64,000 nucleotides of DNA, from contig CAZVHB010000003.1 of assembly GCA_964626965.1 (NCBI GenBank), positions 12,256-76,255 of the forward strand, written 5' to 3'. The position numbers and the translations under genes were made by a program. Below the pieces are notes generated by a model. It had not been told where the DNA came from. It saw only the letters and a list, made by a program, of their open reading frames with translations, and did not search any database. The DNA is from an uncultured Candidatus Saccharibacteria bacterium. GTDB taxonomy: Bacteria > Patescibacteriota > Minisyncoccia > Phycocordibacterales > UBA9973. The number at the start of each line of letters is the position of its first letter. Within the stretch, counting starts at the first letter, position 1. Positions 1 through 64,000 of this stretch are shown piece after piece.

Positions 1-302
1 TATTCCTCGCTTCAATCAATGTAAAATACCGTGACGTACGATATGTACTTCCTTTTTTCATACAAATACTCATGTTCGTCACTCCGGTCATCTACCCTGC
101 TGGAGTACTTGGTAAATACTCTTGGATACTTGCACTCAACCCAATGATGGGTGTGATACAAAGTGCGCGCGCAGCACTCTTAGGCACAACAGTACTCAAC
201 TGGACACTTGTGGGAATATCACTTGTTGCTACATTTATACTTATGCTCATTGGTATTTATACATTCAAAAAAACAGAGCGTTATTTTGCAGACATAATAT
301 AA
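1..302 (+). CDS. ABC-2 type polysaccharide exporter permease (Wzm/TagG-like), C-terminal part; 5' end lies outside the window
   Basis: The frame is open from the window edge to the stop at 302. The tail ...VTPVIYPAGVLGKYSWILALNPMMGVIQSARAALLG... is typical of an ABC-2 permease C-terminus, and it sits immediately upstream of an ATP-binding partner. Confidence 0.6.
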   Translation, partial: FLASINVKYRDVRYVLPFFIQILMFVTPVIYPAGVLGKYSWILALNPMMGVIQSARAALLGTTVLNWTLVGISLVATFILMLIGIYTFKKTERYFADII

Positions 303-307
303 AAAAA

Positions 308-1573
308 ATGAAACCAATAATCGAAGTAAAAAACATCAGTAAAAAATATAATATTAACCACCAGAGGGGTGGGTATATTACCCTACGTGACAGCCTGACG
401 AATGTTCTTAAAAACCCATTTGGATTTCTCAAAACAAAAACACAAGAAGAATTTTGGGCCCTCAAAGATGTGAATTTTGAAATCATGCCAGGTGAAATTA
501 TTGGTATTGTTGGACGTAACGGTGCAGGTAAATCTACCCTTCTAAAAATTCTGTCACAGATCACCCCACCAACAACAGGAGAGATAAAAATACACGGTAC
601 TGTTGGAAGTCTCCTTGAAGTTGGTACTGGATTTCACCCAGAACTCACTGGTCGAGAAAATATCTTTCTCAATGGTGCGATCCTTGGAATGAAACATAAA
701 GAAATCATCAAAAAATTTGATGACATCGTAAAATTTGCAGAGATAGAACAATTCCTAGACACACCCGTTAAATACTACTCAAGCGGTATGTATGTCAGAC
801 TCGCTTTCTCTGTCTCAGCACACATGACAACTGATATTCTTATCATAGATGAAGTTCTCGCTGTTGGAGATTCTGATTTCCAAAAAAAATGTTTAGGTAA
901 AATGGAAGACATAACAAACAGTGAAGGACGTACTATTATTTTCGTCAGTCACAACATGGCAACAGTAAAAAAACTCTGTACAAAATGTATTCTCTTTTCA
1001 AAAGGAAAGCTTAAAATGATCGGAGATACCGATAGTGTGATTGATGCGTATCTAAACGCAAAGCAAGAAGCATCAACAGATCAGACACCTGCCCAAATAA
1101 CCAACATAGCAAACAAAAGTGGTACACGTTTTACTGACATGAAAGTCTCAAACACAGAAGGACATTCCCTCTTAACAAGTAGTGATAAGTTAAAAATAGT
1201 ACTATCATATGATAGTGATACTGATGAAGTTATTAAAAACGCACGTATTGTCATAACAGTACATAGTAACTTTTCAAAAAATATAGTACTTCGACTTGAT
1301 AGTGATGTCACAACACAAACAGTGAGCGAAACATTACAACCTCGCGGAGAAATCATCTGCGAAACAGATGAACCCATTAACCTCACGGAAGGAACGTACA
1401 CAGTAGACATTGATTTCCTTATCGATGGAACGAGTGTTTCATACATTAAGGGTACTGCTACTTTTGAAGTCGAAACAGATCTCAAAAAATATAATTACAA
1501 AAACTATCCTGACAAGAATGTTGCTGATACTGTTATGAAATATTCATTCACTGAAAAAAATAATGAAAATTAG
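308..1573 (+). CDS. wzt: ABC transporter ATP-binding protein Wzt/TagH-like with a C-terminal ~170-aa extra (carbohydrate-binding-like) domain
   Basis: Walker A GRNGAGKST, an LSGG-like 'YSSGMYVRLAF' signature and Walker B ILIIDE. I chose the ATG at 308 (MKPIIEVKN); the ORF-track start at 122 is an upstream extension overlapping the permease. Confidence 0.8.
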   Translation: MKPIIEVKNISKKYNINHQRGGYITLRDSLTNVLKNPFGFLKTKTQEEFWALKDVNFEIMPGEIIGIVGRNGAGKSTLLKILSQITPPTTGEIKIHGTVGSLLEVGTGFHPELTGRENIFLNGAILGMKHKEIIKKFDDIVKFAEIEQFLDTPVKYYSSGMYVRLAFSVSAHMTTDILIIDEVLAVGDSDFQKKCLGKMEDITNSEGRTIIFVSHNMATVKKLCTKCILFSKGKLKMIGDTDSVIDAYLNAKQEASTDQTPAQITNIANKSGTRFTDMKVSNTEGHSLLTSSDKLKIVLSYDSDTDEVIKNARIVITVHSNFSKNIVLRLDSDVTTQTVSETLQPRGEIICETDEPINLTEGTYTVDIDFLIDGTSVSYIKGTATFEVETDLKKYNYKNYPDKNVADTVMKYSFTEKNNEN

Positions 1574-2345
1574 TATCTGCATTCCTACATACGAAATGCA
1601 TGGATTAGGAGCAGAGTTTCTTCGTCATAGTTTCGATATACTTATAAAACAAACATACAAAGATTTTGATATTATTATTTCTGATAATTCTATCGATACT
1701 AACATAGAAGAAGTGTGTAAAAAATACACAGATAGAATCTCTATTCACTATTACAAAAATGAAGATACCTTAAAGCGAATGGGTTCTAATATAAACAACG
1801 CACTACAAAAATCTACAGGAGACATTATAAAAATCCTCTTCTTAGATGATTTTCTAAGAGATGAAAATTCCCTCAAAGAAATTGCAGAGAATTTTGATTT
1901 AGAAAAAGACTCTTGGCTTGTTACTGGGTGTGAACATACTATAAATGGTACCTCTTTTTATAAGCCTCATTATCCAAAGTACAATAACAAAATTTACTTA
2001 GGTAAAAATACAATTGGATCTCCTTCTGTACTCACAATCAAAAACAAAAATCCTCTTCTTTTTGATAATTCCCTACGGTGGCTTATAGATTGTGATTACT
2101 ATAAGAGGTGTTATAATTCTTTTGGAAAACCAAAGATCCTAGATAAGATAAATGTCGTAATCCGAACAGGAGAACATCAAATCACTAACACAGAAGCGAC
2201 CGAAACACTCAAGTACAGAGAACTTCTGTATATTGTCAGAAAATACAGCAAAGGATATACACGGTTTAAATTACTTATAGAAAGTTTCGTCCAACACCAA
2301 ATAGATACAATAAAAATATGGATAAAATCAAACTTCCAAATGTAA
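1563..2345 (+). CDS. glycosyltransferase family 2
   Basis: N-terminal 'ISICIPTYE...DIIISDNS' GT2 motifs; 11-nt overlap with wzt suggests translational coupling. Confidence 0.7.
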   Translation: MKISICIPTYEMHGLGAEFLRHSFDILIKQTYKDFDIIISDNSIDTNIEEVCKKYTDRISIHYYKNEDTLKRMGSNINNALQKSTGDIIKILFLDDFLRDENSLKEIAENFDLEKDSWLVTGCEHTINGTSFYKPHYPKYNNKIYLGKNTIGSPSVLTIKNKNPLLFDNSLRWLIDCDYYKRCYNSFGKPKILDKINVVIRTGEHQITNTEATETLKYRELLYIVRKYSKGYTRFKLLIESFVQHQIDTIKIWIKSNFQM

Positions 2346-2941
2346 CCCTTATTGCTCTCACGGGTAAAAATATTGAAGGTCACCAGAAAGCACTCGACTA
2401 TAGTTGTCTAGGTATTGAATTTGGAGCAGTTAAACTCATTAACTCACCAAGCAAGAGCATAGACGAGTGGTCTCAAAAAATAGTCTATGACCTAGGAGAC
2501 TACGTTGATACAGAATTCGCGTTATTGATCCATGACGACGGTTTTGTTGTACACCCAGAAAGGTGGAACCCAGAGTGGCTACAATATGACTTCATCGGTT
2601 CACCCTTCCCAATGCCTCGGGATACTTTTTCGTATCGTGACATACATGGCAACATCCAAAGAGTTGGAAACAGTGTGTCATTACGAAGCAAGAAGCTCCT
2701 AGATCTCCCTAAAAAAATTGGAATGGAGTGGAAACCATTCCATGGATTTTATAATGAAGACGGATATATCTCAGTAAACATGCGTCATGTCTTTGAAGAA
2801 CACGGCTGTGTCTTTGCTCCATTTGACGTCGCAATACATTTTGGAAGAGAGACTCCGTTACCTGAAAATAAAAACATTCAACCATTTGTATTTCACAAAA
2901 ACAAAGGAGAAAATAAAAAGTATCCCAATTTTGAATTATGA
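2318..2941 (+). CDS. hypothetical protein in glycan operon (possibly a DUF-type glycosyltransferase-associated protein)
   Basis: Protein-like 207-aa ORF, overlap-coupled to both neighbours; no recognisable catalytic motif. Confidence 0.4.
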   Translation: MDKIKLPNVTLIALTGKNIEGHQKALDYSCLGIEFGAVKLINSPSKSIDEWSQKIVYDLGDYVDTEFALLIHDDGFVVHPERWNPEWLQYDFIGSPFPMPRDTFSYRDIHGNIQRVGNSVSLRSKKLLDLPKKIGMEWKPFHGFYNEDGYISVNMRHVFEEHGCVFAPFDVAIHFGRETPLPENKNIQPFVFHKNKGENKKYPNFEL

Positions 2942-4656
2942 TCGTCACAGAAATATACAAAGGGCAAGGACTCGGGAACCAGCTCTGGTGCTATGTGGTT
3001 ACTCGAGTTATTGCCAAAGATAGAGGCTATACATTTGGAATTAAATCTCCTGAGAAATTTAAGTGTCTTGATTTTATGAATCTCGATTTTGGTGAAAAAG
3101 TCATAGGTGGCAGTGGTCCCGAAGGAGGTTCACCACACACTCTTCCTGATGGAATCACTCATTATTATAATGAAAGAAAACTTGTTTACATGGATGGGAC
3201 AGACATTCGCACATACGATGAAAATCTTTTGAATGTTCCTGATAACACAAAAATAGATGGCATCATGCAGGACGAACAGTATATTATTCACAGAAAAAAC
3301 GAAATACGAGAATGGTTAAAAATAAAAGAAGGATATGAAGTACCAGAATACTCCAATGAAAATACCTGCATTATTAATTTCCGAGGTGGAGAGTATGTAG
3401 GACTCCAAGAAGTGTTCCTCACAAAAAAATACTGGAATGATGCAATTAAACACATGCGAGGGATAAACCCAAGTATGAAATTTGTCGTCGTTACTGACGA
3501 TGTAAAAACTGCAAAAAAATTCTTTCCTCATTTTGAATGTTCTCATAGATCAATCGGGCACGATTATTCCATTATTAATAATGCATATTATCTCATACTC
3601 TCAAATTCGAGCTTTGCCTTCTTCCCTGCTTGGCTTAATACGAGAATAAAAAAAATAATTGCACCAAAATACTGGGCAAGACACAATGTCTCTGATGGGT
3701 ATTGGGCGTGTGACTACAATCTTACCTCACAATGGATGTATTTAGATCGAGATGGGATACTGCATAATTATGATTCATGTAAAAAAGAGCTAGATCAGTA
3801 CAAGAACATACACTCAGATCTATACAAAAAAGTAAAAATAGAAGATACTTTTTTAGTCGTATCTAACTATTACAATGACCTAAGTTGGGTTCCTGAATAC
3901 ACAGATAATTATATTGTGTATGACCAAAGTGATGTGGCAATCTATCCACCAAAACTACATCTAGACAAAATTATTAAAAGCCCACACTTAGGACACAACA
4001 TCCGAGACTACTGTACCTACATTATTGATCATTATGAGAACCTACCAGAACGAGTAGCTTTTGTGACAGGTAATATTTTTCCAAGACACGTCGCGCGAGA
4101 TTGTTTCGACAAACTAGTGAATAATACGTTTTTTACTCCTTTTATCGACCATAGAAAACATCACACAAGGTGGCCAATTTCTTTTATCTCAAAAGATGGA
4201 CTGTACAATGAAATCAACGATAGTTGGTATCTTCATCACCACCCAACAAAATATTTTCATAATTACAATGATTTTCTCCAATTTTGTTTTAAAAAATCTG
4301 AACTACCAAAGTATGTAAAATTTACACCAGGTGCAAATTACATTGTTCCAAAAGAAAATATTTTAAAATTACCTAAAATATTTTACGAGAATTTGAGAGT
4401 ATTTGTCTCTCACTCCCCTACAGTAATCCCAGGTGAGTCACATATTATTGAACGGGCTTTATATACACTCTGGAGTAGTAATTTTGAAATTAACGAAAAT
4501 ATGCTTTCGCCAATAGGAGAAAACTTCAGTGCAAAACCAAGAATAAAAACAGCCTTTGTGTATAGAGCTGTTATGGTGTTAATACATACATTCTGGAATA
4601 CTGTAAATGTAGGCAATAAAGTTATTAATAAAATAAGTCAGAAATTATCTGTATGA
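2938..4656 (+). CDS. GT11-like (alpha-1,2-fucosyltransferase-like) domain fused to a C-terminal ~300-aa domain of unknown function
   Basis: N-terminal 'GQGLGNQLWCY', 'FRGGEYVG' and 'SNSSFAFFPAWL' match the GT11 hallmarks (GGLGNQMFQYA / HxRRGDY / ANSTFSWWAA). ATGA overlap with the upstream gene. Confidence 0.55.
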   Translation: MIVTEIYKGQGLGNQLWCYVVTRVIAKDRGYTFGIKSPEKFKCLDFMNLDFGEKVIGGSGPEGGSPHTLPDGITHYYNERKLVYMDGTDIRTYDENLLNVPDNTKIDGIMQDEQYIIHRKNEIREWLKIKEGYEVPEYSNENTCIINFRGGEYVGLQEVFLTKKYWNDAIKHMRGINPSMKFVVVTDDVKTAKKFFPHFECSHRSIGHDYSIINNAYYLILSNSSFAFFPAWLNTRIKKIIAPKYWARHNVSDGYWACDYNLTSQWMYLDRDGILHNYDSCKKELDQYKNIHSDLYKKVKIEDTFLVVSNYYNDLSWVPEYTDNYIVYDQSDVAIYPPKLHLDKIIKSPHLGHNIRDYCTYIIDHYENLPERVAFVTGNIFPRHVARDCFDKLVNNTFFTPFIDHRKHHTRWPISFISKDGLYNEINDSWYLHHHPTKYFHNYNDFLQFCFKKSELPKYVKFTPGANYIVPKENILKLPKIFYENLRVFVSHSPTVIPGESHIIERALYTLWSSNFEINENMLSPIGENFSAKPRIKTAFVYRAVMVLIHTFWNTVNVGNKVINKISQKLSV

Positions 4657-5576
4657 TGCACAAAATCAAAAACGCACTCTTATCTATTTTTAAAAAAGTA
4701 TCTAAGAGAGAGAAAACAGTAAAAATGTTAACTAAAGAAGAAATAGCTTCCATCCAAAAATATAGACCAACCATAAAAATATATGATATTTTTACTTACA
4801 ACGGTGAAGCTGATGTTTTGGAAATCCGTTTACATATATTAAAAGACGTCGTAGATGAGTTTATTATTGTGGAAGCTCCTACTACCTTCTCTGGGCTACA
4901 CAAGCCATTATATTTCAATGAACAAAAGGACCGCTTTGCTCCATTTTTAGATAAAATAAAATACTTTGTTATAAACGACTACCCAAATGACACAGCATTA
5001 TGCGAACTTGCTGACAGAAGCTCCAATGTACCTAAAGATGGTCCGGAACATTGGAGACGAGAGTTTTACCAAAAAGAAAGTATAAAAAAAGCACTGACTC
5101 ACCTCTCTGATGAAGACATCTGCTTCATTGGTGATGTGGATGAAATATGGAATCCAGAAATCGTCATTGATTATAGAAAAGACAGTATATTTAAATTACA
5201 GCAAGTTGTTTACTCATATTTCTTAAATAACAGATCTTCGGAAAAATGGGCTGGCACGCTCGTCACAAAATACAAAAATATAAAAAATAACTGTTTAAAT
5301 CATTTACGAACTGCAACAAAAACAAAATACCTATACGTAAAAAATGGAGGGTGGCATTTTACGAGTATTGGTGGAATAGATGAAATCCGAAGAAAATTAA
5401 ATGACTCTTACACAAAAGAAAGCTATAATACACAGATAGTGCAAGATAATCTAGAGCAAAGATTTGGTAAACAAGATTACATGGGTAGAAAATTTACATT
5501 CTCTGCTGATGAATCTGACTTACCAAAGTATATATTAGACAATAAAGAAAAATACAAAAAACTATTCAAAGAATAA
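4653..5576 (+). CDS. glycosyltransferase family 17-like (beta-1,4-N-acetylglucosaminyltransferase-like)
   Basis: 'DIFTYNGEADVLEIRLHILKDVVDEFIIVEAPTTFSGLHKPLYF' matches the GT17 pattern F.(F/Y)N.E.D.LE.RL..L...VD.F(V/I).E...TF.G..KPL.F. Confidence 0.5.
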   Translation: MMHKIKNALLSIFKKVSKREKTVKMLTKEEIASIQKYRPTIKIYDIFTYNGEADVLEIRLHILKDVVDEFIIVEAPTTFSGLHKPLYFNEQKDRFAPFLDKIKYFVINDYPNDTALCELADRSSNVPKDGPEHWRREFYQKESIKKALTHLSDEDICFIGDVDEIWNPEIVIDYRKDSIFKLQQVVYSYFLNNRSSEKWAGTLVTKYKNIKNNCLNHLRTATKTKYLYVKNGGWHFTSIGGIDEIRRKLNDSYTKESYNTQIVQDNLEQRFGKQDYMGRKFTFSADESDLPKYILDNKEKYKKLFKE

Positions 5577-5577
5577 A

Positions 5578-6570
5578 ATGAAGAACACTGACCACAAAGA
5601 TATAAATGTTGTTATTCCTGTGTATAACGGGGCGCGTTTTATCGTGGATGCACTTGACTCTGTAGTCCACCAAACACTCGCTCCAGAGAGGATTATTGTT
5701 ATTGATGACGGATCAACAGACAACACACATGAACTCGTTTCAAAATACAAAGAAACTTCACCTGTAGAAATCACGCTCATAAAGAAACAAAACGGTGGAC
5801 TCAGTTCAGCTCGTAATGCGGGAATCAAAGAAAGTACTTCAGAGTTTATTGCATTTTTAGATGCAGATGATACATGGGTAAAAGAAAAGCTCGAGGAACA
5901 AATATACATATACGATAAAACAGAATTTAAAAATCTAGCTTTAGTATATTGTGATTATGATGTCATAGATTCATCTGGAAAAGTAAAATACAAAAATTAC
6001 AAAGCTCCGCTTGATCAAAAGAGAATGCGTGGATCCGTATTTAAAAAACTCATTGAGAGAAACCAAATTGCTTCAAGTGGAAGTGGAGTGCTCATAAAAA
6101 GAGAGATATTTGATACAGTTGGTCTTTTCGATGAAACATTACCTTGGGGTGAAGATTGGGATATGTGGCTCCGAATTGCACAAAAGTTTGAAGTTGATTT
6201 CACCCCAAAAACACTGGTCCATATTCGTAAAAACGAACACAATATGACCGCTAATCCTACAAAAGTTTTTGAAGGTGAAGTACAGTTTTATAATAAGTGG
6301 ATACCACTCGTTGATAAAAAGTACCCTATTCCCTTATTTTGGGCTGATAAAATTACGTTTAGGATTCTACTCAATATCACAAAAAAGAATTTTTTAGTAC
6401 TATTAAAAAATAAACTTTCAGTAGAAAATTACAAAAAATTATTCAGGAAATCATTTGGATCTCTGTATCTATACATTCCTCTGTTTTTTATACGCCAAAT
6501 TTTCAATATACTTTTTTACCCAAAGTATCTACAAATAGCGACAAAATTCATAAAAAACAAAGGAGTATAA
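5578..6570 (+). CDS. glycosyltransferase family 2
   Basis: 'INVVIPVYNGARFIVDALDSVVHQT...IIVIDDGSTDNT' and 'AFLDADD' DxD motif. Confidence 0.75.
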   Translation: MKNTDHKDINVVIPVYNGARFIVDALDSVVHQTLAPERIIVIDDGSTDNTHELVSKYKETSPVEITLIKKQNGGLSSARNAGIKESTSEFIAFLDADDTWVKEKLEEQIYIYDKTEFKNLALVYCDYDVIDSSGKVKYKNYKAPLDQKRMRGSVFKKLIERNQIASSGSGVLIKREIFDTVGLFDETLPWGEDWDMWLRIAQKFEVDFTPKTLVHIRKNEHNMTANPTKVFEGEVQFYNKWIPLVDKKYPIPLFWADKITFRILLNITKKNFLVLLKNKLSVENYKKLFRKSFGSLYLYIPLFFIRQIFNILFYPKYLQIATKFIKNKGV

Positions 6571-6571
6571 A

Positions 6572-7420
6572 TTATATATTTTTATATAATGTATATACGC
6601 GAGAGAAAAAAGGTCTAAAAAATCTCATAGTTAAGAATCTGTATCCGTACATTCTTAAAGATATAAACATTACTGCTTGCCAATACTGTGGATACTGCTT
6701 TTTAAATTTCTTAATAAGCGTAAGTGATTTTTTAAATTGTTCTACTTTATTTTGAGAACTAATACTTTCACTTCTTAAGACAAGCTTCACTCCATACATA
6801 GGTATGTTAGCAAATGTACCTACTGTTCCTAATTTGAGCCATAATTCGTAATCTTCAATATGCCTTGTATCTGGAGACTCGCTATATCCACCAGTACTAA
6901 GTGCGGAGGATTTGATAAATAACACACTCGAGTGGGTAAAACAATTTTTATTTAAAATTTCACTTCGTATTTCTTTATCTGAGGTTGTATTATATTTTCT
7001 AAATATTTCCTTACCATTTTCATTTACTGCAATAAACCCAGTTCCAACCAAAACATGATCTGTATTTTCTACTAAAAATGCAACTTGCTGTTTAAGCTTA
7101 TCTCTATCTACCCACACATCATCATCATCAATACGAGCGATATATTCACCTTTTGCTTCTTGTATTCCACGATTGAGGGTTTTTTGAATTCCTAAATTTG
7201 TTTCATTTTTTATATACCGAATCCGGCTATCTTTTTGTGCAAGACTACTCACAACAGCACACGTACCATCAGTCGAACCATCATCAATTACCAAAAGTTC
7301 CCAGTTCGTATATGCCTGCGCAAGCACACTTAAAATAGACGCTTCAATGCGAAGTGCTCCGTTATATGTAGGAAGAATGATAGAAACGAGCTTGTCCATA
7401 TTACATTTTGATCCAATCAA
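6572..7420 (-). CDS. glycosyltransferase family 2
   Basis: 'VSIILPTYNGALRIEASILSVLAQAYTNWELLVIDDGSTDGT', 'RIDDDD'; true start may be the internal MDKLVS. Confidence 0.75.
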   Translation of the reverse strand: MIGSKCNMDKLVSIILPTYNGALRIEASILSVLAQAYTNWELLVIDDGSTDGTCAVVSSLAQKDSRIRYIKNETNLGIQKTLNRGIQEAKGEYIARIDDDDVWVDRDKLKQQVAFLVENTDHVLVGTGFIAVNENGKEIFRKYNTTSDKEIRSEILNKNCFTHSSVLFIKSSALSTGGYSESPDTRHIEDYELWLKLGTVGTFANIPMYGVKLVLRSESISSQNKVEQFKKSLTLIKKFKKQYPQYWQAVMFISLRMYGYRFLTMRFFRPFFSRVYTLYKNI

Positions 7421-8270
7421 GAGGAATCACATCACTCGCGTCGATAGACGCATCAGCAAACCATTGCTTTGGGCAGACAACTATTTTGCTCTTATTAGGA
7501 GAGAGCCACGCAGCCCACCAAGAAAATGAACTATTTGCGATAATGAAATGGTTGCAGAGCGACATAAGGAAAAGATTGCCTTCAGCTTTTTTCCCAGCGT
7601 ATTCATCACCCACGTATGTCGTTGGTATATCGAACTGCACATTCTCTCGACACCATGCGATATCATCAGAGAACACATAGACGTGTCCTAGTGTAGTTTT
7701 ACCACTAATCACCTCTACTGCATCTTTATAATATGTATTAGTAACCACTTCATGAGTTGCATTACCAACATAGTCCCCTCTTCTCACGTGTACACAGAGA
7801 GAATTTTGAGATTTAATTTCAAGAGCGAGTTTTTGGATATTTTCTGGTAATGCTTCTTTTACAATAAAATCTTTGCGAATCACCTCTTCAATATCAGAAA
7901 AATATTTTGGACTCTGCCAGTACCCATCAAGAAACAGGTTATCTCCTTTGTTAAAAATGGACGCATCAAAATTGAAACTTTTTTCTTGACCCTTGCTTTT
8001 GAAAAATTTTCTCACCAATGTGACAAAATACACGAAAAGTTTACTACTATAGAGTTTGTATAAAAATGGTATATCAGATTGCTCCGCGATATCAGCTTGA
8101 ATAGTAAATACATCGAGGTCATACCCTCGCTTTGTTACACCTTTTAAATTAAGATCGTAAAATGAAGTATCAAGTTTTAATGGGACATTGTGACGTAATG
8201 ACAGTGCTCTTCCACACGCATACTGAAACATTTGATTCCCCATTCCTCCTTTGAGTCGTACTATAATCAT
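7401..8270 (-). CDS. alpha-1,2-fucosyltransferase (GT11, FutC-like)
   Basis: 'KGGMGNQMFQYA', 'HVRRGDYV', 'ANSSFSWWAAWL' are the canonical GT11 motifs. Confidence 0.8.
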   Translation of the reverse strand: MIIVRLKGGMGNQMFQYACGRALSLRHNVPLKLDTSFYDLNLKGVTKRGYDLDVFTIQADIAEQSDIPFLYKLYSSKLFVYFVTLVRKFFKSKGQEKSFNFDASIFNKGDNLFLDGYWQSPKYFSDIEEVIRKDFIVKEALPENIQKLALEIKSQNSLCVHVRRGDYVGNATHEVVTNTYYKDAVEVISGKTTLGHVYVFSDDIAWCRENVQFDIPTTYVGDEYAGKKAEGNLFLMSLCNHFIIANSSFSWWAAWLSPNKSKIVVCPKQWFADASIDASDVIPLDWIKM

Positions 8271-8272
8271 AT

Positions 8273-9235
8273 CTATTTATTTGTTATATAGTTTTCAAGA
8301 AACCACTTGTAGGTCGACTCAACACCATCTCGTAACTGTATTTTTGCGTTCCAACCAAGTGAAGAGAGTCTTGAGACATCGAGTAGCTTACGAGGAGCGC
8401 CATCTGGTTTGGTTGTATCCCAAACAATTTCACCCTCGAAGCCAACAATTTCTTTTATCATCATCACGAGTTCTTTAATTGATACATCAACACCAGTTCC
8501 GACATTTACAAACATCGGACCTTTTTCATTTTCTTCTTTCGTTGGATTAAAATTATCCATAGCAAACAAACACGCCGAAGCTAAATCATCGACATGCAAC
8601 AATTCTCGTTTTGGTGTTCCAGTTCCCCACACCGTGACGTCTTTTGCGGAAGAGACCTTCGCCTCGTGCATTTTACGCATAAGCGCAGGTAATACATGAG
8701 AACTCTGTAAATCAAAATTATCATTTTGACCATAGAGATTTGTCGGCATCAGTGCGATAAAATTCGTCCCATATTGACGATTATAACTCTGACACAATTT
8801 AATACCGGCTATTTTTGCAAGACCATATGGTTCGTTTGTTGGTTCAATAAGACCAGTCAGAAGATATTCTTCTTTCATTGGTTGATCAGCAAATTTTGGG
8901 TAAATACATGAACTCCCGAGGAAAAGTAGTTTGGTTACACCGTTTATTCGTGCACTCTCAATAATGTTTGTTTCAATAACAAGGTTTCGGTAGATAAAAT
9001 CTGCTGGATAGGTATTATTGGCGAGAATCCCTCCAACCTTTGCTGCTGAGAGAAAGACATACTCTGGCTTCTCTTCTGCAAAAAATGCTTCTACATCTGA
9101 CTGACGCAATAAATCAAGTTCTTCATGCGTACGCAAAAGGAGATTTGTGTACCCTTGGGTTTCAAGTGCCCGCACAAGTGCAGAACCAACGAGTCCTTTG
9201 TGTCCGGCAACATAAATTTTTGAATCTTTTTTCAT
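8273..9235 (-). CDS. fcl: GDP-L-fucose synthase (GDP-4-keto-6-deoxy-D-mannose 3,5-epimerase/4-reductase)
   Basis: 'KIYVAGHKGLVGSA...' NAD(P) Rossmann fold, YxxxK in 'YGLAKIAG', length 320 aa, adjacent to gmd. Confidence 0.85.
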   Translation of the reverse strand: MKKDSKIYVAGHKGLVGSALVRALETQGYTNLLLRTHEELDLLRQSDVEAFFAEEKPEYVFLSAAKVGGILANNTYPADFIYRNLVIETNIIESARINGVTKLLFLGSSCIYPKFADQPMKEEYLLTGLIEPTNEPYGLAKIAGIKLCQSYNRQYGTNFIALMPTNLYGQNDNFDLQSSHVLPALMRKMHEAKVSSAKDVTVWGTGTPKRELLHVDDLASACLFAMDNFNPTKEENEKGPMFVNVGTGVDVSIKELVMMIKEIVGFEGEIVWDTTKPDGAPRKLLDVSRLSSLGWNAKIQLRDGVESTYKWFLENYITNK

Positions 9236-9238
9236 ATG

Positions 9239-10312
9239 TTATTTTAAATAGTCTTCACTTAATAATCGACGTTCTGTAAATTCACCATCAATCATAATTT
9301 TTATCAGTTCTTTAAAAGTGACATTTGGTGTCCAATTAAGTTTCTCTTTACATTTTGTGGCATCACCGAGGAGTACATCCACTTCACTTGGTCGATAATA
9401 CGCTGGGTCAATACGAATTATCTCTTTACCTGTTTTCTCTTCTATCCCTACTTCATCAAGACCTGTTCCCTTCCACATAATCTTGTATCCCACCATCTCA
9501 GCTGCACACTCTACAAACTCCCGAACAGAGTGTGTTTCTCCTGTCGCAACAACAAAATCATCCGGTGTGTCAGCTTGAAGCATAAGCCACATTGCTTCAA
9601 CATAGTCTTTTGCGTACCCCCAGTCTCTTTTAGCATCTAAATTACCAAGAAAAATTGTTTCTTTTTTACCGAGCACAATATCTACAAGTCCTTCCGTAAT
9701 TTTTTTTGTAACAAACGTTCTTCCTCGCCTTGGTGATTCATGATTAAACAAAATTCCATTAGAAATGAACATATCATATGCCTCACGGTAATTCACACAA
9801 ATCATATGTGAGAACACTTTCGCGCATGCATACGGACTGCGTGGATTAAACGGTGTTGTTTCTTTTTGTGGCATTTCGAGTACTTTACCAAACATTTCGC
9901 TTGATCCAGCTTGATAAAACTTTACAGGAAGTTTGCTCTCACGTACTGCATCAAGCAACCGCACAGTTCCAAGCGCATCGATATCTGTCGTGTATTCTGG
10001 AATGTCGAAACTTACACGCACATGACTCTGTGCTCCAAGATTATAAATTTCATCTGGTTTACTTTTTCGAATCACACTATTAATACTCTGAGAATCGGAC
10101 AGATCTCCAAAATGAAGCAAAAGGTTTCTATTATCTGTATGTGGGTCTTGATAGATATGATCTAGTCTTCCAGTATTAAAACTCGAAGAACGTCTAATCA
10201 TCCCATGCACTTCGTATCCTTTTGCAAGTAAAAATTCAGCCAAATATGACCCATCTTGTCCTGTAATTCCTATGATTAATGCTCTTTTTTTGTTTTCCAT
10301 ATTAAATACCAT
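9239..10312 (-). CDS. gmd: GDP-mannose 4,6-dehydratase
   Basis: '[26 protein letters not shown]' and the overall Gmd signature; 357 aa. Confidence 0.85.
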
Positions 10313-11210
10313 TATACACTTTTAAATCCGTAATGCCTTTTTCAAGAGATACTGACGGTTCCCAACCCAGAAGCTCTTTCGCCTTTAAAACACTCGCTAT
10401 GGTGTGTTTTGGCTCTAAACGAGGGGGTATGTGTACCGTCTCACCGCTAATAAGCTCTGCGATGTAATTAATAGAAAAGTTTTTTCCCGTACCGAGATTC
10501 ATCACTTCGCCATTACCCACCTTGCCTGAAGTCATAGCTTGTATGTTGGCTCTCGCTACATCTGTGACGTGGATATAGTCTCGAGTATTTGTCCCATCAC
10601 CGACGATCTGCATCGGTTCACCTTTTTTCTTAAATTCAACAAAACGAGGAATGACAGATGCGTATGACCCGACAGCACTTTGCCTTGGTCCATAAACATT
10701 AAAATACCTAAAACAAACTGTCTCAAGTCCATATACAGTAGCATAGAGTTTCATATAGACTTCCCCAATATATTTTTGAGCACCATACGGGGATAATTGT
10801 CGCGCATCCACCTCCATCTCTTCTGTTATCGGCATAATATCTTGATTACCATATATCGCTGAAGATGAAGCAAATACAACTCTCTTCACTTTATTTACAC
10901 GACACGCCTCAAGTACTGAGAGTAATCCATTTACATTAATGTCATTTGTCTCAATTGGATTCTCTAGCGAGTATTGAACTTGGGGTATTGCTGCTTCATG
11001 AAAGACACATACTGCATCTTTAAAGACAGGTATAAGCACTTCTGTATTCCTGATATCAACTTCATGTAAAGTTGCTTTTTGATTGAGATTTTCTTTTTTA
11101 CCAGCAGATAAATTATCTATCACATGGACATCGTATCCACTTTCAATTAACATATCAACAATATGTGACCCGATAAACCCTGCTCCACCTGTAACGATTA
11201 CTTTTTGCAT
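10302..11210 (-). CDS. NAD-dependent sugar-nucleotide epimerase/dehydratase (UDP-glucose 4-epimerase family)
   Basis: '[16 protein letters not shown]', 'YGAQKYIGE' (YxxxK), 'FNVYGPRQ'. Confidence 0.7.
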
Positions 11211-11221
11211 ACCTGAAATAT

Positions 11222-13264
11222 TTACTTAAACTCTAAAAGCTTATCTTGGATAAGTTCAGTCACAATTTTAGGCATATCGTTATGCCCCTTCAATCTCTCT
11301 ACCGCTTTCATGAAATTCTTTTTATCTTTCTTTTCTGAAAAATATTGGATAAAAAATAGGTACATATCATTATTTTCTTTTTTTTGAAATGAAAAATAAG
11401 CAGGACTTGAATCAAAAACAGTTTCAAGATTCTCAAAAGATTCTTCGTATTTTTCTTGGGTAAATAAATTAATAGCCAGAGCATACCCTACATCAATCTT
11501 TTGTGGATTGTACTCTAACACACTCCTCAAAAGAGTTTCTCCACGACTGACGAGTTCCATATCCTTAAGATCTTTCCCTGCATCAGTATACGTAATTGCG
11601 GTTGTTAATAAAAATTGATAGTCAGCTGGAACTTTTTCTAAATACCTGTCTGCTTGGGCAAGTGCAATACGCACAAGTTCAAGCGAATGTGGATCTTTCA
11701 CTATATCTAACTCTTGCACAGATACAAGAAAATATGCTCGAATCGGTTTCTGAGCCAGAGTGAAAGGTTCAAAAACAGTATGCATCCAAGTACTCATAAA
11801 CGCAGTATCCTTTGTTTTTTGTATTATATCGTACCGCCTCATTTGTGTATTTGCAATAATATTATTTTGAACATACCCAAAAATCAAGAGAGAAGTAACT
11901 ATAAGGAAAAATGTCACCAGAAGGAGAGAGTTCCTCATAAATAGAGAAGTATATGCTACATTTTCTGAATACTCCCTATTATTCTCGACCTCTACTTCCG
12001 GTCCAATTACAAAAGCAAGAACAGAAAACAGTGCGAGCATTGTAGTAATATGATCAAACAAGAAAAAGAGATGAACTAAAAGCATCACACCAAAAGCAAG
12101 AAATGCGATGTGAGAATATGAAAAAGTTTTCTTTTTAAGAAATGATCTGAAGTAAAAAAGAAAAATCGAAAGATACGCCAACAGCCCAAGAAGACCAGTC
12201 ATAACCAGCACATCTACGAACTTATTGTGAGCACGATCAAACCAAGTTATCTCATAGTCAAATTGCTTCGGGTTAAAATACTTTGTATATGCAACGATAA
12301 AATTCTCAGGACCCCAACCAATGAGTGATTTTTTAATACTTTCAGCTTGAGGATTCACTGAAGAAAGACCAATACGGCTCATCATTAATCTCGTTTGAAT
12401 CGTATCATCGCTTGTATTCATAACTGCAACACGAGACAGACCAGGAACCTTATTCCATATTTCACTTTTTCTTGTTGAGATAAAGAGTGTAGAGAAAGCA
12501 AGAACAGCAACAAGAAGCAATAGAGCAATTTTACGAACAGGGACACGAAGATACTTCATCTGCTTACCTCGAACAATCACATAAGTAAGCACACAAAGAA
12601 ATCCAACCACGAGGGCAACAAAAGTACCCCTTGTTTGTGTAATAAAAATACCTACGATAGAAAGAATAAGTGTTACGAAGGAAATATACTTCCAGAATAT
12701 ATTTTTAACCTGACTCAGGATAATAAGTGAGCAGAAAATTGAAAAAATGAGATAGCCAGCAAGAAAGCTCGGATTATCTAAAAAAGAACCTGGTCTTCCA
12801 GCACCTTCGAGTAACTGCATACACTGTTTAACCAAAACTGCCAAAGAAGCAAGGATATGTAATTTAAAAAAAATAAACCAATCTTTTTTCTCAAAAAGAA
12901 AAACACTCAAAAGAAAATAGAGGAAGAAGAATATAAGTGCAAGCAATCCTTCTCCTCTTTGAGCAGTACTCCAAAACGCAGTATAGGTATCAACAGCGAA
13001 AATAGTACTCACAACTGACAAAAAAATGAAAAGAAAAACTGAAAGAGCAAGAGGATTTTTCACAAGGCGCTTACTTTTCTGGATGATGGTTTCGCGATAG
13101 GTACTATCACGACTGACAGCTATGATAAAAAATACACTCGCAAACAAAATGGCCCCACGAAGAAATAGATTTTCACCCATTATAAAAGGAGAGAAAGCAG
13201 CAGGTGCGAACATAAACGGAGTAAAAGCGAGTGCCCACAAACATACCTTTGCTATCTTATTCAT
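11222..13264 (-). CDS. O-antigen ligase/Wzy_C-family polytopic membrane protein with C-terminal TPR repeats
   Basis: About 10 TM helices, a Wzy_C-like periplasmic loop ('TQTRGTFVALVVGFL'), then a soluble TPR-like C-terminal third. Confidence 0.6.
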   Translation of the reverse strand: MNKIAKVCLWALAFTPFMFAPAAFSPFIMGENLFLRGAILFASVFFIIAVSRDSTYRETIIQKSKRLVKNPLALSVFLFIFLSVVSTIFAVDTYTAFWSTAQRGEGLLALIFFFLYFLLSVFLFEKKDWFIFFKLHILASLAVLVKQCMQLLEGAGRPGSFLDNPSFLAGYLIFSIFCSLIILSQVKNIFWKYISFVTLILSIVGIFITQTRGTFVALVVGFLCVLTYVIVRGKQMKYLRVPVRKIALLLLVAVLAFSTLFISTRKSEIWNKVPGLSRVAVMNTSDDTIQTRLMMSRIGLSSVNPQAESIKKSLIGWGPENFIVAYTKYFNPKQFDYEITWFDRAHNKFVDVLVMTGLLGLLAYLSIFLFYFRSFLKKKTFSYSHIAFLAFGVMLLVHLFFLFDHITTMLALFSVLAFVIGPEVEVENNREYSENVAYTSLFMRNSLLLVTFFLIVTSLLIFGYVQNNIIANTQMRRYDIIQKTKDTAFMSTWMHTVFEPFTLAQKPIRAYFLVSVQELDIVKDPHSLELVRIALAQADRYLEKVPADYQFLLTTAITYTDAGKDLKDMELVSRGETLLRSVLEYNPQKIDVGYALAINLFTQEKYEESFENLETVFDSSPAYFSFQKKENNDMYLFFIQYFSEKKDKKNFMKAVERLKGHNDMPKIVTELIQDKLLEFK

Positions 13265-13306
13265 ACATAAATACTAGCAAAAATAGAGGGAAAAAGCCAT
13301 AAAATG

Positions 13307-15337
13307 TTACTTTAGTTTAAAATCAGGAATATCTTTCTGTGCCTGAGCTAAAGCTTCAGTATACAGTTTCTGATCTCCAATAATCTCTGCAAATTGAACC
13401 AGAAGTCGATGCGAAGACGCAAAGGTCGGATCAATGGCAATACCCTCCTTATAAGCATTTTCTGCTGATTTTAAGTCCCCTTTCCAGACATAGATCTGTG
13501 CCATACTCCAGTGCACATTTGGATTTGTTGGTGATAATTTTTTTGCTTTATTGAGTACCATTAGAACGTGATCAAACATCTCAGGATTTGCACTCATCTC
13601 ATTCAGATATAATAATGTTCCGTATAAATGTGCAATAGTAATTGATAAACGATAATCAGTTGGGTTACGAACAGAGACTTCTTCAAGATAATTAATCAAA
13701 CCAGTTAAATCCTCAACAACATACGGGAGGAGTTTTGTGTCGTTTTTGAATTGTGCTGGATTAGCTGAGTATTTTTTATACAGATCATCAGCAAGCCCTC
13801 CAACATCCCAAGCTTCACCAACAGAAGAACCAGAAAGAAGATCTTTGTACGCTTCTGCTCTTTTATTAATCGGCATAACAAATATCTCTGCATACGCTCC
13901 TGATTTAGATACAGGCATCTTTACAAAAAAGATAAGACAAGCAACACAGGCAAGACCGAGAAAACCGACAAGAAATACATCGTACTCTGAATCCGTGTAC
14001 CTCTTTTTCAGTGGAACTGTTTGACCATCATCACCATACAAGCTGTACAGTATTCCTGTAATCATAAAAAGTGCTGTAAGAGATAGGTTTGAATCAAATG
14101 TCATTAAGTTATTTACAATATAGGCGACAAGAAGTCCTACAAAAATAGAAACTTGAATCTTTGTGAGTACACCTTTTTTGTGTAAATGCAACAATACATA
14201 AAACAAACTACCCAAAAAGAGAGCATATAAAATAATGAGCGGATATCCACCAGACACACCAAGATCATAATATTGATTGTGAGCACGATCCGCCCAACCT
14301 TCATAGCTATTCTCTACTCGGAGGATTTTTGGATTGAAATTCTCTTGAAATGCAATTTGATAATTTTCTGGACCGTACCCAAGAACAGGATTTTTATCTA
14401 TTGCTTTTTGTGCAACATCCCAAAAAATAAATCGACTTCCTCGAGCTTGTTCTGCAAATTTGTTATGTAAGGTTGTATTTGGAGTAACTAATTGTACCCA
14501 TAAAAACCCAGAAACGAGTACTGCTATGGTCGCAATACCAACACTCAATCCCCTGATACTTTTCTTGGAAGAAAGAAACATATAACCAACGACGCTTGCT
14601 CCAATACCACTGATAATTGCTAGTATTGTTCCTCGAGCAGTACCAAGAATACTTCCATCAGAAAAAAGGCGGTACAGACTCGCAAAAACTGGCGAGAATA
14701 TAATAATGGCCATAGTACTGTAAATAAATAATTTTTTAGTTTTACTTATATTTTTACTACAGAGAAGAAACAAAGATACAGCCAGCGTAAACAAAAAATA
14801 ACCGGCAGCAAGTGTTGAGTTACCCGCAAACCCTCCCCCAGCATCTGTTTTTAACACAGTAAAAGGTAAATGAAAGCCATCAACACCCATCCATACACTG
14901 AGAGCCAAGAGAGAAGACCCGGCAATAAAATACTGAAACAACGAAGTAACATACGTCATTCCAGATTTCTTAACAAGCGAGGCAGTAACGAGAGCAAAAG
15001 CAAAGACATGATAAAAAGTCAAAAGCCCTGTGCCCCGCCCAAGAGAAGACCAGAAAGCGAGATTGGGATTTACTGCATAGATTGTTGCAAGTGTCATCCA
15101 GGTTAAAACTACAGAAGGTATTGCAAACATAAGAAGTGTTTTCTTTGAAAGACGATACTGTCGATCCTTAAAAGCAACATAGAGCCATAAGAAAAAGAGA
15201 ATTTCAACCACCCCATACATAAAAAATGTTTTTGATGAGATATGCGGAAATAGCCCACGACTCCAAAAAATGACCGGCATCAAAAGCACTAAAGTAAAAG
15301 AGAGGTATTCAAGCATGTTTTCTTTGAATGTATTCAT
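13307..15337 (-). CDS. O-antigen ligase/Wzy_C-family polytopic membrane protein with C-terminal TPR repeats (paralogue of 11222-13264)
   Basis: Same architecture as its neighbour ('ARGTILAIISGIGASVVGY', C-terminal TPR: 'AENAYKEGIAIDP'). Confidence 0.6.
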   Translation of the reverse strand: MNTFKENMLEYLSFTLVLLMPVIFWSRGLFPHISSKTFFMYGVVEILFFLWLYVAFKDRQYRLSKKTLLMFAIPSVVLTWMTLATIYAVNPNLAFWSSLGRGTGLLTFYHVFAFALVTASLVKKSGMTYVTSLFQYFIAGSSLLALSVWMGVDGFHLPFTVLKTDAGGGFAGNSTLAAGYFLFTLAVSLFLLCSKNISKTKKLFIYSTMAIIIFSPVFASLYRLFSDGSILGTARGTILAIISGIGASVVGYMFLSSKKSIRGLSVGIATIAVLVSGFLWVQLVTPNTTLHNKFAEQARGSRFIFWDVAQKAIDKNPVLGYGPENYQIAFQENFNPKILRVENSYEGWADRAHNQYYDLGVSGGYPLIILYALFLGSLFYVLLHLHKKGVLTKIQVSIFVGLLVAYIVNNLMTFDSNLSLTALFMITGILYSLYGDDGQTVPLKKRYTDSEYDVFLVGFLGLACVACLIFFVKMPVSKSGAYAEIFVMPINKRAEAYKDLLSGSSVGEAWDVGGLADDLYKKYSANPAQFKNDTKLLPYVVEDLTGLINYLEEVSVRNPTDYRLSITIAHLYGTLLYLNEMSANPEMFDHVLMVLNKAKKLSPTNPNVHWSMAQIYVWKGDLKSAENAYKEGIAIDPTFASSHRLLVQFAEIIGDQKLYTEALAQAQKDIPDFKLK

Positions 15338-15358
15338 ACGCCGATTATATCAAAAAAT

Positions 15359-15489
15359 CCCCACACCTACCAAACCATTATTTCAATATGTTTTAACTAC
15401 TCATAAAAGGTAACCATTGGTACATACATTTATGTCTCTACACAATGTGTATTTGAAATCAAAAACACGATGGTTTGGTAGGTGTGGGG
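15359..15489 (+). repeat. ~131-bp element bounded by perfect 20-bp terminal inverted repeats (copy 1 of 2; MITE-like or structured ncRNA)
   Basis: CCCCACACCTACCAAACCAT at 15359-15378 and its exact reverse complement at 15470-15489. The second copy at 30991-31128 has conserved internal ends and a compensatory change. Confidence 0.55.
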
Positions 15490-15495
15490 AAAAAC

Positions 15496-15527
15496 AAAAA
15501 ACCACCCAAATAGGGTGGTTTTTTGTT
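15496..15527. terminator. bidirectional rho-independent terminator
   Basis: ACCACCC-AAATA-GGGTGGT hairpin flanked by an A-run and a T-run. Confidence 0.7.
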
Positions 15528-15569
15528 AACTCTGAAAAGTTTACCTTTCCATCAGTCTAATACTAAGTA

Positions 15570-17561
15570 TTAGTTGTTGATGTATTGGAAAGCAGTTCGG
15601 TAGTTAGTTACAGGAAGTAGATCACTGTTTGTAGCAGTGTTGAGTGCAGCTTCTGTAAATGTTCGAATTGTATCCAATCGGAAACGAATTGAAGTATTAT
15701 CAGTTGCTGCTGTCATTGTTACGTTAACAGTGAAGTTCTTTGTAACACCATCATCAAGACGGAAACCGTTTGATTCAACAGTTGCGTCTGAAGTTGAGAG
15801 TGTGATTGAAGTTGTAGCAGATACACTTTCTGTATTTGGAAGTGCTGCAGTTTCTACAACAAGAGCAAATGCGTTTGAAGCAGTAGCTGCTGTTGCGAGT
15901 TGTGCAGATTGTCCAATGTACAATGTATTACCAAATGCAGTAACTGCAACTGGAATAGTGTATGTACGTGAAGTAATGTTACCGTTTTGGTCTTCTGTAC
16001 TAGCGTAAGTAGGAGTTCCCATTACAGTATTAACACCAGTTGAACGGAATGTCATTGTTTCACCCATAGCTGAACCTGTTCGGTCACCAGTTACGAGTTG
16101 ATCACCATTCATATCTTCTATATCAAAGTAGTTAGTTGTAGTAGCTGCAACCAATGCTGAAGTGATTTCAGCTTTCAAAGTTGTACCTTCTGTGAAGTTT
16201 ACATCAATGTCACTGATATCAGCGTAGATAACACCTTCTACTGTAGCATCTTTTTCTACAGAAAGATTGAGGTCATCGAAATTTTTAGTAGCACTAGAAG
16301 CTACGTTAGTTATTGTTTCATTGTATGTATTACCAGCAATCTTAAGAGTTACATTTGAAGTAACTTCATTAAGAGTATGTGATGTAGTAAATGTAACAGG
16401 AACTTGATCAAGCAACATGTTTGAACCTTGAGCTTTCAAAGTGAATCTCAAAAGTTCAACTTGGTTTGTATCAGATGTTGTAGAAACTTTAACAGTCTTT
16501 GCAGTCATGTTTGAAGTTGCAAGATTAACTTTCATTTCTACATCACTTGCTGTTGCGAGTGAAGCGAATTGGAAAGTCTTACTGATTAAACCAGTTGAGT
16601 CTGTCAAGATAGCACCTGTTCCATCACTGAAACGTGTACTTTCAAGAGTAGTTGTCCAAGTGTTTGAAGCGAGGTCTGTAGAATCAATATTTGCAGCTGC
16701 GTCAACTGATACGTAGAAAGTTTCTTTCTTATCAGCTTTTATAACAGCATTTGAAAGTGAAATTGATTTTGAGTAAACACCTGATGATTCTGAAAATGCA
16801 GAAACGTCAGCTGAACCAACTTTCGTTGAACCCATCCAAACTGAAACCTTAGTTGCGTAACGGTTAAGCTTGTCTGAGCCAGAACCTGTAGTCATTTCAA
16901 GGTTAAGTTTAACTGAGTTGATAGCGAGGTCAGAACCATTATCAGCTTCTACAGTGTATGCAAAAACTTTGTGGTCGACATCACCTTCTCCAACTTTTTC
17001 GTTTGAAATAGAAGAAAGAACTTCTACTAGTTGGATATCACCAGCACCACCAGTAACTACTGTTGTTCCAGCAGTACATGAAGCACCTGTAGTTGAACTA
17101 AAGAGTGCACCTGCTGTACATCCAGCTACTGTTGAAGTAGCAGTTGCACAAGATTGACCAGTTGTTGTACTGAATCCTGTTGTTGAAGTACATCCAGTTG
17201 GAAGAGTTCCACCTGTTGATACTGTTCCACAAACGTTACCGATTGTAGAAGCTGAGTTACGTGACATGTTACCGAAGTAACCTGTTGAAGGAACACCAGC
17301 TTTAGTTTGATACTTCATAACAGCTGCTTTTGTAGCCATTCCAAAGTATGTTGATTCGAAACCTTTTGAACCATTTGAACCTGTAGTCACATCAAGTGCT
17401 GTATCAGGACAAGCGTTCAAAAACATTTGTAGCCCTCGTACATTTTCACCAGTTGATCCAACCATCATGTTGGTAGTGAAAGTAGCTGTTGAAGCGTTTG
17501 CTGTAAGAGCAAAAGCAGCAACAAACATTGATGCGAGAGTTAATTTAAAAATTTTACTCAT
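15570..17561 (-). CDS. secreted surface protein: signal peptide, peptidoglycan-binding (PG_binding_1-like) domain, Ser/Thr/Cys-rich linker, large beta-rich C-terminal region
   Basis: N-terminal 'MSKIFKLTLASMFVAAFALTANA'; 'VRGLQMFLNACPDTALDVTTGSNGSKGFESTYFGMATKAAVMKYQ' resembles the PG-binding domain; the linker is 'TGGTLPTGCTSTTGFSTTTGQSC...'. Confidence 0.55.
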   Translation of the reverse strand: MSKIFKLTLASMFVAAFALTANASTATFTTNMMVGSTGENVRGLQMFLNACPDTALDVTTGSNGSKGFESTYFGMATKAAVMKYQTKAGVPSTGYFGNMSRNSASTIGNVCGTVSTGGTLPTGCTSTTGFSTTTGQSCATATSTVAGCTAGALFSSTTGASCTAGTTVVTGGAGDIQLVEVLSSISNEKVGEGDVDHKVFAYTVEADNGSDLAINSVKLNLEMTTGSGSDKLNRYATKVSVWMGSTKVGSADVSAFSESSGVYSKSISLSNAVIKADKKETFYVSVDAAANIDSTDLASNTWTTTLESTRFSDGTGAILTDSTGLISKTFQFASLATASDVEMKVNLATSNMTAKTVKVSTTSDTNQVELLRFTLKAQGSNMLLDQVPVTFTTSHTLNEVTSNVTLKIAGNTYNETITNVASSATKNFDDLNLSVEKDATVEGVIYADISDIDVNFTEGTTLKAEITSALVAATTTNYFDIEDMNGDQLVTGDRTGSAMGETMTFRSTGVNTVMGTPTYASTEDQNGNITSRTYTIPVAVTAFGNTLYIGQSAQLATAATASNAFALVVETAALPNTESVSATTSITLSTSDATVESNGFRLDDGVTKNFTVNVTMTAATDNTSIRFRLDTIRTFTEAALNTATNSDLLPVTNYRTAFQYINN

Positions 17562-18058
17562 ATTTTATAAAACGCACTTATAATTGCTTTCGACTTTTGT
17601 GCAATTTTGGTGTGCGTGCGTGTGATAAATCACACTCATCCAATGAAGCTTTTTTAAAAACATAATTATTCTTAAAAATGAATCTATGAATGTTTGGTAG
17701 AATTCTCTACCTTGTCGACAAGGTCCGATCTGGGTCACCCCATATCGAATCTATGTGCGATGCGAACATGTTATTTTCGACATGAAAAACATATCAGAAG
17801 AACATACGATACTCGGTATCAATATAGTATGCCTATTTTGTTTTTAATGATCGAACGTCAGATGTTGTGCACCTCACGCGTAATGTACCTATGCTAAACC
17901 TTGCGGTCGCATAAATAAACTACTTGTATATAATCTCATATAACACGTTAAAATGCAACAGAGATTACATATACTCTGACGGGACAGATTGGGAAATATT
18001 ACAGTGAGGATATAGGTTTTAGGTGGTAGGTTGTAGGGTAGATTTTAGTGCTCATCAA

Positions 18059-18103
18059 GACACAGCGAGGGTGGACCTTTGTCCAACCTCGCTGTGTCTT
18101 TTT
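18059..18103 (+). terminator. rho-independent terminator (plus strand)
   Basis: 12-bp stem GACACAGCGAGG/CCTCGCTGTGTC followed by TTTTT. Confidence 0.65.
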
Positions 18104-18136
18104 CTACCAGCTACAACCTGTAGCCTGCACCCTACG

Positions 18137-19042
18137 TTACTCCATGTCCTTTAGAAAAAAGTAGCGACTCCAGCGACGGTCCCCTTCTTTTCGGAGGTAT
18201 CCGTCTTTAATCAAATCATTGAGTTCTCGCTGAATAGTCTTCTCACTACAGTTGCCAATATGATTCAAAATGTCCTTTAGACTTGATTGCACCTGAGCTT
18301 GAGTATTATCTTTAATAAACTTAAGGATAGTCTTCTTTCTATGATTTTTATCTTGAGAATTTTTTGATTCAAGAAGTATATTTTTTGCAGAATGTCCTAT
18401 AGAAGAGATTCTATTGAGGGGCATTTTTTGTCCTATAGAAACTGGTGGTTTCTCTTTTTTATCGGTCACTATTTTTTGATTTTTATCATTGAGCTTTTGC
18501 ATTTTTTGTCCTATAGAATTTTGAATATTTTTCTTATCGGACAAATTACTTATTCCATTTCCATAATTCATGAGGGGGAGAAAATCGAGATCTTCGCCAA
18601 AGAAATTTTCATCAAAGAGTGGTGATACAACACCGTGCTCTTTCGAATAGTATTCCTTGTATCCATCAACATATTCTACAAGAGTTTTTATAAACATATC
18701 CACTTCTCGATCAAATAAATTTTTACTTTCAGGGGAGAGGATACCTTGGATCACAACACCCTGAGTGAGTGTTTTGAGTTCTTTAAGGACATACGAAATC
18801 TCTGAAGCAACATGAGCATGATGCTCGTTTTCTCGTGGATGGAGCATATAGGACATTTCAAGAAAATCTATACCAAGATACTGCAGTCTATCGGTCATAT
18901 TTTTATGAGACACGTACTTCGTGAGAAGAAACACAGCGTGATATATCCGATCAGCCTTATCGGTCATTTTTTTAAATATATCTTCAAAATGTGTGTATAT
19001 TTTAATATTACTCTGTATATTGTGTGGATTTTTTTCGTACAT
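18137..19042 (-). CDS. hypothetical protein with C-terminal winged-helix (DeoR-like HTH) and internal peptide repeats (SIGQKM x3, MTD(K/R) x3)
   Basis: C-terminal '...NHIGNCSEKTIQRELNDLIKDGYLRKEGDRRWSRY' resembles a wHTH; the gene carries the repeated DNA motifs noted in findings. Confidence 0.5.
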   Translation of the reverse strand: MYEKNPHNIQSNIKIYTHFEDIFKKMTDKADRIYHAVFLLTKYVSHKNMTDRLQYLGIDFLEMSYMLHPRENEHHAHVASEISYVLKELKTLTQGVVIQGILSPESKNLFDREVDMFIKTLVEYVDGYKEYYSKEHGVVSPLFDENFFGEDLDFLPLMNYGNGISNLSDKKNIQNSIGQKMQKLNDKNQKIVTDKKEKPPVSIGQKMPLNRISSIGHSAKNILLESKNSQDKNHRKKTILKFIKDNTQAQVQSSLKDILNHIGNCSEKTIQRELNDLIKDGYLRKEGDRRWSRYFFLKDME

Positions 19043-19478
19043 GAATGTCTTTTAGGTTAATAAAAATGTCCTATAGATCTTCTCTGGTATATCGCATGGA
19101 TATTTCTTCAAAGAGATATTCTCTGAGAACTGACCTTTAAAAAAATACGTGCCAAGCTACTCTTTTGATTCGCCCATTATACATGTCCTTTAGAATTTGT
19201 CCAATAGAAATAGAGACTCAGCTAGACACAACAATCTCACCTCTACCTCCGTAGTCTGTGAATGAGAGAAGAACAGGCACAAGTCTTTTGGTTCTTCCCA
19301 TAGGCTCGAACTGAAATGAGTTTGGAAGTTATCCACAGTTCGTGGATATGCTATAATAAGCAAACGCTGAATCAGTCTCAATTTTCCCGAACGAAAACAA
19401 TATGTCGACAATTAATTAAAAAGTAACACATTTACTACAGAAGAAACATACACTCATTCTGTAATAAAATTTTGGCGG

Positions 19479-21674
19479 ATGAATCAAAAAAAATTAAAAA
19501 AAAATGAAGATGAAGCACCAATTCCAAAAATTATCCAGCAAGGACTAGAACATAGTATGAACCCTGAAACAAGAAGAATTGTGAGTATGCTCGTTTTTTT
19601 CCTCGTCGGAATTATTTCACTCCTTGGAGTATTTAATGCAGGTGGTATTGTCGGTGAAGCACTCAAAAATGCTTTCAAATATGTCTTTGGTTTTTTGTAT
19701 TTTATTATTCCTTTCTTTTTCCTGTATTTTGGAATGAGGCTCATAAAGAGAAAAACATTACTTCCTGGTGCACGTATTTTTTGGGGTGGTGCACTTTTTG
19801 TCATCACACTACTTGGACTTGAAACACTCTCCATATTTACACGACAAGGAGGATTAATTGGAGAAGTTACTGTGTCACTCTTTTCAAAACTATTTGGAGT
19901 CATTGGGGCAATAACCACACTAGCAATCGGGCTCATTATTTCATTTATGATTCTTTTAAACACTCGCCCTGATTTCACACTCTTGTTAGAAAAATTAAAA
20001 TCATTCTTTACAAAACTACTCAAAGGAGGACTCTCTTTTGGAAAAAGTTCTATTCACCAGCTCTCACTACCAAAAGAAGATGACTATAGTGACGAAGGTC
20101 TCGAGATACATGAATCAATAGAAACACCGACACAAATGAATGATGTAAAAACAAAAAAAATTGTCGCTCATTCAGACACAGAAGAAGAAGACGTACCCGC
20201 CCCGAAAGCAAAAAAAAGAGACAGTGGAACATATGTCTTCCCTCCTACAGCACTCCTCTCTCGAGATCAAGGTAAGCCAAATACGGGTGACATCAAAGCA
20301 AATGCAAATATCATAAAACGAACACTGCAAAATTTTGGAATAGAAGTAGAGATGGATGAGATCACCGTCGGACCGACTGTCACCCGCTACGCTCTCAAAC
20401 CAGCAGAAGGAGTGAAACTCTCTCGTATTGTTGCACTTCAGAGTGACTTAGCACTCGCGCTCGCTGCCCACCCTATTCGTATTGAAGCACCAATTCCTGG
20501 TAAATCACTCGTTGGTATTGAAATACCGAACAAAGCAAAATCAATTATTGGGTTCTCAAACCTTATGGAAGATCCACTCTTCAAGAACGATCCGAAGCCA
20601 CTCTTGGTTGCGCTTGGGAAAAATATCTCAGGTAAAGCTCGTTTTGCAAACTTAGCGAAGATGCCACATGCACTCATTGCTGGAGCAACTGGTTCAGGAA
20701 AATCTGTCACGGTACATGCGATTATTACATCGCTCCTCTATCGAAATAGTTCAGATGATCTGAAGTTTATCTTTGTTGATCCGAAGCGTGTTGAACTCAC
20801 GATGTACAATGGACTTCCTCACCTCCTCACCCCTGTCATTACTGACCCAAAGAAAACCATTATGGCACTCAAATGGGCAGCAAAAGAAATGGAGAAGCGT
20901 TATGATATTCTTGAAAAAAGTAAAGTCCGAGATATTGCTTCATACCATGAAAATATCTACAACAAACGTAAAAATGACGAAATAGACAGAATGCCGTACA
21001 TTGTGATTATTATCGACGAATTAGCTGATATTATGTCTGCCTACCCACGAGAACTCGAGAGTGGTATCGTCCGCCTTGCACAAATGTCTCGAGCAGTTGG
21101 TATTCACCTGATCCTCTCAACTCAACGCCCAAGTGTAAATGTCATTACCGGACTCATCAAAGCAAACGTTCCTGCTCGTGTTGCACTCCAAGTTGCGAGT
21201 CAAATAGATTCACGAACTATTATCGATCAACCAGGTGCAGAAAAGCTTTTGGGAGCTGGAGATATGCTCTATTCTTCAGGTGAAATGTCTAGTCCTGAAC
21301 GTATCCAATGTGCCTATATTACAGAAAATGAGGTGAAAAACATTGTTTCCTTTATTAAGGATAATAATGATATACTAAGTGAAGATATCAATCTTTCTCC
21401 AGGTGCACTTGGAAATACAGATGGAGTATTTTCTGCAAATGTTGATGGAAATGATGACGATGATTTATATGAAGATGCTCGAGCGACCGTAATGGAAACA
21501 GGTAAAGCATCAACATCATTCCTCCAAAGGAAGCTTGGTGTTGGATACGCACGTGCTGCACGATTGATCGATATGATGGAAGAACGTGGAGTGGTTGGAC
21601 CAGGTAATGGTTCAAAACCACGAGAAGTGTTGCAAAAAAGTGTAGCTGAAGAAAAAGAAGAATTCGAAAACTAG
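19479..21674 (+). CDS. ftsK: DNA translocase FtsK/SpoIIIE
   Basis: N-terminal TM helices, 'GATGSGKSV' Walker A, 'IVIIIDELADIM', C-terminal gamma-like winged helix. Confidence 0.9.
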   Translation: MNQKKLKKNEDEAPIPKIIQQGLEHSMNPETRRIVSMLVFFLVGIISLLGVFNAGGIVGEALKNAFKYVFGFLYFIIPFFFLYFGMRLIKRKTLLPGARIFWGGALFVITLLGLETLSIFTRQGGLIGEVTVSLFSKLFGVIGAITTLAIGLIISFMILLNTRPDFTLLLEKLKSFFTKLLKGGLSFGKSSIHQLSLPKEDDYSDEGLEIHESIETPTQMNDVKTKKIVAHSDTEEEDVPAPKAKKRDSGTYVFPPTALLSRDQGKPNTGDIKANANIIKRTLQNFGIEVEMDEITVGPTVTRYALKPAEGVKLSRIVALQSDLALALAAHPIRIEAPIPGKSLVGIEIPNKAKSIIGFSNLMEDPLFKNDPKPLLVALGKNISGKARFANLAKMPHALIAGATGSGKSVTVHAIITSLLYRNSSDDLKFIFVDPKRVELTMYNGLPHLLTPVITDPKKTIMALKWAAKEMEKRYDILEKSKVRDIASYHENIYNKRKNDEIDRMPYIVIIIDELADIMSAYPRELESGIVRLAQMSRAVGIHLILSTQRPSVNVITGLIKANVPARVALQVASQIDSRTIIDQPGAEKLLGAGDMLYSSGEMSSPERIQCAYITENEVKNIVSFIKDNNDILSEDINLSPGALGNTDGVFSANVDGNDDDDLYEDARATVMETGKASTSFLQRKLGVGYARAARLIDMMEERGVVGPGNGSKPREVLQKSVAEEKEEFEN

Positions 21675-21678
21675 GTAT

Positions 21679-22023
21679 ATGAAAATAAAAATAATTACTA
21701 TTTGCATCATAAGTATATTTACAGTCTATGGACTCGCGAAGTCTAGTGATATATTTTTTGGAGCACCTGTTTCATTTGCTATAAAAAATGAAAGTACCGC
21801 ACGGATGGCAATCACTGGTAATGCAAAACACAGTAAAGAGATTTTCATCAACGGAGATGAAACAATGGTAAACACACAGGGTGATTTTAAATACGAATTT
21901 AGTCCCCTCCCTGGTGTAAACATCGTCACGCTCGTTACGAAAGATACCTTTGGTAATACACAAAAGAAAACCCACACATTTGTTTATAATAATACGCAGG
22001 AAAATAAAACTGCACAGAGATAA
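21679..22023 (+). CDS. small secreted hypothetical protein
   Basis: Signal peptide [20 protein letters not shown]; beta-rich; 114 aa. Confidence 0.4.
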
Positions 22024-22028
22024 TAACT

Positions 22029-23105
22029 ATGGCACTAAAAAAAGCAAAAAAAGAAGTAGTCTTAAAAACAACCAGCTCCCCTATTGAGGACACAATCAAA
22101 TCAATCCAAACAAAATTTGGTGAAGGTGCGATTATGAAACTCGGTGATGCTCCAAAAGTAGATATTGGTGTGATTCCAACAGGGTCACTTGGTCTTGATA
22201 TGGCGCTCGGTATCGGTGGAGTTCCACGAGGACGTATTATCGAAATATTTGGACCAGAGTCATCTGGAAAAACAACACTTGCTCTTCATATCGTCGCAGA
22301 AGCCCAAAAACAAGGTGGTGTATGTGCTTATATTGACGCAGAACACGCAATGGACCCAGAATATGCGAAAGCACTTGGTGTGAATATCAACGAACTTCTT
22401 ATCTCACAACCAGATACAGGAGAACAAGGACTTGAAATTACTGAATCACTTGTTCGGTCAGGTAAAATTGCTGTTATCGTTATTGACTCAGTTGCAGCGC
22501 TCACTCCAAAAGACGAGATCGAAGGAGATATGGGTGCTCATCATGTCGGGAAACAAGCGCGCCTCATGTCACAAGCACTTCGAAAACTCACTGCTATTGT
22601 TGCTCATTCAAACACTGTGGTGATCTTTATCAACCAAATCCGTATGCAAATCGGTGTGATGTTCGGAAATCCAGAAACAACTCCTGGAGGAAAAGCACTT
22701 AAATTCTACACTTCTGTTCGTCTTGATATCCGTCGTATTGCACAAATAAAAAAAGGTGAAGAAGTGGTGGGTGGTCGTACTCGTGTCAAAGTAGTCAAAA
22801 ACAAAGTCGCAGCACCATTCAAACAAACTGAATTCGATATTATTTATGGTGAAGGAATATCATTGGAAGGAGAAATCCTTGCCCTTGGTGAGAAACTCAA
22901 CCTGATCACCAAATCTGGTTCATCATATACTTATGTACGACCAGATGATAGCAAGAAAGGAGCAGACGAGAAAGAAGTAAAACTCGGACGTGGTTATGAT
23001 GCAAGTCGTACATTCCTCAAGGAGGACAAAAAGCTGACCGATGAACTCTTAAAAGAAATTAGAAAACGTTTTGATCAGATACAGGTTGCAAGTTCAGGAG
23101 AATAA
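22029..23105 (+). CDS. recA: recombinase RecA
   Basis: '[13 protein letters not shown]', 'AYIDAEHA', the L2 loop '[22 protein letters not shown]'. Confidence 0.95.
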
Positions 23106-23165
23106 AATAAAAAGAATTCCTAATTAAAAATTTCTAATTTCTAATTAAAACAAAGCAAAAATACA

Positions 23166-23199
23166 AAAAGCAATGCGACCATAGGTCGCATTGCTTTTT
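23166..23199. terminator. bidirectional terminator between convergent recA and pilB
   Basis: AAAAAGCAATGCGACC-ATA-GGTCGCATTGCTTTTT. Confidence 0.75.
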
Positions 23200-23244
23200 G
23201 TATTTTAATTAGAAATTAGTTATTAGAAATTCTTAATTCTATGT

Positions 23245-24972
23245 TTATACTCCATACGCTTCTTGAAGTGTCGTGAGCCCAGAGAGTGCCTTAATGAGTG
23301 CATCTTCTCGAAGTGTAGTCATCCCTTTTGAACGAGCTAATTTAAAAATATCAGGTTCTACTGGACTCTTGAGAATCACTCTTTCGAGATCTTTATCAAC
23401 AGTCAAAGCCTCCATGACAGCCATACGTCCTTTCATACCTGAAGGAAATTCTTTACTTGGAATTGGTTCATACGTACATGGAGCATCTAAAGGAATGAGC
23501 TTCCTTACTTCCTCAGGAAGGTCTTCAAATTGCTTGATAATGAGAGCGCGAGTAGCTTCATCAATCGGTAGCTCTTTCTTCGGACCAGGAGCAAAAGTTC
23601 GTACAAGACGCTGACCAAGAGCGAGTGTGAGTGTCGGCGCAATCAAATACGGATCAACTCCCATATCAATTAAACGAGGAATAGCTCCAGTTGCAGTGTT
23701 GGTGTGAAGTGTTGAAAACACAATGTGACCTGTAAGCGCAGCTTGAATAGCAAGACTCGCTGTTTCAGCATCACGAATTTCTCCCACCATGATCACATCC
23801 GGGTCTTGACGGAGGATAGATCGAAGTCCAGCAGCAAATGTATATCCAATATCAGCCTGCACCTGAGACTGAGACACTCCGGGCATGTGATATTCCACAG
23901 GATCTTCTAGGGATACAACGTTCTCAGTATCTCGATCAATTTCATTTAACATAGAAAACAAAGTAGTAGACTTACCGGATCCAGTTGGACCAGTCATCAG
24001 AATAATTCCATATGGTTTATCGAGCGCTAATTTAATTGCATCAGTAGTACTTGGTCTCAAATGAAGCTCACTGAGTGATTTTACCCCTTTTTCAGCATCC
24101 AAAATACGCATCACCACCTTTTCTCCATAATAGGTTGGGAAAGTAGACAGACGAAAATCAATTTTACGACCACCAATTTGAGCTGAAAAGCCAGAGTCTT
24201 GTGGCCTTCGTTTTTCATCAAAACGAAGTTTCCCGAGAATTTTAATACGTGCAACAACCCCAGCAGAAACATTCAACGGCAGGTTGAGTACCGTATTGAG
24301 TGATCCATCTTGCCTAAAACGAACACGCACATCTTTACCAGAATTTTCAATGTGTATATCAGATGCATCCTTTGCAACAGCATCGTGCAAAATAGAGGAC
24401 ACAATTTTAATAATTGGAGCATCTTCAATAATCTTTTCTTCATCAACAAGCTCTCCTTTTTTTTGCTTACGCAGAATAGATGGATCATCAAGAGACACAA
24501 GGTCAGCACTCTCAAATTCAGTCAATGCCTCATCAACCTTATCAGAAAAATTATCGTAGTTTTTAAAAATAGCATCAAATACTTTTTGGGAGATAAGATA
24601 GTAAGCAAATGGCATACCAAGTTTCGCAACAATAAACTGTAGTGCGTCATTTGCTTGAATATTTGCTGGATCAACAACACCAACTTCAAGTGTGTTGTCA
24701 GTAACACCCAAAGGAACACAGTTATAGTACCGAGCAGATTCTTGAGGAATGTATTTTAATACTTCAAACGAAACATCTTTAGGATCAACATCTTTTGAAG
24801 GAATACCGTAAAAATCACTCTTTAAACGAAGTATTTGCTCCACAGTAAGTCCTTTCTCAATAAGCAGACTCTCTACATTGCCTTGGTGGGTGTCATTAAG
24901 TTCTTTAACAAACTCATCAAGTATCTCATTTGATATGATACCAAGCCGAGTTAAGTGCTGTAAAAATTCCAT
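23245..24972 (-). CDS. pilB: type IV pilus assembly ATPase PilB (GspE family)
   Basis: 'LMTGPTGSGKSTTLFSML', Asp/His boxes, N-terminal GSPII-like domain. Confidence 0.9.
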   Translation of the reverse strand: MEFLQHLTRLGIISNEILDEFVKELNDTHQGNVESLLIEKGLTVEQILRLKSDFYGIPSKDVDPKDVSFEVLKYIPQESARYYNCVPLGVTDNTLEVGVVDPANIQANDALQFIVAKLGMPFAYYLISQKVFDAIFKNYDNFSDKVDEALTEFESADLVSLDDPSILRKQKKGELVDEEKIIEDAPIIKIVSSILHDAVAKDASDIHIENSGKDVRVRFRQDGSLNTVLNLPLNVSAGVVARIKILGKLRFDEKRRPQDSGFSAQIGGRKIDFRLSTFPTYYGEKVVMRILDAEKGVKSLSELHLRPSTTDAIKLALDKPYGIILMTGPTGSGKSTTLFSMLNEIDRDTENVVSLEDPVEYHMPGVSQSQVQADIGYTFAAGLRSILRQDPDVIMVGEIRDAETASLAIQAALTGHIVFSTLHTNTATGAIPRLIDMGVDPYLIAPTLTLALGQRLVRTFAPGPKKELPIDEATRALIIKQFEDLPEEVRKLIPLDAPCTYEPIPSKEFPSGMKGRMAVMEALTVDKDLERVILKSPVEPDIFKLARSKGMTTLREDALIKALSGLTTLQEAYGV

Positions 24973-24977
24973 AATAA

Positions 24978-25655
24978 TTAAAGTTTAGGTGTCTTAAAAG
25001 ACTGCGTGTCCCCTGTTGTAATTTTACCGTCTTTTGTCTTAACTACAGCACGATAGTAATACACAGTATTTGGAGTAAGTTTAGTAATCGTATACGTAAA
25101 TGTAGAACTTGTACCTTTTACTGCTATAGGTGTTTTATTTTCAAAAGGAGGTGTCGCTAATTTTCCCCATTCAAAATATTGCTCTACTGTATCAGTGAGG
25201 GTATTTTCACCGACCAATAAACCACTTGAAAGAGTCGCACTAGTTACAGGGTTTGTTTTAATATACCCGGTCGTTGTAGTTGCACCCGATGTGACATATT
25301 CACCAGAAGATTCGTCACCAATAGGCAGAAAAGGGTTACTTCGGCCAACAGATTCATCGAGACGCTGTTCAGCATCAGCGGCAAGAGAAAAATCTTTGAG
25401 AGAAGTAAACTCAACTCGAGAAAATAGATTACTCGAGAGTTTAATACTGTTGATACTAAGCAGAAGTGACAAAAGCTCTTGGATATTCTCTTTTTTTACA
25501 GGAGCATCACCTGCGTCCCCGGCACTCACAGTGAGTCCATTTTTAGTTTCAGCGACAGGCCCTATATCTTGTCTCGGAGCAAATGTTTTATAGATAAAAA
25601 ATATTGTTACTAAAATAAGACCGGTAATTGTAATTTTTTTTACTGTTTTATTCAT
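24978..25655 (-). CDS. membrane-anchored hypothetical protein with C-terminal FN3-like domain inside the pil operon (PilP-like position)
   Basis: N-terminal TM 'ITITGLILVTIFFIY'; C-terminal 'VYYYRAVVKTKDGKITTGDTQSFKTP'. Confidence 0.4.
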   Translation of the reverse strand: MNKTVKKITITGLILVTIFFIYKTFAPRQDIGPVAETKNGLTVSAGDAGDAPVKKENIQELLSLLLSINSIKLSSNLFSRVEFTSLKDFSLAADAEQRLDESVGRSNPFLPIGDESSGEYVTSGATTTTGYIKTNPVTSATLSSGLLVGENTLTDTVEQYFEWGKLATPPFENKTPIAVKGTSSTFTYTITKLTPNTVYYYRAVVKTKDGKITTGDTQSFKTPKL

Positions 25656-25658
25656 ATA

Positions 25659-26282
25659 TTAACTCTTTAACCAGTACGTTTGTACCTTAAGAACATATTT
25701 AAGATTATTCCCCTCTTTTGGAACAATCTGCAATTGCTGAATGTCTACAATACGAAGACTCTTTTCAAGATCACCCAAAAAAGCGATAAAGTCACTATAT
25801 GTACCAATAAGTGTAAATTCTAATTCAAAACTTCCGTATTCTTTCTGATTTTCAAGTTCTTGTATTTTTGGATTTACAGGTTTTGCATCCTTCGCAGAAG
25901 CACCATCAGTACTTGCTGGGGCACCACCACTCACCGCACCTAACGAAGCTATTTTTTTATTTGGATCATATTTTGGATCTTCAAATGCAAGATTGTGTAC
26001 ACTTGTTGCAAGATGTTCAATTTCCAAAATAAGCTTCGTACTATTCACATCATCTGGCATTAAAATATTGAGACGATTCAAATCATCTTTCTGGAATTTA
26101 TTTTTTAAATCGAGAAGTTCTTCTCTCTTCTTGAGTAATATGGTTGAGTTTTGTACTGCTTTGTCATATTCAGCAACTTCTGCTTTTCTATCCTGAACTG
26201 CTTGATACTCATTTTTAGTAAAACCAAAAAACACACCAGCTGAGGCAAGAAGAATAAAAATCGGTAACATAAATTGTATCAT
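25659..26282 (-). CDS. pilO: type IV pilus assembly protein PilO-like
   Basis: Single N-terminal TM, coiled coil, position after pilN. Confidence 0.5.
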   Translation of the reverse strand: MIQFMLPIFILLASAGVFFGFTKNEYQAVQDRKAEVAEYDKAVQNSTILLKKREELLDLKNKFQKDDLNRLNILMPDDVNSTKLILEIEHLATSVHNLAFEDPKYDPNKKIASLGAVSGGAPASTDGASAKDAKPVNPKIQELENQKEYGSFELEFTLIGTYSDFIAFLGDLEKSLRIVDIQQLQIVPKEGNNLKYVLKVQTYWLKS

Positions 26283-26288
26283 AGGAAG

Positions 26289-27008
26289 CTAATTTGTGGT
26301 TTGACCATTACTAGTAATAGGAGGTATAGCAACTGGAGTAGACACAGGAGTCGCTTCAGGAAATGCAGCAGGTGGTGGAAGTGGTGTAGTTCGAGAACCA
26401 GATTGTGTTGCTTTCATAATATAGTTGGAATATTCAATTAAAATAGGACTTATGTCGAACATCAGGTTGAAAGTCACACTTCCATCCTTACTATTTACTA
26501 TATCTGAAAAAATCGCGTTACGTACGTATTGATTATCTGCAAGTTTTTTAGACTGGAGTGCCACATAAGGAAGAGATTCGGCTTTACCAGCAAGACGTAC
26601 TTGTATTTTAGAGGACCCACCAGTTCCAGTCACTGAATGACTAAACTGTGTGTACTGAACTTTCTTTAGAGTATTTGCATTGAGCACATTGACGAGTATT
26701 GGTGATACTGTCGTATGATTATTGAGAACTTTTTCTGCTGTATTAATACGTTTATCAAGTTGTTGTAAATCAGTAAGAGCCACTTGATCAAACTTCTCCC
26801 GAGCAGCTTTGAGGGTATTTTGTGATTTAATCACTTCTGCTTTTAGTTGGTTATTCCAAACATAAGTAAGAACAGAAAACCCGAGAACACAGAGAAGAAC
26901 AACACTCGCAATGACGGTAAAAATACTCATCGTTGTACTACTACTTGAACGAGTGGTCACGAGTGATTTTTTTGGAATGAAAGATGTTGTTTGAAAGGTT
27001 GGTTCCAT
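26289..27008 (-). CDS. pilN: type IV pilus assembly protein PilN-like
   Basis: Single TM 'VIASVVLLCVLGFSVLTYVW' then coiled-coil; follows pilM. Confidence 0.5.
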   Translation of the reverse strand: MEPTFQTTSFIPKKSLVTTRSSSSTTMSIFTVIASVVLLCVLGFSVLTYVWNNQLKAEVIKSQNTLKAAREKFDQVALTDLQQLDKRINTAEKVLNNHTTVSPILVNVLNANTLKKVQYTQFSHSVTGTGGSSKIQVRLAGKAESLPYVALQSKKLADNQYVRNAIFSDIVNSKDGSVTFNLMFDISPILIEYSNYIMKATQSGSRTTPLPPPAAFPEATPVSTPVAIPPITSNGQTTN

Positions 27009-27063
27009 AGTTTTATTTTAGTATAAATAGAGCGTTCTGTTAAGCAATGAGTCCCCAGAATAC

Positions 27064-28188
27064 CTACTGAATTTTTCGAAGTGCTACCCCGAGTGCGACT
27101 GAAAACTCAGGACCAATAGAATCCAAAACTGGTGTCAAAAAAGCTGGGGCTTCTACCTTGGAAAATGGATGGGCGATAATGACTTCAGCTGTAAAACGCT
27201 CCCTTGCAACATCAAGGATCCCTTTCAACAGAGCTCCACCCCCAGAGAGAAATATCTTTGATATTGTTTTATTACTTTTCTTTTCGTAGTTAAAGATAAC
27301 GCTTGAAGTTTCAGAAAAGATGTAGTTGAGTGAGAGAATAATAATTTCATCAATATTTTTTGCATTGGGGTCTTTATACAGTCCGTAGGTACGCTTGAGT
27401 TCTTCAGCATCAGCGAAAGAGAGACTGAGTGATTGTGATATTGCGCGAGTCATATCAACACCACCACGTCCAACAATATGAAACGTTCTTACGATACCGT
27501 ATTCCACAATAGAAAGTTTTGTCTTCCCTGCCCCAAAATCAATAAATAAAATTGGACTCAAATCATTTCCAATAACAGAACGAATGGCAGAAAATACTTC
27601 GAGCTCAAACATTGGATTAATAATTTTTGCTTTACTTAAAATATCATTGTATTGAGAAATTGTATCGTTATGAATCGCAACCGCCAATACTTCATTTTTA
27701 GGAGCAACATGGGTATCACCTTTTTTATCAAATACAGACTCTTCTTCTTTTGGGATTACCCAATAATCAAGAAGTACTTCAGATATTGGTACTGGTATAA
27801 ATTTACGTGCTTCAGTTGGAACAATGCTCTGGTACTCTTTTTCACTAATATTTGAAGGAAGCTCAAGAGTAAACAGTAAGCTGGAACTCGATGGTATCGC
27901 AACCCCTCCATCATAAACCGTCACACCAGACTCACGAATAATATCAGAGAGTGCCTGGACTATTTCAGGAACGGCAAGCGTAGTCACAGACCCGACAGGC
28001 TCTTTTTGGTACGGACCAAGTGCAAGTGTGCCGTATGTTTCTAAAATAGCTTTTCCTCCTTTCTTTTTGAGCTGTACAATCTTAATTGCAGACACACCAA
28101 CATCAATACCAATAACACTCTCGGCTGTTTTTTCAGAAGAGAATAGTTCTTTGGCTTCTTTTAGAATATCATCAAACAGATGTGTCAT
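27064..28188 (-). CDS. pilM: type IV pilus assembly protein PilM (actin-like ATPase fold)
   Basis: 'VIGIDVGVSAIKIVQLKKKGGKAILETYG', FtsA/PilM-like. Confidence 0.8.
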   Translation of the reverse strand: MTHLFDDILKEAKELFSSEKTAESVIGIDVGVSAIKIVQLKKKGGKAILETYGTLALGPYQKEPVGSVTTLAVPEIVQALSDIIRESGVTVYDGGVAIPSSSSLLFTLELPSNISEKEYQSIVPTEARKFIPVPISEVLLDYWVIPKEEESVFDKKGDTHVAPKNEVLAVAIHNDTISQYNDILSKAKIINPMFELEVFSAIRSVIGNDLSPILFIDFGAGKTKLSIVEYGIVRTFHIVGRGGVDMTRAISQSLSLSFADAEELKRTYGLYKDPNAKNIDEIIILSLNYIFSETSSVIFNYEKKSNKTISKIFLSGGGALLKGILDVARERFTAEVIIAHPFSKVEAPAFLTPVLDSIGPEFSVALGVALRKIQ

Positions 28189-28246
28189 TTGTGTTAAAGG
28201 TTACGATAGGTTAAAAATACGTTATACTTTATATACGACTCCGCAT

Positions 28247-28909
28247 ATGTATAGTATACAGTATATTTTTAAAAAAATCTTATTTCCACAACACTGTATT
28301 GTGTGCAAAAGAAATGATCCACTCTGTGATTCATGCGCACAATCACTTATTGGTATACCCCACATTCACAGAGAGAAAAAATACACGGAAATCACTCTAC
28401 TCCCCTACAAAAATAGAAATGTTTCTAACATTATTTGGGAACTTAAGTATAAAAACAACCAAGCACTACGAAAAAAAATTGTTTTAGCTACTCGTACAAT
28501 ACTCAACAAAGAGCTCTCACTCATCCTTCCCCAACAAACAAATCATGTTCACTGCATCAGTGTTCCTAAAAATAAAACGGATACTCTTAAACAAAGGGAT
28601 TTCGATCACGGGCTGTTATTAACAAAAGAATATGCAAAACAACTTCCCTACAACGTATCGATACTGACTGGCTACCTCTCAAAAGAGACTACACATAGAC
28701 AAGTAGAACATACAAAACGTCGTGATCGTATCCACCATATAAAAAATTCCATCACACAAACAGAAAAAATGAAAAACGTACCAAAAACCAATATACCTCT
28801 TATTATTATCGATGATGTAACAACAACAGGTGCAACTCGAGATGAGATGATTCGAGTAATGCACTATACATATACTGGTACCATTGTATTTATCGCGCTT
28901 GCGCACTAA
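28247..28909 (+). CDS. comF: competence protein ComF (phosphoribosyltransferase domain, N-terminal Cys4 zinc finger)
   Basis: 'CIVCKRNDPLCDSC' and the PRTase 'LIIIDDVTTTGATRDEM'. Start moved to MYSIQ (28247) because the ORF-track start overlaps pilM. Confidence 0.75.
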   Translation: MYSIQYIFKKILFPQHCIVCKRNDPLCDSCAQSLIGIPHIHREKKYTEITLLPYKNRNVSNIIWELKYKNNQALRKKIVLATRTILNKELSLILPQQTNHVHCISVPKNKTDTLKQRDFDHGLLLTKEYAKQLPYNVSILTGYLSKETTHRQVEHTKRRDRIHHIKNSITQTEKMKNVPKTNIPLIIIDDVTTTGATRDEMIRVMHYTYTGTIVFIALAH

Positions 28910-28950
28910 CGCTATACCACACACCTCTCTTGTGCTACTATTAGGGATGT

Positions 28951-30153
28951 ATGAAAAAGAGCACAAGAACCTGCGTTGAATGTGGAAACAATCAGACAAA
29001 CCACACACTCACCTGGTTTGGAAACACAACAGGAATCCTTTTTACTCCATTGGATAAAGTTCTCGTGAATAACTTTCTAGGAAAACTCCTCGGACGAAGT
29101 ATCGATCGGATGACGAAACCATACTTACAAATTCTTCATACATGTCATTTAATACGATGGAATACCGATAGCACTAAAGCACTGACAAAACGCTCAGAAG
29201 TTATTTGGGATGAAGCAAAAAAAAGAGGAATTACCATGAAGCAACTCGTTATCCTTAACAAACCTGTAGAATTTTATACTGCGACTTTAAAAAACGGGCG
29301 TCAGTTATTTTTCGAAAGTGTCCCACAAACAAAAAAAGGATTTATCGAAAGTTATGCGTGGATGGATGACAAAAGTATTCTTAAGAAGAAATTACAACAA
29401 AAGAGCATCGCGACTCCATATGGAGGGAGTGTCTGGACTTTTAATCAAGCAAGAAAAATTTTTAATGCAGTACAAAAGCCGGTGATTATTAAGCCACGAG
29501 TTGGTTCACGAGGTCGTCACACAACAACATTTCTCTACACAGAAGAAGATTTAAAAAAAGCATATGATAGTGCAAAAAAATTATGTTTTTTTGTTGTTGT
29601 TGAAGAACATCTCATTGGGAGTGTGTATCGAGGGACCTGTATCAACGGAGTGCTCTATGGGGTTCTTGAAGGAATGCCTCCACGAATTACAGGAGATGGT
29701 ATTTCAACTATCACAGAACTTATTACAATAAAAAATGAAGAAAGTAAAAATTCAACGGTCAAAGCTGTAGTAAAAAATGACAAACTCTCAACATTCCTAT
29801 CACGTATCGGTTACACCGAAGATACAGTACTCCCAAAAGACATCACGATAGATGTATCAGAGAAAGTCGGACTCTCTTACGGTGGAGATAGTCGTGAACT
29901 CTTCCCTGAAACACATCCAGAGATAAGAAAAGAGATCGAACGAGCAGCGGTTATGGTTGACGCGGGAGTCATCGGCTTTGATTTCATTATTCAAGATCCA
30001 ACAAAAGACCCAGCTAATCAAAAATGGGGTATTATAGAGTGTAATTCCCTGCCGTTTATTAATTTACATCATTTCCCAAATACAGGAGAACCAGTAGATA
30101 TCGCTCAACACATCTGGAACGAAATAGAAAAACAAACTCAAACTAAAAAATAA
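28951..30153 (+). CDS. ATP-grasp domain protein (RimK/cyanophycin-synthetase-like ligase), N-terminal Cys-rich segment
   Basis: ATP-grasp-like 'VIIKPRVGSRGRHTT', 'GFDFIIQDP...WGIIECNSLP'. Confidence 0.5.
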   Translation: MKKSTRTCVECGNNQTNHTLTWFGNTTGILFTPLDKVLVNNFLGKLLGRSIDRMTKPYLQILHTCHLIRWNTDSTKALTKRSEVIWDEAKKRGITMKQLVILNKPVEFYTATLKNGRQLFFESVPQTKKGFIESYAWMDDKSILKKKLQQKSIATPYGGSVWTFNQARKIFNAVQKPVIIKPRVGSRGRHTTTFLYTEEDLKKAYDSAKKLCFFVVVEEHLIGSVYRGTCINGVLYGVLEGMPPRITGDGISTITELITIKNEESKNSTVKAVVKNDKLSTFLSRIGYTEDTVLPKDITIDVSEKVGLSYGGDSRELFPETHPEIRKEIERAAVMVDAGVIGFDFIIQDPTKDPANQKWGIIECNSLPFINLHHFPNTGEPVDIAQHIWNEIEKQTQTKK

Positions 30154-30198
30154 AAACCCTACGAGAGGGTTTTTATTTTTCTAAGAAAATATTTTTTC

Positions 30199-30885
30199 TT
30201 ATTTGTTTGACATTTCTCTTGAAACTTTATCCAAAAGACGTGAAGCATGTTCCTTTCCACCGAGTCCAAGTGCAAGACCTCCACCGAGTGCGAGCATCAA
30301 GACGAGTCCAGTGAATAGTGTACCAAAGAGTTCACGTCCAATACCGAGTTGAGAAAGAGCAACCATAAATGCAAATATCCAGATAGAATATTTTGCAACA
30401 GTTGCGAACATCATTGAGTGACGTCCAGCATCTACTGATTTTGCTCCGACAGTAACGATACCAGAAACAAAGTTAGATACATACGCTGCTGCGATAAGAA
30501 CGATACTTGCAACGGCTACTTTTGGAAGAAAGCCAGTGATAAGTGTTACAAGAATAGCATTTAAATCACTGAGACCAATGATATTAAGTGTTACAACGAG
30601 TCCAACAATAATCACAAACCATCTAACAATCCATCCTAGAAATGAAGATGCAGAAAAACTTACACCTGCCTTTCTTGAAAGATCATCAAGACCAACACTG
30701 TCGAGTAGACGATCAAGCTTAATAGTAACGAAAAGCTCTTTTACAGCTCTTCCTAAGAGTGACCCAAGTACCCATGCGAGTACAAAAACGAGAAGCGCGA
30801 CTATCAGATTTGGCACAAAATTTGCAAATCCGAGCCATACGTTTTGAAGAGATGAGGTGAATACCTCTGCCCAGCTTTGATTCAT
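30199..30885 (-). CDS. membrane protein with conserved TM-helix repeats (MscS-N-terminal-like TM_helix family)
   Basis: Repeated 'P.LI.AL.V..L' helices; 228 aa. Confidence 0.4.
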   Translation of the reverse strand: MNQSWAEVFTSSLQNVWLGFANFVPNLIVALLVFVLAWVLGSLLGRAVKELFVTIKLDRLLDSVGLDDLSRKAGVSFSASSFLGWIVRWFVIIVGLVVTLNIIGLSDLNAILVTLITGFLPKVAVASIVLIAAAYVSNFVSGIVTVGAKSVDAGRHSMMFATVAKYSIWIFAFMVALSQLGIGRELFGTLFTGLVLMLALGGGLALGLGGKEHASRLLDKVSREMSNK

Positions 30886-30990
30886 ATTATATTATATTAA
30901 TTATTAATTTGAAACTTTATGCCGACGCACAAAGGTCTCTAGACTAAGTATATCAATTTTAAGAAAAGAAGTAACTAATCTGTGGAAAAC

Positions 30991-31128
30991 CCCCACACCT
31001 ATCCTGCCATTATTCCAAAGTGTTTTAGTTCAATAAGGAGAAAAAAGAGATGCGCGATGCAGACAAGTGATCTATTTCAAAAATGTACTGTTGGAATACA
31101 AAAACACAATGGCAGGATAGGTGTCGGG
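30991..31128 (+). repeat. ~138-bp inverted-repeat-bounded element (copy 2 of 2)
   Basis: CCCCACACCTATCCTGCCAT at 30991-31010, reverse complement at 31109-31128 (one mismatch); inner TATTCCAA/TTGGAATA shows a compensatory change versus copy 1. Confidence 0.55.
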
Positions 31129-31196
31129 AGAAAAGTCCAGTACTAGTTTTTAGTGCGGAGTTTTTAGTTTATAGAGAAAACAGAGCACAAACATAC

Positions 31197-31240
31197 AACA
31201 GCAGGGCGACCAAAGGTCGCCCTGCTGTTGTGTTTTCTAT
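31197..31240. terminator. bidirectional terminator
   Basis: CAGCAGGGCGACC-AAA-GGTCGCCCTGCTG + TTGTGTTTT. Confidence 0.7.
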
Positions 31241-31269
31241 ACCCTGCAACCTACCACCTATTCCCTAAC

Positions 31270-31890
31270 TTAGTACGTCATCTGGGGAATTTTTGAGAGA
31301 ACGTTTTTATCAACAATCCTAATGTGAGAGAAATCAACGACATCCCTGATAAGTTTATCGTACATATGTGCTCGATAGAGAAAATCCGGTGTTTCAAATG
31401 AAGCGTAGGTTAATTCCCTACCAATTTCTGATTCGAGCTTTCGTATAACTTCTTCAATTTTCTGTTTCTTGAGTTTTTTACCAACAATAAGAAGATCAAT
31501 ACGTGTATTTGAATCAGGAATAAAAAAACCAGTTGCAATAAGTAATTCGACTGACCCTACCCCATTAAATCGTTTTTTTAAAGACTCAGCGGTATTTTCG
31601 CTCTTTGGAGACAAAATAGAATAAAGTTCATTCTTAAACATACACTTAGGATTAAGTGTATAAATAACAACAACTTTCTTTGCATTACGAACTGTCTTGA
31701 TTGTTTTATTTTGTTTTTTAACAAGTGTTGATGATAAAAGCCAGATAAGATCTCTTTTAACTATATCTTTCTTGATTTTTGTTTTCTTTGCGATTTCTTC
31801 GACAGTAAAAGGCACTTCAGGGTGCATCAAAAAAAGCCTCATGACTTTGATTCTCTGTATTGAGCCAAATAGTTTCCCTAATATTTCCAT
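31270..31890 (-). CDS. hypothetical protein with N-terminal winged-helix DNA-binding domain
   Basis: 'RIKVMRLFLMHPEVPFTVEEIAKKTKIKKDIVKRDLIWL'. I placed the start at the ATG (MEILGK); the ORF track used an upstream TTG. Confidence 0.45.
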   Translation of the reverse strand: MEILGKLFGSIQRIKVMRLFLMHPEVPFTVEEIAKKTKIKKDIVKRDLIWLLSSTLVKKQNKTIKTVRNAKKVVVIYTLNPKCMFKNELYSILSPKSENTAESLKKRFNGVGSVELLIATGFFIPDSNTRIDLLIVGKKLKKQKIEEVIRKLESEIGRELTYASFETPDFLYRAHMYDKLIRDVVDFSHIRIVDKNVLSKIPQMTY

Positions 31891-31928
31891 TTCTATAGTA
31901 TACAACAAAAAAATCTGTGCAACAATAC

Positions 31929-31959
31929 AAAAGAGCGCAACCTACGGTTGCGCTCTTTT
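31929..31959. terminator. bidirectional terminator downstream of rplL
   Basis: AAAGAGCGCAACC-TAC-GGTTGCGCTCTTTTG. Confidence 0.75.
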
Positions 31960-32091
31960 GTATTTACCTCTTGTTTTACCATTTGGCATTTAGAATCTAG
32001 GATTACTTGAGTTCAACCTTTCCTCCTGCACCCTGGAACGCTCCGGTAGAGCATTCCGAGTACTCCCGGAAAGTTTGAATGAAATAGTAAA

Positions 32092-32454
32092 CTATTTTAG
32101 TTCAACCTTTCCTCCTGCATCCTCGATAGCTTTTTTCAAAGCTTCAGCTTCTTCTTTCTTTGCATTTTCTTTCAAAGTTGAAGGAATACCGTCAACGAGG
32201 TCTTTTGCTTCTTTAAGTCCAAGAGCAAGAGCTTCTTTAACTACTTTCATAACACCAATTTTTTGTTCACCTGCTGCTGTAAGTACAACAGTAAATGAAT
32301 CTTTTTCTTCTGCTACAGCACCACCTGCAGCTGGAGCAGCTGCAACAGCAGCAGCTGATACACCGAACTTTTCTTCAATAGCTTTTACAAGCTCGTTGAG
32401 TTCAAGAACTGATGCATTTTCTAAATCATTAAGGAATGAATCGAATTTTGACAT
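32092..32454 (-). CDS. rplL: 50S ribosomal protein L7/L12
   Basis: Full-length match in character: N-terminal dimerisation helix, Ala/Pro hinge, C-terminal domain '...[40 protein letters not shown]'. Confidence 0.95.
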
Positions 32455-32479
32455 ATTTTTTTAAAAATTAAATTTATAA

Positions 32480-32965
32480 TTATTTTGTTTTTGCGACTTC
32501 AGAAATACCAATTGCAAGAGATTGTATTGGAGACTTGAGAAGGTATGCAATTTGTGAAAGTAATACTTCACGAGATGGGATAGTTGCGATACCAGTCATT
32601 TGAGCAGCATCCATATACTTCCCTTCAAACACTCCACCAAGAATTGCAATTTGATCTTTGTGAGTCTTACTAAATTCATGCACAAGTCGTGCTGGAGTTA
32701 GTAAATCAGCACTGTACGCAATTGCAACTTCACCTGGAAGTTCTGGATACTCACCCTCGTGGTTAGACGCAGTAAGTACACGTTTCAAAAGTGTTTTCTT
32801 AAGAACAGTAAAACCAACGTTTTCAGCTCTGAGAGCTCTCCTTAGTTCTATTGTTTCTTTTACAGAAAGTTTCTTGAAACCGACAAAAACAACAGATTGT
32901 GCATCAACAATTTTCTCGGAAACGAGAGTAATCAATGATGCTTTTTTTTGTTTTGATATTGCCAT
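32480..32965 (-). CDS. rplJ: 50S ribosomal protein L10
   Basis: 'MAISKQKKASLITLVSEKIVDAQSVVFVGFKKLSVKETIELRRALR...'; precedes rplL. Confidence 0.9.
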   Translation of the reverse strand: MAISKQKKASLITLVSEKIVDAQSVVFVGFKKLSVKETIELRRALRAENVGFTVLKKTLLKRVLTASNHEGEYPELPGEVAIAYSADLLTPARLVHEFSKTHKDQIAILGGVFEGKYMDAAQMTGIATIPSREVLLSQIAYLLKSPIQSLAIGISEVAKTK

Positions 32966-33029
32966 ATGTTGATTAAGAATAAAAGACTTAATAAGTCATT
33001 TTATTTCTTAATTGTAAAATAAAAAAATC

Positions 33030-33140
33030 GACCTAATAAAAGCCGAAATTCTTATACACGTAGTGTCATTAGATATTTCTACCTCGGCTGGATTTACGGA
33101 AAGAATGTAGTCCTCTCCACCGGCTGTCTTCGGCTTATAC
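33030..33140 (-). promoter_or_regulatory. candidate ribosomal protein L10 leader (attenuator-type) upstream of rplJ, with sigma70-like promoter at 33145-33173
   Basis: Minus strand: TTGTAT-N17-TATATA promoter, then a ~95-nt stem-loop closed by AAGCCGAA/TTCGGCTT, followed by a U-rich tract before the rplJ AUG. Confidence 0.4.
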
Positions 33141-33370
33141 TCTATATATACCACACATTATTAAAAAATACAATTAATTAACGCGATCCAAGATCTCCCC
33201 AATCACCGCAGGAAGTTCTATCGTCTTTCCCCCTTTTATTTTACAATTCATCTCAGATAGATCACATCCATACCCTATATACAAGCTCACGAGTCCCAAG
33301 AACCCAAGACAGCAAAGCGCAAACAATGTACGTACTAAATGTGTCGTCATATACCTCTAGTATATCACAC

Positions 33371-33970
33371 CTATGAACGTTCTTTAAGAAATGAGTACAA
33401 TGCTTTATGGATATCAAGTGTTACTTTTGAAATAGGTTGATTACCATTAATCTCTTTAAATGACGCATGGTCTTTAAAATAACTCACACTCTTACTTACT
33501 TGGTCTTTGTGCCATGCGATACGTCTTTTCAAATACAATACATCATCCTGATTACGCAGACGCGACAAACTTCTTTTTTTTACTTCTGTATCCGGAAGAG
33601 AAATATACAGTACAACATAGTCATCTTTTTTTTCTTTCATTAACTTATGGAGCAACTGTGCTTCTGGTTTTAATCGTGGATTACCTACAAATAAAAGTGT
33701 TTTATTTTTGGGAACCTTCGAGACATGATCAACGAGAAACTTTTTCATCAACACAACTGGAGTTGGAAATCCTTTTTCTGTTGTCTTTCTGAGCATCTCC
33801 CCTTCTTTTGTTTTTGACAATGCAAGCTTACGCCAATATTTTCCTGACTCAACAGGAGAAAAAGCAAATGTGTCTTTCAACACATCAGCCTGTGTATCTT
33901 TCCCTGATGCAATTTGTCCTAAAAGCACGACATGAAATGGGAGGAGTATTTTTTTATCTTTTTTTATCAT
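33371..33970 (-). CDS. P-loop nucleoside-monophosphate kinase family protein (adenylate-kinase-like)
   Basis: 'VVLLGQIASGKDTQA' resembles the Adk P-loop GxxGxGKGTQ; 199 aa. Confidence 0.45.
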   Translation of the reverse strand: MIKKDKKILLPFHVVLLGQIASGKDTQADVLKDTFAFSPVESGKYWRKLALSKTKEGEMLRKTTEKGFPTPVVLMKKFLVDHVSKVPKNKTLLFVGNPRLKPEAQLLHKLMKEKKDDYVVLYISLPDTEVKKRSLSRLRNQDDVLYLKRRIAWHKDQVSKSVSYFKDHASFKEINGNQPISKVTLDIHKALYSFLKERS

Positions 33971-33974
33971 TGTA

Positions 33975-34478
33975 TTAATCTACGAAAAGAGTCATATAAC
34001 TTTCTTTTGGTGTGTTCTGACCACTTGGGTCTTCTTCCTTGATACGCAGTTTAACCTTGCCGGTATATGTAAAATTAGCCAGAGTCGCAGTATAGGTTGA
34101 TGGGAAACCAGTTGTCCAATCACTCGTTGTTGTAAGTACACTTGTATCGAGTAGTTTTCCATACTCATCATACAGTTCAATAGTTCCTCCTTGTCCTTCA
34201 AATATAACCCAAGGAGCACAATCTGTATTTGTATTATCAATAAGAACTGACACTACAATAGCAGATGCAACATGACTGTTTGGCTCAGGAGAAAGAGCGT
34301 GAAGTGCACAATATATATCCGCATCGACATCATCTTGTAAACCAATTTCTGTTTTTACTTCATCTACAATCTGTACTATCTTGGGTCCAAGAAGTTTTTT
34401 ATCATGAATAGCAACATAATACACTGAATACACAATAAATCCCAAAAGACACAACATTAAAAATCCTTTCATACACAT
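33975..34478 (-). CDS. secreted hypothetical protein
   Basis: Signal peptide 'MCMKGFLMLCLLGFIVYSVYYVAI'; 167 aa. Confidence 0.4.
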   Translation of the reverse strand: MCMKGFLMLCLLGFIVYSVYYVAIHDKKLLGPKIVQIVDEVKTEIGLQDDVDADIYCALHALSPEPNSHVASAIVVSVLIDNTNTDCAPWVIFEGQGGTIELYDEYGKLLDTSVLTTTSDWTTGFPSTYTATLANFTYTGKVKLRIKEEDPSGQNTPKESYMTLFVD

Positions 34479-34546
34479 AGTATATAGAGCCCCTTACAAA
34501 CAAGCAATAGTACAGAGTCGTACCATGTCTATGGTATAGTAGAATC

Positions 34547-35644
34547 ATGCGAATTTTTACTTTTATCACATCACTCACTATTATCATTAGCCTGGCTAGC
34601 GTCATTGTATTTTTTGTTTTTAACTCATATGGAATTTTTAAAAACCCAACAATTAATAAAGTAGTACTGAGTCTTCTGATAATTATGCCAATCCTCCTGA
34701 TTATTACTCACCTAGTCGGCTATTCAACATATTCAAAACTAAACAGTATTATCTACACAACAACGGTCATTTGGTTTGGATGGTTCTTATATATATTTTG
34801 TGCGTCAATAATTCTTGGTATTGTATACTTTTTTATCAAACACACACCACAATCTATTCTTACGCTTATCTGCATCAGTACTGTGGTCGTCATCTCCTGC
34901 ACTATTGGCTATGCAGTATGGAATGCGTCACACCCTGTTGTCACCACAATGAAAGTAACCATTCCAAATCTCTCCCCTCTCTGGCATAATAAAAAAATTA
35001 TCCTTTTTTCAGACACACACCTCGGTCTCGTACGTGGAGAAAAATTTACAGAAAAAGTCGTAGCTCTCGTCAATGAACAACACCCTGACCTCGTACTGAT
35101 GGCTGGAGATATGATCGACGGACCAGCAATCCCCTACGAGACATTCAGTGCTCCATTTAAAAAAATTAACTCTACGTATGGCGTGTTTTATACCCCTGGT
35201 AATCATGAATGGTATAACGTTGAACCAGAAAAATTTATTGGTGTAATGAAACATCTCACCAAAGCACTCATTGATGAAAAATTTATTGTAAACGGCACTC
35301 AGATTGTTGGTATTAATTATGGAATGGAAAATAGTGACGCCACACAGGCGCGATTAGCACGGACAGGATTTGACCCGAGTATTCCAAGTATTGCGATTAT
35401 TCATGATCCAAAAAATAATGATGCGTTAATTGAAAAAGGAGTTTCGCTCGTTGTTTCTGGTCACACTCACTGTGGACAATTCTGGCCATTTACGAGTATC
35501 GTTAAAAAAATATATAAAGATAAGACCCATGGAGTACGTCAACTCGGTGACCAAGCAACGATAACCACGTGTGGTATCGGGACAGCATTCTCACCATTTC
35601 GAATTGGGAACACGCCAGAGATTGTTGTGATAGAAATACAATAA
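34547..35644 (+). CDS. membrane-anchored calcineurin-like metallophosphoesterase
   Basis: N-terminal TM helices, then 'LFSDTHLG', 'MAGDMIDG', 'GNHEW', 'VSGHTH'. Confidence 0.75.
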   Translation: MRIFTFITSLTIIISLASVIVFFVFNSYGIFKNPTINKVVLSLLIIMPILLIITHLVGYSTYSKLNSIIYTTTVIWFGWFLYIFCASIILGIVYFFIKHTPQSILTLICISTVVVISCTIGYAVWNASHPVVTTMKVTIPNLSPLWHNKKIILFSDTHLGLVRGEKFTEKVVALVNEQHPDLVLMAGDMIDGPAIPYETFSAPFKKINSTYGVFYTPGNHEWYNVEPEKFIGVMKHLTKALIDEKFIVNGTQIVGINYGMENSDATQARLARTGFDPSIPSIAIIHDPKNNDALIEKGVSLVVSGHTHCGQFWPFTSIVKKIYKDKTHGVRQLGDQATITTCGIGTAFSPFRIGNTPEIVVIEIQ

Positions 35645-35677
35645 AAAATACCCGGTAAGACTACCGGGTATTTTTTT
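35644..35677. terminator. bidirectional terminator
   Basis: AAAAAATACCCGGTA-AGAC-TACCGGGTATTTTTTT. Confidence 0.75.
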
Positions 35678-35687
35678 ATGACACTAT

Positions 35688-36560
35688 TTATTTACTCCAT
35701 CGTGCGACAATTCCAGCAGGAAGTTTTTTATCCGGGTTTGAAGTACATGGAATGACGAGCTCTCCTGTTTCAATACTTCCACCGTATCTTTTAACAAGTG
35801 GTAATAAATTATTTTTATACGTCGTCACAGAGTATCCTGAGCTATATCCATTAACCAAGAAAAATAGTGGTTCAAGTGAGAGTACTTTGAAAGCGAGACT
35901 AAAAAGCTCAGTTAGTTGTTCTTCTATTTTCCAAAGCTCTCCATTTGGTCCATGACCAAATGACGGTGGATCCATCATGATTCCATCATAGACATTTCCT
36001 CTTTTGAGTTCGCGTTTCAAAAACGAGATACTATCATCAATAAGTAATTTTATCTTTATTTCAGAAAGACCCGAGAGTTCTTGGTTTTTCTTCGCCCACA
36101 TATATGTAGATTTTGATCCATCGATATGAGTCACTTCTGCCCCTGCTTGTGCACATGCAAGTGTCGCACCACCGGTATATCCAAAGAGGTTCAAGACTTT
36201 CACATCTTTTCGTTTAGATTTTTTTATCGTACTTGCAAGCCATTCCCAGTTTGATACTTGTTCAGGAAACAACCCAACATGTTTAAAACTCGTTGGTTTT
36301 ATCTGTATACGCAGTGTCCCAATATCAATCACCCATGATGCGGGTATATGTTTTGAAACAATCCATTCAGTGTGTGACCCTTTTCGAAGAAACCGAGCAT
36401 CGGCTTTCGCCCATGTTTTCTCAGGCAGTGTCTTAGGGAAAATAGCTTCTGGATCAGGACGAGCAAGTGTATAGTCCCCAAAACGCTCAAGTTTCATCCC
36501 GTCGCCGGCGTCGAGTAATTCATAATCTTTTTGATTTGAAAGAAGGTATTCTTGTATCAT
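35688..36560 (-). CDS. class I SAM-dependent RNA methyltransferase (RlmI/YccW-like methyltransferase domain)
   Basis: 'LNLFGYTGGATLACAQAGAEVTHIDGSK', 'IMMDPPSFGHG'. Confidence 0.55.
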   Translation of the reverse strand: MIQEYLLSNQKDYELLDAGDGMKLERFGDYTLARPDPEAIFPKTLPEKTWAKADARFLRKGSHTEWIVSKHIPASWVIDIGTLRIQIKPTSFKHVGLFPEQVSNWEWLASTIKKSKRKDVKVLNLFGYTGGATLACAQAGAEVTHIDGSKSTYMWAKKNQELSGLSEIKIKLLIDDSISFLKRELKRGNVYDGIMMDPPSFGHGPNGELWKIEEQLTELFSLAFKVLSLEPLFFLVNGYSSGYSVTTYKNNLLPLVKRYGGSIETGELVIPCTSNPDKKLPAGIVARWSK

Positions 36561-36756
36561 ATCTATAATATAACCACATAAGGCTTTCTTTTAAAAGGTG
36601 TAGATATACAGTAATTGACATATATTAGATACCATGCTACTATAGACACAAGTCAAATTTCCTTGAAAAAGGATTTTTTTGTTGGAAAAATGAGACATAT
36701 GGAAGAAATTCAATGTGCCTCATTTTTCTCACATTAAAATCTAAAAAAGAAAGATT

Positions 36757-37623
36757 ATGAAAAAAACAATCATTTTAGCCATCTGTGTGATGGTATCTCT
36801 GAGTTCAAAAGCTCAGAATGTTGTACTCAGTGCGAAAGCACTGTTAAGTGGGTGTTTAGACACCACCTCTCTGATTATGCACGACACTTTACGAACAAAA
36901 GGGTTAATCCCCTTACAGACACCGTACACTACGGTGGGTAACCCGTACAATTTCAGCCCTGGTGGCAGTGCTGGCGGAGAATTTATCTCTTCGTCTGTAT
37001 TAAATACCTCAACCAACAACGCAATTGTTGACTGGATCTTTATCCAGCTGAGGCCAGACACAGCAATTGGGACAGTGGTAAAAAGTCGAAGCGCCTTGAT
37101 CCAACGTGATGGTGATATTGTCGATGTTGATGGTGTTTCTCCCGTGACATTTAATGCCCCGGCCTGGAGTTACTACATCACACTTCTCCACAGGAATCAC
37201 CTTGGAGTAATGACTGCAGTACCCATACCACTAACAAGTACAGTAACGGATACGGTCGATTTTACGACAGATCCACTGTATGTAAAAAATGATGTACTCT
37301 ACAATACACCAGCGAGACTCATCCAAGGGAAACAGACTCTCTGGCTCGGGAACACAAATCACGACCGAAATGTAAAGTACAATGGAGGCAGTTTTCTGAT
37401 CTATCCAAACCAAACCATCAGGAATAACGACAAGGAATTTATTTTCATGGCCATAGGGGGTGCTATTTTTCTTCCGATAAATTCATCTTACAGAGATGAA
37501 GATGTCAACATGGATGGTAAAATCCTGTACAATGGCCCAGGAAATGACAAGAACATAATCCTCTACCAGCTTAGTGCAGCGGGTAGTAGTAATCTAACCA
37601 TTGGGCAACATACCCCAAACTAA
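36757..37623 (+). CDS. secreted hypothetical protein
   Basis: Signal peptide 'MKKTIILAICVMVSLSSKAQN'; 288 aa. Confidence 0.45.
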   Translation: MKKTIILAICVMVSLSSKAQNVVLSAKALLSGCLDTTSLIMHDTLRTKGLIPLQTPYTTVGNPYNFSPGGSAGGEFISSSVLNTSTNNAIVDWIFIQLRPDTAIGTVVKSRSALIQRDGDIVDVDGVSPVTFNAPAWSYYITLLHRNHLGVMTAVPIPLTSTVTDTVDFTTDPLYVKNDVLYNTPARLIQGKQTLWLGNTNHDRNVKYNGGSFLIYPNQTIRNNDKEFIFMAIGGAIFLPINSSYRDEDVNMDGKILYNGPGNDKNIILYQLSAAGSSNLTIGQHTPN

Positions 37624-37648
37624 TTTTTTCTACCCCAACCAACAACCC

Positions 37649-37678
37649 AAAAAACGAACCCCTGTGGTTCGTTTTTTT
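37649..37678 (+). terminator. rho-independent terminator
   Basis: AACGAACC-CCTGT-GGTTCGTTTTTTT. Confidence 0.7.
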
Positions 37679-37824
37679 AATACAAAAAATACACACACAG
37701 AATGTGTTTACAAATAATCAATTACATTGTATATTCATATCAAGATTATTCTTTAAAAAGAATTTTGTGATTACAAGAGCCATCAAAGATTGATACTTCT
37801 TGTAATCACAAAAACTTATAAAAA

Positions 37825-38448
37825 ATGAAAAAAATTAAATATTTTTTACTCTATGCAGTATGCATGTTCCCTCTTACGGAACTCTACGCACAAACAGACA
37901 AAGAAAAAGAAGTTGAACAAAGTCTCGCGATGATGACAAGTGACCAAATTGTTGAAAGCTTTATATCCTTCATACAAACCCAAGTCACACCACAAGAAGC
38001 GACCGCTCTGATCAAAAAAAAGGTGGTCTATAAACAGCTTCTAAATACAGCCCCGAAAAATGTAAAGATGACATTTATCATTGCGGATTCGGTAGAAAAA
38101 GCTGATCCAGTGATGCAAGGCAAAAGCTACCATCTTGTTTTTAGTGAACTACACACTGAACATAATAAGTACAAGCGATTTATCGCCCTCGATGCCGACT
38201 TAAGTAACATCTTAAAAAACACAAAAAACCTACAAGCACAAAAAGCAATTCAACGTTTTCAACGATATGTTGCAATAATGCAGTGCATAGAAACAATGGA
38301 AGAAGGACGCACGTATGTAGTCATACTCACAGGTAGCTCAGCGTCTGGAGTGATTAGCTTTGTGCATCGTAAAAATACGAATCCCAAAAAAAATATTTTT
38401 ATACATAACACAACAGGTATTAATGTACCAATATTTGCAAAAATATAA
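37825..38448 (+). CDS. secreted hypothetical protein
   Basis: Signal peptide 'MKKIKYFLLYAVCMFPLTELYAQ'; 207 aa. Confidence 0.45.
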   Translation: MKKIKYFLLYAVCMFPLTELYAQTDKEKEVEQSLAMMTSDQIVESFISFIQTQVTPQEATALIKKKVVYKQLLNTAPKNVKMTFIIADSVEKADPVMQGKSYHLVFSELHTEHNKYKRFIALDADLSNILKNTKNLQAQKAIQRFQRYVAIMQCIETMEEGRTYVVILTGSSASGVISFVHRKNTNPKKNIFIHNTTGINVPIFAKI

Positions 38449-38519
38449 AAATTAATTTTAATAAAAAAAATCCTTTCAATTAAATGAGAGGATTTTTTAT
38501 ATACAATAAACTTCCGAGT

Positions 38520-39620
38520 TTAGTAGGTTTGAATAACAATAACAAGCCCAGAATTGTAGTTACTCACGTAGAGTTTTGTGCCAACGAGTGTCGCATATGA
38601 TGGACCAGTAGAAACTGGGATCACTTGGAGCACACTGTTAGAAACTGTGCTGATCGCCGATACAGAGTTAGAGAGGTTGTTGTTTGTATATATTCGTGAA
38701 CCGACAACTGTAGAAAAATAGTTATGTACACCACCAGTTACTATTGGTGTTGGGAGCACCGTATTTGTCGTTGTATCAATTACAGAGATAGTACTATTTC
38801 CATAATTATTGACATAGAGTTTTGTACCAACAGACACAGATGAAGTTGGATTTACTCCGACAGACAATGTAGTGATAAGCGTATTTGTTACTGTATTGAT
38901 TACGGCAACTTGATTCGTAAAATATAAATTTACATACAATTTATTTCCAACAAGGGTCGCAGAGCGAGGATATGTACCAAGTGATACAACTCCCAAGAAA
39001 GTACTCGTTACTGTATCGTAAATAGTAATTCCAGGGTAGTTCAAAACTGTATTATCATTATCTCCAATATAGAGTTTCGTCCCAACTGCTGTAATAGTGC
39101 TTGGGTTAATCCCCACATAAATACTTGGAAGGAGGGTGTTCGTCACGGTATCGATGACTGGAATTTCACCAATCCCATTTCCTCCGTTAATGACATACAG
39201 TTTTGTTCCGATAGCCGTCGAAAATGTCGGATAACCACCAATGGTAAGTGTTGTGGTAACTGTATTCGTAGTGGTATTAATCACGGAGACTGTTCCCCCT
39301 GTATTATTCACATAGACATATGAACCAACTGCAGTAAGATCATACGGATGCACCCCCACAGGAATATTCATTATGTTTGTGTTGGTTGCGGTGTCGATTA
39401 CAGAGACAGTATTAGCGAGATAGTTACTCACATACACCTTGCCACCAACGGCAACAGAAAAATGAGCCCCATTACCTGTTTGGATTTTAGTGATAATTCG
39501 ATCAATTTTAACTGATACTTCAGCACCATCTACAATAGCTGGTGTACACATAATAAAAACACAAAAAACAAGAACCACTATACACACTATGTTCCCTAAA
39601 AGGGATTTTTGACTTTTCAT
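38520..39620 (-). CDS. YVTN-family beta-propeller repeat protein, N-terminally membrane-anchored/secreted
   Basis: About 8 tandem ~40-aa repeats 'G.KLYV.N...NTVSVIDT.TNTV..TI.VG..P' (YVTN propeller); N-terminal hydrophobic helix. Confidence 0.6.
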   Translation of the reverse strand: MKSQKSLLGNIVCIVVLVFCVFIMCTPAIVDGAEVSVKIDRIITKIQTGNGAHFSVAVGGKVYVSNYLANTVSVIDTATNTNIMNIPVGVHPYDLTAVGSYVYVNNTGGTVSVINTTTNTVTTTLTIGGYPTFSTAIGTKLYVINGGNGIGEIPVIDTVTNTLLPSIYVGINPSTITAVGTKLYIGDNDNTVLNYPGITIYDTVTSTFLGVVSLGTYPRSATLVGNKLYVNLYFTNQVAVINTVTNTLITTLSVGVNPTSSVSVGTKLYVNNYGNSTISVIDTTTNTVLPTPIVTGGVHNYFSTVVGSRIYTNNNLSNSVSAISTVSNSVLQVIPVSTGPSYATLVGTKLYVSNYNSGLVIVIQTY

Positions 39621-39713
39621 AAGAAATACATTATTTTCCTTTAATGTATTTTACATTACCACAAAGTAATAATTATGTAAATATCATCTATACTATACTG
39701 TTACTTCTTGAGA

Positions 39714-41366
39714 CTAGTTTGTTTGGATGACGCTCACAGTGCCAGAACCATAATTTGAAACATAGAGTTTTGTTCCTACGGCTGTTGAGTAAGATGGACC
39801 AGAGCCCACTGTTACCGTACTTGTTACTGTGTTTGAAAGTGTATCGATAACGGAGACGGTACCTGATGAGTTGTTATTTGTGTACACCTTACTACTGAGC
39901 GTAGTGGAGTATTGCGTGTTGCTACCAACAGAGATAGTCGAAATTACTCCATTCGTAGTTACATTAATAACTGAGACAGTTCCACCATTTTGGTTATTGA
40001 CATAGAGTGCATTACCCACAACGACTGAGTATGCTGGACTCGTACCGACGGGAATAGTAGTAGAGAGGGTTTCTGTTGACGTGTTAATCACAGCAACTTG
40101 GTTGGTCAAGTTAAGATTGATGAACAATTTAGTTCCTGAGAGGGTTGCTGATTTTGGAACAGAAGGGAGAGTGATAAAGTTAGTAATAATACCTGAAGTT
40201 GTGTCGAGAATATGAACCCCTGGGTTAAATGGATCGGTCTCTGGTATATAAATCTTTGCACCAACAACTGTCAGTGAACCGGAACTACTTGCATAAATCC
40301 AACTATCATATGTATTTGTCGTTGTATTGATAACTGTAAGTCCAGAAGTATCAGATACGTACAATTTAGTACCGACGGCGACTGCCCATATTGGCATGAA
40401 GCCAACAGTTGTGATTGTTGTTGAGACAGTATCAGTTGCAGTATTAATTACCGATACAGTGTTAGAGCCTGAATTAGGTACATATACATATGATCCAACT
40501 GCAGTAAGTGCATACGGATGACTTCCTACAGGAATAGTTGCAATCAATGTATCAGTTGCAGTATTAATTACCGATACAGTATTTGCATTGTAATTACTGA
40601 CATACACTTTGGATCCTGCAGCAACAGAGAAGTGAGAACCACTTCCAGTAGTGATAGTCGAGATAACGCTAGGGCCTGAGATTGCACCACCAACAGTGAA
40701 TGAGACATTGGAAACCTGGGTTCCACCCGTAAAGGTTGAGGTGATTGTTATAATTTGAGTACCCGCACTATACGCATTTGTGGTAGTACACGTAACAGTT
40801 GTACTGATTGCCGGACTCGGTGAACATATGTACCCAGGAATTGTGACCACATCACCTATGTTTGTAGAAACGATAATGTCAGGAGTAGTATCAGGAGTTG
40901 AAAACGGCATTGTTGCAGAACCCCCAAGGCTCAACACTGGACCAGTCGCATTATTACAACTCTTTGGTCCTGCTGTATTAAGTAGTAAACCAGGAACTTG
41001 TTTTGAATTACCATCAGCATCAATACACCAATATCGAGAAGGATCAGTTTTCATAGGAACAACAAGAGCAAAAGATGTTGCATCTGAATAGCTACTATAT
41101 GTACCTGGAGCAAGCCCCGCATCAGTAATGAGCTTTGTTAATTTTGTGGCCGCAGCGCCTGATGTAAATATATTCGTAAATGGAGTAGATCCCGCATTCG
41201 TCTGACTCATAACTTCAGCCTGAAGACTCTTGAGTGATCCAACACGACGAGCATCTTCCCCTTTCGCGCGTGCTTCTTGGAGTGTTGGAAGAAATACTGA
41301 TGCAAGAAATGACACAATCGCCATAACAATAAGAAGCTCAATAAGTGTAAAAGCCTTTTGATTCAT
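39714..41366 (-). CDS. type IV pilin-like protein (class III signal peptide) fused to Thr-rich linker and YVTN beta-propeller; paralogue of 38520-39620
   Basis: 'MNQKAFTLIELLIVMAIVSFLASV' prepilin N-methylation motif (start chosen at 41366; the ORF-track start 41453 adds 29 aa). C-terminal repeats are near-identical to the neighbouring gene. Confidence 0.6.
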   Translation of the reverse strand: MNQKAFTLIELLIVMAIVSFLASVFLPTLQEARAKGEDARRVGSLKSLQAEVMSQTNAGSTPFTNIFTSGAAATKLTKLITDAGLAPGTYSSYSDATSFALVVPMKTDPSRYWCIDADGNSKQVPGLLLNTAGPKSCNNATGPVLSLGGSATMPFSTPDTTPDIIVSTNIGDVVTIPGYICSPSPAISTTVTCTTTNAYSAGTQIITITSTFTGGTQVSNVSFTVGGAISGPSVISTITTGSGSHFSVAAGSKVYVSNYNANTVSVINTATDTLIATIPVGSHPYALTAVGSYVYVPNSGSNTVSVINTATDTVSTTITTVGFMPIWAVAVGTKLYVSDTSGLTVINTTTNTYDSWIYASSSGSLTVVGAKIYIPETDPFNPGVHILDTTSGIITNFITLPSVPKSATLSGTKLFINLNLTNQVAVINTSTETLSTTIPVGTSPAYSVVVGNALYVNNQNGGTVSVINVTTNGVISTISVGSNTQYSTTLSSKVYTNNNSSGTVSVIDTLSNTVTSTVTVGSGPSYSTAVGTKLYVSNYGSGTVSVIQTN

Positions 41367-41524
41367 TCTATTGTTAAATCGACACCATTTTTTAGAACCA
41401 GAAAGTGTACAATTTTTGATAAATTTTTTTGCGTAAGATTGAGCTAAATTCATATACCTTTATAATACGTGGAATAGGGTTGTATTGCAAACGACCAGCA
41501 CGGTCTTTTGCACCTTCTATAGAG

Positions 41525-41557
41525 AAAAGCAGGGCGCCCATAGGGCGCCCTGCTTTT
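41525..41557. terminator. bidirectional terminator downstream of nrdB
   Basis: AAAAGCAGGGCGCC-CATA-GGGCGCCCTGCTTTT. Confidence 0.75.
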
Positions 41558-41643
41558 CTATGCCTCTTGTTTTATCATTTAGCATTTATAACCCCGAAGC
41601 TCTGTTCGGGATCCCGACTTTACGTCGGGATTTAGCATTATTA

Positions 41644-42642
41644 CTACTTTTCTTCTTCTTTCTTTGAGTGTCCACTCGCATCTACTTCATACGCAGTGTT
41701 TTGTGCTTCAAAAAAGTTTACGAGTTCGTACACATCTGTTGCACCTGACATCCATTTTGCTGGATTGGTTGCGTTGTAGTATTTTGGCATACCGAGTTCT
41801 TCGAGTCTTCGATCAGCGACATACTTCACATATTGGTTCACATAGTCAGCGTTCAGTCCCAAAATTCCATTTGGGAACAAGTCTTTGTTGTATGCAACTT
41901 CGAGATCTACTCCTTCGATAACAATATTTCGAATTTCTTCAGCAAACTCTGGAGTAAGGATTTCATGGTTCTCTTCCAAGATGTTCATAATGAGGTTCAT
42001 TCCAAATTTCAAGTGGAGTGATTCATCTCGAATTACCCAGTTGACCATTGATCCGAAGTTTCTAAGTTTATTTCTCTGACGGAAAGAGAGTACCACCATA
42101 AATCCTGAGTAGAACCAGATTCCTTCCATGACGATATTGGTCGCAACAAGGTTTCGGATGAAATCCTTCTTCCCTTCTGGACTCTCGATATCGAGCGTGA
42201 CTTCTGTCATACGCTTGAGATAGTTTGTGATGAACGCTTCTTTCTTGACCATCGAATCAGTAATCGTGTGGATTTTGTAAATCGTATCGCGATCCATCGG
42301 AAATGTTTCAAGAACGTATTCAAATGCAACACAGTGATTTGCTTCTTCCCACATTTGTTTTGCGAGATAGAGGTGACATTCAGGTGACTTGATATATGGA
42401 TACACACCGAGCGCAAGCGAACGATTCACAATAAGTTCTGCTGGATTAAAGAATGACATCAAAAATCGTACAGCGTGACGTTCATCTTCGGTCATTGCAC
42501 TCCAGTCAGTGAGATCTTCACCGAGTGGAATTTCGTGAGGAAACCAGGTGTTTCGCACAGCTTGGTTGTAGAGTTCGTATGCCCATTTGTAGTGCATTGG
42601 GTGAAGACTTGTGTCTTCTGGTGAGGCTTTTCCTAGTAACAT
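41644..42642 (-). CDS. nrdB: ribonucleoside-diphosphate reductase beta subunit (class Ia)
   Basis: Diiron ligand motifs 'EEANHCVAFEYVLE', 'ESLHLKFG...'; 332 aa. Confidence 0.85.
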   Translation of the reverse strand: MLLGKASPEDTSLHPMHYKWAYELYNQAVRNTWFPHEIPLGEDLTDWSAMTEDERHAVRFLMSFFNPAELIVNRSLALGVYPYIKSPECHLYLAKQMWEEANHCVAFEYVLETFPMDRDTIYKIHTITDSMVKKEAFITNYLKRMTEVTLDIESPEGKKDFIRNLVATNIVMEGIWFYSGFMVVLSFRQRNKLRNFGSMVNWVIRDESLHLKFGMNLIMNILEENHEILTPEFAEEIRNIVIEGVDLEVAYNKDLFPNGILGLNADYVNQYVKYVADRRLEELGMPKYYNATNPAKWMSGATDVYELVNFFEAQNTAYEVDASGHSKKEEEK

Positions 42643-42671
42643 AGTAGATTATAGATTAATTAATAACTTCT

Positions 42672-45263
42672 TTATTCGCACCCTTCACAAATATTTGCAT
42701 CGTTTGGATCAGTCGGTCCATGAACAGTGATTTTTACTTTTGCTGTTGCACTTGGTACTGCGATTTCAACTAAATCTTCTGTAATTGTTTCTACTGCATG
42801 TGCTTCAATCTTTGCGTCTACAAGCGGTGAAACGGTTTCGAATGTGGTGACAGGACTTACAACTACTCCTTCTTCTTTTGGAGTAAAGAGTCCAGCAAAA
42901 CCACGATGACCCATAGCTTCTGATTTATTCACACGAGTCGTTGATTGTTCAGCTGTATGTGTTGGCTTCATGTGAAGGTAGTATGTTGTTTTCAAACCTT
43001 TCTCCCATGCAGTACTGTATACCTTCATCACTTCATTCACATCACGAATAGAGAGATACATGTTTCGAGAGATTGCTTGGTCTACCCATTTTTGTGCACG
43101 AGCGGCAACTTCGATAAAAGCGAGTGGTGATGTACTAAATGATGTTTTATAAATATCTTTCACATATTGTGGAATTTCTGAAATTTCTTCAATGTCGCCA
43201 TGATTTTCAAGAATTTGCTCACGCACCTTTTCCCAGAGTCCGAGTGCTCGGAGGTCTGATACGAGGTTTGGATTCACTTCAAGATATTTTCCAGAAATTT
43301 TATTTCGAGAGAACATTTGTGCAAAACGAGGATCGATACCAGGGGAAGTTCCAGCGACGAGACCAATATTTGCATTTGGGGCAATCGCAAGCACTGTTGC
43401 ATTTCGAATCCCCTTCTTTACTTTCTTTCGGAGTTCATCCCAATCAAGTTGTGGAATACCTGCAACAGATTCAACTGGAGTAGAGAAAGATTCACCGCGG
43501 AGTTCTTTGAGTTTCTTGAGTGAATCAATTGGAACCATTCCTTTTGACCAACCTGACCCTTCAAAGTTTTTGTATGAACCACGTTCTTCAGCAAGCTTCG
43601 CACTCTCATCAATCGCCATGTAAGAAATAAATTCAAACACCTTGTCAGAAAAATCATGTGCTTGGACATCTTCATAAGAAAAACCGAGTTGTTCAATAGC
43701 ATCAGCAAATCCCATCACACCGAGTCCTACTGCCCTGTTTTCACTATCAGCTTTTTTTGCTTCGGCGACAGTAAGTTGGTTTACATCAATCAAGTTATCG
43801 AGCTGTCGTGTTGCTAATCGTGCTGATTCCTCAAGGCGCATCCAGTCGATTTGTTTGTTCACAATGTGACGCGCAATGTTAATAGAGATCAAGTTACACA
43901 CGGCAATATTGTCTTTATCTTGAGGGAGCGTGACTTCAGTACAAAGGTTTGAACAGTGAATTGTTCCAGTATTGTTATTGAGTGCGCGAACGTTGATCGT
44001 ATCTTTCCAAGTAAGCCATGGATGAGATGTTGTCTGGAGTGAGACGAGGATATTCTTGTATTGTTGTCGAGCTGGGAGCTTTTGCCAGAGAGTTATTTTC
44101 CCTTCTTCGGCCATTTGGCAGTATTCATTGTATCTTTTTGAAAATGCTTCTCCGTAAAGCTCAACGAGATCAGAAACTTCTTTTGGATCAAACAAATACC
44201 AGTCTTTGTCTTCTTGTACACGATTCATGAATTCATCTGAGAGATACACAGCAGTATTTGCTGTACGAGTACGTCTGTAGTCGTCTCCTGCATTTTGTTT
44301 CAGATCAAGGAAATCTTGGAAATCGATATGCCAGTTTTCCATGTAGAAACAGAGTGCTCCTTTTTTCTTTCCACCACGTTGCACAGCGCGAACAGCAGAG
44401 TCGATGATATGAAGAAATGGAATCGGTCCAGATGAAATAGTATTGTTTGATTTGAGTGTTGATCCGTTTGCTCGAAGTTTTGTCACAGCAAGTCCAATAC
44501 CACCAGTTGCTTTTGAAAGCATGAGCACATCTTTGACTGTCTTTCCGATATGATCCATATCGTCTTCGACTTGCATCAAGTAACAGTTTGAAAGCGATGC
44601 ACGTGTTGTTCCTGCGCCGATATTTGTTGAACCAGCTGAAAGATATTCAAGTCGTGACATTTTGTCATAGAATTTTTTTGCAACTTCATTTGGATTTTTT
44701 TCAAAGAGTGACATTCCCATCGCAACACGCATCCAAAAGTATTGAGGAATCTCGAGAGGGTTTTGTTTGCTATCTTTAATGAGGTAGCGGTCTTTCATTG
44801 TTGAGAGTCCAGAGTACTTGTAGAGCTCATCGCGTTCTGGTTTAAGAAATCCTGCGAGTTCATCGAGGTTGAATAATGTTCCGAGTTTTGGATCAAGAAG
44901 TCCAAGTTCTACACAGAGTTTGATGTAGTGAGAAAAATGTTCTTTATGAAGCTTATTAAATTCTTCTTTCGTCTCAAAATCCCCTATCGCTTTTTTGTAG
45001 ATAGTTTTTAGGAGGAGTCGTGTCGCAATTTTATCGTAATCGAGGTCGTATTGTGCGTTTTGAAGAGCAGCATTGATAGTCGCTTGGTCCAATTCTTCAG
45101 TCGTAATACCACTATAGAGCGTCAATTCTGTTTCTGACGCGATCTGGGTAACTTTTTCAATTGGATTTTCAATACCAATACACGCACGTTCGATCGATTT
45201 ATTAATCTGATCTGCATTAAATGGGACTTTCTCTCCATCTCGTTTTGTGACCAATATACTCAT
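42672..45263 (-). CDS. nrdA: ribonucleoside-diphosphate reductase alpha subunit (class I) with N-terminal ATP-cone and C-terminal CxxC tail
   Basis: 'ILVTKRDGEKVPFNADQINKSIERA' ATP cone, active-site 'NLCTE', C-terminal '...CEGCE'. Start placed at MSILVTK; the ORF-track start at 45359 is possible. Confidence 0.85.
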   Translation of the reverse strand: MSILVTKRDGEKVPFNADQINKSIERACIGIENPIEKVTQIASETELTLYSGITTEELDQATINAALQNAQYDLDYDKIATRLLLKTIYKKAIGDFETKEEFNKLHKEHFSHYIKLCVELGLLDPKLGTLFNLDELAGFLKPERDELYKYSGLSTMKDRYLIKDSKQNPLEIPQYFWMRVAMGMSLFEKNPNEVAKKFYDKMSRLEYLSAGSTNIGAGTTRASLSNCYLMQVEDDMDHIGKTVKDVLMLSKATGGIGLAVTKLRANGSTLKSNNTISSGPIPFLHIIDSAVRAVQRGGKKKGALCFYMENWHIDFQDFLDLKQNAGDDYRRTRTANTAVYLSDEFMNRVQEDKDWYLFDPKEVSDLVELYGEAFSKRYNEYCQMAEEGKITLWQKLPARQQYKNILVSLQTTSHPWLTWKDTINVRALNNNTGTIHCSNLCTEVTLPQDKDNIAVCNLISINIARHIVNKQIDWMRLEESARLATRQLDNLIDVNQLTVAEAKKADSENRAVGLGVMGFADAIEQLGFSYEDVQAHDFSDKVFEFISYMAIDESAKLAEERGSYKNFEGSGWSKGMVPIDSLKKLKELRGESFSTPVESVAGIPQLDWDELRKKVKKGIRNATVLAIAPNANIGLVAGTSPGIDPRFAQMFSRNKISGKYLEVNPNLVSDLRALGLWEKVREQILENHGDIEEISEIPQYVKDIYKTSFSTSPLAFIEVAARAQKWVDQAISRNMYLSIRDVNEVMKVYSTAWEKGLKTTYYLHMKPTHTAEQSTTRVNKSEAMGHRGFAGLFTPKEEGVVVSPVTTFETVSPLVDAKIEAHAVETITEDLVEIAVPSATAKVKITVHGPTDPNDANICEGCE

Positions 45264-45569
45264 GACCTGTAACTCATCATTAACCTTCTTGTAAAAAAAT
45301 ACATGCGAATCGGTCATCAAAAAACCAAACAAAGAATTCCTCACTTGGTTTGTATGCACTTTTCACACCCTCCTAAAAACTTTAGTACTCTTATTCTAAT
45401 CCTTTGCAAAAAAAATGTAAACAAAAAGTATAGTCAAATCACCCGAGAAAGAATATAAAAATGCAAGTCAATACACACTACTAAATAAGGTATACAGTGT
45501 AAGATTTTTTCGGTCTGTCCACAGGTGTTTTTTAAGACAAAAAGTATTAAGATTAGACGCAAAACATAC

Positions 45570-45604
45570 AAAGAGAGGGCACGCTCCGCGTGCCCTCTCT
45601 TTGT
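45570..45604. terminator. bidirectional terminator
   Basis: AAAGAGAGGGCACGC-TCC-GCGTGCCCTCTCTTTGT. Confidence 0.75.
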
Positions 45605-45645
45605 ATTAAAAATATCTTCGTTATCAATTACAAAAATCTACTTCT

Positions 45646-46347
45646 CTATCCTCTCACTCTCAATCTCTTAAATAATTCTATCACTTCATCAACAGAATCA
45701 GTCATCAAAAACATATCAGAATCTCTCGGATCAATAAAACCTTGTTCTTGCATCACAGAAACAATAAACTCATACACAGGATTCCAAAAATCAGTCCCAA
45801 AAAGAATAATTGGTGTACGATTTGCCTTATTTGTCTGCTGAAGTGTGAGTACGCCAAAGAGTTCATCGAACGTTCCGTACCCTCCAGGGCACGCAATGAA
45901 CGCATCGCAGGTATATGACATCATCACCTTACGCGTAAAAAAGAATTTAAAGAGCTGATAGTCAGTTACGTACTTATTGATCGCTTGTTCTTGAGGAAGT
46001 TTAATAGCCATCGCAACAGATTTTTTTGGATCTGCTTCAAATGCACCACGATTTGCTGCTTCCATAATTCCCCCACCTCCACCAGTCGCCACAACCATTC
46101 CACATTCAGAAGTGATACGATACGCAAGCTCTCGAATAGATTCATAATATGGCGCAGTTGATTCCGCACGAGCAGAACCAAAGATAGTAACCATCTTGTT
46201 GTATTTATGCACAAACTCAAACCCAAGAAAAAGTTCTGCTTCGACAGTTTCGAGCATTTTTTCATCGTATTCATTTGCCGCAAGTGCGCGACAAATACCT
46301 TTCATGTCATCTTCGTATATATTTATTTTACTTGTGTTATTTTCCAT
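45646..46347 (-). CDS. LOG-family protein (cytokinin riboside 5'-monophosphate phosphoribohydrolase / TIGR00730 Rossmann-fold nucleotide-binding)
   Basis: 'TIFGSARA', 'VVATGGGGGIMEAANRGA', 'PGGYGTFDELFGVLTLQQT'. Confidence 0.8.
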   Translation of the reverse strand: MENNTSKINIYEDDMKGICRALAANEYDEKMLETVEAELFLGFEFVHKYNKMVTIFGSARAESTAPYYESIRELAYRITSECGMVVATGGGGGIMEAANRGAFEADPKKSVAMAIKLPQEQAINKYVTDYQLFKFFFTRKVMMSYTCDAFIACPGGYGTFDELFGVLTLQQTNKANRTPIILFGTDFWNPVYEFIVSVMQEQGFIDPRDSDMFLMTDSVDEVIELFKRLRVRG

Positions 46348-46651
46348 ATAATTACTATATCACCGATAGTGTGTACAGCGAATTTTGACTTTTACTAAAG
46401 AACATGATATAAATAGAAAAATATTTAAAATAGAGATTACCTAAAAGATACTTGTCGGAACTAAGTAACAGGCATCAAGATGCATTTAGATTTAAAAAAA
46501 TCAGAATAGCAGGGCGGTGAATATCAAAACATTACCCTTGTGGAGGAATGCACACGATAAATGAAGCTTAGTTTCGACAATACCCAATTGACCCGCAGTA
46601 GTAAACACTGTGGGTTTTTTATTTGCTTTTTTATGTTAAACATGTTTTAAT

Positions 46652-47269
46652 GTGTTCAAAATATATACTATGCACCATAAATTTAAACAGAAAGAAATCA
46701 AGGAAATTAGTTCTTTAATTCATGACATCGAAGAAAACTCTGAGGTCAAAAATAAGTTGTTGGATATAATTAGCCGAGCATTCTCACAGAGAAGTTTGGA
46801 ACTTATCCAGCCGGAACAATTTTTAGAAGCACTCCTTGATATTGATGTTATCACACATCAAAACCCAACTCTAGAGGAGTTACGAAAAAAATTCCTATTA
46901 AGTGTTTTTAAGGACACATACTCCGGAGTAATTCAATTTCAAACATTCGAAGAAATTACAAACAAGATTGAGGGTATCAGAGACAAAGCTTGTATAAAAG
47001 CATGGAGGGTTACTTTAGAAAATTTCAACATGCTAGAAAAAAGCACTTTACGAATGCACAACATAGCGGTGAACATCATTGACCCACAAAAAAAGATTTC
47101 AAACCTATCAGATGCACTGCAAAAATGCAATATAGGTGGGCAAAGTTCACTTATAATCCTTAGAGATTTAGCAAAACTTCTATTGGGACATTCTGTAGGG
47201 AAAACAGAAAGGGATGTTGAAAGAGATGGTCGGAACAAAATAAAGCAAAAACAAAAAGTATTTGCCTAA
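46652..47269 (+). CDS. hypothetical protein
   Basis: 205-aa protein-like ORF, no recognisable domain. Confidence 0.4.
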   Translation: MFKIYTMHHKFKQKEIKEISSLIHDIEENSEVKNKLLDIISRAFSQRSLELIQPEQFLEALLDIDVITHQNPTLEELRKKFLLSVFKDTYSGVIQFQTFEEITNKIEGIRDKACIKAWRVTLENFNMLEKSTLRMHNIAVNIIDPQKKISNLSDALQKCNIGGQSSLIILRDLAKLLLGHSVGKTERDVERDGRNKIKQKQKVFA

Positions 47270-47361
47270 AAATCAAACAGACGCAAAGGGCTATCGAAAG
47301 ATGGCTTTTTTTATTACCATCTCCACAATTATAAAAACCTCTTACGAGGTTTTTATAATTG

Positions 47362-47750
47362 TGGAGATGGCGGGTTTCGAGCCCGCGTCTAGAAAAGCTC
47401 GCACTATAGGTCTACGTGTGTAGAGTATTTTTTGATTTAACTGTCTATATTCTAAAATAATCAAAATACATAGAGAGCGAGACGAGATTATTTTAAGTAG
47501 TCAGACTCATCACCTCTGACTACCGAGTGAAAGTGTATAAGACCCAATCTCTTCCCTTTCAACCTAAAAGAGGTGAGTCAACGCTCGGCTTATATACTAA
47601 GCAAGAGCGAAAGCAAAGTTCATCTCACTTGCGTAAGGTGACTCTACTGAACCATTTGCGTTTGCATTTGGGTTTTGCATACAGATTACGAGTACATGCT
47701 TCTCGACACGCGTATAGTGTTTGCCAATCTGGCGAAACAAATACATCCCC
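47362..47750 (-). ncRNA. ssrA: transfer-messenger RNA (tmRNA, ssrA), ~389 nt, with candidate tag reading frame at 47597-47632
   Basis: Minus-strand 3' end AGACGCGGGCUCGAAACCCGCCAUCUCCA aligns with the E. coli tmRNA 3' end GGACGCGGGUUCAACUCCCGCCAGCUCCA(CCA). The 5' end GGGGAUG pairs with CAUCUCC, giving a 7-bp acceptor stem with a G3-U wobble. Internal reading frame GCA AGU GAG AUG AAC UUU GCU UUC GCU CUU GCU UAG (A-S-E-M-N-F-A-F-A-L-A-stop) resembles ANDENYALAA tags. smpB lies 560 bp away. Confidence 0.65.
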
Positions 47751-47875
47751 ATATTTTGTTCTTAATGTGCTCCATACAAAAGACGTACATGTCAGTATAC
47801 CATTACACATCAAAAGTAAGAAATCAAAAATTTGCATTATTTTTTTATTTATTGTAAAATAAACAAAAAAATATT

Positions 47876-48262
47876 ATGCTACAGAGTAAATTAACTATTG
47901 AAGAAATTCTCAATCGTTCTTTCATTAACACTGAAAACAGTATTAGGTCATGGAGAAAAGAAACCGGGCGTTGGTTGTCGTATGGCTCTAAATCTGTAAA
48001 AACAAATTTAGACACACTGATGTCTATTTTTACTAACGATATCCAATGTTTTGCTGATTTAGATCCCAATGATGATGTCATCGCCAGAAAATTGGCGTTT
48101 AAAAAAACTGAGTCACTTTTTAATGCATGGCGGATCGATTTAGATAGCCAGGATTGGTGGTGCTCAACACTCCGTACTCGATTAGATCAAATCCAAATAT
48201 CTTTGTCTCAAGACAAAAATGCTTTCTCCAAACTCTCTCAAAAGGCAACGACAGTTACCTAA
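47876..48262 (+). CDS. hypothetical protein
   Basis: 128-aa protein-like ORF; overlaps an antisense ORF judged spurious. Confidence 0.35.
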   Translation: MLQSKLTIEEILNRSFINTENSIRSWRKETGRWLSYGSKSVKTNLDTLMSIFTNDIQCFADLDPNDDVIARKLAFKKTESLFNAWRIDLDSQDWWCSTLRTRLDQIQISLSQDKNAFSKLSQKATTVT

Positions 48263-48309
48263 TCTATTACAAAAATACTAACACTCTGAAAAGATGCTAG
48301 TATTTTTTT

Positions 48310-48753
48310 CTATCTCACCTTATAGTCTCTTGCAATACTTCTATCTGTATCTCGTTTCTTAAGCGTCTCTCGTTTGTCATGAGATTTTTTTCCACGACAG
48401 AGCGCTATTTTTACTTTGATCAGATTTTTCTCACCGTACACGACGAGCGGAATAATCGTATTCCCTTTTAGTTCCCCGTCTTTCTCAAGAATACCAATCT
48501 GTTTTTTATGCAACAGAAGTTTTCGTGTTGCGAGTGGGTCATACCCGAGTGGTGTGTTTCCGACTTGATACGGGTCAATCTTCATACCCACAATGTACAC
48601 CTCTCCTCCACGGATGAGACACCGTGAACCGACAATAGAAGCTCTCCCATTTTTGACAGATTTTACCTCAAAACCCAAAAGCTTGATCCCCGCTTCATAG
48701 GTATCAAGTATTTCATAGTCGAATCGTGCTTTACTGTTCTCTGCGTACGTCAT
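48310..48753 (-). CDS. smpB: SsrA-binding protein SmpB
   Basis: 'KARFDYEILDTYEAGIKLLGFEVKS...GGEVYIVGMKIDPY...ATRKLLLHKKQI'. Start chosen at MTYAENSK; the ORF-track start adds 24 aa. Confidence 0.85.
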   Translation of the reverse strand: MTYAENSKARFDYEILDTYEAGIKLLGFEVKSVKNGRASIVGSRCLIRGGEVYIVGMKIDPYQVGNTPLGYDPLATRKLLLHKKQIGILEKDGELKGNTIIPLVVYGEKNLIKVKIALCRGKKSHDKRETLKKRDTDRSIARDYKVR

Positions 48754-48790
48754 TATGTCTATTATACAGAAATTATTGTAAAATGGATGA

Positions 48791-50134
48791 ATGCAAGAAA
48801 ATACACCATCTATCAAATTTACCATCTCAGGACTCCGCGGAGTCTGGGGAGAAAATTTAAATGAAACAGTCGCTCGTGAATATATCAGTGCATTTGCAGT
48901 CTTTCTTCAAAAACACGGCGCGAAAAAAATCCTTATCGGTAACGACGCCCGAAAATCTGGTCCTATTATAAAAAGTATTGCGATTGAAATTCTCACGAAC
49001 GCTGGTTTTGATATTATCGACACAGGTCTCACTCCAACACCAACGGTACTCTTTCTCGTGCGGACACTCGGTCTCGATGGAGCGATCATGCTCACTGCAT
49101 CACACAACCCACCAGAATATAACGGAATCAAATTTATCACAAACAAAGCACTCTTCACGAGTGCACAAGAAGTTGCGGAGATACAAAGCTACCTCGGACA
49201 ACAATATAATTCAGGACAAACAGGAACAGTCTATGTCGATGACACACTCACACAAAAACACATCGATCATATTCTTAGTCACGTTGATGTCGAACTTATC
49301 AAAAGTAAAAAGTTCACTGTCGTTCTCGATGCTATCAATAGTGTCGGATCTTTTATGGGACCACGACTTCTCGAAGCACTCGGCTGTGCTGTCACAACAC
49401 TAAACGCTATTCCTGATGGAAATTTTGCTCACACACCCGAACCACTCGCAGAAAACCTGACAGGACTCGGTGAAAAAGTGCGCGAGACAAAAGCCGATAT
49501 CGGCTTTGCACTTGACCCAGATGGTGACCGTCTCGTTGTTTGTGATGAAACAGGAACCGTAGTCTTTGAAGAATACACCCTCTCACTTGCAATCAATGCA
49601 GTGCTGAAAAAAACTCCGGGTGATATCGTTACAAACCTCTCAACAACAAACACCAACAAAGACCTCGTCGAAAAAGTTGGTTTCAAAAACTACCGCACTA
49701 AAGTCGGCGAAGCGAATGTTGTAGAAGGGATCACAAAACACAACGCGGTTATCGGTGGTGAAGGTGGAGGTGGAGTTATTTATCCAAAAGTAAATCTCGC
49801 TCGTGATGGTTTTGTTGGCATAGCGCTCATCCTCGAATCACTCGCACTTGAAAACAAAAATGTTTCTCAGATTATTGATGGTTTTTCAAAATATATTTTC
49901 ATCAAAGAAAAAATGCCGTTTTCTGGTGACCTGAGTGTGGCAATACAAAAAGTAATCGCGCTCTTCCCTGAAGGTATTGCCGACATACAAGACGGACTTC
50001 GTATCGACTTTGCTGACAATTCATGGATTCAGCTTCGCGCATCAAACACCGAGCCAATCATTCGTATTTATGCAGAAGGAAAAAATAGAGAGAGTATTGT
50101 AGAGAAAGTAGAGCTTATGAAGAAAAATTTATAA
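48791..50134 (+). CDS. phosphohexomutase (phosphoglucosamine mutase GlmM / phosphomannomutase family)
   Basis: Active-site 'LTASHNPPEYNGIKF', Mg site 'DPDGDR', 'GGEGGGG' sugar loop. Confidence 0.8.
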   Translation: MQENTPSIKFTISGLRGVWGENLNETVAREYISAFAVFLQKHGAKKILIGNDARKSGPIIKSIAIEILTNAGFDIIDTGLTPTPTVLFLVRTLGLDGAIMLTASHNPPEYNGIKFITNKALFTSAQEVAEIQSYLGQQYNSGQTGTVYVDDTLTQKHIDHILSHVDVELIKSKKFTVVLDAINSVGSFMGPRLLEALGCAVTTLNAIPDGNFAHTPEPLAENLTGLGEKVRETKADIGFALDPDGDRLVVCDETGTVVFEEYTLSLAINAVLKKTPGDIVTNLSTTNTNKDLVEKVGFKNYRTKVGEANVVEGITKHNAVIGGEGGGGVIYPKVNLARDGFVGIALILESLALENKNVSQIIDGFSKYIFIKEKMPFSGDLSVAIQKVIALFPEGIADIQDGLRIDFADNSWIQLRASNTEPIIRIYAEGKNRESIVEKVELMKKNL

Positions 50135-50189
50135 ATTAAAAAAAACGTTTAATTAAAAACGCTTTTTTGTATCGTATTTCTACCTTGAT

Positions 50190-50552
50190 TTAGGAAAGTG
50201 ATAGTGTTACTGTTTCACAGTAATTAATCCACTCTGACGGCGCTTGTTTTGCGTATCCGATTTCTGTTGGATATGGAGACGGAGGTAAATCACGATCTTC
50301 AATGATTGCCTCAATCAATGAAACCCAGGCGATAAAGAGCTCGTAACATAGTGCTTCACTGTGACCTCTGTGAGCAAAAGTTTGTAGTTCTTGCGAAATG
50401 TGAGGGAGTGTATCAGTAGGACTTCTTTTTTGTAGTTCCTGTCTTGCCAAAGAACGTGACATCTTGATGGACAAACTATGCACATCATACAAGATGTCAT
50501 TTTGATAACGCGCAATGAGGTCGGCGATAGGGGTAAGTTCGGTGATTTCCAT
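50190..50552 (-). CDS. hypothetical protein
   Basis: 120-aa ORF, no recognisable domain. Confidence 0.35.
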   Translation of the reverse strand: MEITELTPIADLIARYQNDILYDVHSLSIKMSRSLARQELQKRSPTDTLPHISQELQTFAHRGHSEALCYELFIAWVSLIEAIIEDRDLPPSPYPTEIGYAKQAPSEWINYCETVTLSLS

Positions 50553-50630
50553 ATTTTATTTTTTAGATGGTGAAGAAATTTATACCTACTTTACTTTTCT
50601 TAAGAGCTTTTGTCAATCACTCGTTTTTAC

Positions 50631-51365
50631 CTAATCTCCTACTTTTGTCCTCTTGATTGAAAATGTTGTCATTGGCACTCCGAGTCTTATACCAATATCT
50701 GACACAAGCTGACGAACATAGGTTCCACTTCCGCATTCGACAACACAAGAAATAAGTTGAAATTCATCTTGTGAAGATTGCAATAAAATATCTTTCCATT
50801 TCATAAGTATTTCTTCTTGCCTGAAATCCCCTACTACTTTTGAAATACGCTCAATAATTTGTTTTTCTAATTCATCTTTTTTAAGTATCACCGCACTAGT
50901 ACACTGAAGTGTATATATCTCAACCTGATGAGTTGGGCTTTCAATAACAGTTCCCTCTCGCGCATACGTGTGAAGCTGTTTTCCATCAACTGTTTTTGAA
51001 GAATACACTGGATAGGATTGTTCTTGTTTACCAATGAAAGAATCTAAAACATTTTTTAAATTTCCTGGATTCCGGATTAAATCCGGAATGACAACAGGGT
51101 TACCTTTTGTAACTAACCCAAGCAAATCATACGTATCTGTTTCAAAACCAACCAAGATTTCAAACTCATACGTTTTATCAAGCCCGGTGTATTTTTCTTT
51201 TTCTTTACATGCTTCACCTTCAAGGATGATCATAAGTCCTTCCGCCATCGGGTCAAGCCTACCAGCATAGGTCATTGGAATAGTGTTTTCAATTCCCTTC
51301 TCCAAACGAACCCGCTCAAGACACATGAGCGGTGTTTCTCCTAAATTTTTATAAACGATATGCAT
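50631..51365 (-). CDS. truB: tRNA pseudouridine(55) synthase TruB
   Basis: 'YAGRLDPMAEGLMIIL' catalytic-Asp motif. Start chosen at MHIVYK; the ORF-track start adds 32 aa. Confidence 0.8.
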   Translation of the reverse strand: MHIVYKNLGETPLMCLERVRLEKGIENTIPMTYAGRLDPMAEGLMIILEGEACKEKEKYTGLDKTYEFEILVGFETDTYDLLGLVTKGNPVVIPDLIRNPGNLKNVLDSFIGKQEQSYPVYSSKTVDGKQLHTYAREGTVIESPTHQVEIYTLQCTSAVILKKDELEKQIIERISKVVGDFRQEEILMKWKDILLQSSQDEFQLISCVVECGSGTYVRQLVSDIGIRLGVPMTTFSIKRTKVGD

Positions 51366-51572
51366 ACGCGCCAAGTATACTATACTATCTTTATTTTTCG
51401 ACACTCTACCCTTTGACCACAAGCGGGCGAAGCCCGCACACCCCTCCCCCTCAAGCGACACAAAAATACGCTTATTATGTTGTCTGGCCTCGTCTCGAGG
51501 AGAACCGAGGACAACATAATGAGCATATTTTTGTGTCGCGATCTTTTTTTGACATTTTCCCAGAAAAAAGCT

Positions 51573-52196
51573 ATGATAGGTCTATTCGTAACTCGTTCGA
51601 TCTACTTAAAGAATGCCGTTACAAATTCACAATTTTTGAAAGAAAGAATCAACCAACAAATACGCGCCAAAGAAGTGCGTGTCATAGGACCGGATGGTGA
51701 GAATATTGGAGTTTTTCCAATAGAAGAAGCATTAAAACAAGCAGAAATGCAGGGACTTGATCTTATTGAAATTGGCCCAAATGCGACACCACCCATTGTG
51801 AAAATAATGGAATTTGGTAAGTATCAGTATGAACTAGCAAAAAAGCAAAAGAAAATGAAAGCTGGTTCAAAAACTACTGAAACCAAAGCAATCCAAGTAA
51901 AACCAGGTACAGGTGATCATGATCTTGCGCTCAAAGCAAAGAAAGCGTCAGAGTGGCTTACAGAAGGACACCGTATCAAAGTTGAACTCTTTCTTCCTGG
52001 GAGAAGTAAGTACATTAATGAAGACTTTCTTAAAGCAAGACTTCAAAAGATACTCACACTCATCAGTGAGCCACATAAAGTGGCAGAAGAACTCAAAAGA
52101 GGCCCTAAAGGATTCTTGGTTACCATTGAACGAGACAGTAGTAAGAAAAAAGTAGAAAAAGAAGTAGTAGACACAGAAACAAGTACCGCGCTTTAA
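51573..52196 (+). CDS. infC: translation initiation factor IF-3 (start codon uncertain; IF-3 genes often use non-AUG starts)
   Basis: 'ERINQQIRAKEVRVIGPDGENIGVFPIEEALKQAEMQGLDLIEI...'; followed by rpmI-rplT. Confidence 0.85.
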   Translation: MIGLFVTRSIYLKNAVTNSQFLKERINQQIRAKEVRVIGPDGENIGVFPIEEALKQAEMQGLDLIEIGPNATPPIVKIMEFGKYQYELAKKQKKMKAGSKTTETKAIQVKPGTGDHDLALKAKKASEWLTEGHRIKVELFLPGRSKYINEDFLKARLQKILTLISEPHKVAEELKRGPKGFLVTIERDSSKKKVEKEVVDTETSTAL

Positions 52197-52231
52197 CGTC
52201 GTCGCACGGCACAGTTCTCAAAATCATATAT

Positions 52232-52417
52232 ATGAAAACAAATAAATCAGTTACAAAAAGATTGAAGATTACATCCACTGGAAAGCTTATGGCTCGAAAA
52301 CCTGGATTTAACCACTTTAATGCAAAACAGAGTCGAACAAAGCAATTAGCTGGACGGAAAGGTGTTGAATTTGCAATGGATGCAAAACTCAAAAACAAAC
52401 TTCTCCCTTATTCATAA
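52232..52417 (+). CDS. rpmI: 50S ribosomal protein L35
   Basis: 'MKTNKSVTKRLKITSTGKLMARK...'; 61 aa. Confidence 0.85.
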   Translation: MKTNKSVTKRLKITSTGKLMARKPGFNHFNAKQSRTKQLAGRKGVEFAMDAKLKNKLLPYS

Positions 52418-52429
52418 TAAACCTAGTAT

Positions 52430-52774
52430 ATGTCACGAGTAAAAAGAGGAACAATAAAAAACAAAAAACGTATTAATGTATTGAAGCAGGTAAAAGGTTA
52501 CCGTTTCGGACGAAGTACGAAAGAAGCAGCAGCAAAAGAAGCTATCAACCACGCAGGAACATACGCTTTTGCTCACCGAAAGGACAAGAAGAATGATTTT
52601 CGAACATTGTGGAACATCAAGATTGGTGCAGAAAGTACAAAAGAAGGACTTTCTTACTCAAAATTGATCGCAAAGATGAAAGAAAAAAGTATCCAGCTCG
52701 ACCGAAAGATCCTTGCTGATATTGCAGAAAACAACATCGCAAGTTTCAATAGAATCATTGCGAAGATTAAATAA
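52430..52774 (+). CDS. rplT: 50S ribosomal protein L20
   Basis: 'MSRVKRGTIKNKKRINVLKQVKGYRFGRS...'; 114 aa. Confidence 0.9.
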   Translation: MSRVKRGTIKNKKRINVLKQVKGYRFGRSTKEAAAKEAINHAGTYAFAHRKDKKNDFRTLWNIKIGAESTKEGLSYSKLIAKMKEKSIQLDRKILADIAENNIASFNRIIAKIK

Positions 52775-52779
52775 TAAAA

Positions 52780-52813
52780 TAAAAAGAGCGCGACCTACGG
52801 TCGCGCTCTTTTT
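52780..52813. terminator. bidirectional terminator (near-identical hairpin to the one at 31929-31959)
   Basis: AAAAAGAGCGCGACC-TAC-GGTCGCGCTCTTTTTG. Confidence 0.75.
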
Positions 52814-52821
52814 GTATCTAT

Positions 52822-54201
52822 TTAGAATTCTATATATGCTTTTTCATTCTCAAGCGGTGCAATCGCATCTACTCCGAGCGTATCACGTAAACGTTGTGTG
52901 AGGAAAAATGAAGACTTTGGTTCCCCCATCGCGACGAAAACTTTCTTGAGTGTTTTGGTTGCATCAGATACAAATTCAACAAGGTGATCAGAATCTTTGT
53001 GACCAGAGTATCCACTAATTTTTTCTACGCGTGCATGCACTGGAATCTTGTCACCAAAGAGATAAATGTACTCTGCTTTATCTTCTATTCTGCGTCCGAC
53101 TGTTCCCGCTGACTGGTACCCAATCAACAGAATTGTATTATTTGGATTTGGGAGGTAGTTGTGTTCATGATGCATGACGCGTCCACCATTACTCATACCA
53201 GAGCCTGCGATTACTACTTTTGGAAATGGACTTGTTAAAATATCTTTTGAATCTTCAGTATCGAGTGTAATCTGAAGCCCAGGGAAAGTAAAAATATCAT
53301 CCCCTCTTCGAATTTGTTCCTGTGCACTATTATTGAAATACTTAGTGTACTTTCTGTACACATCAGTTACATGAATACCAAGCGGTGAATCCAAAAAGAT
53401 ATGCATTTCTGGAATTTGTTTTTTTGAAACAAGCTGGTCTATTTCAAACAAGAGTTCTTGAGTTCGCTCAAGAGAAAATGTCGGGATAACAAGCGCTCCT
53501 TTTCGATTGTAATTTTCCATCAAAAACTTTTTGAGGTTTTCAGTTCGTGCATCTCGAGCTTCATGGTTGCGATCACCGTAGACACTTTCCATAAGCATAT
53601 AGTCGATATTAGTAATCTTTTCAGTATCACGAAGGAGTGGTGACGGTGAGTTACCGAGGTCCCCGGTGAAGAGCATTCTTTTTCCATCTCGAGAAAACTC
53701 AATCATTGCAGATCCGAGAATGTGCCCCGCATCACGAAGGACAACATAGACATCATCCTCAAGCTTAATACCTTGATGGTATTCGAATCCTTCCCATGAG
53801 GTAAATGCTTTTTTGAGATTATCGTGCGTATAGATAGTGTTGAGCGCAAACTCTTCATTATCCCCCAATATCATCATCGTATCAATGAGCATCGGCACAG
53901 CGAGATCTTTTGTTGCATCAGTTGAAATAATACGTCCCCGAAACCCATCGTTTATGAGCTTTGGGATACGTCCGATATGGTCAATATGTGAATGTGTGAT
54001 AAAGAGAATATCGATAGAAGCTGGGTCATAGATAAACGGAGCCCAGTTTTTTTCATCAGCGAGTTTGGTTGATTGTTCGAGTCCACAGTCAATTAAAAAT
54101 TTCCAGACTTTTCCATTTTTCCCAGGTACTTCAAATAAAAAATTTGCTCCGGTTACAGAGCCCGCTCCTGAACAAAATGTAATGGTCGATGTATTCTTCA
54201 T
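52822..54201 (-). CDS. MBL-fold beta-CASP ribonuclease (RNase J-like)
   Basis: 'ILFITHSHIDHIG' metallo-beta-lactamase motif plus beta-CASP region; 459 aa. Confidence 0.65.
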   Translation of the reverse strand: MKNTSTITFCSGAGSVTGANFLFEVPGKNGKVWKFLIDCGLEQSTKLADEKNWAPFIYDPASIDILFITHSHIDHIGRIPKLINDGFRGRIISTDATKDLAVPMLIDTMMILGDNEEFALNTIYTHDNLKKAFTSWEGFEYHQGIKLEDDVYVVLRDAGHILGSAMIEFSRDGKRMLFTGDLGNSPSPLLRDTEKITNIDYMLMESVYGDRNHEARDARTENLKKFLMENYNRKGALVIPTFSLERTQELLFEIDQLVSKKQIPEMHIFLDSPLGIHVTDVYRKYTKYFNNSAQEQIRRGDDIFTFPGLQITLDTEDSKDILTSPFPKVVIAGSGMSNGGRVMHHEHNYLPNPNNTILLIGYQSAGTVGRRIEDKAEYIYLFGDKIPVHARVEKISGYSGHKDSDHLVEFVSDATKTLKKVFVAMGEPKSSFFLTQRLRDTLGVDAIAPLENEKAYIEF

Positions 54202-54213
54202 GTATAGAGTATA

Positions 54214-54624
54214 CTACAGAATTTTCCTTTTTATCAAAAAAAGGATACTCACACATCCGCCAGCAAGATCAAAGCCGAAGTCACTGAATGTATCGAGGTA
54301 GTTTGGAACTCTAGTTGAAAAACTATGATCGATGAAGAATTCATAGAACTCCCAGCCGATACTCAGTACAAATACCCAAAATAAAATAATCAAAACCCAA
54401 TAATACTTTTTTGAGAAATCTGTTTGTTTGTAGAAAAAGAGGATACAATACACAACCAAAAAACCGAGAAATACTCCTCCGAGAAAATGCATTGGCATAT
54501 CAAAATACCAGTATCTCCAATAGAGAAACTGTGCTTGCGCGACAGAATGGAGTATAAAAATAAAAGCCACAAGTGCAAGGAGCATTCGTGAAAAGTGTTT
54601 TTGTGAGACGGCTTGTTTTTCCAT
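54214..54624 (-). CDS. small polytopic membrane protein (possibly VanZ-like)
   Basis: Four predicted TM helices; 136 aa. Confidence 0.4.
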   Translation of the reverse strand: MEKQAVSQKHFSRMLLALVAFIFILHSVAQAQFLYWRYWYFDMPMHFLGGVFLGFLVVYCILFFYKQTDFSKKYYWVLIILFWVFVLSIGWEFYEFFIDHSFSTRVPNYLDTFSDFGFDLAGGCVSILFLIKRKIL

Positions 54625-55034
54625 ACAATAAGTATATCATAACAACCTCATCCCCCGCCTTCTCCTAGCCAGGAGAAGGAGCTTACTACAGAGTATCTTG
54701 ATTCTTTCCTCCTCTCCTGACTAGGAGAGGAGTTAGAGGTGAGGTTGAAAATACTGAGACAAAACATTAAAAGAAACAAGGAGAAGTTCCTAAAGAAAAA
54801 ACGCACTTTCGTGCATTTACTCTTTAGGATTATCGATCCGATATTACTATAGTCCTTTGGTATAAAGGTGGGTACCGTGTGCAACATTCCAAGGAATAAT
54901 ACAAGTCAGGCCCCTAGTAATACGCGTTCTAAGTAATACTTCTCAATAATCCTACCTGGAGTATACGCTACGAGTGACGCTTGTTGCAAGGAAAAAAATG
55001 TTTTTTAATGAATTTTTTGAGACTAAAAATAAAC

Positions 55035-55056
55035 AAAATCCCCTCTCGGGGATTTT
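55035..55056. terminator. bidirectional terminator downstream of ndk
   Basis: AAAATCCCC-TCTC-GGGGATTTT. Confidence 0.7.
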
Positions 55057-55074
55057 GTGTTAAAAAATTATTTC

Positions 55075-55542
55075 TTATTTGTGTTCTGCGTAAATAAAGT
55101 CTACATCAATTTTTTCATATGTGAAAAGTTCTTCCATATTGAAAAATCGAGAAACTTCAGCAATCCCTGATTCAACAGAGTCAGACGCATGAACGATGTT
55201 TGATTGAGTTGAGAGAGAAAAATCTCCACGGATTGTTCCAGCTGTTGCTTCCCATGCTTTTGTTGGACCAACAAGGAGACGAATAGCAGAGATTGCATTG
55301 ATACCTTCAAGAGCAACGACGATCACAGGACATGCTTTCATGAAGTCACGAATCCCAGGGAAAAATGGCTTGTCTTTGATGTGTGCATAGTGTTCTTCAA
55401 GAACTGCATCTTCAACGGTCATCATTTTAAGACCGATAATTTTGAGACCTTTTTGCTCAAAGCGCTTGATGATTTCACCTGTAAGATTTCTCTGTACTGC
55501 GTCTGGTTTGATAATAATCAATGATTTTTCGTATTGTGGCAT
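55075..55542 (-). CDS. ndk: nucleoside-diphosphate kinase
   Basis: 'SLIIIKPDAVQRNLTGEIIKRFE', active-site His in 'NIVHASDS'. Confidence 0.9.
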   Translation of the reverse strand: MPQYEKSLIIIKPDAVQRNLTGEIIKRFEQKGLKIIGLKMMTVEDAVLEEHYAHIKDKPFFPGIRDFMKACPVIVVALEGINAISAIRLLVGPTKAWEATAGTIRGDFSLSTQSNIVHASDSVESGIAEVSRFFNMEELFTYEKIDVDFIYAEHK

Positions 55543-55625
55543 ATGTATATGTTTAACTAATATACACTCACTATACCAAAAAATCCTTGTTTTGCAAGGA
55601 TTTTTAAAATATAAGCTTCTGTGTT

Positions 55626-56477
55626 ATGGTGGATTTAATGCAAGCAAAAATAATCAAAATTCTTAAAACAATCTGGTCACTTGCGAAACTCGGACTCATG
55701 CTCTTGGGTGCTTTTGTTGTGGTACTTTTTGTACTCCATGAACTTGGGCTGACTAATGTTCCTGGAAGTATCACTCGAGTTAATAAAATTAAGAGCACTA
55801 GTGTAGCAAAAAACCAAGCAGAGAAATTGGAAAAGTATCCATGGCTCACATCTCGTGAATGGAACGTGGTAAAGATTGGACTGAGTAACGATGAAGAGAT
55901 TCTCAATGAAGTAGCGAAACAAGTTGATCTCTCCCCTCGCATTATTGCTGGTGCTGTCATCGGAGAACAAATCCGTTTCTTTACCACTGATCGCGCACAA
56001 TTTGAAAGTTACTTTGAGCCAGTAAAGAAATTTATCAACCTCACACAATTTTCTTACGGCATCGCCGGCATCAAACCAGACACCGCGCTCTTTGTTGAAG
56101 AAAATATAAAGAATCCAAATTCAAAATTTTACTTAGGAGAAAAATATGCGCACATGCTCGACTACGCACCAGGTGTAAATGCAGACAACGAGAGAATCAA
56201 AAGACTCAATGACGAAAGTCACCGGTATTCATATCTCTATGTCGCACTGATTCAAAAAATGCTCATCGCGCAGTGGAAAAAAGCTGGATTCGATATCAGT
56301 AAAGATCCAGGTGTGATCGCGAGTCTCTACAATATTGGATTCTCTAGATCCAAACCACATGCAAATCCAGGTATTGGTGGCGTACCAATAACCATTGAGG
56401 GTAAAACATATTCATTCGGAGAACTCGCTGACGACTTTTACTGGTCTGGAGAATTATCCGAATACTTTAAATACTAA
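55626..56477 (+). CDS. membrane-anchored hypothetical protein
   Basis: N-terminal TM 'LGLMLLGAFVVVLFVL'; 283 aa; no recognised domain. Confidence 0.4.
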   Translation: MVDLMQAKIIKILKTIWSLAKLGLMLLGAFVVVLFVLHELGLTNVPGSITRVNKIKSTSVAKNQAEKLEKYPWLTSREWNVVKIGLSNDEEILNEVAKQVDLSPRIIAGAVIGEQIRFFTTDRAQFESYFEPVKKFINLTQFSYGIAGIKPDTALFVEENIKNPNSKFYLGEKYAHMLDYAPGVNADNERIKRLNDESHRYSYLYVALIQKMLIAQWKKAGFDISKDPGVIASLYNIGFSRSKPHANPGIGGVPITIEGKTYSFGELADDFYWSGELSEYFKY

Positions 56478-56480
56478 ACA

Positions 56481-56516
56481 AAAAAAGCCGACGCGCTCCG
56501 CGCTTCGGCTTTTTTA
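56481..56516. terminator. bidirectional terminator between convergent genes
   Basis: AAAAAAGCCGACGCGCTCCGCGCTTCGGCTTTTTT. Confidence 0.75.
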
Positions 56517-56524
56517 ATATACAT

Positions 56525-59266
56525 TTAAAACATCTGCTTGTACCGCGCCATAATCTCTTCTTCCACTTCTTCTCGTGGTCGGCCGTAGGTGTAGTATGAA
56601 AGTTCTTTTATCTTCTCACTGAGTGCCGGATTCCCAACTGGAGCTGGATAGGCTTTCATATTGAAAGGTTTAGTCGGCATACCACGCACGAGCATCTTTA
56701 CATAGCTGTTATAGTTCTCAAGTTTGATAATATCCCCTGGAGTAAAGACTGGTTCAAACTGTTTTGCAAAGACGTCAGCATTTTCTGGAGACACACGATA
56801 GACCACCATCGAACCAACGTTACCGAAAACTGCATTTCGGATATTCTCTTCAATCTGTTCGATGTACTGATGCGCAATAGTGAGAGAGAGTCTGTATTTT
56901 CGTGCTTCAGAGAGAATAGATGCAATAGAGTCAGTCGTGACGTTTTGGAACTCATCGATATAGAGATAGAAGTCATTCATTTTCTGTCCGTGCATGTCGA
57001 CACGAGAAAGCGCCGCCATCTGAATCTTACCGACAATAATCAGACCGATGAGGTTTGAGTTTATTTCACCAAGTCGTCCTTTTGAGAGATTCACTAAAAG
57101 AATTTTCTTGTTGTCCATAATATCTCGGAAATTGAAAACAGATTTTTGCTGAGAAATAACTGGACGCATAATGTCGTTACTGACAAAGACATCAAACTTG
57201 TTCGTCACATACGGCACAAAGTTTGCAAGTGATTGATCACCTGTCGTCTGTTCGGCATTTTGCCAAAATTGTTTGATGATTGGGTTTTTACATTTTGAAA
57301 GTTTCAAATCACGGAAATTTTTATCAGCAAGCACTCGCCCGATTTCAAGGAGGGTTGAACCACTCTCTGGATCTTCCATCACAAGGAGCGCTGAGTTACG
57401 GAAATACTGTTCAAATGCAGGACCACCAGCTGTCTTCATATCAAAGAGCTTGTTAAAAATAGCGAGAAGCTCATTCACAATCAATATCTTTTGTTCTGGA
57501 TAATTTATATCGTACTCCAACATATTGAGTCCCATAGGTCGGTCCATGTGTGATGGATCAAAGTAGATGACATCATCGATACGTTCTTTTGGGATATTAG
57601 CCAAGATGTCATTAATATCAGAACCGTGCGGATCGATAAAACACACACCATCACCATTGTGAATATCTTGGATAATCATATTTTTGAGTATTGTCGTCTT
57701 ACCAGTTCCCGTCTGTCCAATGACATACATATGACGAACACGATCTTCTTTACTCATGTAGATTTTCTTTGATCCTCCTCGGTAGTTGTTCTCACCCAAG
57801 AGTACCCCATCATTTTCTCGTATATCTTCAGGTGCTGGCGCAGATGTCGCACGCGCAGTCTTGAGCTGAGGTGCACCTTGCACACCAACAGGAAAGTGAA
57901 ACAGTTGTGCGAGCTCTTTTGCTGAAAGCTTGAGCATTTCCTCATCTCGCCACTGACGAAATGAAAAATCATATGAAAATTCATCTGTATGTTTTGGAGA
58001 GACTCGATGAAACACTAAAGAGTTTGATGTTGTTTCATTAAACTGATTGAACACTGCTTCTACTTGAGAGAGGATACCTTCAGCACGAGACCGTTCCGGA
58101 GCAGATGCCACAATACGAAGTGCTGTTGGAATAATAGAACTTTTTATCTTCTCTTCAATGTGCGTCACGAGTTTTGAGGTACTGTCTGACATTTGGTGAT
58201 CAACACTCTGATTAAATTCTTTTGATTTTGTAAAAAATAATTCTTTAAACGCAGTAACTGTCGCCTTGCGAACAGATGCCACACTCGAAAGTGCTTCACT
58301 CACTTTGTACCCGTCTTCTTTTACTTTACGAAGTGCTTCTTTAAATTCTTCTGTATAGTTATTACCTCCGGGTTGTATAAGAAACTGTATTGCGACACCT
58401 TCACCAACTGTTTTGAGTTTTGAAAGCGCGTTGATTGCCGTCGCCATCGGGTCGTGTTCCATTTCCATCTTAAGCGGGAGAAGATCAGTGTTTTCGTATT
58501 GCGCATACGCACAGGCGGTCACATTTTCATCTGAAAAAATATTATAGTCATCATTCACGACATCAATACGCGCATCACTATAAAAACCAAGAATTTGTTT
58601 TTCAAACAAATCAATACTCTCACGTGGAATCCCAGCGTAAAAATGAATTTCATTACTATCTGATGCGAGTGCTATTTCAAGTGTGAAATGACGCTTGGTC
58701 GTATTTTTAAAAGACCCAGCAATAGAGAGCATTCCCGCATAAAATTGTTCCATAGCAGAAATATATTCTTTGAAACTTTTTTCTTTTTTCTCATCTTCTG
58801 GGAGTGTGATTTCAACAAGCACCATGTCGAGTCCTTTCCACAAAGGACTTCCCTCCTTAACACCAGGAACAGCGTGCACAGACTCGAGATACTGTGCAAG
58901 AAAGCGATGGAAGTCATCAGTGAGGTGTGGATCGTGGAGTGCAGTCAAAACAGAGAGTGTATTTTTAATACCTGTTTCTGTCAGAAGCCCGAGGAGCTCT
59001 TCCATCTTTCGGTCATGTGCTTCTGGTTTGAGTTTCAAGACGAGTGCTTCTACTTGGTGTTCAGGAAGCCTGTGTGCAGTGGTGAGGACTTCACTCGCTT
59101 CAGCACGAGCATACTGTTCGATGGTTTCTGTATGAAGATCTTCTTTGTTGACGTGCTGACCTTCGACAGCGAGATTCTTTTCTCGAAAAGCAATATGCTG
59201 TTTAAGAAATTCTATCTCTTCTTCTGGGCTATTAAACTGTTTACCTCCGAGGTTAAATTCTTCCAT
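56525..59266 (-). CDS. large soluble P-loop ATPase with VirD4/TraD/TraG-like (type IV coupling-protein / DUF87-like) C-terminal half and ~480-aa N-terminal domain of unknown function
   Basis: Walker A 'VIGQTGTGKTT', 'FIDPHGS', 'YLYIDEFQNV', 'ARKYRLSLTIAHQYIEQI'. Start chosen at MEEFNLGG; no N-terminal TM helices. Confidence 0.55.
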   Translation of the reverse strand: MEEFNLGGKQFNSPEEEIEFLKQHIAFREKNLAVEGQHVNKEDLHTETIEQYARAEASEVLTTAHRLPEHQVEALVLKLKPEAHDRKMEELLGLLTETGIKNTLSVLTALHDPHLTDDFHRFLAQYLESVHAVPGVKEGSPLWKGLDMVLVEITLPEDEKKEKSFKEYISAMEQFYAGMLSIAGSFKNTTKRHFTLEIALASDSNEIHFYAGIPRESIDLFEKQILGFYSDARIDVVNDDYNIFSDENVTACAYAQYENTDLLPLKMEMEHDPMATAINALSKLKTVGEGVAIQFLIQPGGNNYTEEFKEALRKVKEDGYKVSEALSSVASVRKATVTAFKELFFTKSKEFNQSVDHQMSDSTSKLVTHIEEKIKSSIIPTALRIVASAPERSRAEGILSQVEAVFNQFNETTSNSLVFHRVSPKHTDEFSYDFSFRQWRDEEMLKLSAKELAQLFHFPVGVQGAPQLKTARATSAPAPEDIRENDGVLLGENNYRGGSKKIYMSKEDRVRHMYVIGQTGTGKTTILKNMIIQDIHNGDGVCFIDPHGSDINDILANIPKERIDDVIYFDPSHMDRPMGLNMLEYDINYPEQKILIVNELLAIFNKLFDMKTAGGPAFEQYFRNSALLVMEDPESGSTLLEIGRVLADKNFRDLKLSKCKNPIIKQFWQNAEQTTGDQSLANFVPYVTNKFDVFVSNDIMRPVISQQKSVFNFRDIMDNKKILLVNLSKGRLGEINSNLIGLIIVGKIQMAALSRVDMHGQKMNDFYLYIDEFQNVTTDSIASILSEARKYRLSLTIAHQYIEQIEENIRNAVFGNVGSMVVYRVSPENADVFAKQFEPVFTPGDIIKLENYNSYVKMLVRGMPTKPFNMKAYPAPVGNPALSEKIKELSYYTYGRPREEVEEEIMARYKQMF

Positions 59267-59692
59267 GGTTTTAGTATACAAAATAACCTCATGGAAAACT
59301 ATCAAGGACGTATTGACAAAAGGACTTATATTTATATAATAAGAACAAATTTACTTTTATAGTAACGTACAAGCCGCACCCTTGTGGGGCGCACTGGGGC
59401 TTCATCCCCAAAATTTTTTATTGTTTTAAAAGCCGTTCCAATTTGGGACGGCTTTTTTCTATCTATTTTTAGAACTTGCAAAAATACCACTCTCAAGTAT
59501 ACTTACTTTGACAGTTCTTATTTTAATAAAAATTAAAAATTTCAGACATGAAAAAGCAAATGTTCTCCCCGCCCGTGACAATGTCACAAAAAGCCTCCAA
59601 CAAAGCAGCAAACACGATGGCACCCCACCAAAAAAAGGAGTAGCCGGTTCGAAAGCAATTTTAAAAAAAGACCGTCAATTACGACGGTTTTT

Positions 59693-60292
59693 TTATTTCT
59701 TCATTTTCGCTCTCGCGACTTCTACAAAAGCCCAGAGAATTGAGAGAAGTATAATCCCAATAGTGATGTAGCGCAAAAGATACACTTTTGTTCCAACAAA
59801 CTGTGCCAAGAAATAGCCGAGGAGTGTAAAGACGAGTGTCCAGATAATTGCACCGACAATGTTGTAGAAAAAAAATGTTTTGTAATCCATACGTCCTACA
59901 CCAGCAAATGTCGGCACTCCTGTACGAACAAATGGAATAAACCGTGCAATAAGAATAGTTCGTGGTCCATACTTTTGAAAATAGCGTTCTGTTTTTTCTA
60001 AATGTTTTTGATTAAAAAACATGATTTTTTCACTAGAAAATATTTTGACTCCATACTTTTTCCCGAGAAAATAGCCAACCTGATCACCAACAGAAGTCCC
60101 AATAAAACAAATAATCATCACAAGCCACAATGGGAAATAGCCTTGCGCTGCGAAAATCCCTGCAGCAAAAAGGAGTGAATCCCCTGGTAAAAAAACACCT
60201 ATCAAAAGCCCCGCTTCGACGATCAGAATAAGAAACATCCCGATAAGACCAAAATGCGAAATGAGAAATTGAGGGTTGATGTATTCGAGCAT
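59693..60292 (-). CDS. DedA-family (SNARE-associated) membrane protein
   Basis: 'GVFLPGDSLLFAAG...GKKYG' DedA signature. Start moved to MLEYINPQ to avoid overlap with the upstream gene. Confidence 0.7.
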   Translation of the reverse strand: MLEYINPQFLISHFGLIGMFLILIVEAGLLIGVFLPGDSLLFAAGIFAAQGYFPLWLVMIICFIGTSVGDQVGYFLGKKYGVKIFSSEKIMFFNQKHLEKTERYFQKYGPRTILIARFIPFVRTGVPTFAGVGRMDYKTFFFYNIVGAIIWTLVFTLLGYFLAQFVGTKVYLLRYITIGIILLSILWAFVEVARAKMKK

Positions 60293-60293
60293 A

Positions 60294-60644
60294 CTAATGT
60301 ATCTTCGCTCCCGGTTTAACTTCTTGATCAGGTACGAGAAAAACCGGTTGACCATCTAGTCCATCGACTGCCATAAGCATACCGTGGGATTCAAGACCCA
60401 TCATAGGACGTGGTTCGAGATTGGTACAAAAGAGCATTGTTTTACCGATGAGTTTTTCTGGCTCTGTGTACCACTTTTTTATTCCTGAAAGAATCTGTCG
60501 TGGCACTGGATTACCTTCTGCATCAACTTCACCAAAATCGAGCTCAAAACGAATAAGTTTATCACTCCCCTCTACAGCTTCTGCCTTTAGTACTTTTCCA
60601 AGTCGTGCTTCTATTTTTGCAAAATCATCTATCGTTATATTCAT
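60294..60644 (-). CDS. tRNA-binding protein (CsaA/YgjH, EMAP/MetRS-C-terminal-like OB fold)
   Basis: 'DFAKIEARLGKVLKAEAVEGSDKLIRFELDFGE...RQILSGIKKWY'. Confidence 0.7.
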   Translation of the reverse strand: MNITIDDFAKIEARLGKVLKAEAVEGSDKLIRFELDFGEVDAEGNPVPRQILSGIKKWYTEPEKLIGKTMLFCTNLEPRPMMGLESHGMLMAVDGLDGQPVFLVPDQEVKPGAKIH

Positions 60645-60832
60645 CCGCCAAAATTTTATTACAACAGTACTACTGAAAATACGGGACTGTATTGTAACAA
60701 CATGTTATCTACTAATATCGACTTCGCGCCTTAAAAAATTTAGGCGGACTAATAGGTACATGATACATAAAAAACCATAATAAATACAGTGACAAAGCCT
60801 ACGGCTTCGTCACTGTATTTATTATTCCTTTC

Positions 60833-61063
60833 TTAATAACTTCCAAAAAAAAGCATTTGCACATCTTTATTCACCAGAATAACCATCGTAAAGAGGATAA
60901 TCACCACCAAAATAGATCCGACAATAAACTCTTGAATTTCCCTCCCGAGTATTTCCGCATAAAACCAACCAGCAAGTAACCAGAGAATGATAATCGTAAT
61001 GAGTGTCGGCATCATGGACGGGATACTCATGATAAAGAGTTGTATAATTTCGAGCATGTACAC
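60833..61063 (-). CDS. small membrane hypothetical protein
   Basis: Two TM helices; 76 aa. Confidence 0.3.
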   Translation of the reverse strand: MYMLEIIQLFIMSIPSMMPTLITIIILWLLAGWFYAEILGREIQEFIVGSILVVIILFTMVILVNKDVQMLFFGSY

Positions 61064-61253
61064 AGTGTATCAAAAAAGAAAAAGCAGTACCATGGGTACT
61101 GCGATTTTTCGTTTAGTGCCTCCTCTTATGGATGGCTTCCCTATAGTAGGGATTTTCTGATTTGTTAAGCCAATAAATCAAAGATCTATTCACCCGAATC
61201 CAAAATTATTTTAGATAAAAATATAATACACTATTAGTAAATTTTTGTCAAAT

Positions 61254-61289
61254 AAAAAACCCGCAAAGTTTCCAATGCGGGTTTTTGTT
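61254..61289. terminator. bidirectional terminator
   Basis: AAAAAACCCGCAAAG-TTTCC-AATGCGGGTTTTTGTT. Confidence 0.75.
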
Positions 61290-61735
61290 GCCGTCAGGCG
61301 GTTTTGTTGTGACAGAAGATTCGTAGTAATGCGTTCGAGTTGCAGATTGCATCGGCAACAGATCTTTGTCAGGTTCCCTGATCTCGGGATTTAGTTTACT
61401 TTTTTTACTTTCAAAGAAGTGTGTCAAAGAGTGCGTATTCGTTTACGAATTTGCGGTATGTACAACTCTGAAATGTAATGGAAGTTACTCCGCATTGCGA
61501 ACCGTATGTATGTAGTGAACCCCACCATACAAGTGAGTTGGTTCGACGCACTTTACAGCGCGATTTTGGAAAAGAAAGCGAATAATTCATTTGCATCAAT
61601 GACTCATAAGCACGATTTGCTGATTTTCATCAGGGCGACTCGGTATGAGCCACGGAGAAGCTAACTAGGCAAATTAAGCTACTTCAACAATGATAGTACG
61701 CTTTTCCCCAGAAAACGCAAGAGGACAGGTTATTC

Positions 61736-62449
61736 CTAATCAAGCGGTTTATACTGCGCACCTTTAAGTACAGATCTCACTGTTTGAAATTCTTCAAGTG
61801 TATTTATCTGATACCAAGATGAAACAGTGTAGTACCCTACTTTTGCATAGTAATGAAACACAGTGTCCGGGATAGAAAATTCACCATTATGTACGATTGG
61901 ATCAAAAGAAAAGAACTCGCCACTGAGTAAATACATCCCTGTAAAACATTGCACAGGTTTCCCTACTTCATCTTCTTTTTGTGCTCTAAAATTAGTTATC
62001 GTTCTGGTTGTTTCATCAACATCACATGTGCGATATCGTGCATCACTTACTTTTGAATACATACCACACACTGGTGTTGGGAGTGTGATAAAAATTTCCA
62101 TGTCTTCTTTTTTAAATATGTCGTCACCGTTGAATACCAAAAATGTTTCGTCGGGTTCAATCATGTCCGTAACTGAAGCGAGCGCAGAAAAAGTTCCGGT
62201 AGTCTCACCTTCTTGGATAGAAAGGTAGACGTTGAATGGAAATTCATGCATCCGCAGAAACAGTTCAAAATGATGTACTTTCGATTGATTTACCACAAGA
62301 TACACATCTTTTATTTTTTCTGGAAGTGCGTCGAGCGCATATTCGAGGATGGTCTTATCATTATGCAACTCAACAAGAGGTTTTGGTGTTGTTTCGGTAA
62401 GTGGTCGAAGTCGGGTCCCATCCCCCGCACAAAGAATAACTGCTTTCAT
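61736..62449 (-). CDS. sugar-phosphate nucleotidyltransferase (NTP_transferase family)
   Basis: 'MKAVILCAGDGTRLRPLTETTPKPLV'. Start chosen at MKAVIL. Confidence 0.7.
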   Translation of the reverse strand: MKAVILCAGDGTRLRPLTETTPKPLVELHNDKTILEYALDALPEKIKDVYLVVNQSKVHHFELFLRMHEFPFNVYLSIQEGETTGTFSALASVTDMIEPDETFLVFNGDDIFKKEDMEIFITLPTPVCGMYSKVSDARYRTCDVDETTRTITNFRAQKEDEVGKPVQCFTGMYLLSGEFFSFDPIVHNGEFSIPDTVFHYYAKVGYYTVSSWYQINTLEEFQTVRSVLKGAQYKPLD

Positions 62450-62482
62450 ATACTTGAGTATACCATAAGTGTAAAAGTAATA

Positions 62483-62515
62483 TAAAAAAAACCTCAACTC
62501 GAGAGAGCTGAGGTT
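62483..62515. terminator. bidirectional terminator
   Basis: AAAAAAAACCTCAACTC-GAGA-GAGCTGAGGTTT. Confidence 0.7.
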
Positions 62516-62533
62516 TAATAATCTTATTTAGAG

Positions 62534-63364
62534 TTATTTCTTTTTAGCTTTTTGAATAGCCTCGGGTAAATTGTAGTTGCAGGACTTTAAAAGAGTAATC
62601 GCTTTTGCTCGAGTTAATCCTGTTTTTTCCATAAGGGTAGCCAGCCCGCGTTCTTTAAGTTTTTCATTACTCAAGCGCATATGAGTCATTTTATTACCAG
62701 TAACTTTTCCAATCAAAACCATTGATGCTGTTGTAATCATATTACACACAAGTTTCTGTGCAGTACCTGATTTCATACGAGTACTTCCAGTTAGAAATTC
62801 CGGACCAACAAGCACCTCTACAGGAAAATCAGATTCAAGACTAATTGGACTTTTTGAACTACAAACGATACAACCAGTTTTGATACCTTTTTTACGACAC
62901 TCACGCAGAGCACCAAGTACATATGGGGTTCGACCACTAGCAGCAATACCAATCACAATATCTTTCTTTGTTACATTGTGTGATTTGAGATCAGAAAATC
63001 CAAGAGTGAGGCTATCTTCAGCTCCTTCAATAGAGCATCTGATAGCACCGTCCCCTCCAGCAATGAGACCTATAACCATATCGTGCGGAACTCCAAATGT
63101 TGGCGGGCATTCACTCGCATCAACAACACCGAGCCGTCCGCTTGTACCAGCTCCAATATAAAAAAGTCGTCCACCTTTTTTAAAAGCTTCAACAACTTGT
63201 TCAATAAGTTTATTTACTTGAGGTAATGCTTCTGCTACAGCGAGAGCTACTGTTTGATCTTCTTTATTGATATTGTGAGTAATTTCCCATACAGGCATTT
63301 GCTCTAAATTATTATAGAGAGAGTCTCGTTCTGTCGCGACAGTACTTAAATTTATCTTTTTCAT
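62534..63364 (-). CDS. murQ: N-acetylmuramic acid 6-phosphate etherase (SIS domain)
   Basis: 'GRLFYIGAGTSGRLGVVDASECPPTFGVPHDMVIGLIAGG'. Confidence 0.85.
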   Translation of the reverse strand: MKKINLSTVATERDSLYNNLEQMPVWEITHNINKEDQTVALAVAEALPQVNKLIEQVVEAFKKGGRLFYIGAGTSGRLGVVDASECPPTFGVPHDMVIGLIAGGDGAIRCSIEGAEDSLTLGFSDLKSHNVTKKDIVIGIAASGRTPYVLGALRECRKKGIKTGCIVCSSKSPISLESDFPVEVLVGPEFLTGSTRMKSGTAQKLVCNMITTASMVLIGKVTGNKMTHMRLSNEKLKERGLATLMEKTGLTRAKAITLLKSCNYNLPEAIQKAKKK

Positions 63365-63412
63365 AGTTTTTCAAATTTTTCTTATTAAACCACAAATATA
63401 GCATAAAAACAA

Positions 63413-63844
63413 TTAGATGCTTTTTTGATTCACCCCATCGAGATACCGCTGAAGAATGAGAATCGCGGCACCCATGTCATCTTTATCTCCTTTTTTTTGT
63501 TTTGTTTGTCGTGCGTGAAGTTTCGTCTTTCCGGTAAAGCTCTGTCGTGCGAGCATTGAAGTCATGAACTCTTTCTGAAAACTCACCGGGAGCAGGATTT
63601 TATCTTCGAGTTCTTTCTTGAACGCATGAACATGCTCCATGACACTATTTTCTTTTCCATTACTATCAACTGAGTACCCAAGCACAATATGTTCGACTCC
63701 CTCTTTTGCAACGATCTTACGCAAATCATCGAAAAGTATTTTTGAATTTTTCATCTGGAGATACGGAAAAGCCACGCGTCCATCTCGATCAGAGAGTGCG
63801 AGGCCAATATTTTTAGTACCAAAATCTATGCCGAGATATTTCAT
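63413..63844 (-). CDS. ruvX: Holliday-junction-resolvase-like putative nuclease RuvX/YqgF
   Basis: 'MKYLGIDFGTKNIGLALSDRDGRVAFP' RNase H-like fold signature. Confidence 0.8.
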   Translation of the reverse strand: MKYLGIDFGTKNIGLALSDRDGRVAFPYLQMKNSKILFDDLRKIVAKEGVEHIVLGYSVDSNGKENSVMEHVHAFKKELEDKILLPVSFQKEFMTSMLARQSFTGKTKLHARQTKQKKGDKDDMGAAILILQRYLDGVNQKSI

Positions 63845-63888
63845 AGTCTATTGGATGTTTCGTTGTATTTGAGCATTTAGTTTCAAAG

Positions 63889-63975
63889 CGGAGGAGGGGG
63901 GATTCGAACTCCCGGACCCCGTAAAGGGTCTCTTGTTTTCAAGACAAGTGCCTTCAACCACTCAGCCACTCCTCC
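63889..63975 (-). tRNA. tRNA-Ser (anticodon UGA), type II with long variable arm
   Basis: Reverse complement GGAGGAG-UG-GCUGAGUGGUUGAAGGC-ACUUGU-CUUGAAA-ACAAG-AGACCCUUUACGGGGUCC-GGGAG-UUCGAAU-CCCCC-CUCCUCC-G. The acceptor is a perfect 7 bp, the T-loop is UUCGAAU, the anticodon loop is CU-UGA-AA; CCA is not encoded. Confidence 0.85.
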
Positions 63976-64000
63976 GCTTTAGAACCAAATATATACTCTA

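What the first reader, a model, noticed from the sequence alone, without database searches (positions are those of the whole stretch)
30991..31128. Second copy of the inverted-repeat element, same orientation, again followed by a terminator
CCCCACACCTATCCTGCCAT ... ATGGCAGGATAGGTGTCGGG. The outer 11 nt of the inverted repeat (CCCCACACCTA) and the inner stem and bulge are shared with copy 1, while the distal 9 nt of the inverted repeat differ but remain self-complementary. This means the pairing is preserved rather than the sequence, which is evidence for selection on structure. A plus-strand terminator lies at 31197-31240.
Basis: seen in the sequence. Interest (0 to 1): 0.6.

Follow-up and report, generated by a model that had tools for sequence, protein, structure and literature searches.

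The report
Hairpin-ended mini transposon, GIY-YIG family
This 140-base inverted-repeat element is a gene-less mobile DNA element from a large family in ultra-small (Patescibacteria) bacteria whose full-size members carry only a tiny GIY-YIG nuclease gene, and its stem is kept paired by compensating changes that act on DNA, not RNA.

Summary
At 30991-31128 two 20-21-nt arms pair, and four positions that differ from copy 1 (15359-15489) are all compensated.

More than 100 further copies from Patescibacteria genomes show the same layout. The outer 11-12 bp (C)CCCCACACCTA are fixed. The next 8 bp are hypervariable but about 90% Watson-Crick paired, and pairing stops abruptly after about 20 bp.

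The element is not an RNA gene:
- G:T mismatches are no commoner than A:C.
- Orientation relative to neighbouring genes is random.
- Copies lie in every type of intergenic context.
- 63 of 107 copies carry a 4-bp target-site duplication (consensus TNNA; AAAA/GAAA here).
- Five related genomes lack the element at the orthologous site.

Longer versions (about 285-320 bp) with the same ends contain one ORF, an approximately 85-aa single-domain GIY-YIG nuclease. This resembles the Ssn nucleases, which cut single-stranded DNA next to hairpin repeats flanking their own genes.

My reading is that this is a non-autonomous, MITE-like member of a GIY-YIG-associated hairpin transposon family. The "terminator" is real but scores on both strands, and it most simply ends the upstream minus-strand gene.

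The kind is known, but this variant appears undescribed. That the nuclease moves the element is inferred, not shown.

The parts
30986..30989 (.). Left copy of the 4-bp target-site duplication (AAAA)
   Evidence: Read directly from the sequence. Family-wide, 63 of 107 copies have an exact 4-bp direct repeat at this offset; shuffles give a mean of 7.6 and a maximum of 13.
30990..31009 (.). Left terminal inverted repeat: C + CCCCACACCTA (conserved 12 nt) + TCCTGCCA (variable 8 nt). In this copy pairing continues to 31011.
   Evidence: The outermost base pairs with its partner in 94 of 107 copies. In this copy it is a C:A mismatch.
31011..31018 (.). Inner stem P2, 5' half (TATTCCAA)
   Evidence: Pairs with 31091-31098. 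P2 is kept by compensated changes in six of the seven copies of this sub-family.
31020..31027 (.). GTGTTTTA motif, complementary to the 3' bulge. Possibly a relic of the nuclease ORF start (ATGTTTTAY).
   Evidence: The relic reading is inference.
31028..31090 (.). Variable, non-coding interior
   Evidence: No conservation between copies or across the family. The only ORFs are short, unconserved ones.
31091..31098 (.). Inner stem P2, 3' half (TTGGAATA)
31099..31108 (.). Conserved asymmetric bulge CAAAAACACA on the 3' side
   Evidence: Shared with copy 1 and with five other sub-family members.
31110..31129 (.). Right terminal inverted repeat: TGGCAGGA + TAGGTGTCGGG + A
31130..31133 (.). Right copy of the target-site duplication (GAAA; 3 of 4 match)
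15354..15494 (.). Copy 1 of the same element (15358-15490, 133 bp) with a perfect AAAA/AAAA duplication (15354-15357 and 15491-15494)
   Evidence: (21-nt arms, 100% complementary).
31193..31233 (-). Neighbouring terminator-like hairpin. It is not part of the element and is probably the terminator of gene 31270-31908 (-).
   Evidence: Called on both strands.

Best explanation
The element at 30990-31129 is a non-autonomous (gene-less, MITE-like) member of a family of small mobile DNA elements that is widespread in Patescibacteria (class Paceibacteria and relatives).

Every member has 20-bp terminal inverted repeats. The outer 12 bp are conserved, (C/T)CCCCACACCTA. The inner 8 bp can be any sequence, provided the two arms stay Watson-Crick complementary. 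Insertion duplicates 4 bp of target, preferentially TNNA.

The gene-carrying members are 285-320 bp. Between the same ends they hold a single ORF for an approximately 85-aa single-domain GIY-YIG nuclease. The ORF starts 0-25 nt after the left repeat, and its stop codon often lies inside the right repeat.

Proposed mechanism (inferred): when the DNA is single-stranded, the two ends fold into a 20-bp stem. A GIY-YIG nuclease supplied in trans recognises the conserved base of this stem and requires the rest only to be paired. This would be analogous to Ssn nucleases acting on their hairpin repeats. Only copies with an intact stem are propagated, which keeps the variable part complementary.

What is shown:
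- the anatomy of the element
- the covariation in the stem
- that the pairing constraint is DNA-like
- the target duplications
- absence of the element at orthologous sites
- the exclusive association of these ends with GIY-YIG genes

What is inferred:
- that the nuclease is the mobilising enzyme
- that the active form is a single-stranded hairpin
- the chemistry of insertion
For: Family and covariation:
- A genome scan found at least 118 loci, nearly all from Patescibacteria MAGs, with up to 12 copies per MAG among the loci returned.
- Positions 12-19 show 95 distinct 9-mers in 108 copies, yet about 90% are Watson-Crick paired, and pairing collapses at positions 20-21.
- Within one MAG almost every copy has a different 8-mer, for example 11 distinct among 12. 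One protein per variant is therefore implausible.

DNA rather than RNA:
- Among non-Watson-Crick cells, G:T is 24, A:C is 28 and other is 26.
- Orientation relative to gene strand is 23:24.
- 101 of 108 copies are intergenic. Among those with a called gene on both sides, contexts are 47 tandem, 18 divergent and 17 convergent.
- There is no Rfam hit.

Mobility:
- A 4-bp direct repeat flanks 63 of 107 copies exactly and 79 of 107 with at most one mismatch. Shuffles give a mean of 7.6 and a maximum of 13.
- The element is absent between the same two genes in five relatives at 77-96% protein identity, and the conserved sequence starts exactly at the element boundary.
- The megablast match to L119 ends at window position 30990.
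- The closest relative of copy 2, with the same variable stem, sits at another locus in a related MAG.
- Two copies lie inside a 23S rRNA gene, and other genomes lack them at those sites.

GIY-YIG link:
- All six full-length GIY-YIG ORFs found near copies are bracketed by such repeats. Pfam PF01541 matches at E = 2e-16 to 2e-17.
- In a sample chosen by protein only, 67 of 76 evaluable metagenome loci have an inverted repeat bracketing the ORF. Most begin CCCC(C)ACACC or a variant.
- These longer elements also show flanking 4-bp repeats: 13-20 of 55 against 1.4-2.7 expected.
- Protein similarity tracks repeat class, with 0 of 1000 permutations reaching the observed difference.
- In L029 a gene-less copy and the adjacent GIY-YIG element share the same variable stem sequence on the arms that can be compared.

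Precedent: Ssn GIY-YIG nucleases bind and cut single-stranded DNA at hairpin repeats that flank their genes (PMC11893778).
Against: - No GIY-YIG gene lies in the 64-kb window. The rest of this genome could not be retrieved, so a cognate nuclease in this organism is unproven.
- GIY-YIG nucleases are not known to catalyse strand transfer. A 4-bp duplication is typical of DDE transposases.
- Membership of the nuclease in the Ssn clade (CDD cd10448) could not be tested. The closest solved relatives are UPF0213 proteins.
- The copy-2 duplication is imperfect (3 of 4), and the orthologous "empty" sites differ by more than a clean excision.
- The fixed outer 11 nt in the first sample follow partly from the search pattern. 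The protein-based sample confirms the motif independently but shows variants.
- Strict Watson-Crick pairing could also arise from repair or copying between arms rather than from selection.
Confidence: 0.75

Rival explanations
1. It is a structured non-coding RNA (a small RNA gene or a cis-regulatory leader or trailer). Its long closing helix would be conserved for RNA function, and it would be transcribed on the plus strand and stopped by the downstream terminator.
For: There is strong helix covariation. The RNA fold has z = -6.4. P2 and a bulge are conserved within the sub-family. A hairpin with a T-rich tail lies 65 nt downstream on the plus strand.
Against: - G:U is not favoured over A:C on either strand.
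- Orientation relative to neighbouring genes is random, and copies occur in all intergenic contexts.
- There are target-site duplications and presence/absence polymorphism.
- Both flanking genes are on the minus strand, and the element lies between the upstream gene's terminator and a promoter-like site for the downstream gene.
- There is no Rfam match.
- The same ends enclose a protein gene elsewhere.
Confidence: 0.04
2. It is an ordinary MITE mobilised by a conventional (DDE-type) transposase encoded elsewhere. The GIY-YIG gene would be only a passenger that some copies carry.
For: A 4-bp target duplication is typical of several DDE insertion-sequence families (general knowledge). GIY-YIG enzymes are not known to join DNA. 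No nuclease gene is in the window.
Against: - Across about 200 loci, the only ORF found between such ends is GIY-YIG.
- That ORF fills the element from one repeat to the other, with its stop codon inside the repeat. No separate backbone remains for it to be a passenger on.
- The repeat class co-varies with the protein.
- Half of each repeat is free to vary as long as the arms stay complementary. That is not how protein-bound transposon ends behave.
Confidence: 0.1
3. It is a host-retained repeat, analogous to REP or NTS elements. Its present role would be cellular: a target for an Ssn-like nuclease that limits recombination of incoming single-stranded DNA, or a transcription insulator or mRNA-end hairpin. 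This role could coexist with a mobile origin.
For: Neisseria NTS repeats with SsnA modulate natural transformation (PMC11893778). Patescibacteria are thought to rely on DNA uptake (general knowledge). Both window copies sit next to terminators. In copy 1 a -35-like TTGGTA inside the repeat is spaced 18 nt from a TG-TATAAT just before the ATG of gene 13307-15337.
Against: Copies are not conserved at orthologous sites. There is no context preference. Sequences outside the stem are free to vary. None of these points excludes an incidental or population-level effect.
Confidence: 0.11

Closest known systems
Ssn nucleases with their NTS/SRM hairpin repeats (Chenal et al. 2025, Nat Commun, PMC11893778)
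   Same: Both involve a single-domain GIY-YIG protein of about 85-95 aa whose gene is bracketed by inverted-repeat DNA. The same repeat is scattered through intergenic regions in many copies. Both repeats have a conserved stem plus a free-to-vary part. The authors noted that the repeat-gene-repeat layout resembles an insertion sequence.
   Different: In this family the two arms lie at the two ends of a 133-320-bp unit. They are not compact 20-50-nt hairpins on each side of the gene. The sequence is unrelated: there is no ATTCCC-N8-GGGAAT motif in the window. The units have 4-bp target duplications and gene-less derivatives of fixed size. The hosts are Patescibacteria, which that paper does not mention. 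Clade membership (cd10448) and single-strand cleavage are untested.
REP/REPIN elements with RAYT (TnpA-REP) transposases
   Same: Both are hairpin-forming repeat doublets dispersed in intergenic DNA. Their stems evolve by compensating changes, and they are tied to one small nuclease or transposase gene that is itself flanked by the repeats.
   Different: RAYTs are HUH Y1 transposases of the IS200/IS605 type, not GIY-YIG enzymes. REPINs lack target-site duplications and have a GTAG head. This family has a 12-bp conserved end and a 4-bp duplication.
Classical bacterial MITEs (Correia/NEMIS, ERIC, RUP)
   Same: They are 100-170 bp with terminal inverted repeats and short target duplications, are intergenic and multi-copy, and can donate promoter parts or long hairpins.
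   Different: Their inverted repeats are conserved as sequence along their whole length. Their parent elements encode DDE transposases. In this family half of each repeat is hypervariable but compensated, and the only partner gene is a GIY-YIG nuclease.
Integron attC sites
   Same: Both are recognised by structure rather than sequence. Both have conserved outer boxes, a variable but self-complementary inner part and a size of 57-141 bp, and attC sites act as a folded single strand.
   Different: This family has no GTTRRRY/RYYYAAC boxes, no integrase and no cassette arrays. Target duplications are present, and the copies lie among housekeeping genes.
23S rRNA intervening sequences
   Same: Two family members in L074 sit inside a 23S rRNA gene as roughly 133-nt self-contained hairpins at variable helices.
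   Different: This applies only to some copies. The window copies are intergenic, and processing by RNase III was not tested.

Membership tests
MITE (non-autonomous inverted-repeat transposable element) | Terminal inverted repeats | tested here: met
   The arms are 20-21 nt and 95% complementary. Family-wide the stem is 19-20 bp.
MITE (non-autonomous inverted-repeat transposable element) | Short target-site duplication flanking the ends | tested here: met
   63 of 107 copies have an exact 4-bp repeat; shuffles give a mean of 7.6 and a maximum of 13. Copy 1 has AAAA/AAAA and copy 2 has AAAA/GAAA.
MITE (non-autonomous inverted-repeat transposable element) | Small size and no coding capacity | tested here: met
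   The copies are 133 and 140 bp. The interior is not conserved and holds no conserved ORF.
MITE (non-autonomous inverted-repeat transposable element) | Several dispersed copies per genome | tested here: met
   There are 2 copies in this 64-kb window and up to 12 per MAG among the loci returned.
MITE (non-autonomous inverted-repeat transposable element) | Presence/absence at orthologous sites | tested here: met
   The element is absent from five syntenic relatives, and homology ends at the element boundary. Sites in 23S rRNA also show presence/absence.
MITE (non-autonomous inverted-repeat transposable element) | A longer partner with the same ends that encodes the mobilising enzyme | tested here: inconclusive
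   A partner with the same ends exists and encodes a GIY-YIG nuclease. None is in the window, and its role in mobilisation is untested.
Ssn nuclease / SRM repeat system | Single-domain GIY-YIG protein of about 90 aa | tested here: met
   Pfam PF01541 matches at E = 2e-16 to 2e-17 with no other domain. Lengths are 84-95 aa. This was found in related loci, not in the window.
Ssn nuclease / SRM repeat system | Protein belongs to the CDD cd10448 clade | not testable with these tools
   No CDD search or reference SsnA sequence was available. The closest solved relatives are UPF0213 proteins 1zg2 and 1ywl, and the closest plasmid hits are YazA-like proteins.
Ssn nuclease / SRM repeat system | Gene flanked on both sides by the repeat | tested here: met
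   All 6 full-length GIY-YIG ORFs near copies and 67 of 76 evaluable loci in the protein-selected sample are flanked in this way.
Ssn nuclease / SRM repeat system | Repeat is a compact 20-50-nt hairpin matching the SRM/NTS motif | tested here: not met
   The arms are 95-260 nt apart and enclose the unit. No ATTCCC-N8-GGGAAT motif occurs in the window.
Ssn nuclease / SRM repeat system | Site-specific cleavage of single-stranded DNA only | not testable with these tools
   This needs purified protein and oligonucleotide substrates.
Structured non-coding RNA | Helices supported by covariation | tested here: met
   Eight stem positions each have 40-61 double changes in 105 sequences, and 0 of 500 shuffles reach the observed score.
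Structured non-coding RNA | G:U wobble tolerated over A:C on the transcribed strand | tested here: not met
   G:T is 24 and A:C is 28 overall. On the sense strand of the flanking genes the counts are 13 and 12.
Structured non-coding RNA | Consistent orientation or genomic context | tested here: not met
   Orientation is 23 same to 24 opposite, and copies occur in all four gene arrangements.
Structured non-coding RNA | Match to a described RNA family | tested here: not met
   Rfam 15 gives nothing at the gathering threshold, and only chance-level hits at permissive thresholds.
REP/REPIN-RAYT | Associated gene is a Y1 (HUH) transposase | tested here: not met
   The associated gene is GIY-YIG.
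Integron attC | R boxes GTTRRRY/RYYYAAC and cassette arrays next to an integrase | tested here: not met
   The ends are CCCCACACCTA/TAGGTGTGGGG. The neighbouring genes are housekeeping genes, and no array is present.

The most novel reading that the evidence does not exclude
The 285-320-bp relatives would be the smallest self-contained transposable elements known in bacteria. Each is two 20-bp ends plus one approximately 85-aa GIY-YIG nuclease gene that overlaps its own right end. They would move by a so far undescribed mechanism that depends on DNA structure: the nuclease recognises a hairpin formed by the two ends in single-stranded DNA. The window element would be one of their many gene-less riders. 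This would make the Ssn-type GIY-YIG proteins the engine of a new class of mobile element that even inserts into rRNA genes of ultra-small bacteria.
Probability: 0.35. Interest if true: 0.85.

Novelty: new variant of a known kind. Interest (0 to 1): 0.65.

Why it matters
It links a dispersed repeat in Patescibacteria genomes to the recently discovered Ssn-type GIY-YIG single-strand nucleases. It adds what the Ssn work only hypothesised, namely sequence evidence that the repeat-gene-repeat unit and its gene-less derivatives are mobile: target duplications, empty orthologous sites and insertions in 23S rRNA.

The half-conserved, half-free-but-paired ends are a natural mutagenesis experiment. They indicate which part of the hairpin is read as sequence and which only as structure. 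That is directly useful for engineering programmable single-strand DNA cutters.

It is also a caution for RNA-motif discovery. Very strong covariation can come from a DNA hairpin of a mobile element, and the balance of G:U against A:C, together with orientation statistics, distinguishes the two cases.

Tried and rejected
- **Rfam.** Gathering and permissive thresholds on both copies gave only chance-level hits.
- **More copies in the window.** Relaxed half-site, interior-motif and generic inverted-repeat searches found none.
- **GIY-YIG gene in the window.** Regex and tblastn searches found none.
- **Source genome.** I tried to identify it so as to look for a cognate nuclease. Exact-protein look-ups failed, and the 100%-identical protein had no accession.
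- **Phage carriage.** There were 0 hits in viral contigs.
- **Flush duplication of 2-8 bp.** This was rejected in favour of a 4-bp repeat one base further out.
- **attC reading.** Rejected: no R boxes, integrase or arrays.
- **CRISPR-like reading.** Neighbouring units in arrays form GGTGTGGGG-N6-CCCCACACC hairpins. I rejected this because most copies are solitary and carry duplications.
- **Nuclease gene homing into a pre-existing MITE.** Rejected because the ORF runs from repeat to repeat and leaves no MITE interior.
- **Literature.** Searches for a prior description in Patescibacteria or among prokaryotic MITEs found nothing. One possibly relevant 2026 preprint could not be opened.
- **Ssn reference sequence.** The paper's supplements are not held.
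- **Plasmid search.** It gave only distant YazA-like proteins.

Full report
**The observation**

The window holds two copies of an inverted-repeat element, at 15359-15489 and 30991-31128. For the copy in question, the repeat finder gives 21-nt arms at 30991-31011 and 31108-31128, 95% complementary and 96 nt apart. The quoted sequences are exact.

The terminal 11-mer CCCCACACCTA, allowing one mismatch, occurs four times in 64 kb. These are exactly the four arms; 0.26 are expected by chance. Relaxed searches for half-sites, interior motifs or any similar inverted repeat find no third copy.

The outer 11 nt are shared. Four of the next nine positions differ, and all four differences are compensated. 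An inner stem (ATTTCAA/TTGAAAT versus TATTCCAA/TTGGAATA) and a 3'-side bulge CAAAAACAC are also shared.

Each copy folds far better than shuffled sequence, both as RNA (z = -6.3 to -6.9) and as single-stranded DNA (z = -6.3 to -8.1).

**More copies**

Rfam has nothing at either locus. Nearly all come from Patescibacteria MAGs labelled Nomura-, Kaiser-, Yonath-, Wolfe-, Lipton-, Vogelbacteria, Paceibacterota and similar. Several copies occur per genome.

In 108 copies the length peaks at 131-132 nt. Positions 12-19 are hypervariable, with 95 distinct 9-mers, yet about 90% are Watson-Crick paired with their mirror position. Pairing falls to background at positions 20-21.

A formal count on 105 distinct sequences shows all four Watson-Crick types at each of these eight positions. 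Each position has 40-61 double changes. No shuffle out of 500 reaches the observed covariation, and sliding the partner by 1-3 columns destroys the signal.

Copies within one genome almost all have different variable stems, for example 11 distinct among 12.

**RNA or DNA**

Three results argue against an RNA:
- Among the non-Watson-Crick cells, G:T (24), A:C (28) and all other mismatches (26) are equally rare. The balance does not change when copies are oriented by their own asymmetry or by the strand of the neighbouring genes. A functional RNA helix would tolerate G:U far better than A:C.
- Element orientation relative to co-directional flanking genes is 23 to 24.
- 101 of 108 copies are intergenic. 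Among those with a called gene on both sides they are spread over tandem (47), divergent (18) and convergent (17) arrangements.

In the window both neighbours of copy 2 are minus-strand genes. The hairpin at 31193-31233 scores as a terminator on both strands and lies just after the stop of gene 31270-31908. A promoter-like site for gene 30199-30885 lies between the element and that gene. The element therefore sits in the spacer between one gene's terminator and the next gene's promoter. The "plus-strand terminator" is better read as the upstream gene's terminator.

**Mobility**

The base just outside each arm is usually a complementary C/G or T/A pair (94 of 107), so the true ends lie one base further out. 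Immediately beyond them, 63 of 107 copies carry an exact 4-bp direct repeat, and 79 of 107 do with at most one mismatch. Shuffled flanks give a mean of 7.6 and a maximum of 13. The commonest repeats are TTTA, TCAA, TAAA, TTGA and CAAG. Copy 1 (15358-15490) has AAAA on both sides. Copy 2 (30990-31129) has AAAA and GAAA.

For copy 2, homologues of the adjacent channel gene at 96, 87, 79 and 77% identity led to five syntenic loci. All show the order L10, L12, a variable insert, a 205-212-aa gene, then the channel gene. None has the element, and a block that is invariant in all six sequences (GTTTTCCACAG...) begins exactly at the element's end. The megablast match between the window and the closest relative stops at window position 30990.

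The closest relative of copy 2, with the same variable stem TCCTGCCAT, lies at an unrelated locus in a related MAG. In L074, two copies lie inside a 23S rRNA gene at variable helices, and five other genomes lack them at those sites. The family is absent from the viral collection.

**The partner gene**

Copies often cluster, and in these clusters I found longer units with the same ends. The six full-length hits from a tblastn search of the loci are each bracketed by roughly 20-bp inverted repeats of the same style. Each encodes an 84-90-aa protein that matches only the GIY-YIG catalytic domain, at E = 2e-16 to 2e-17. The expected Tyr, Arg, His, Asn and Glu positions are invariant.

To avoid circularity I searched metagenomes with the protein alone. 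That search found 582 relatives. Of the 80 loci kept, 76 could be evaluated, and 67 of those have an inverted repeat bracketing the ORF. About 55 begin CCCC(C)ACACC, CCCCTCAC or CCCCCCACCAC, and the units are 282-330 bp.

The ORF starts 0-25 nt after the left repeat, typically ATGTTTTAY. The stop codon is often the TAG of TAGGTGTGGGG, so the gene fills the element. These units also carry flanking 4-bp repeats more often than chance: 13-20 of 55 against 1.4-2.7 expected. Protein similarity tracks the class of repeat, with 0 of 1000 permutations reaching the observed difference.

In L029 a gene-less copy and the adjacent gene-bearing unit share the same variable stem sequence on the arms that can be compared. 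The RTGTTTTW motif just inside the ends of the window copies resembles the ORF start and may be its relic (inference).

**Comparison with what is known**

The closest described system is the Ssn family (PMC11893778). These are single-domain GIY-YIG proteins of about 94 aa that bind and cut single-stranded DNA, and not double-stranded DNA or RNA, next to hairpin repeats. The repeats flank the ssn gene and are scattered through the genome. The authors remarked that the repeat-gene-repeat layout looks like an insertion sequence but did not show mobility, and Patescibacteria are not mentioned.

The present family shares the protein type, the bracketing repeats, the dispersed copies, and the combination of a conserved stem with a freely varying part. 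It differs in four ways:
- The two arms are the ends of the unit rather than compact hairpins.
- The sequence is unrelated.
- There are target duplications.
- There are gene-less derivatives of fixed size.

Whether the protein falls in the same CDD clade could not be tested. The nearest solved structures are UPF0213 proteins.

REP/REPIN-RAYT elements are a functional analogue with a different enzyme and no duplications. Classical MITEs share the anatomy but not the half-variable, compensated ends. attC sites share recognition by structure rather than sequence, but nothing else.

**Mechanism and confidence**

The best-supported account is that the element is a non-autonomous member of a GIY-YIG-associated mobile family. 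In single-stranded DNA its ends would fold into a 20-bp stem. The conserved base of that stem would be read by the nuclease, while the upper part need only be paired. Copies with intact stems would be the ones that propagate.

The anatomy, the covariation, the DNA-like constraint, the duplications, the empty sites and the exclusive gene association are shown. The roles of the nuclease and of the single-stranded hairpin, and the chemistry that yields a 4-bp duplication, are inferred.

The main weaknesses are these:
- No nuclease gene lies in the window, and the rest of the genome could not be retrieved.
- GIY-YIG enzymes are not known to join DNA, so a separate transposase or host repair may be involved.

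I put 0.75 on the statement as worded and about 0.35 on the stronger claim that the nuclease alone defines a new kind of minimal transposon.

Noticed in passing
L074:3753-6466 (minus strand), copies at 5205-5337 and 6079-6211: Two family members are inserted inside a 23S rRNA gene that also holds group I introns. The orthologous helices in L048, L050, L052, L088 and L106 carry short unrelated hairpins instead. L048 carries a 56-nt CCCCCCCACCACT...AGTGGTGGGGG hairpin at one of these sites.
   Followed up: partly
window 15344-15373 (minus strand): There is a promoter-like site whose -35 (TTGGTA) lies in the variable part of copy 1's repeat. Its TG-extended -10 (TATAAT) lies just outside the element, 7 nt before the ATG of the O-antigen-ligase-like gene 13307-15337. 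The insertion may supply half a promoter for a near-leaderless mRNA.
   Followed up: no
window 30886-30989 (minus strand); alignment A3: A block upstream of the mechanosensitive-channel-like gene is highly conserved in six genomes at 77-96% protein identity. It includes GTTTTCCACAG and the small palindrome ACTTTGTGCGTCGGCATAAAGT. It may be a promoter, an operator or a leader structure.
   Followed up: no
L120:789-1394, L122:1077-1611, L124:566-1573: The spot between rplL and the 205-212-aa gene is a variable insertion point in relatives. One holds a short reverse-transcriptase ORF, one a BrnT/BrnA-like toxin-antitoxin pair, and one an AI-2E transporter gene.
   Followed up: no
L066:1170-1610: This is a tandem array of three units separated by GTAAAC. 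Two of them are identical and have variant ends (CCCCTACACCTTTCAGGG...CCCTGAAAGGTGTGGGG). Neighbouring right and left arms form a compact hairpin, GGTGTGGGGG-TAAA-CCCCCTACACC.
   Followed up: partly
L155, L156, L164, L177 (GIY-YIG elements with CCCCTCAC ends): This sub-family has longer flanking direct repeats of 7-8 bp (GCCTATAG, CCGCTAG, CTCGTAG, CCTATAG). This suggests a different stagger or a specific ...TAG target.
   Followed up: no
window 23112-23240: There is a composite inverted repeat rich in TTCTAATT units (38-nt arms, 79% complementary). It encloses a perfect 23-bp hairpin at 23158-23206.
   Followed up: no
window 51455-51539: An unrelated inverted repeat has 30-nt arms, 93% complementary, with a 25-nt loop (GCGACACAAAAATACGC...).
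   Followed up: no
window 47317-47370: A perfect 25-bp hairpin overlaps the 3' end of the tmRNA gene (47359-47750, minus strand). It is probably the tmRNA terminator.
   Followed up: no
L008, L031, L034, L078: A few pattern hits come from contigs labelled Actinomyces, Gammaproteobacteria, Planctomycetaceae or Deltaproteobacteria. Some lack the extended stem (L008). These may be chance matches or mis-binned Patescibacteria contigs.
   Followed up: no

What the first reader, a model, noticed from the sequence alone, without database searches (positions are those of the whole stretch)
36757..41453. Surface locus with a type IV pilin N-terminus fused to a ~450-aa YVTN beta-propeller and a membrane-anchored paralogue
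39714-41366 begins with a canonical prepilin leader/N-methyl-Phe helix (KAFTLIELLIVMAIV), continues with a Thr-rich linker and then eight YVTN blades. 38520-39620 is a recent paralogue (long stretches are identical at the protein and DNA level, e.g. the 32-nt repeat GTATCAGTTGCAGTATTAATTACCGATACAGT occurs twice) but has an ordinary N-terminal anchor instead of a pilin domain. Two secreted hypotheticals precede them. A pilin carrying a whole beta-propeller is unusual. It could be a pilus-tip adhesin, which would be relevant to host attachment in episymbiotic CPR bacteria. The gene has its own strong promoter.
Basis: partly seen in the sequence, partly recalled or inferred. Interest (0 to 1): 0.6.

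Follow-up and report, generated by a model that had tools for sequence, protein, structure and literature searches.

The report
Type IV pilin carrying a beta-propeller
A tiny symbiotic-type (CPR) bacterium encodes a pilus subunit with a complete eight-bladed beta-propeller fused to its end, most likely a sticky pilus tip; the design is already known in outline, so this is a new variant, not a new kind.

Summary
The core observation holds. ORF 39714-41366 (-) is one continuous gene. It encodes a prepilin leader and N-methyl motif, a complete pilin head, a ~90-aa Ser/Thr-rich linker and an eight-bladed YVTN beta-propeller. HMM scores pass the curated cut-offs and the AlphaFold2 propeller has pLDDT 95-98.

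Several details are wrong:
- The downstream 366-aa propeller protein is an old paralogue: 55% aa, 59% nt, 39% third-position identity, longest exact match 16 nt.
- Both copies of the quoted 32-nt repeat lie inside the pilin gene, in blades 1 and 2.
- The two "preceding" secreted genes are on the opposite strand and convergent.
- The promoter match is only 9/12.

Context supports a real pilin. A pilM-(N)-O-x-pilB operon lies 11 kb away, and RecA places the organism in Patescibacteria (Paceibacteria/Nomurabacteria-like).

Relatives carry the same pilin "carrier" in the same slot between RNR and a methyltransferase, but with different cargo: YVTN, NHL-like or PD40. More distant members of the carrier family, whose genomic context was not examined, carry DUF5122 propellers or Ig-like domains.

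This is a modular type IV pilin in the sense of Raynaud 2021. It parallels the propeller-bearing PilX2 host-binding pilin of Saccharibacteria (Grossman 2025). It is a new variant of a known kind, of moderate interest.

The parts
41505..41645 (-). Stable hairpins ending the upstream ribonucleotide-reductase operon. The last is GCAGGGCGCCC-TAT-GGGCGCCCTGC followed by UUUUCUCU. They insulate the pilin gene transcriptionally.
   Evidence: strand folding gives dG -62.2 kcal/mol and z -7.1; 0 of 200 shuffles fold as well. Sequence read.
41462..41491 (-). Sigma-70-like promoter candidate (TTGCAA-17-TATTAT) upstream of the pilin gene. The match is moderate.
   Evidence: 9 of 12 matches. The region has 28 such sites against 17 +/- 3.9 expected, so the site is weak evidence on its own.
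41352..41366 (-). Short prepilin leader MNQKA. Position -1 is Ala, where homologues have Gly. An alternative upstream ATG at 41453 would give a 34-aa leader and the same mature protein.
   Evidence: alignment A2. NCBI's own gene call is the 579-aa form, P0001.
40938..41351 (-). Pilin 'carrier' module (mature residues F6-P143): F1/E5 N-methylation motif, long alpha1 helix, alpha-beta loop helix, four-stranded sheet, and a Cys114...Cys137 D-region.
   Evidence: PF07963 31.3 bits and TIGR02532 27.3 bits. AF2 gives H8-57, H71-83 and E91-125 at pLDDT 73-92 per 10-residue block across residues 11-140. The profile matches solved PilA/PilE major pilins at E 1e-6 to 1e-5. Both Cys are invariant in A2.
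40671..40937 (-). Linker or small domain of 89 aa, 38% Ser/Thr/Asn, two Cys, no K/R. It is absent from the closest homologues P0002 and P0003 and is a possible O-glycosylation target.
   Evidence: AF2 pLDDT 32-57 with a few strands. Composition. No homologue among the fetched sequences. Absence in P0002/P0003 seen.
39717..40670 (-). Eight-bladed YVTN beta-propeller 'cargo' (residues 233-550). It is almost uncharged (7 K+R, 9 D+E) and 42% S+T+N.
   Evidence: TIGR02276 151.5 bits. AF2 gives 32 strands at pLDDT 95-98. Foldseek: 1l0q_A YVTN S-layer domain E 5.5e-20 with 27% identity; eight-bladed Tako8 TM 0.90; BamB TM ~0.75. Composition.
40429..40580 (.). Two exact 32-nt copies (40429-40460 and 40549-40580) encoding NTVSVINTATDT in blades 1 and 2 of the pilin propeller. 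This is an intragenic repeat.
   Evidence: 2 matches, 0 expected. The Logan contig L001 ends inside the pilin gene at about this position. An assembly break at the repeat is my inference; the assembler's k-mer size is recalled, not checked.
38520..39620 (-). Non-pilin paralogue of 366 aa: N-terminal hydrophobic helix (signal peptide or anchor) followed by an eight-bladed YVTN propeller. Probably co-transcribed with the pilin gene.
   Evidence: TIGR02276 143.9 bits. 55% aa identity to the pilin propeller. AF2 pLDDT 91.3, H8-23 plus about 31 strands. The 93-nt intergenic region has no significant structure (z -0.87).
38452..38510 (.). Bidirectional terminator-like hairpin with A/U tracts on both sides, between the convergent 366-aa and 207-aa genes.
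   Evidence: strand folding z -3.98 (- strand) and -4.98 (+ strand); 0 of 200 shuffles fold as well.
37825..38448 (+). Convergent 207-aa signal-peptide protein of unknown family. It has a positional homologue in relative L002 (201 aa, 31% identity).
   Evidence: No Pfam hit and only sub-threshold NCBIfam matches. blastp.
36757..37623 (+). Convergent 288-aa signal-peptide protein of unknown family. It is not conserved in the relatives' loci and is probably not part of the system.
   Evidence: No family hit. No similarity to the 287/288-aa genes at the same position in L002 and L003.
23245..28188 (-). Type IV pilus assembly operon, 11.5 kb from the pilin gene on the same strand: pilM (27064-28188), pilN-position gene (26289-27008), pilO (25659-26282), unknown 225-aa gene (24978-25655), pilB ATPase (23245-24972).
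   Evidence: PilM: TIGR01175 149.6 bits (cut-off 133) and PF11104 114.6 bits. PilO: PF04350 27.4 bits. PilB: PF00437 371.7 bits plus MshEN, and TIGR02538 484 bits.

Best explanation
The gene encodes a modular minor type IV pilin.

Shown: the domain architecture, the predicted folds, a T4P assembly operon in the window, the CPR origin, and cargo swapping on a conserved carrier at a syntenic slot.

Inferred mechanism:
1. A prepilin peptidase removes the short leader (MNQKA) and methylates Phe1.
2. The hydrophobic alpha1 helix and pilin head insert the subunit into filaments built by the pilM/N/O/pilB machinery.
3. The bulky cargo (89-aa Ser/Thr-rich tether plus a 318-aa eight-bladed YVTN propeller) is displayed, most likely at the pilus tip.
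4. There it acts as a ligand-binding adhesin, probably for host-cell surface glycan or protein. This Patescibacteria cell is presumably episymbiotic.
5. The co-transcribed free propeller paralogue is exported separately. It may act as a short-range surface adhesin after pilus retraction.
For: - Pilin identity. N_methyl and TIGR02532 score above their cut-offs. F1 and E5 are present. AF2 gives a canonical lollipop pilin (50-residue alpha1 helix plus four-stranded sheet). The Cys pair is conserved. The profile hits solved major pilins.
- One ORF, not an artefact. The same fusion appears in independent assemblies: P0002 (JGI and Logan) and P0003 (NCBI MAG).
- Machinery. pilM, pilO and pilB are in the window.
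- Modularity. The profile search finds only 8 close carriers among 1.84 billion representatives. Their cargoes are YVTN, NHL-like, PD40, DUF5122 propellers and Ig-like domains, and there is a 152-aa stand-alone pilin ending exactly at the junction.
- Same slot, different cargo. The slot between RNR and the methyltransferase holds different cargo in L002, L003 and L086.
- Fast evolution. The pilin module is 52-60% identical and the free paralogue 48-56%, against 74-98% for most flanking housekeeping genes (metallophosphoesterase 55-63% to L003).
- Function by analogy. S. sanguinis PilB is a modular pilin adhesin (PMC8179133). TM7x PilX2 is a propeller-bearing pilin needed for efficient host binding (PMC12206443).
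Against: - No PilD, PilC, PilT or major pilin is found in the 64-kb window. The gene is an orphan, not part of a pilin cluster.
- Position -1 is Ala rather than the usual Gly.
- No ligand can be inferred. The propeller has no recognisable binding motif and matches only generic scaffolds.
- Tip location, adhesion and any role for the paralogue are inferences.
- The paralogue is absent from L086, and no same-type propeller gene follows the pilin in L087; the 304-aa gene after the pilin in L088 was not examined. The pairing is therefore not obligatory.
Confidence: 0.6

Rival explanations
1. The class III signal peptide is used only for export and anchoring. The protein would be a pilin-like, membrane-tethered or short-pseudopilus surface protein (as in archaeal bindosome proteins or T2SS pseudopilins), not a subunit of long type IV pili. 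The propeller would then sit at the cell surface.
For: - The gene is an orphan, 11.5 kb from the T4P operon, with no other pilin gene in the window.
- The free paralogue next door is evidently a cell-surface or secreted protein.
- The NCBIfam sub-threshold hits include GspG/GspH pseudopilins and ComG pilins.
Against: - A complete, well-predicted pilin head with a D-region is retained and conserved. That would be unnecessary for mere anchoring.
- The module is full-length similar to about 150-aa stand-alone pilins.
- CPR bacteria have no outer membrane for a T2SS to cross. This is general knowledge and was not tested here.
Confidence: 0.2
2. The protein is a DNA receptor of a competence pilus. 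The YncE-like propeller would bind extracellular DNA for uptake, as ComP or ComZ do in other systems.
For: - There are weak YncE matches: PF21783 at 22.3 bits (below cut-off) and NF052280 at 28 bits.
- E. coli YncE is reported to bind DNA. This is recalled from memory and was not checked here.
- ComGC/ComGE sub-threshold hits on the pilin N terminus.
- recA and the T4P operon are adjacent.
Against: - The propeller has only 7 K+R in 318 residues, pI 5.8, and is 42% S/T/N. That is a poor DNA-binding surface.
- All YncE scores are far below their cut-offs.
- In TM7x the propeller pilin did not affect competence (PMC11623550).
Confidence: 0.07
3. The cargo is an enzyme delivered by the pilus, for example a lactonase-like or lyase-like propeller acting on the host envelope.
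For: - Homologues carry faint PF10282 Lactonase or Vgb_lyase annotations.
- Raynaud et al. list peptidase-bearing modular pilins.
Against: - The window protein has no enzyme-family hit at or near a cut-off.
- There is no conserved catalytic or metal-binding motif, and only 16 charged residues in the propeller.
- The best structural matches are non-enzymatic scaffolds: the S-layer YVTN domain, BamB and Lp49.
Confidence: 0.05

Closest known systems
Modular type IV pilins (Raynaud et al., PNAS 2021, PMC8179133), e.g. Streptococcus sanguinis PilB (pilin + vWA) and PilC (pilin + lectin)
   Same: An N-terminal IPR012902/PF07963 pilin module is followed, after a linker, by a bulky domain not specific to pilus biology. 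The predicted role is tip-displayed adhesion. Many catalogued examples come from CPR phyla.
   Different: - The cargo here is an eight-bladed YVTN propeller.
- IPR011964/YVTN is absent from their Dataset S1 of 264 architectures.
- A few other entries in that list appear to be propeller-type repeats present in 1-5 proteins each and left undiscussed. My reading of those InterPro numbers (PD40, NHL, RCC1, FG-GAP, lactonase) is from memory.
- A free paralogue is paired with the pilin here.
PilX2 of Nanosynbacter lyticus TM7x (Grossman et al., ISME J 2025, PMC12206443)
   Same: A CPR minor pilin with a lollipop pilin fold plus a C-terminal beta-propeller. It is the candidate adhesin of a type IV pilus, and its deletion halves host binding.
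   Different: - PilX2 has a seven-bladed RCC1 propeller. The window protein has no RCC1 hit.
- PilX2 has no predicted PilD signal and sits in a pilin cluster.
- The window protein has a canonical N_methyl motif, eight YVTN blades, an orphan location, and comes from a Paceibacteria-like rather than a Saccharibacteria genome.
PilY1/PilC tip adhesins of Pseudomonas, Neisseria and Myxococcus
   Same: A beta-propeller is presented at the tip of a type IV pilus and mediates adhesion.
   Different: - PilY1 is not a pilin. It docks onto a minor-pilin complex through its IPR008707 propeller, and its variable module is N-terminal.
- Here the propeller is covalently fused to the pilin and is itself the variable cargo.
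- No PilY1-family hit was found.
YVTN beta-propeller of the Methanosarcina mazei surface-layer protein (PDB 1L0Q)
   Same: It is the best sequence and structure match for the cargo (E 5.5e-20, 27% identity). It belongs to the same TIGR02276 repeat family and is also a cell-surface display context.
   Different: As I recall it, 1L0Q is seven-bladed and followed by PKD domains in an S-layer protein. The window propeller has eight blades and superposes best on eight-bladed propellers (Tako8 TM 0.90, BamB).

Membership tests
Type IV pilin (class III signal peptide protein) | N-terminal methylation/cleavage motif recognised by PF07963 / TIGR02532 | tested here: met
   31.3 bits (cut-off 21.2) and 27.3 bits (cut-off 16.3).
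Type IV pilin (class III signal peptide protein) | Gly at -1, Phe (or Met) at +1, Glu at +5 | tested here: inconclusive
   F+1 and E+5 are present. Position -1 is Ala (GCT), whereas all four close homologues have Gly. Ala at -1 is reported to be tolerated by prepilin peptidases; this is recalled and was not checked here.
Type IV pilin (class III signal peptide protein) | Long N-terminal alpha1 helix packed on a four-stranded antiparallel sheet (lollipop fold) | tested here: met
   AF2 gives H8-57 and E91-94, 99-104, 111-116, 121-125 at pLDDT 73-92 per 10-residue block across residues 11-140.
Type IV pilin (class III signal peptide protein) | C-terminal disulfide-bonded D-region | tested here: met
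   Cys114 and Cys137 are invariant in carrier alignment A2. The disulfide bond itself cannot be tested here.
Type IV pilin (class III signal peptide protein) | Dedicated prepilin peptidase (PilD) and platform protein (PilC) in the genome | not testable with these tools
   Neither was found among the window ORFs of 110 aa or more that were scanned. The remaining ~24 kb of the contig and the rest of the genome could not be retrieved.
Type IV pilin (class III signal peptide protein) | Assembly machinery (PilM/N/O, PilB ATPase) present | tested here: met
   pilM 149.6 bits (cut-off 133), PilO 27.4 bits (cut-off 22), PilB/T2SSE 371.7 bits, at 23245-28188.
Modular pilin (sensu Raynaud et al. 2021) | A pilin module plus an additional C-terminal domain that is not specific to pilus biology | tested here: met
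   Pilin module residues 1-143 plus YVTN propeller residues 233-550 in one ORF. A stand-alone pilin, P0270, ends exactly at the junction.
YVTN beta-propeller repeat family (TIGR02276) | Multiple ~40-residue YVTN repeats forming a closed propeller | tested here: met
   151.5 bits (cut-off 27.85) with six reported stretches. There are eight 40-aa repeats in the sequence and eight blades in the AF2 model.
PilY1/PilC tip adhesin family | C-terminal PilC/PilY1 beta-propeller domain (IPR008707) | tested here: not met
   No such Pfam or NCBIfam hit at E <= 0.1. The protein is itself a pilin, unlike PilY1.
PilX2-type RCC1-propeller pilin (TM7x) | Seven-bladed RCC1-repeat propeller and a non-canonical signal peptide | tested here: not met
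   No RCC1 hit, eight YVTN blades and a canonical N_methyl motif. It is a functional analogue, not a family member.

The most novel reading that the evidence does not exclude
In this Paceibacteria lineage the slot between the ribonucleotide-reductase operon and the SAM methyltransferase would be a host-range cassette. A conserved pilin 'carrier' is recombined with interchangeable beta-propeller or Ig 'cargo' modules, much as phages swap receptor-binding proteins. The adjacent exported paralogue of the same propeller type would serve as a second-stage, short-range adhesin or as a reservoir for cargo exchange. Together these would determine which host cell the episymbiont can attach to.
Probability: 0.25. 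Interest if true: 0.65.

Novelty: new variant of a known kind. Interest (0 to 1): 0.4.

Why it matters
How uncultivated CPR/Patescibacteria recognise and attach to their hosts is largely unknown. Only Saccharibacteria have experimental data.

This locus offers a concrete, fast-evolving candidate host-recognition determinant in a different CPR class, and it has three useful properties:
- a clean carrier/cargo boundary;
- natural cargo variants in syntenic positions of related genomes;
- a soluble ~320-aa propeller that could be expressed and used as a probe for the host ligand.

It also extends the catalogue of modular pilins with a YVTN-propeller architecture. I found this architecture neither in the published list nor in the searchable literature.

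Tried and rejected
- Exact-sequence look-ups of the 550-aa and 579-aa pilin found no retrievable contig. Look-ups from the window edges did not extend the contig. PilD, PilC and the major pilin therefore could not be sought in the rest of the genome.
- A word-indexed homology search with the 150-aa pilin module alone missed even its known relatives and returned 5 weak hits. The exhaustive profile search replaced it.
- The genome-contig scan was swamped by the generic GFTLIELLI pattern. The best hit was a Kaiserbacteria MAG at 38% identity, and it gave no taxonomy for the source.
- The metagenome-contig scan with head-only alignment A4 recovered only the already known L086 contig.
- Gene conversion between the paralogues is rejected. 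Third-position identity is 39% and the longest exact match is 16 nt. There is only a small local rise at residues 279-298.
- Exchange between pilin-borne and free propellers: the NJ tree is unresolved (21.5% support for a free-propeller clade). There is no positive evidence for exchange.
- A frameshift or mis-assembly fusion is rejected, because the same architecture occurs in independent assemblies.
- The afdb50 fold library was unavailable.
- Literature searches for YVTN plus pilin found nothing relevant.

Full report
WHAT IS IN THE SEQUENCE

The region holds four ORFs.
- Two are on the minus strand: 39714-41366 (550 aa; the ORF stays open up to an ATG at 41453, giving 579 aa) and 38520-39620 (366 aa).
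- Two are on the plus strand: 36757-37623 (288 aa) and 37825-38448 (207 aa). These are convergent with the first pair and lie downstream of it. They do not precede it.

THE PILIN-PROPELLER GENE

The 550-aa protein starts MNQKA|FTLIELLIVMAIV.
- It passes the curated cut-offs of PF07963 N_methyl (31.3 bits against 21.2) and TIGR02532 (27.3 against 16.3).
- It scores 151.5 bits on the YVTN repeat model TIGR02276, whose cut-off is 27.85.
- A six-frame motif scan finds no other prepilin N terminus in the 64-kb window.

The AlphaFold2 model was built from 50 sequences and has mean pLDDT 84.8. It shows three parts:
- a canonical lollipop pilin, with alpha1 helix 8-57, a second helix 71-83 and four strands 91-125;
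- a poorly predicted 89-residue Ser/Thr-rich segment, residues 144-232;
- 32 strands forming eight four-stranded blades, residues 233-550, at pLDDT 95-98.

Foldseek matches the propeller to the archaeal S-layer YVTN domain 1L0Q (E 5.5e-20, 27% identity). It superposes best on eight-bladed propellers: designer Tako8 at TM 0.90 and BamB at about 0.75.

The propeller is nearly uncharged, with 7 K+R and 9 D+E in 318 residues, 42% S+T+N and pI 5.8.

THE PARALOGUE

The 366-aa protein is also an eight-bladed YVTN propeller. TIGR02276 scores 143.9 bits, and the AF2 model has pLDDT 91.3 with an N-terminal helix 8-23.

It is not a recent copy.
- Identity to the pilin propeller is 55% at the protein level.
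- Identity is 59% at the nucleotide level and 39% at third codon positions, and the longest exact DNA match is 16 nt.

Both copies (40429-40460 and 40549-40580) lie in the pilin gene, one blade apart. The Logan contig L001 ends inside the pilin gene at about this repeat. I infer an assembly break there.

The N terminus could be a cleavable Sec signal or an anchor. That cannot be settled here.

TRANSCRIPTION UNIT
- The upstream RNR operon ends in very stable hairpins (dG -62 kcal/mol, z -7.1).
- A moderate 9/12 promoter-like site follows at 41490-41462.
- The 93-nt gap between the pilin gene and the paralogue has no significant structure (z -0.87).
- A bidirectional terminator-like hairpin sits at 38452-38510 (z -4 to -5).
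- The pilin gene and its paralogue therefore look like a two-gene unit with its own promoter. 'Strong' is not shown.

CONTEXT AND ORGANISM

A type IV pilus assembly operon lies at 23245-28188 on the same strand.
- It contains pilM (149.6 bits, cut-off 133), a pilN-position gene, pilO, an unknown 225-aa gene and the pilB ATPase (T2SSE 371.7 bits plus MshEN).
- No PilC, PilD, PilT or major pilin was found among the scanned window ORFs.

RecA is 82-84% identical to proteins named Nomurabacteria, Paceibacterota or Patescibacteria. The CPR attribution is therefore supported.

RELATIVES

The fusion recurs in independent assemblies.
- P0002 is 493 aa; its propeller is 80% identical to the window's.
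- P0003 is 494 aa and 43% identical over the full length.
- About ten of the best 120 hits combine N_methyl with a propeller.

Synteny is conserved in three related loci.
- L003 has RNR, a pilin-YVTN gene, a free YVTN propeller, then the methyltransferase and adk.
- L002 has two tandem cassettes in the same slot: pilin-NHL-like plus a free NHL-like propeller, then pilin-YVTN plus a free YVTN propeller.
- L086 has a pilin-PD40 gene in the same slot and no free paralogue.

An exhaustive profile search with the pilin module finds only eight close carriers among 1.84 billion representatives.
- Their cargoes include YVTN, NHL-like, PD40 and DUF5122 propellers and Ig-like domains. One carrier (P0267) had no recognisable cargo domain.
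- A 152-aa stand-alone pilin (P0270, a slightly weaker hit outside those eight) ends exactly at the junction, just after the second Cys.

Carrier modules are 54-72% identical whatever the cargo. P0003 and P0062 come from one genome and are 72% identical in the carrier, yet they bear unrelated propellers.

The cassette evolves faster than most of its neighbours.
- RNR is 89-98% identical, the methyltransferase 81%, adk 74-75% and L10 86%. The metallophosphoesterase is 80% identical to L002 but only 55-63% to L003, so it overlaps the cassette range.
- The pilin module is 52-60% identical and the free paralogue 48-56%.

A neighbour-joining tree of the propellers does not resolve whether pilin-borne and free copies exchange.

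COMPARISON WITH WHAT IS KNOWN

The protein fits the definition of a modular pilin given by Raynaud et al. 2021 (PMC8179133).
- Their InterPro survey lists 1,219 proteins in 264 architectures, many from CPR phyla.
- It has no YVTN entry.
- It includes a few rare entries that I read as propeller-type repeats. That reading of the InterPro numbers is from memory.

The closest functional precedent is PilX2 of the Saccharibacterium TM7x (Grossman et al., ISME J 2025, PMC12206443).
- PilX2 is a minor pilin with a C-terminal seven-bladed RCC1 propeller.
- Its deletion halves host binding.
- It lacks a predicted PilD signal.

The window protein differs in four ways: propeller family and blade number, a canonical prepilin motif, an orphan location and its lineage. 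It is not a PilY1 homologue. No paper in the library links YVTN with a pilin fusion.

MECHANISM

Most likely (confidence 0.6), this is a PilD-processed minor pilin that displays the propeller on type IV pili as an adhesin, probably at the tip. The co-transcribed free propeller may be a short-range surface adhesin. This echoes the tether-then-contact model proposed for TM7x.

What is shown: the architecture, the predicted folds, the machinery in cis, the cargo swapping and the CPR origin.

What is inferred: processing, incorporation into filaments, tip location, the ligand and the role of the paralogue.

Rivals:
- a pilin-like surface anchor that does not enter filaments (0.2);
- a DNA receptor (0.07), disfavoured by the uncharged surface;
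- a pilus-delivered enzyme (0.05).

VERDICT

The main observation is real, and several of its details need correcting. The interpretation as a pilus adhesin is plausible. The design principle is published, including an experimentally studied propeller-bearing pilin in CPR. I rate it a new variant of a known kind, with interest 0.4. The cargo-swapping slot and the paired free paralogue are the parts worth following up.

Noticed in passing
window 23245-28188 (-): Type IV pilus assembly operon pilM / pilN-position gene / pilO / unknown 225-aa gene with a weak FN3-like hit / pilB, directly next to recA (22029-23105). PilC, PilD and PilT are not in the window.
   Followed up: partly
window 122-15337: Large glycan-synthesis cluster: a Wzt-like ABC ATPase, several GT2/GT11/GT17 glycosyltransferases, a GDP-mannose 4,6-dehydratase (9239-10312) and further NAD-dependent epimerase/dehydratase-family genes (8273-9235, 10302-11210), possibly GDP-fucose synthesis. 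It also has two ~680-aa Wzy_C (O-antigen-ligase-like) proteins, one with TPR repeats (11222-15337). As I recall, Wzy_C enzymes include pilin O-oligosaccharyltransferases, so they could glycosylate the Ser/Thr-rich pilin linker. Untested.
   Followed up: partly
window 40429-40460 and 40549-40580; L001: The 32-nt exact intragenic repeat (blades 1 and 2) coincides with the end of the only Logan contig carrying this locus. The pilin gene is therefore truncated there. Fusions of this kind may be under-represented in short-k-mer assemblies.
   Followed up: partly
window 47359-47750 (-) and 48310-48825 (-): tmRNA (Rfam 111.4 bits) with smpB close by. ORFs listed at 47527-47862 overlap the tmRNA and are probably spurious.
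   Followed up: no
window 33012-33151 (-): Ribosomal protein L10 leader (RF00557, 50.1 bits; gathering score 44) upstream of rplJ (32480-32965).
   Followed up: no
window 56525-59305 (-): 926-aa protein with TrwB/TraG-type coupling-protein ATPase signatures (PF10412, PF12696) in an otherwise housekeeping neighbourhood. Its function in a CPR genome is unclear.
   Followed up: no
window 41644-45359 vs L002/L003: The class I RNR genes are 97-98% identical to those of relative L002, while adjacent genes (adk, methyltransferase, LOG-like) are only 74-82% identical. In L003 the RNR large subunit is split into two ORFs (345 + 515 aa). Possible causes are strong constraint, recent transfer or assembly error. 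Not resolved.
   Followed up: no
L086 8001-10067 (P0028): The PD40-cargo relative contains two tandem copies of the pilin head domain (two profile matches) before the propeller, which is a further elaboration of the carrier.
   Followed up: no
window 15570-17561 (-): 663-aa protein with an N-terminal PG_binding_1 domain and no other family hit. Several YVTN-propeller homologues of the pilin cargo in other organisms also carry PG_binding_1. This protein shows no similarity to the propeller.
   Followed up: partly

What the first reader, a model, noticed from the sequence alone, without database searches (positions are those of the whole stretch)
47317..47750. Previously unannotated tmRNA gene (ssrA) on the minus strand, with an unusual 25-bp perfect hairpin that shares its 5' arm with the tmRNA acceptor 3' strand
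The ORF track shows only spurious ORFs here. On the minus strand, 47750-47362 reads GGGGAUGUAUUUGUUUCGCC... ...CUAGACGCGGGCUCGAAACCCGCCAUCUCCA. The last 29 nt align almost base for base with the E. coli tmRNA T-arm/acceptor (GACGCGGGUUCAACUCCCGCCAGCUCCA). The 5' GGGGAUG pairs perfectly with CAUCUCC and includes the G3-U wobble required for alanylation. An internal frame encodes A-S-E-M-N-F-A-F-A-L-A-stop, which is ANDENYALAA-like. smpB is 560 bp away. Immediately 3' of the gene, CCATCTCCACAATTATAAAAACCTC-GTAA-GAGGTTTTTATAATTGTGGAGATGG forms a perfect 25-bp hairpin that begins inside the acceptor 3' strand. This is likely a terminator or processing structure that must be removed or opened before aminoacylation. 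CCA is not encoded.
Basis: partly seen in the sequence, partly recalled or inferred. Interest (0 to 1): 0.7.

Follow-up and report, generated by a model that had tools for sequence, protein, structure and literature searches.

The report
tmRNA gene with acceptor-overlapping terminator palindrome
This is a genuine ribosome-rescue RNA (tmRNA) gene of a Patescibacteria (CPR) bacterium; its terminator hairpin extends 10 bp into the RNA's own 3' end, and relatives show that extension is a leftover of an apparently undescribed small RNA element found after tRNA-like and ribosomal-protein genes.

Summary
Window 47362-47750 (-) is a full-length one-piece tmRNA (Rfam RF00023, 111 bits, E 1e-42). It has a 7-bp acceptor stem with G3·U and a conserved tag, ANANGSVESPYASEMNFAFALA. 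smpB lies 559 nt upstream and CCA is not encoded. ARAGORN misses the gene, as it misses half of this clade's tmRNAs.

The 25-bp perfect palindrome (47317-47370) is real. Its inner 15 bp look like this genome's usual A/U-flanked terminator palindromes. The unusual part is the outer 10 bp, which complement the acceptor 3' strand.

That extension is not chance. An exact complement of >=9 nt occurs downstream of 7/70 related tmRNA genes against 0/209 control windows. Four lineages carry perfect 23-27-bp hairpins whose inner sequences differ.

Folding predicts a normal acceptor stem if transcription stops at the internal U-tract. Only read-through RNA has its acceptor strand locked (-40 kcal/mol helix).

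In relatives the extension is the first module of a larger element: host 3' end, hairpin, inverted copy, a covarying two-hairpin RNA core, direct copy. This element follows tRNA, tmRNA and rpsI genes, is tailored to each host, and matches no Rfam family. The window keeps only the inverted copy. The tmRNA is ordinary, the role of the extension is unresolved, and the element family is the interesting lead.

The parts
47362..47750 (-). tmRNA (ssrA) gene, mature 5' end to discriminator A; 389 nt; CCA not encoded
   Evidence: Rfam RF00023 111.4 bits, model 1-374, E 1.1e-42; sequence; 84-92% identical to tmRNAs next to smpB in close relatives
47744..47750 (-). acceptor 5' strand GGGGAUG (G3 forms the G·U pair)
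   Evidence: 7/7 pairing with 47363-47369; forms in the MFE of the mature RNA
47597..47665 (-). tag reading frame: resume codon GCA, ANANGSVESPYASEMNFAFALA, stop TAG
   Evidence: Rfam alignment of the resume region; the same frame gives ANANGSVKSPYASKNFAFALA in L002, L084, L085 and L087 and close variants in L001, L082, L083 and L089; similar tags called by ARAGORN in 41 relatives
47370..47386 (-). T-arm GCGGG-CUCGAAA-CCCGC (T-loop starts with C instead of U)
47363..47369 (-). acceptor 3' strand CAUCUCC; discriminator A at 47362
47317..47370 (.). perfect palindrome, 25-bp arms and 4-nt loop; predicted RNA hairpin of -40.0 kcal/mol
   Evidence: the repeat finder I1; RNAfold; longest perfect hairpin in the window
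47327..47360 (.). inner 15-bp part AAUUAUAAAAACCUC/GUAA/GAGGUUUUUAUAAUU: probable bidirectional intrinsic terminator (weak 4-bp G+C core, U-tract within the 3' arm)
   Evidence: same A-tract / G+C core / T-tract design as about 10 other perfect palindromes at gene ends in the window; -16.4 kcal/mol; not flagged by the simple terminator scan
47317..47326 (-). a' = GUGGAGAUGG, inverted copy of the last T-stem C + acceptor 3' strand + discriminator + C; the unusual outer extension
   Evidence: homologous a' in L002, L006, L029, L057, L065, L077 and L082; 7/70 against 0/209 controls
47794..47802 (-). candidate extended -10 promoter TGGTATACT; predicted start near 47787; about 37-nt leader
   Evidence: read from the sequence; leader shared with L001, L082 and L083; inference, not flagged by the promoter scan
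48310..48753 (-). smpB (147 aa), partner protein of tmRNA
   Evidence: Pfam PF01668, E 2.8e-48; all homologs are 146-148 aa
47290..47312 (+). separate terminator of the convergent ORF 46652-47269: GCTATC-GAAA-GATGGC followed by T7
   Evidence: read from the sequence; conserved next to the tmRNA segment in L001

Best explanation
The locus is a standard one-piece tmRNA gene of a Patescibacteria (Paceibacteria/Nomurabacteria-like) bacterium. It appears to be transcribed from its own extended -10 promoter and works with the SmpB encoded 559 nt upstream. CCA is added after transcription. The palindrome has two parts. The inner 15 bp (A-tract, short G+C core, U-tract) is the usual bidirectional intrinsic terminator of this genome. 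A polymerase stopping at the internal U-tract releases a precursor with a trailer of about 30 nt that lacks the outer arm. In that RNA the acceptor stem forms, and the trailer is trimmed before CCA addition (inferred). The outer 10 bp (a') is an inverted copy of the tmRNA's 3' end. It enters RNA only on read-through, where it is predicted to pull the acceptor 3' strand into a -40 kcal/mol helix. It would therefore act only on read-through transcripts, for example by inactivating them or marking them for double-strand-specific cleavage (inferred, not shown). In evolutionary terms, a' is the retained first module of a lineage-wide, host-tailored element: host 3' end X, hairpin, reverse complement of X, two-hairpin RNA core, imperfect copy of X. 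The window has lost the rest of that element.
For: tmRNA identity. Terminator design shared with other gene-end palindromes. Folding: the acceptor stem forms in mature and U-tract-terminated RNA; in read-through RNA the 25-bp helix wins, and enforcing the acceptor stem costs 12.7 kcal/mol. Conservation of a': perfect hairpins of 25 bp (L002, L085-L088), 23 bp (L082) and 27 bp (L006) with different inner sequences, each difference mirrored in the other arm. Enrichment: 7/70 against 0/209 for the acceptor complement, and 10/70 against 0/209 for a T-arm complement of >=10 nt. In L082 the neighbouring hairpin has decayed and the core is gone, yet a' is 9/9 and t' is 11/12. Larger element: architecture; core structure with 21/29 covarying pairs and abundant G·U pairs; 43/83 instances directly follow an ARAGORN-called tRNA or tmRNA of 16 kinds, and others follow rpsI. 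Ends match the element's own host far better than shuffled hosts: 16/43 against 1.5% for inverted matches, 22/43 against 0.8% for direct matches. 'Short-form' copies, for example after tRNA-Ala in L130 and L144 and tRNA-Ile in L015, have the same kind of hairpin as the window.
Against: There are no transcript data, so the termination point and any processing are inferred. The G+C core of the inner stem has only 4 bp, weaker than the other terminators in the window, so read-through could be the rule rather than the exception. The simple terminator scan did not flag the site. a' is dispensable: close relatives L084 and L089 have plain terminators starting after the discriminator, and L001 has none of it. 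The window has no copy of the core, so descent of a' from the element rests on positional homology with L082 and L002. Perfect palindromes could also be kept perfect by a DNA-level process rather than by selection on RNA.
Confidence: 0.6

Rival explanations
1. Obligatory processing hairpin. The hairpin is not an efficient terminator, so essentially every primary transcript contains both arms. The 25-bp duplex is then the entry site for a double-strand-specific nuclease (RNase III type), followed by trimming, refolding of the acceptor stem and CCA addition.
For: The G+C core is weak (4 bp) compared with the other terminators. In complete elements the core RNA lies downstream of such hairpins and shows RNA-level covariation, so those hairpins must often be read through. 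A 25-bp perfect duplex is long enough for RNase III (general knowledge). The helix is 12.7 kcal/mol better than the acceptor-stem fold.
Against: No other terminator lies downstream on this strand before the convergent ORF, so habitual read-through would produce antisense RNA. Cleavage inside the duplex would cut mature sequence. The distance from discriminator to loop varies (15-18 bp) among lineages, so there is no measured cut site. Close relatives do without a'.
Confidence: 0.2
2. Neutral relic or mutational by-product. The outer arm is a not-yet-decayed remnant of a lost element, or an outward extension of the palindrome created and kept perfect by intrastrand template switching at the hairpin during replication. 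It has no function in RNA.
For: The element's core is absent from the window. a' is lost in L001, L084 and L089 without apparent harm. All terminators in this genome are perfect palindromes up to 23 bp, which fits a homogenising process. The locus is a rearrangement hotspot.
Against: a' and t' stay perfect or nearly so while the adjacent hairpin and the direct copy decay (L082, L057, L065, L002). t' stays 12/12 complementary across an intervening hairpin that interrupts the palindrome, in 7 lineages with different T-stems, which simple palindrome extension does not explain. No other terminator in the window extends into non-A/T flanking sequence.
Confidence: 0.25
3. DNA-level recombination site. 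The inverted copy of the tmRNA 3' end next to the gene forms a folded single-strand or cruciform site, like the folded attachment site of CTX phage or integron attC sites. Such a site would be used for insertion of the small element and would be responsible for the local rearrangements.
For: The topology (hybrid site, loop, inverted copy, cargo, second hybrid site) matches integration of a folded single strand. Direct repeats of up to 25 nt of the host 3' end flank the insert, and tandem arrays occur (L110, L156). In L077 the native trailer seen in L038 and L063 follows the second copy. The tmRNA segment was inverted at least twice independently.
Against: The core has many G·U pairs that would be A·C mismatches on the other strand, which indicates an RNA on the host strand. 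No recombinase or any other protein family recurs nearby. The ends are tailored to more than 16 different hosts, which a carried attachment site cannot explain. The occupied-versus-empty comparison L085 against L084/L089 shows replacement rather than a clean insertion. The inversion endpoints do not coincide with the two arms.
Confidence: 0.12

Closest known systems
Standard one-piece tmRNA (ssrA, Rfam RF00023) with SmpB
   Same: Full-length match to the model; acceptor stem with G3·U; T-arm; internal tag frame ending in hydrophobic ...FALA plus a stop; smpB adjacent on the same strand.
   Different: CCA is not encoded (common in this clade); the T-loop starts with C; the tag is long (22 residues); ARAGORN does not detect the gene; the 3' flank carries an inverted copy of the RNA's own 3' end.
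tRNA genes followed directly by Rho-independent terminators in E. coli (leuX, proK and others; PMC2811032, PMC5291269)
   Same: A stable RNA gene ends within a few nucleotides of a terminator hairpin that must be removed by RNase E, PNPase or RNase P plus exonucleases.
   Different: In those cases the stem starts downstream of CCA and does not pair with mature sequence. Here the palindrome extends 10 bp into the acceptor strand and the last T-stem base.
Circularly permuted (two-piece) tmRNA genes (Rfam RF04321)
   Same: The local order is acceptor 3' strand, short intervening loop, then a 5'-acceptor-like strand. Related loci give weak hits to that model (L032, L077; E 0.4-0.6).
   Different: The gene here is complete and collinear. 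The downstream strand is a perfect Watson-Crick complement (A3-U, not G3·U) and is not followed by a coding piece. The scores are far below the gathering threshold.
Folded single-strand attachment sites (CTX phage attP, integron attC) and retroviral primer-binding sites
   Same: There is an inverted copy of a target sequence beside one junction. A stretch complementary to the 3'-terminal ~20 nt of a tRNA-like RNA appears in the same order as a primer-binding site.
   Different: No recombinase or reverse transcriptase is associated. The core behaves as an RNA on the host strand. A hairpin interrupts the complement. This is resemblance only; membership was not tested.

Membership tests
tmRNA (RF00023) | Covariance-model score above Rfam's gathering threshold over the full model | tested here: met
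   111.4 bits against 47, model 1-374/374, E 1.1e-42
tmRNA (RF00023) | tRNA-like domain: 7-bp acceptor stem with G3·U70, T-arm, discriminator A | tested here: met
   GGGGAUG/CAUCUCC pairs 7/7 with G3·U; GCGGG-CUCGAAA-CCCGC; A at 47362
tmRNA (RF00023) | Internal tag frame starting at a resume codon and ending in a hydrophobic Ala-rich tail plus a stop, conserved among relatives | tested here: met
   ANANGSVESPYASEMNFAFALA*; the same frame is conserved in 8 close relatives and similar tags occur in 41 others
tmRNA (RF00023) | Pseudoknots PK1-PK4 around the tag frame | tested here: inconclusive
   The region aligns to the model with lowered posterior probabilities. Individual pseudoknots were not examined.
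tmRNA (RF00023) | Partner SmpB encoded in the genome | tested here: met
   Pfam PF01668, E 2.8e-48, 559 nt upstream on the same strand
tmRNA (RF00023) | 3' CCA present, alanylation, and tagging activity | not testable with these tools
   CCA is not encoded (ACAA) and must be added enzymatically. There are no expression or proteomic data.
tmRNA detected by ARAGORN | Recognised by ARAGORN's tmRNA heuristics | tested here: not met
   0 genes. Still 0 after repairing the T-loop and CCA in silico.
Intrinsic (Rho-independent) terminator | G+C-rich stem-loop followed directly by a U-tract | tested here: inconclusive
   The inner stem has only 4 G-C pairs, and the U-tract UUUUUAUAAUU is itself paired within the palindrome. 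The consensus scan did not flag it. The design does match the other gene-end palindromes in the window.
Host-tailored 3'-flank element of Patescibacteria (unnamed; defined here) | Inverted copy of the host gene's 3' end just beyond a hairpin | tested here: met
   a' at 47317-47326, 10/10 complementary; the same position as in L002, L082 and L006
Host-tailored 3'-flank element of Patescibacteria (unnamed; defined here) | Conserved two-hairpin RNA core (model R1) followed by a direct copy of the host 3' end | tested here: not met
   There is no real match in the window (best 18 bits at 54605-54686, lacking the conserved motifs) and no direct copy downstream. The window is therefore not filed as a member; it holds only a fragment.
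Group I intron in the tmRNA T-loop | Interrupted T-loop with an intron; splice sites U| ... G| | tested here: not met
   The gene is uninterrupted. In relatives the 18-25-nt direct repeats are incompatible with group I splice-site rules, and no intron model matches.

The most novel reading that the evidence does not exclude
The outer arm of the hairpin is the surviving 'guide-like' module of a previously undescribed class of small structured RNA elements in Patescibacteria. These elements settle at the 3' ends of highly expressed genes (tRNAs of at least 15 specificities, tmRNA, rpsI). Each copy carries an inverted and a direct copy of its own host's last 8-25 nt around a conserved two-hairpin core. 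This implies that a templated mechanism (RNA- or single-strand-mediated) rewrites the element's ends for each host. It also implies an antisense clamp on the host RNA's 3' end that is still under selection in the window.
Probability: 0.35. Interest if true: 0.8.

Novelty: new variant of a known kind. Interest (0 to 1): 0.5.

Why it matters
The tmRNA gene itself only fills an annotation gap. It also flags that ARAGORN-based pipelines miss about half of the tmRNAs in this CPR clade. The overlap between terminator and acceptor strand matters more, because it led to a family of host-tailored elements that no Rfam model covers and that I could not find in the literature. If these elements are mobile, they need a mechanism that copies each target's 3' end in both orientations. 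If they are functional RNAs, they are a new kind of 3'-end module for tRNA, tmRNA and ribosomal-protein transcripts in organisms with minimal RNA-processing machinery. Either answer can be tested with existing metatranscriptomes and complete CPR genomes.

Tried and rejected
1. ARAGORN on the window and on in-silico repaired versions (T-loop, CCA) gave no call. The cause was not found.

2. Group I intron in the T-loop, as known for Bacillota tmRNAs (PMC13011429). Rejected: the gene is intact, the repeat phase is incompatible with splice sites, and no intron model hits.

3. Permuted tmRNA. Only weak sub-threshold hits in relatives.

4. Classical genomic island with an integrase at the tmRNA 3' end. 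There is no integrase near the window locus, and no recurrent protein family next to 53 element loci.

5. Any known RNA family for the downstream element. A permissive Rfam scan of 10 loci found nothing.

6. Clean occupied-versus-empty site comparison (L085 against L084/L089). The trailers are replaced rather than inserted into, so mobility is not demonstrated that way.

7. Homology between the window's 520-bp insert and L001's 513-bp insert. None.

8. Aligning whole hairpins for pair counting. MAFFT could not keep the arms in register, so per-lineage perfection was used instead.

9. A core copy in the window. Only a spurious 18-bit hit.

10. About 17 of 83 metagenome pattern hits were chance matches in G+C-rich coding DNA and were excluded.

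11. Literature searches for a prior description found nothing relevant.

Full report
**1.

Rfam's tmRNA model RF00023 matches 47750-47359 over its whole length with 111.4 bits (gathering score 47) and E 1.1e-42.
- The 5' GGGGAUG pairs 7/7 with CAUCUCC (47369-47363), including G3·U.
- The T-arm is GCGGG-CUCGAAA-CCCGC (47386-47370). The discriminator is A at 47362, followed by CAA, so CCA is not encoded.
- The repeat finder reports arms 47317-47341 and 47346-47370: 25 nt, 100% complementary, 4-nt loop.
- smpB (Pfam PF01668, E 2.8e-48) ends 559 nt upstream. All homologs are 146-148 aa, so the real gene is 48310-48753, not the 171-codon ORF.

Two corrections are needed. First, ARAGORN finds no tmRNA here. 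It also misses 39 of 80 related tmRNAs that Rfam finds, and it still fails after the T-loop and CCA are repaired in silico. This is a limit of the tool, not evidence against the gene. From the resume codon GCA (47665-47663) the frame encodes ANANGSVESPYASEMNFAFALA and stops at 47599-47597. The same frame gives ANANGSVKSPYASKNFAFALA or close variants in eight close relatives.

**2. Organism and context**

SmpB relatives place the window in Patescibacteria, among Paceibacteria/Nomurabacteria-like MAGs. The best match is 97% identical (L001), and the window's own genome is not in the protein collection. The neighbourhood is housekeeping: phosphoglucomutase, ribonucleotide reductase, TruB, NDK and an RNase J-like beta-CASP protein. 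No integrase is present.

The tmRNA follows smpB on the same strand in 76 of the 78 genome loci where one was found; in L015 it lies ~900 nt further downstream. Only about one in five of these genes encodes CCA. So the missing CCA is normal for the clade.

**3. What is and is not unusual about the hairpin**

The 64-kb window holds about ten distinct perfect hairpins of 12-23 bp at gene ends. All have an A-rich outer 5' arm, a G+C core and a T-rich outer 3' arm, which is the design of bidirectional intrinsic terminators. The inner 15 bp of the tmRNA hairpin (AAUUAUAAAAACCUC/GUAA/..) fit that pattern, though the G+C core is weak at 4 bp.

The outer 10 bp are unique. CCAUCUCCAC/GUGGAGAUGG is the last T-stem base, the acceptor 3' strand, the discriminator and one further C, paired with an inverted copy that I call a' (47317-47326).

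The convergent ORF 46652-47269 has its own terminator at 47290-47312 (+). The palindrome is therefore not needed for that gene.

**4. Predicted consequences for the RNA**
- The full hairpin is -40.0 kcal/mol; the inner part alone is -16.4.
- In the mature RNA, and in RNA ending at the internal U-tract, nucleotides 1-6 pair with the acceptor 3' strand as expected.
- In RNA that reads through to 47317 the minimum-energy fold contains the 25-bp helix and the acceptor stem is lost. Enforcing the acceptor stem costs 12.7 kcal/mol.

So a' matters at the RNA level only for read-through transcripts. How frequent these are is unknown.

**5. The extension is conserved and is more than chance**

Among 70 related tmRNA loci with enough flank:
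- an exact complement of >=9 nt to the acceptor strand lies within 150 nt downstream in 7 loci, against 0 of 209 control windows;
- a complement of >=10 nt to the T-loop/T-stem 3' half (t') lies there in 10 loci, against 0 of 209.

Independent lineages carry perfect hairpins with different inner sequences: the window 25 bp; L002 and L085-L088 25 bp; L082 23 bp; L006 27 bp. L003 and L005 have near-perfect versions. Every difference in one arm is mirrored in the other.

t' is 12/12 complementary to each genome's own T-arm in seven lineages whose T-stems differ.

The feature is dispensable, however. L084 and L089 have plain terminators that start after the discriminator, and L001 has an ordinary G+C-rich terminator.

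**6. a' is the first module of a larger element**

In many relatives the tmRNA 3' end (t, a) is followed by:
- a terminator-like hairpin;
- a';
- a conserved hairpin (AGCAAGCAAACUGCUUUGCUUGC, with a covarying stem);
- t';
- a structured region;
- often a direct, usually decayed, copy of t-a.

The same core follows tRNA-Ile in L015, bounded by an inverted and a direct copy of that tRNA's own 3' end.

Of 83 instances read:
- about 17 are chance hits in G+C-rich coding DNA;
- 43 directly follow an ARAGORN-called gene on the same strand, at a median of 90 nt from gene end to core: tRNAs of 15 specificities, or tmRNA;
- several others follow rpsI, with the end of the coding sequence and its perfect inverted copy flanking the hairpin.

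The ends match the element's own host far better than shuffled hosts. Exact inverted matches of >=10 nt occur in 16/43 against 1.5%. Direct matches of >=10 nt occur in 22/43 against 0.8%. Tandem arrays occur (L156 and others).

The core folds into two adjacent hairpins. Of 29 pairs, 21 show compensatory double changes, and G·U pairs are frequent (one pair is G·U in all 39 sequences). These would be mismatches on the other strand, so the core is a structured RNA on the host's strand.

Other negative results:
- A permissive Rfam scan finds no family for it.
- No protein family recurs next to it; the neighbours are housekeeping genes.
- Five literature searches found no description.

'Short-form' copies, for example after tRNA-Ala in L130 and L144, consist of a long A/U-rich hairpin whose base is the host's last 5-8 nt paired with their inverted copy. 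That is exactly the kind of hairpin seen in the window.

**7. The state of the window**

A covariance model of the core (R1) recovers the elements after tmRNA in seven SmpB loci and after tRNA-Ile in L015. It finds nothing real in the window.

L082 shares the window's 520-bp insert between smpB and the tmRNA. It shows an intermediate state: a' 9/9, the neighbouring hairpin about 30% decayed, t' 11/12, and no core. The window has gone one step further and keeps only a', still 10/10.

a' and t' stay intact while neighbouring parts and the direct copy decay. This argues that pairing with the tmRNA 3' end is maintained in its own right, either by selection or by a process that keeps palindromes perfect.

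**8. Best explanation and rivals**

Shown:
- a genuine tmRNA gene;
- a palindrome whose inner part matches this genome's terminators;
- an outer extension that is conserved, enriched, and homologous to a module of a host-tailored RNA element.

Inferred:
- termination at the internal U-tract, followed by trimming of the trailer and CCA addition;
- an effect of a' only on read-through RNA;
- loss of the rest of the element from the window.

Rivals:
- an obligatory processing duplex present on every transcript (0.2);
- a neutral relic or a product of template switching (0.25);
- a DNA-level folded recombination site (0.12).

Each rival has specific evidence for and against it, listed in the corresponding fields. 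Transcript 3'-end mapping would separate the first two readings.

**9. Comparison with what is known**

As a tmRNA this is a new member of a well-known family. Terminators that abut tRNA genes and are removed by RNase E, PNPase or RNase P are known in E. coli (PMC2811032, PMC5291269), but those stems begin downstream of CCA. T-loop group I introns in tmRNA genes are known, mostly in Bacillota (PMC13011429), and do not apply here.

The order 'acceptor 3' strand, loop, 5'-acceptor-like strand' recalls permuted tmRNA genes, but only weakly. The element's layout recalls folded single-strand attachment sites and primer-binding sites. Those are resemblances, not tested memberships.

**10. Verdict**

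The tmRNA call is right and ordinary. The hairpin is real, non-random and conserved, and its function is unresolved. Its main value is as the thread that led to an apparently undescribed family of host-tailored RNA elements.

Interest for the finding as given is 0.5. Novelty is a new variant of a known kind.

Noticed in passing
L003 4142-4228, L005 4012-4098, L006 3990-4076, L013 2124-2212, L015 704-793 (-), L007, L009, L077; metagenome loci L090-L169: A family of ~100-250-nt non-coding elements lies at the 3' ends of tRNA (15 specificities), tmRNA and rpsI genes in Patescibacteria. The layout is host 3' end X, hairpin, reverse complement of X, covarying two-hairpin RNA core (terminal loop GAGCGACGGCGA, tandem G·A internal loop), then a copy of X. 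It matches no Rfam family, no associated protein gene was found, and tandem arrays occur.
   Followed up: partly
L002 2334-2620, L057, L065, L032, L085; also L096, L101 and L160 upstream of type-1 cores: A second, different core type sits in the same position (..CUUUUC-hairpin-GAAAAGG-UGUAC-UGAUCC-UGUAA-GGAUCGA..). It can stand in tandem with itself or with the type-1 core.
   Followed up: no
L001 3510-3938 and L083 3029-3458 (equivalent to window 47359-47792): The tmRNA segment, from about the predicted transcription start to the mature 3' end, is inverted relative to smpB in two relatives that are not sister lineages (SmpB identity L001-window 97%, L001-L083 84%). This implies at least two independent inversions of the same ~430 bp. 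The contigs come from different assemblers and have unique flanks.
   Followed up: partly
window 47788-48309: A ~520-bp insert between smpB and the tmRNA promoter is shared only with L081 and L082 (74-79% identity) and is absent from all other relatives, where the tmRNA starts ~55-70 nt after smpB. It holds a 128-codon ORF on the opposite strand (47876-48262) with no Pfam match.
   Followed up: partly
window-wide, e.g. 23158-23206, 45566-45606, 31924-31964, 41523-41559, 31195-31231: Terminators in this genome are strikingly long perfect palindromes (15-23 bp) with A-rich/T-rich outer arms, often containing AATACAAAA. Not one has a mismatch.
   Followed up: partly
L089 2944-3201; L041 ~200 nt downstream of its tmRNA element: Small GIY-YIG nuclease-family ORFs sit immediately beside the tmRNA gene in two relatives: between smpB and the tmRNA in L089, and after the 3' element in L041.
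   Followed up: no
L082 1-1096: A reverse transcriptase (RVT_1) with a bAvd-like neighbour, the signature of a diversity-generating retroelement, lies next to the phosphoglucomutase-smpB-tmRNA locus in a close relative. There is none in the corresponding part of the window.
   Followed up: no
L086, L087, L088 (contig ends at ~3535): Three independent Logan contigs end at the same place inside the type-2 core downstream of the tmRNA. This is probably an assembly break caused by the tandemly repeated element.
   Followed up: no
window 48754-48825: The mechanical smpB ORF has 24 extra N-terminal codons. All 120 listed homologs are 137-160 aa, nearly all 146-149, so the start is at 48753.
   Followed up: yes
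L022 and L030, downstream of tRNA-Ile: A second tRNA 3' half (variable loop, T-arm, acceptor) lies 45-90 nt after the called tRNA-Ile. This could be a split or intron-containing tRNA gene, or a tandem partial copy.
   Followed up: no
window 33012-33151 (-), 63888-63975 (-), 52822-54201 (-): An L10 leader (Rfam, 50 bits), a tRNA-Ser(TGA) with no acceptor-overlapping hairpin, and an RNase J-like beta-CASP/RMMBL protein that is a candidate for trailer removal.
   Followed up: no
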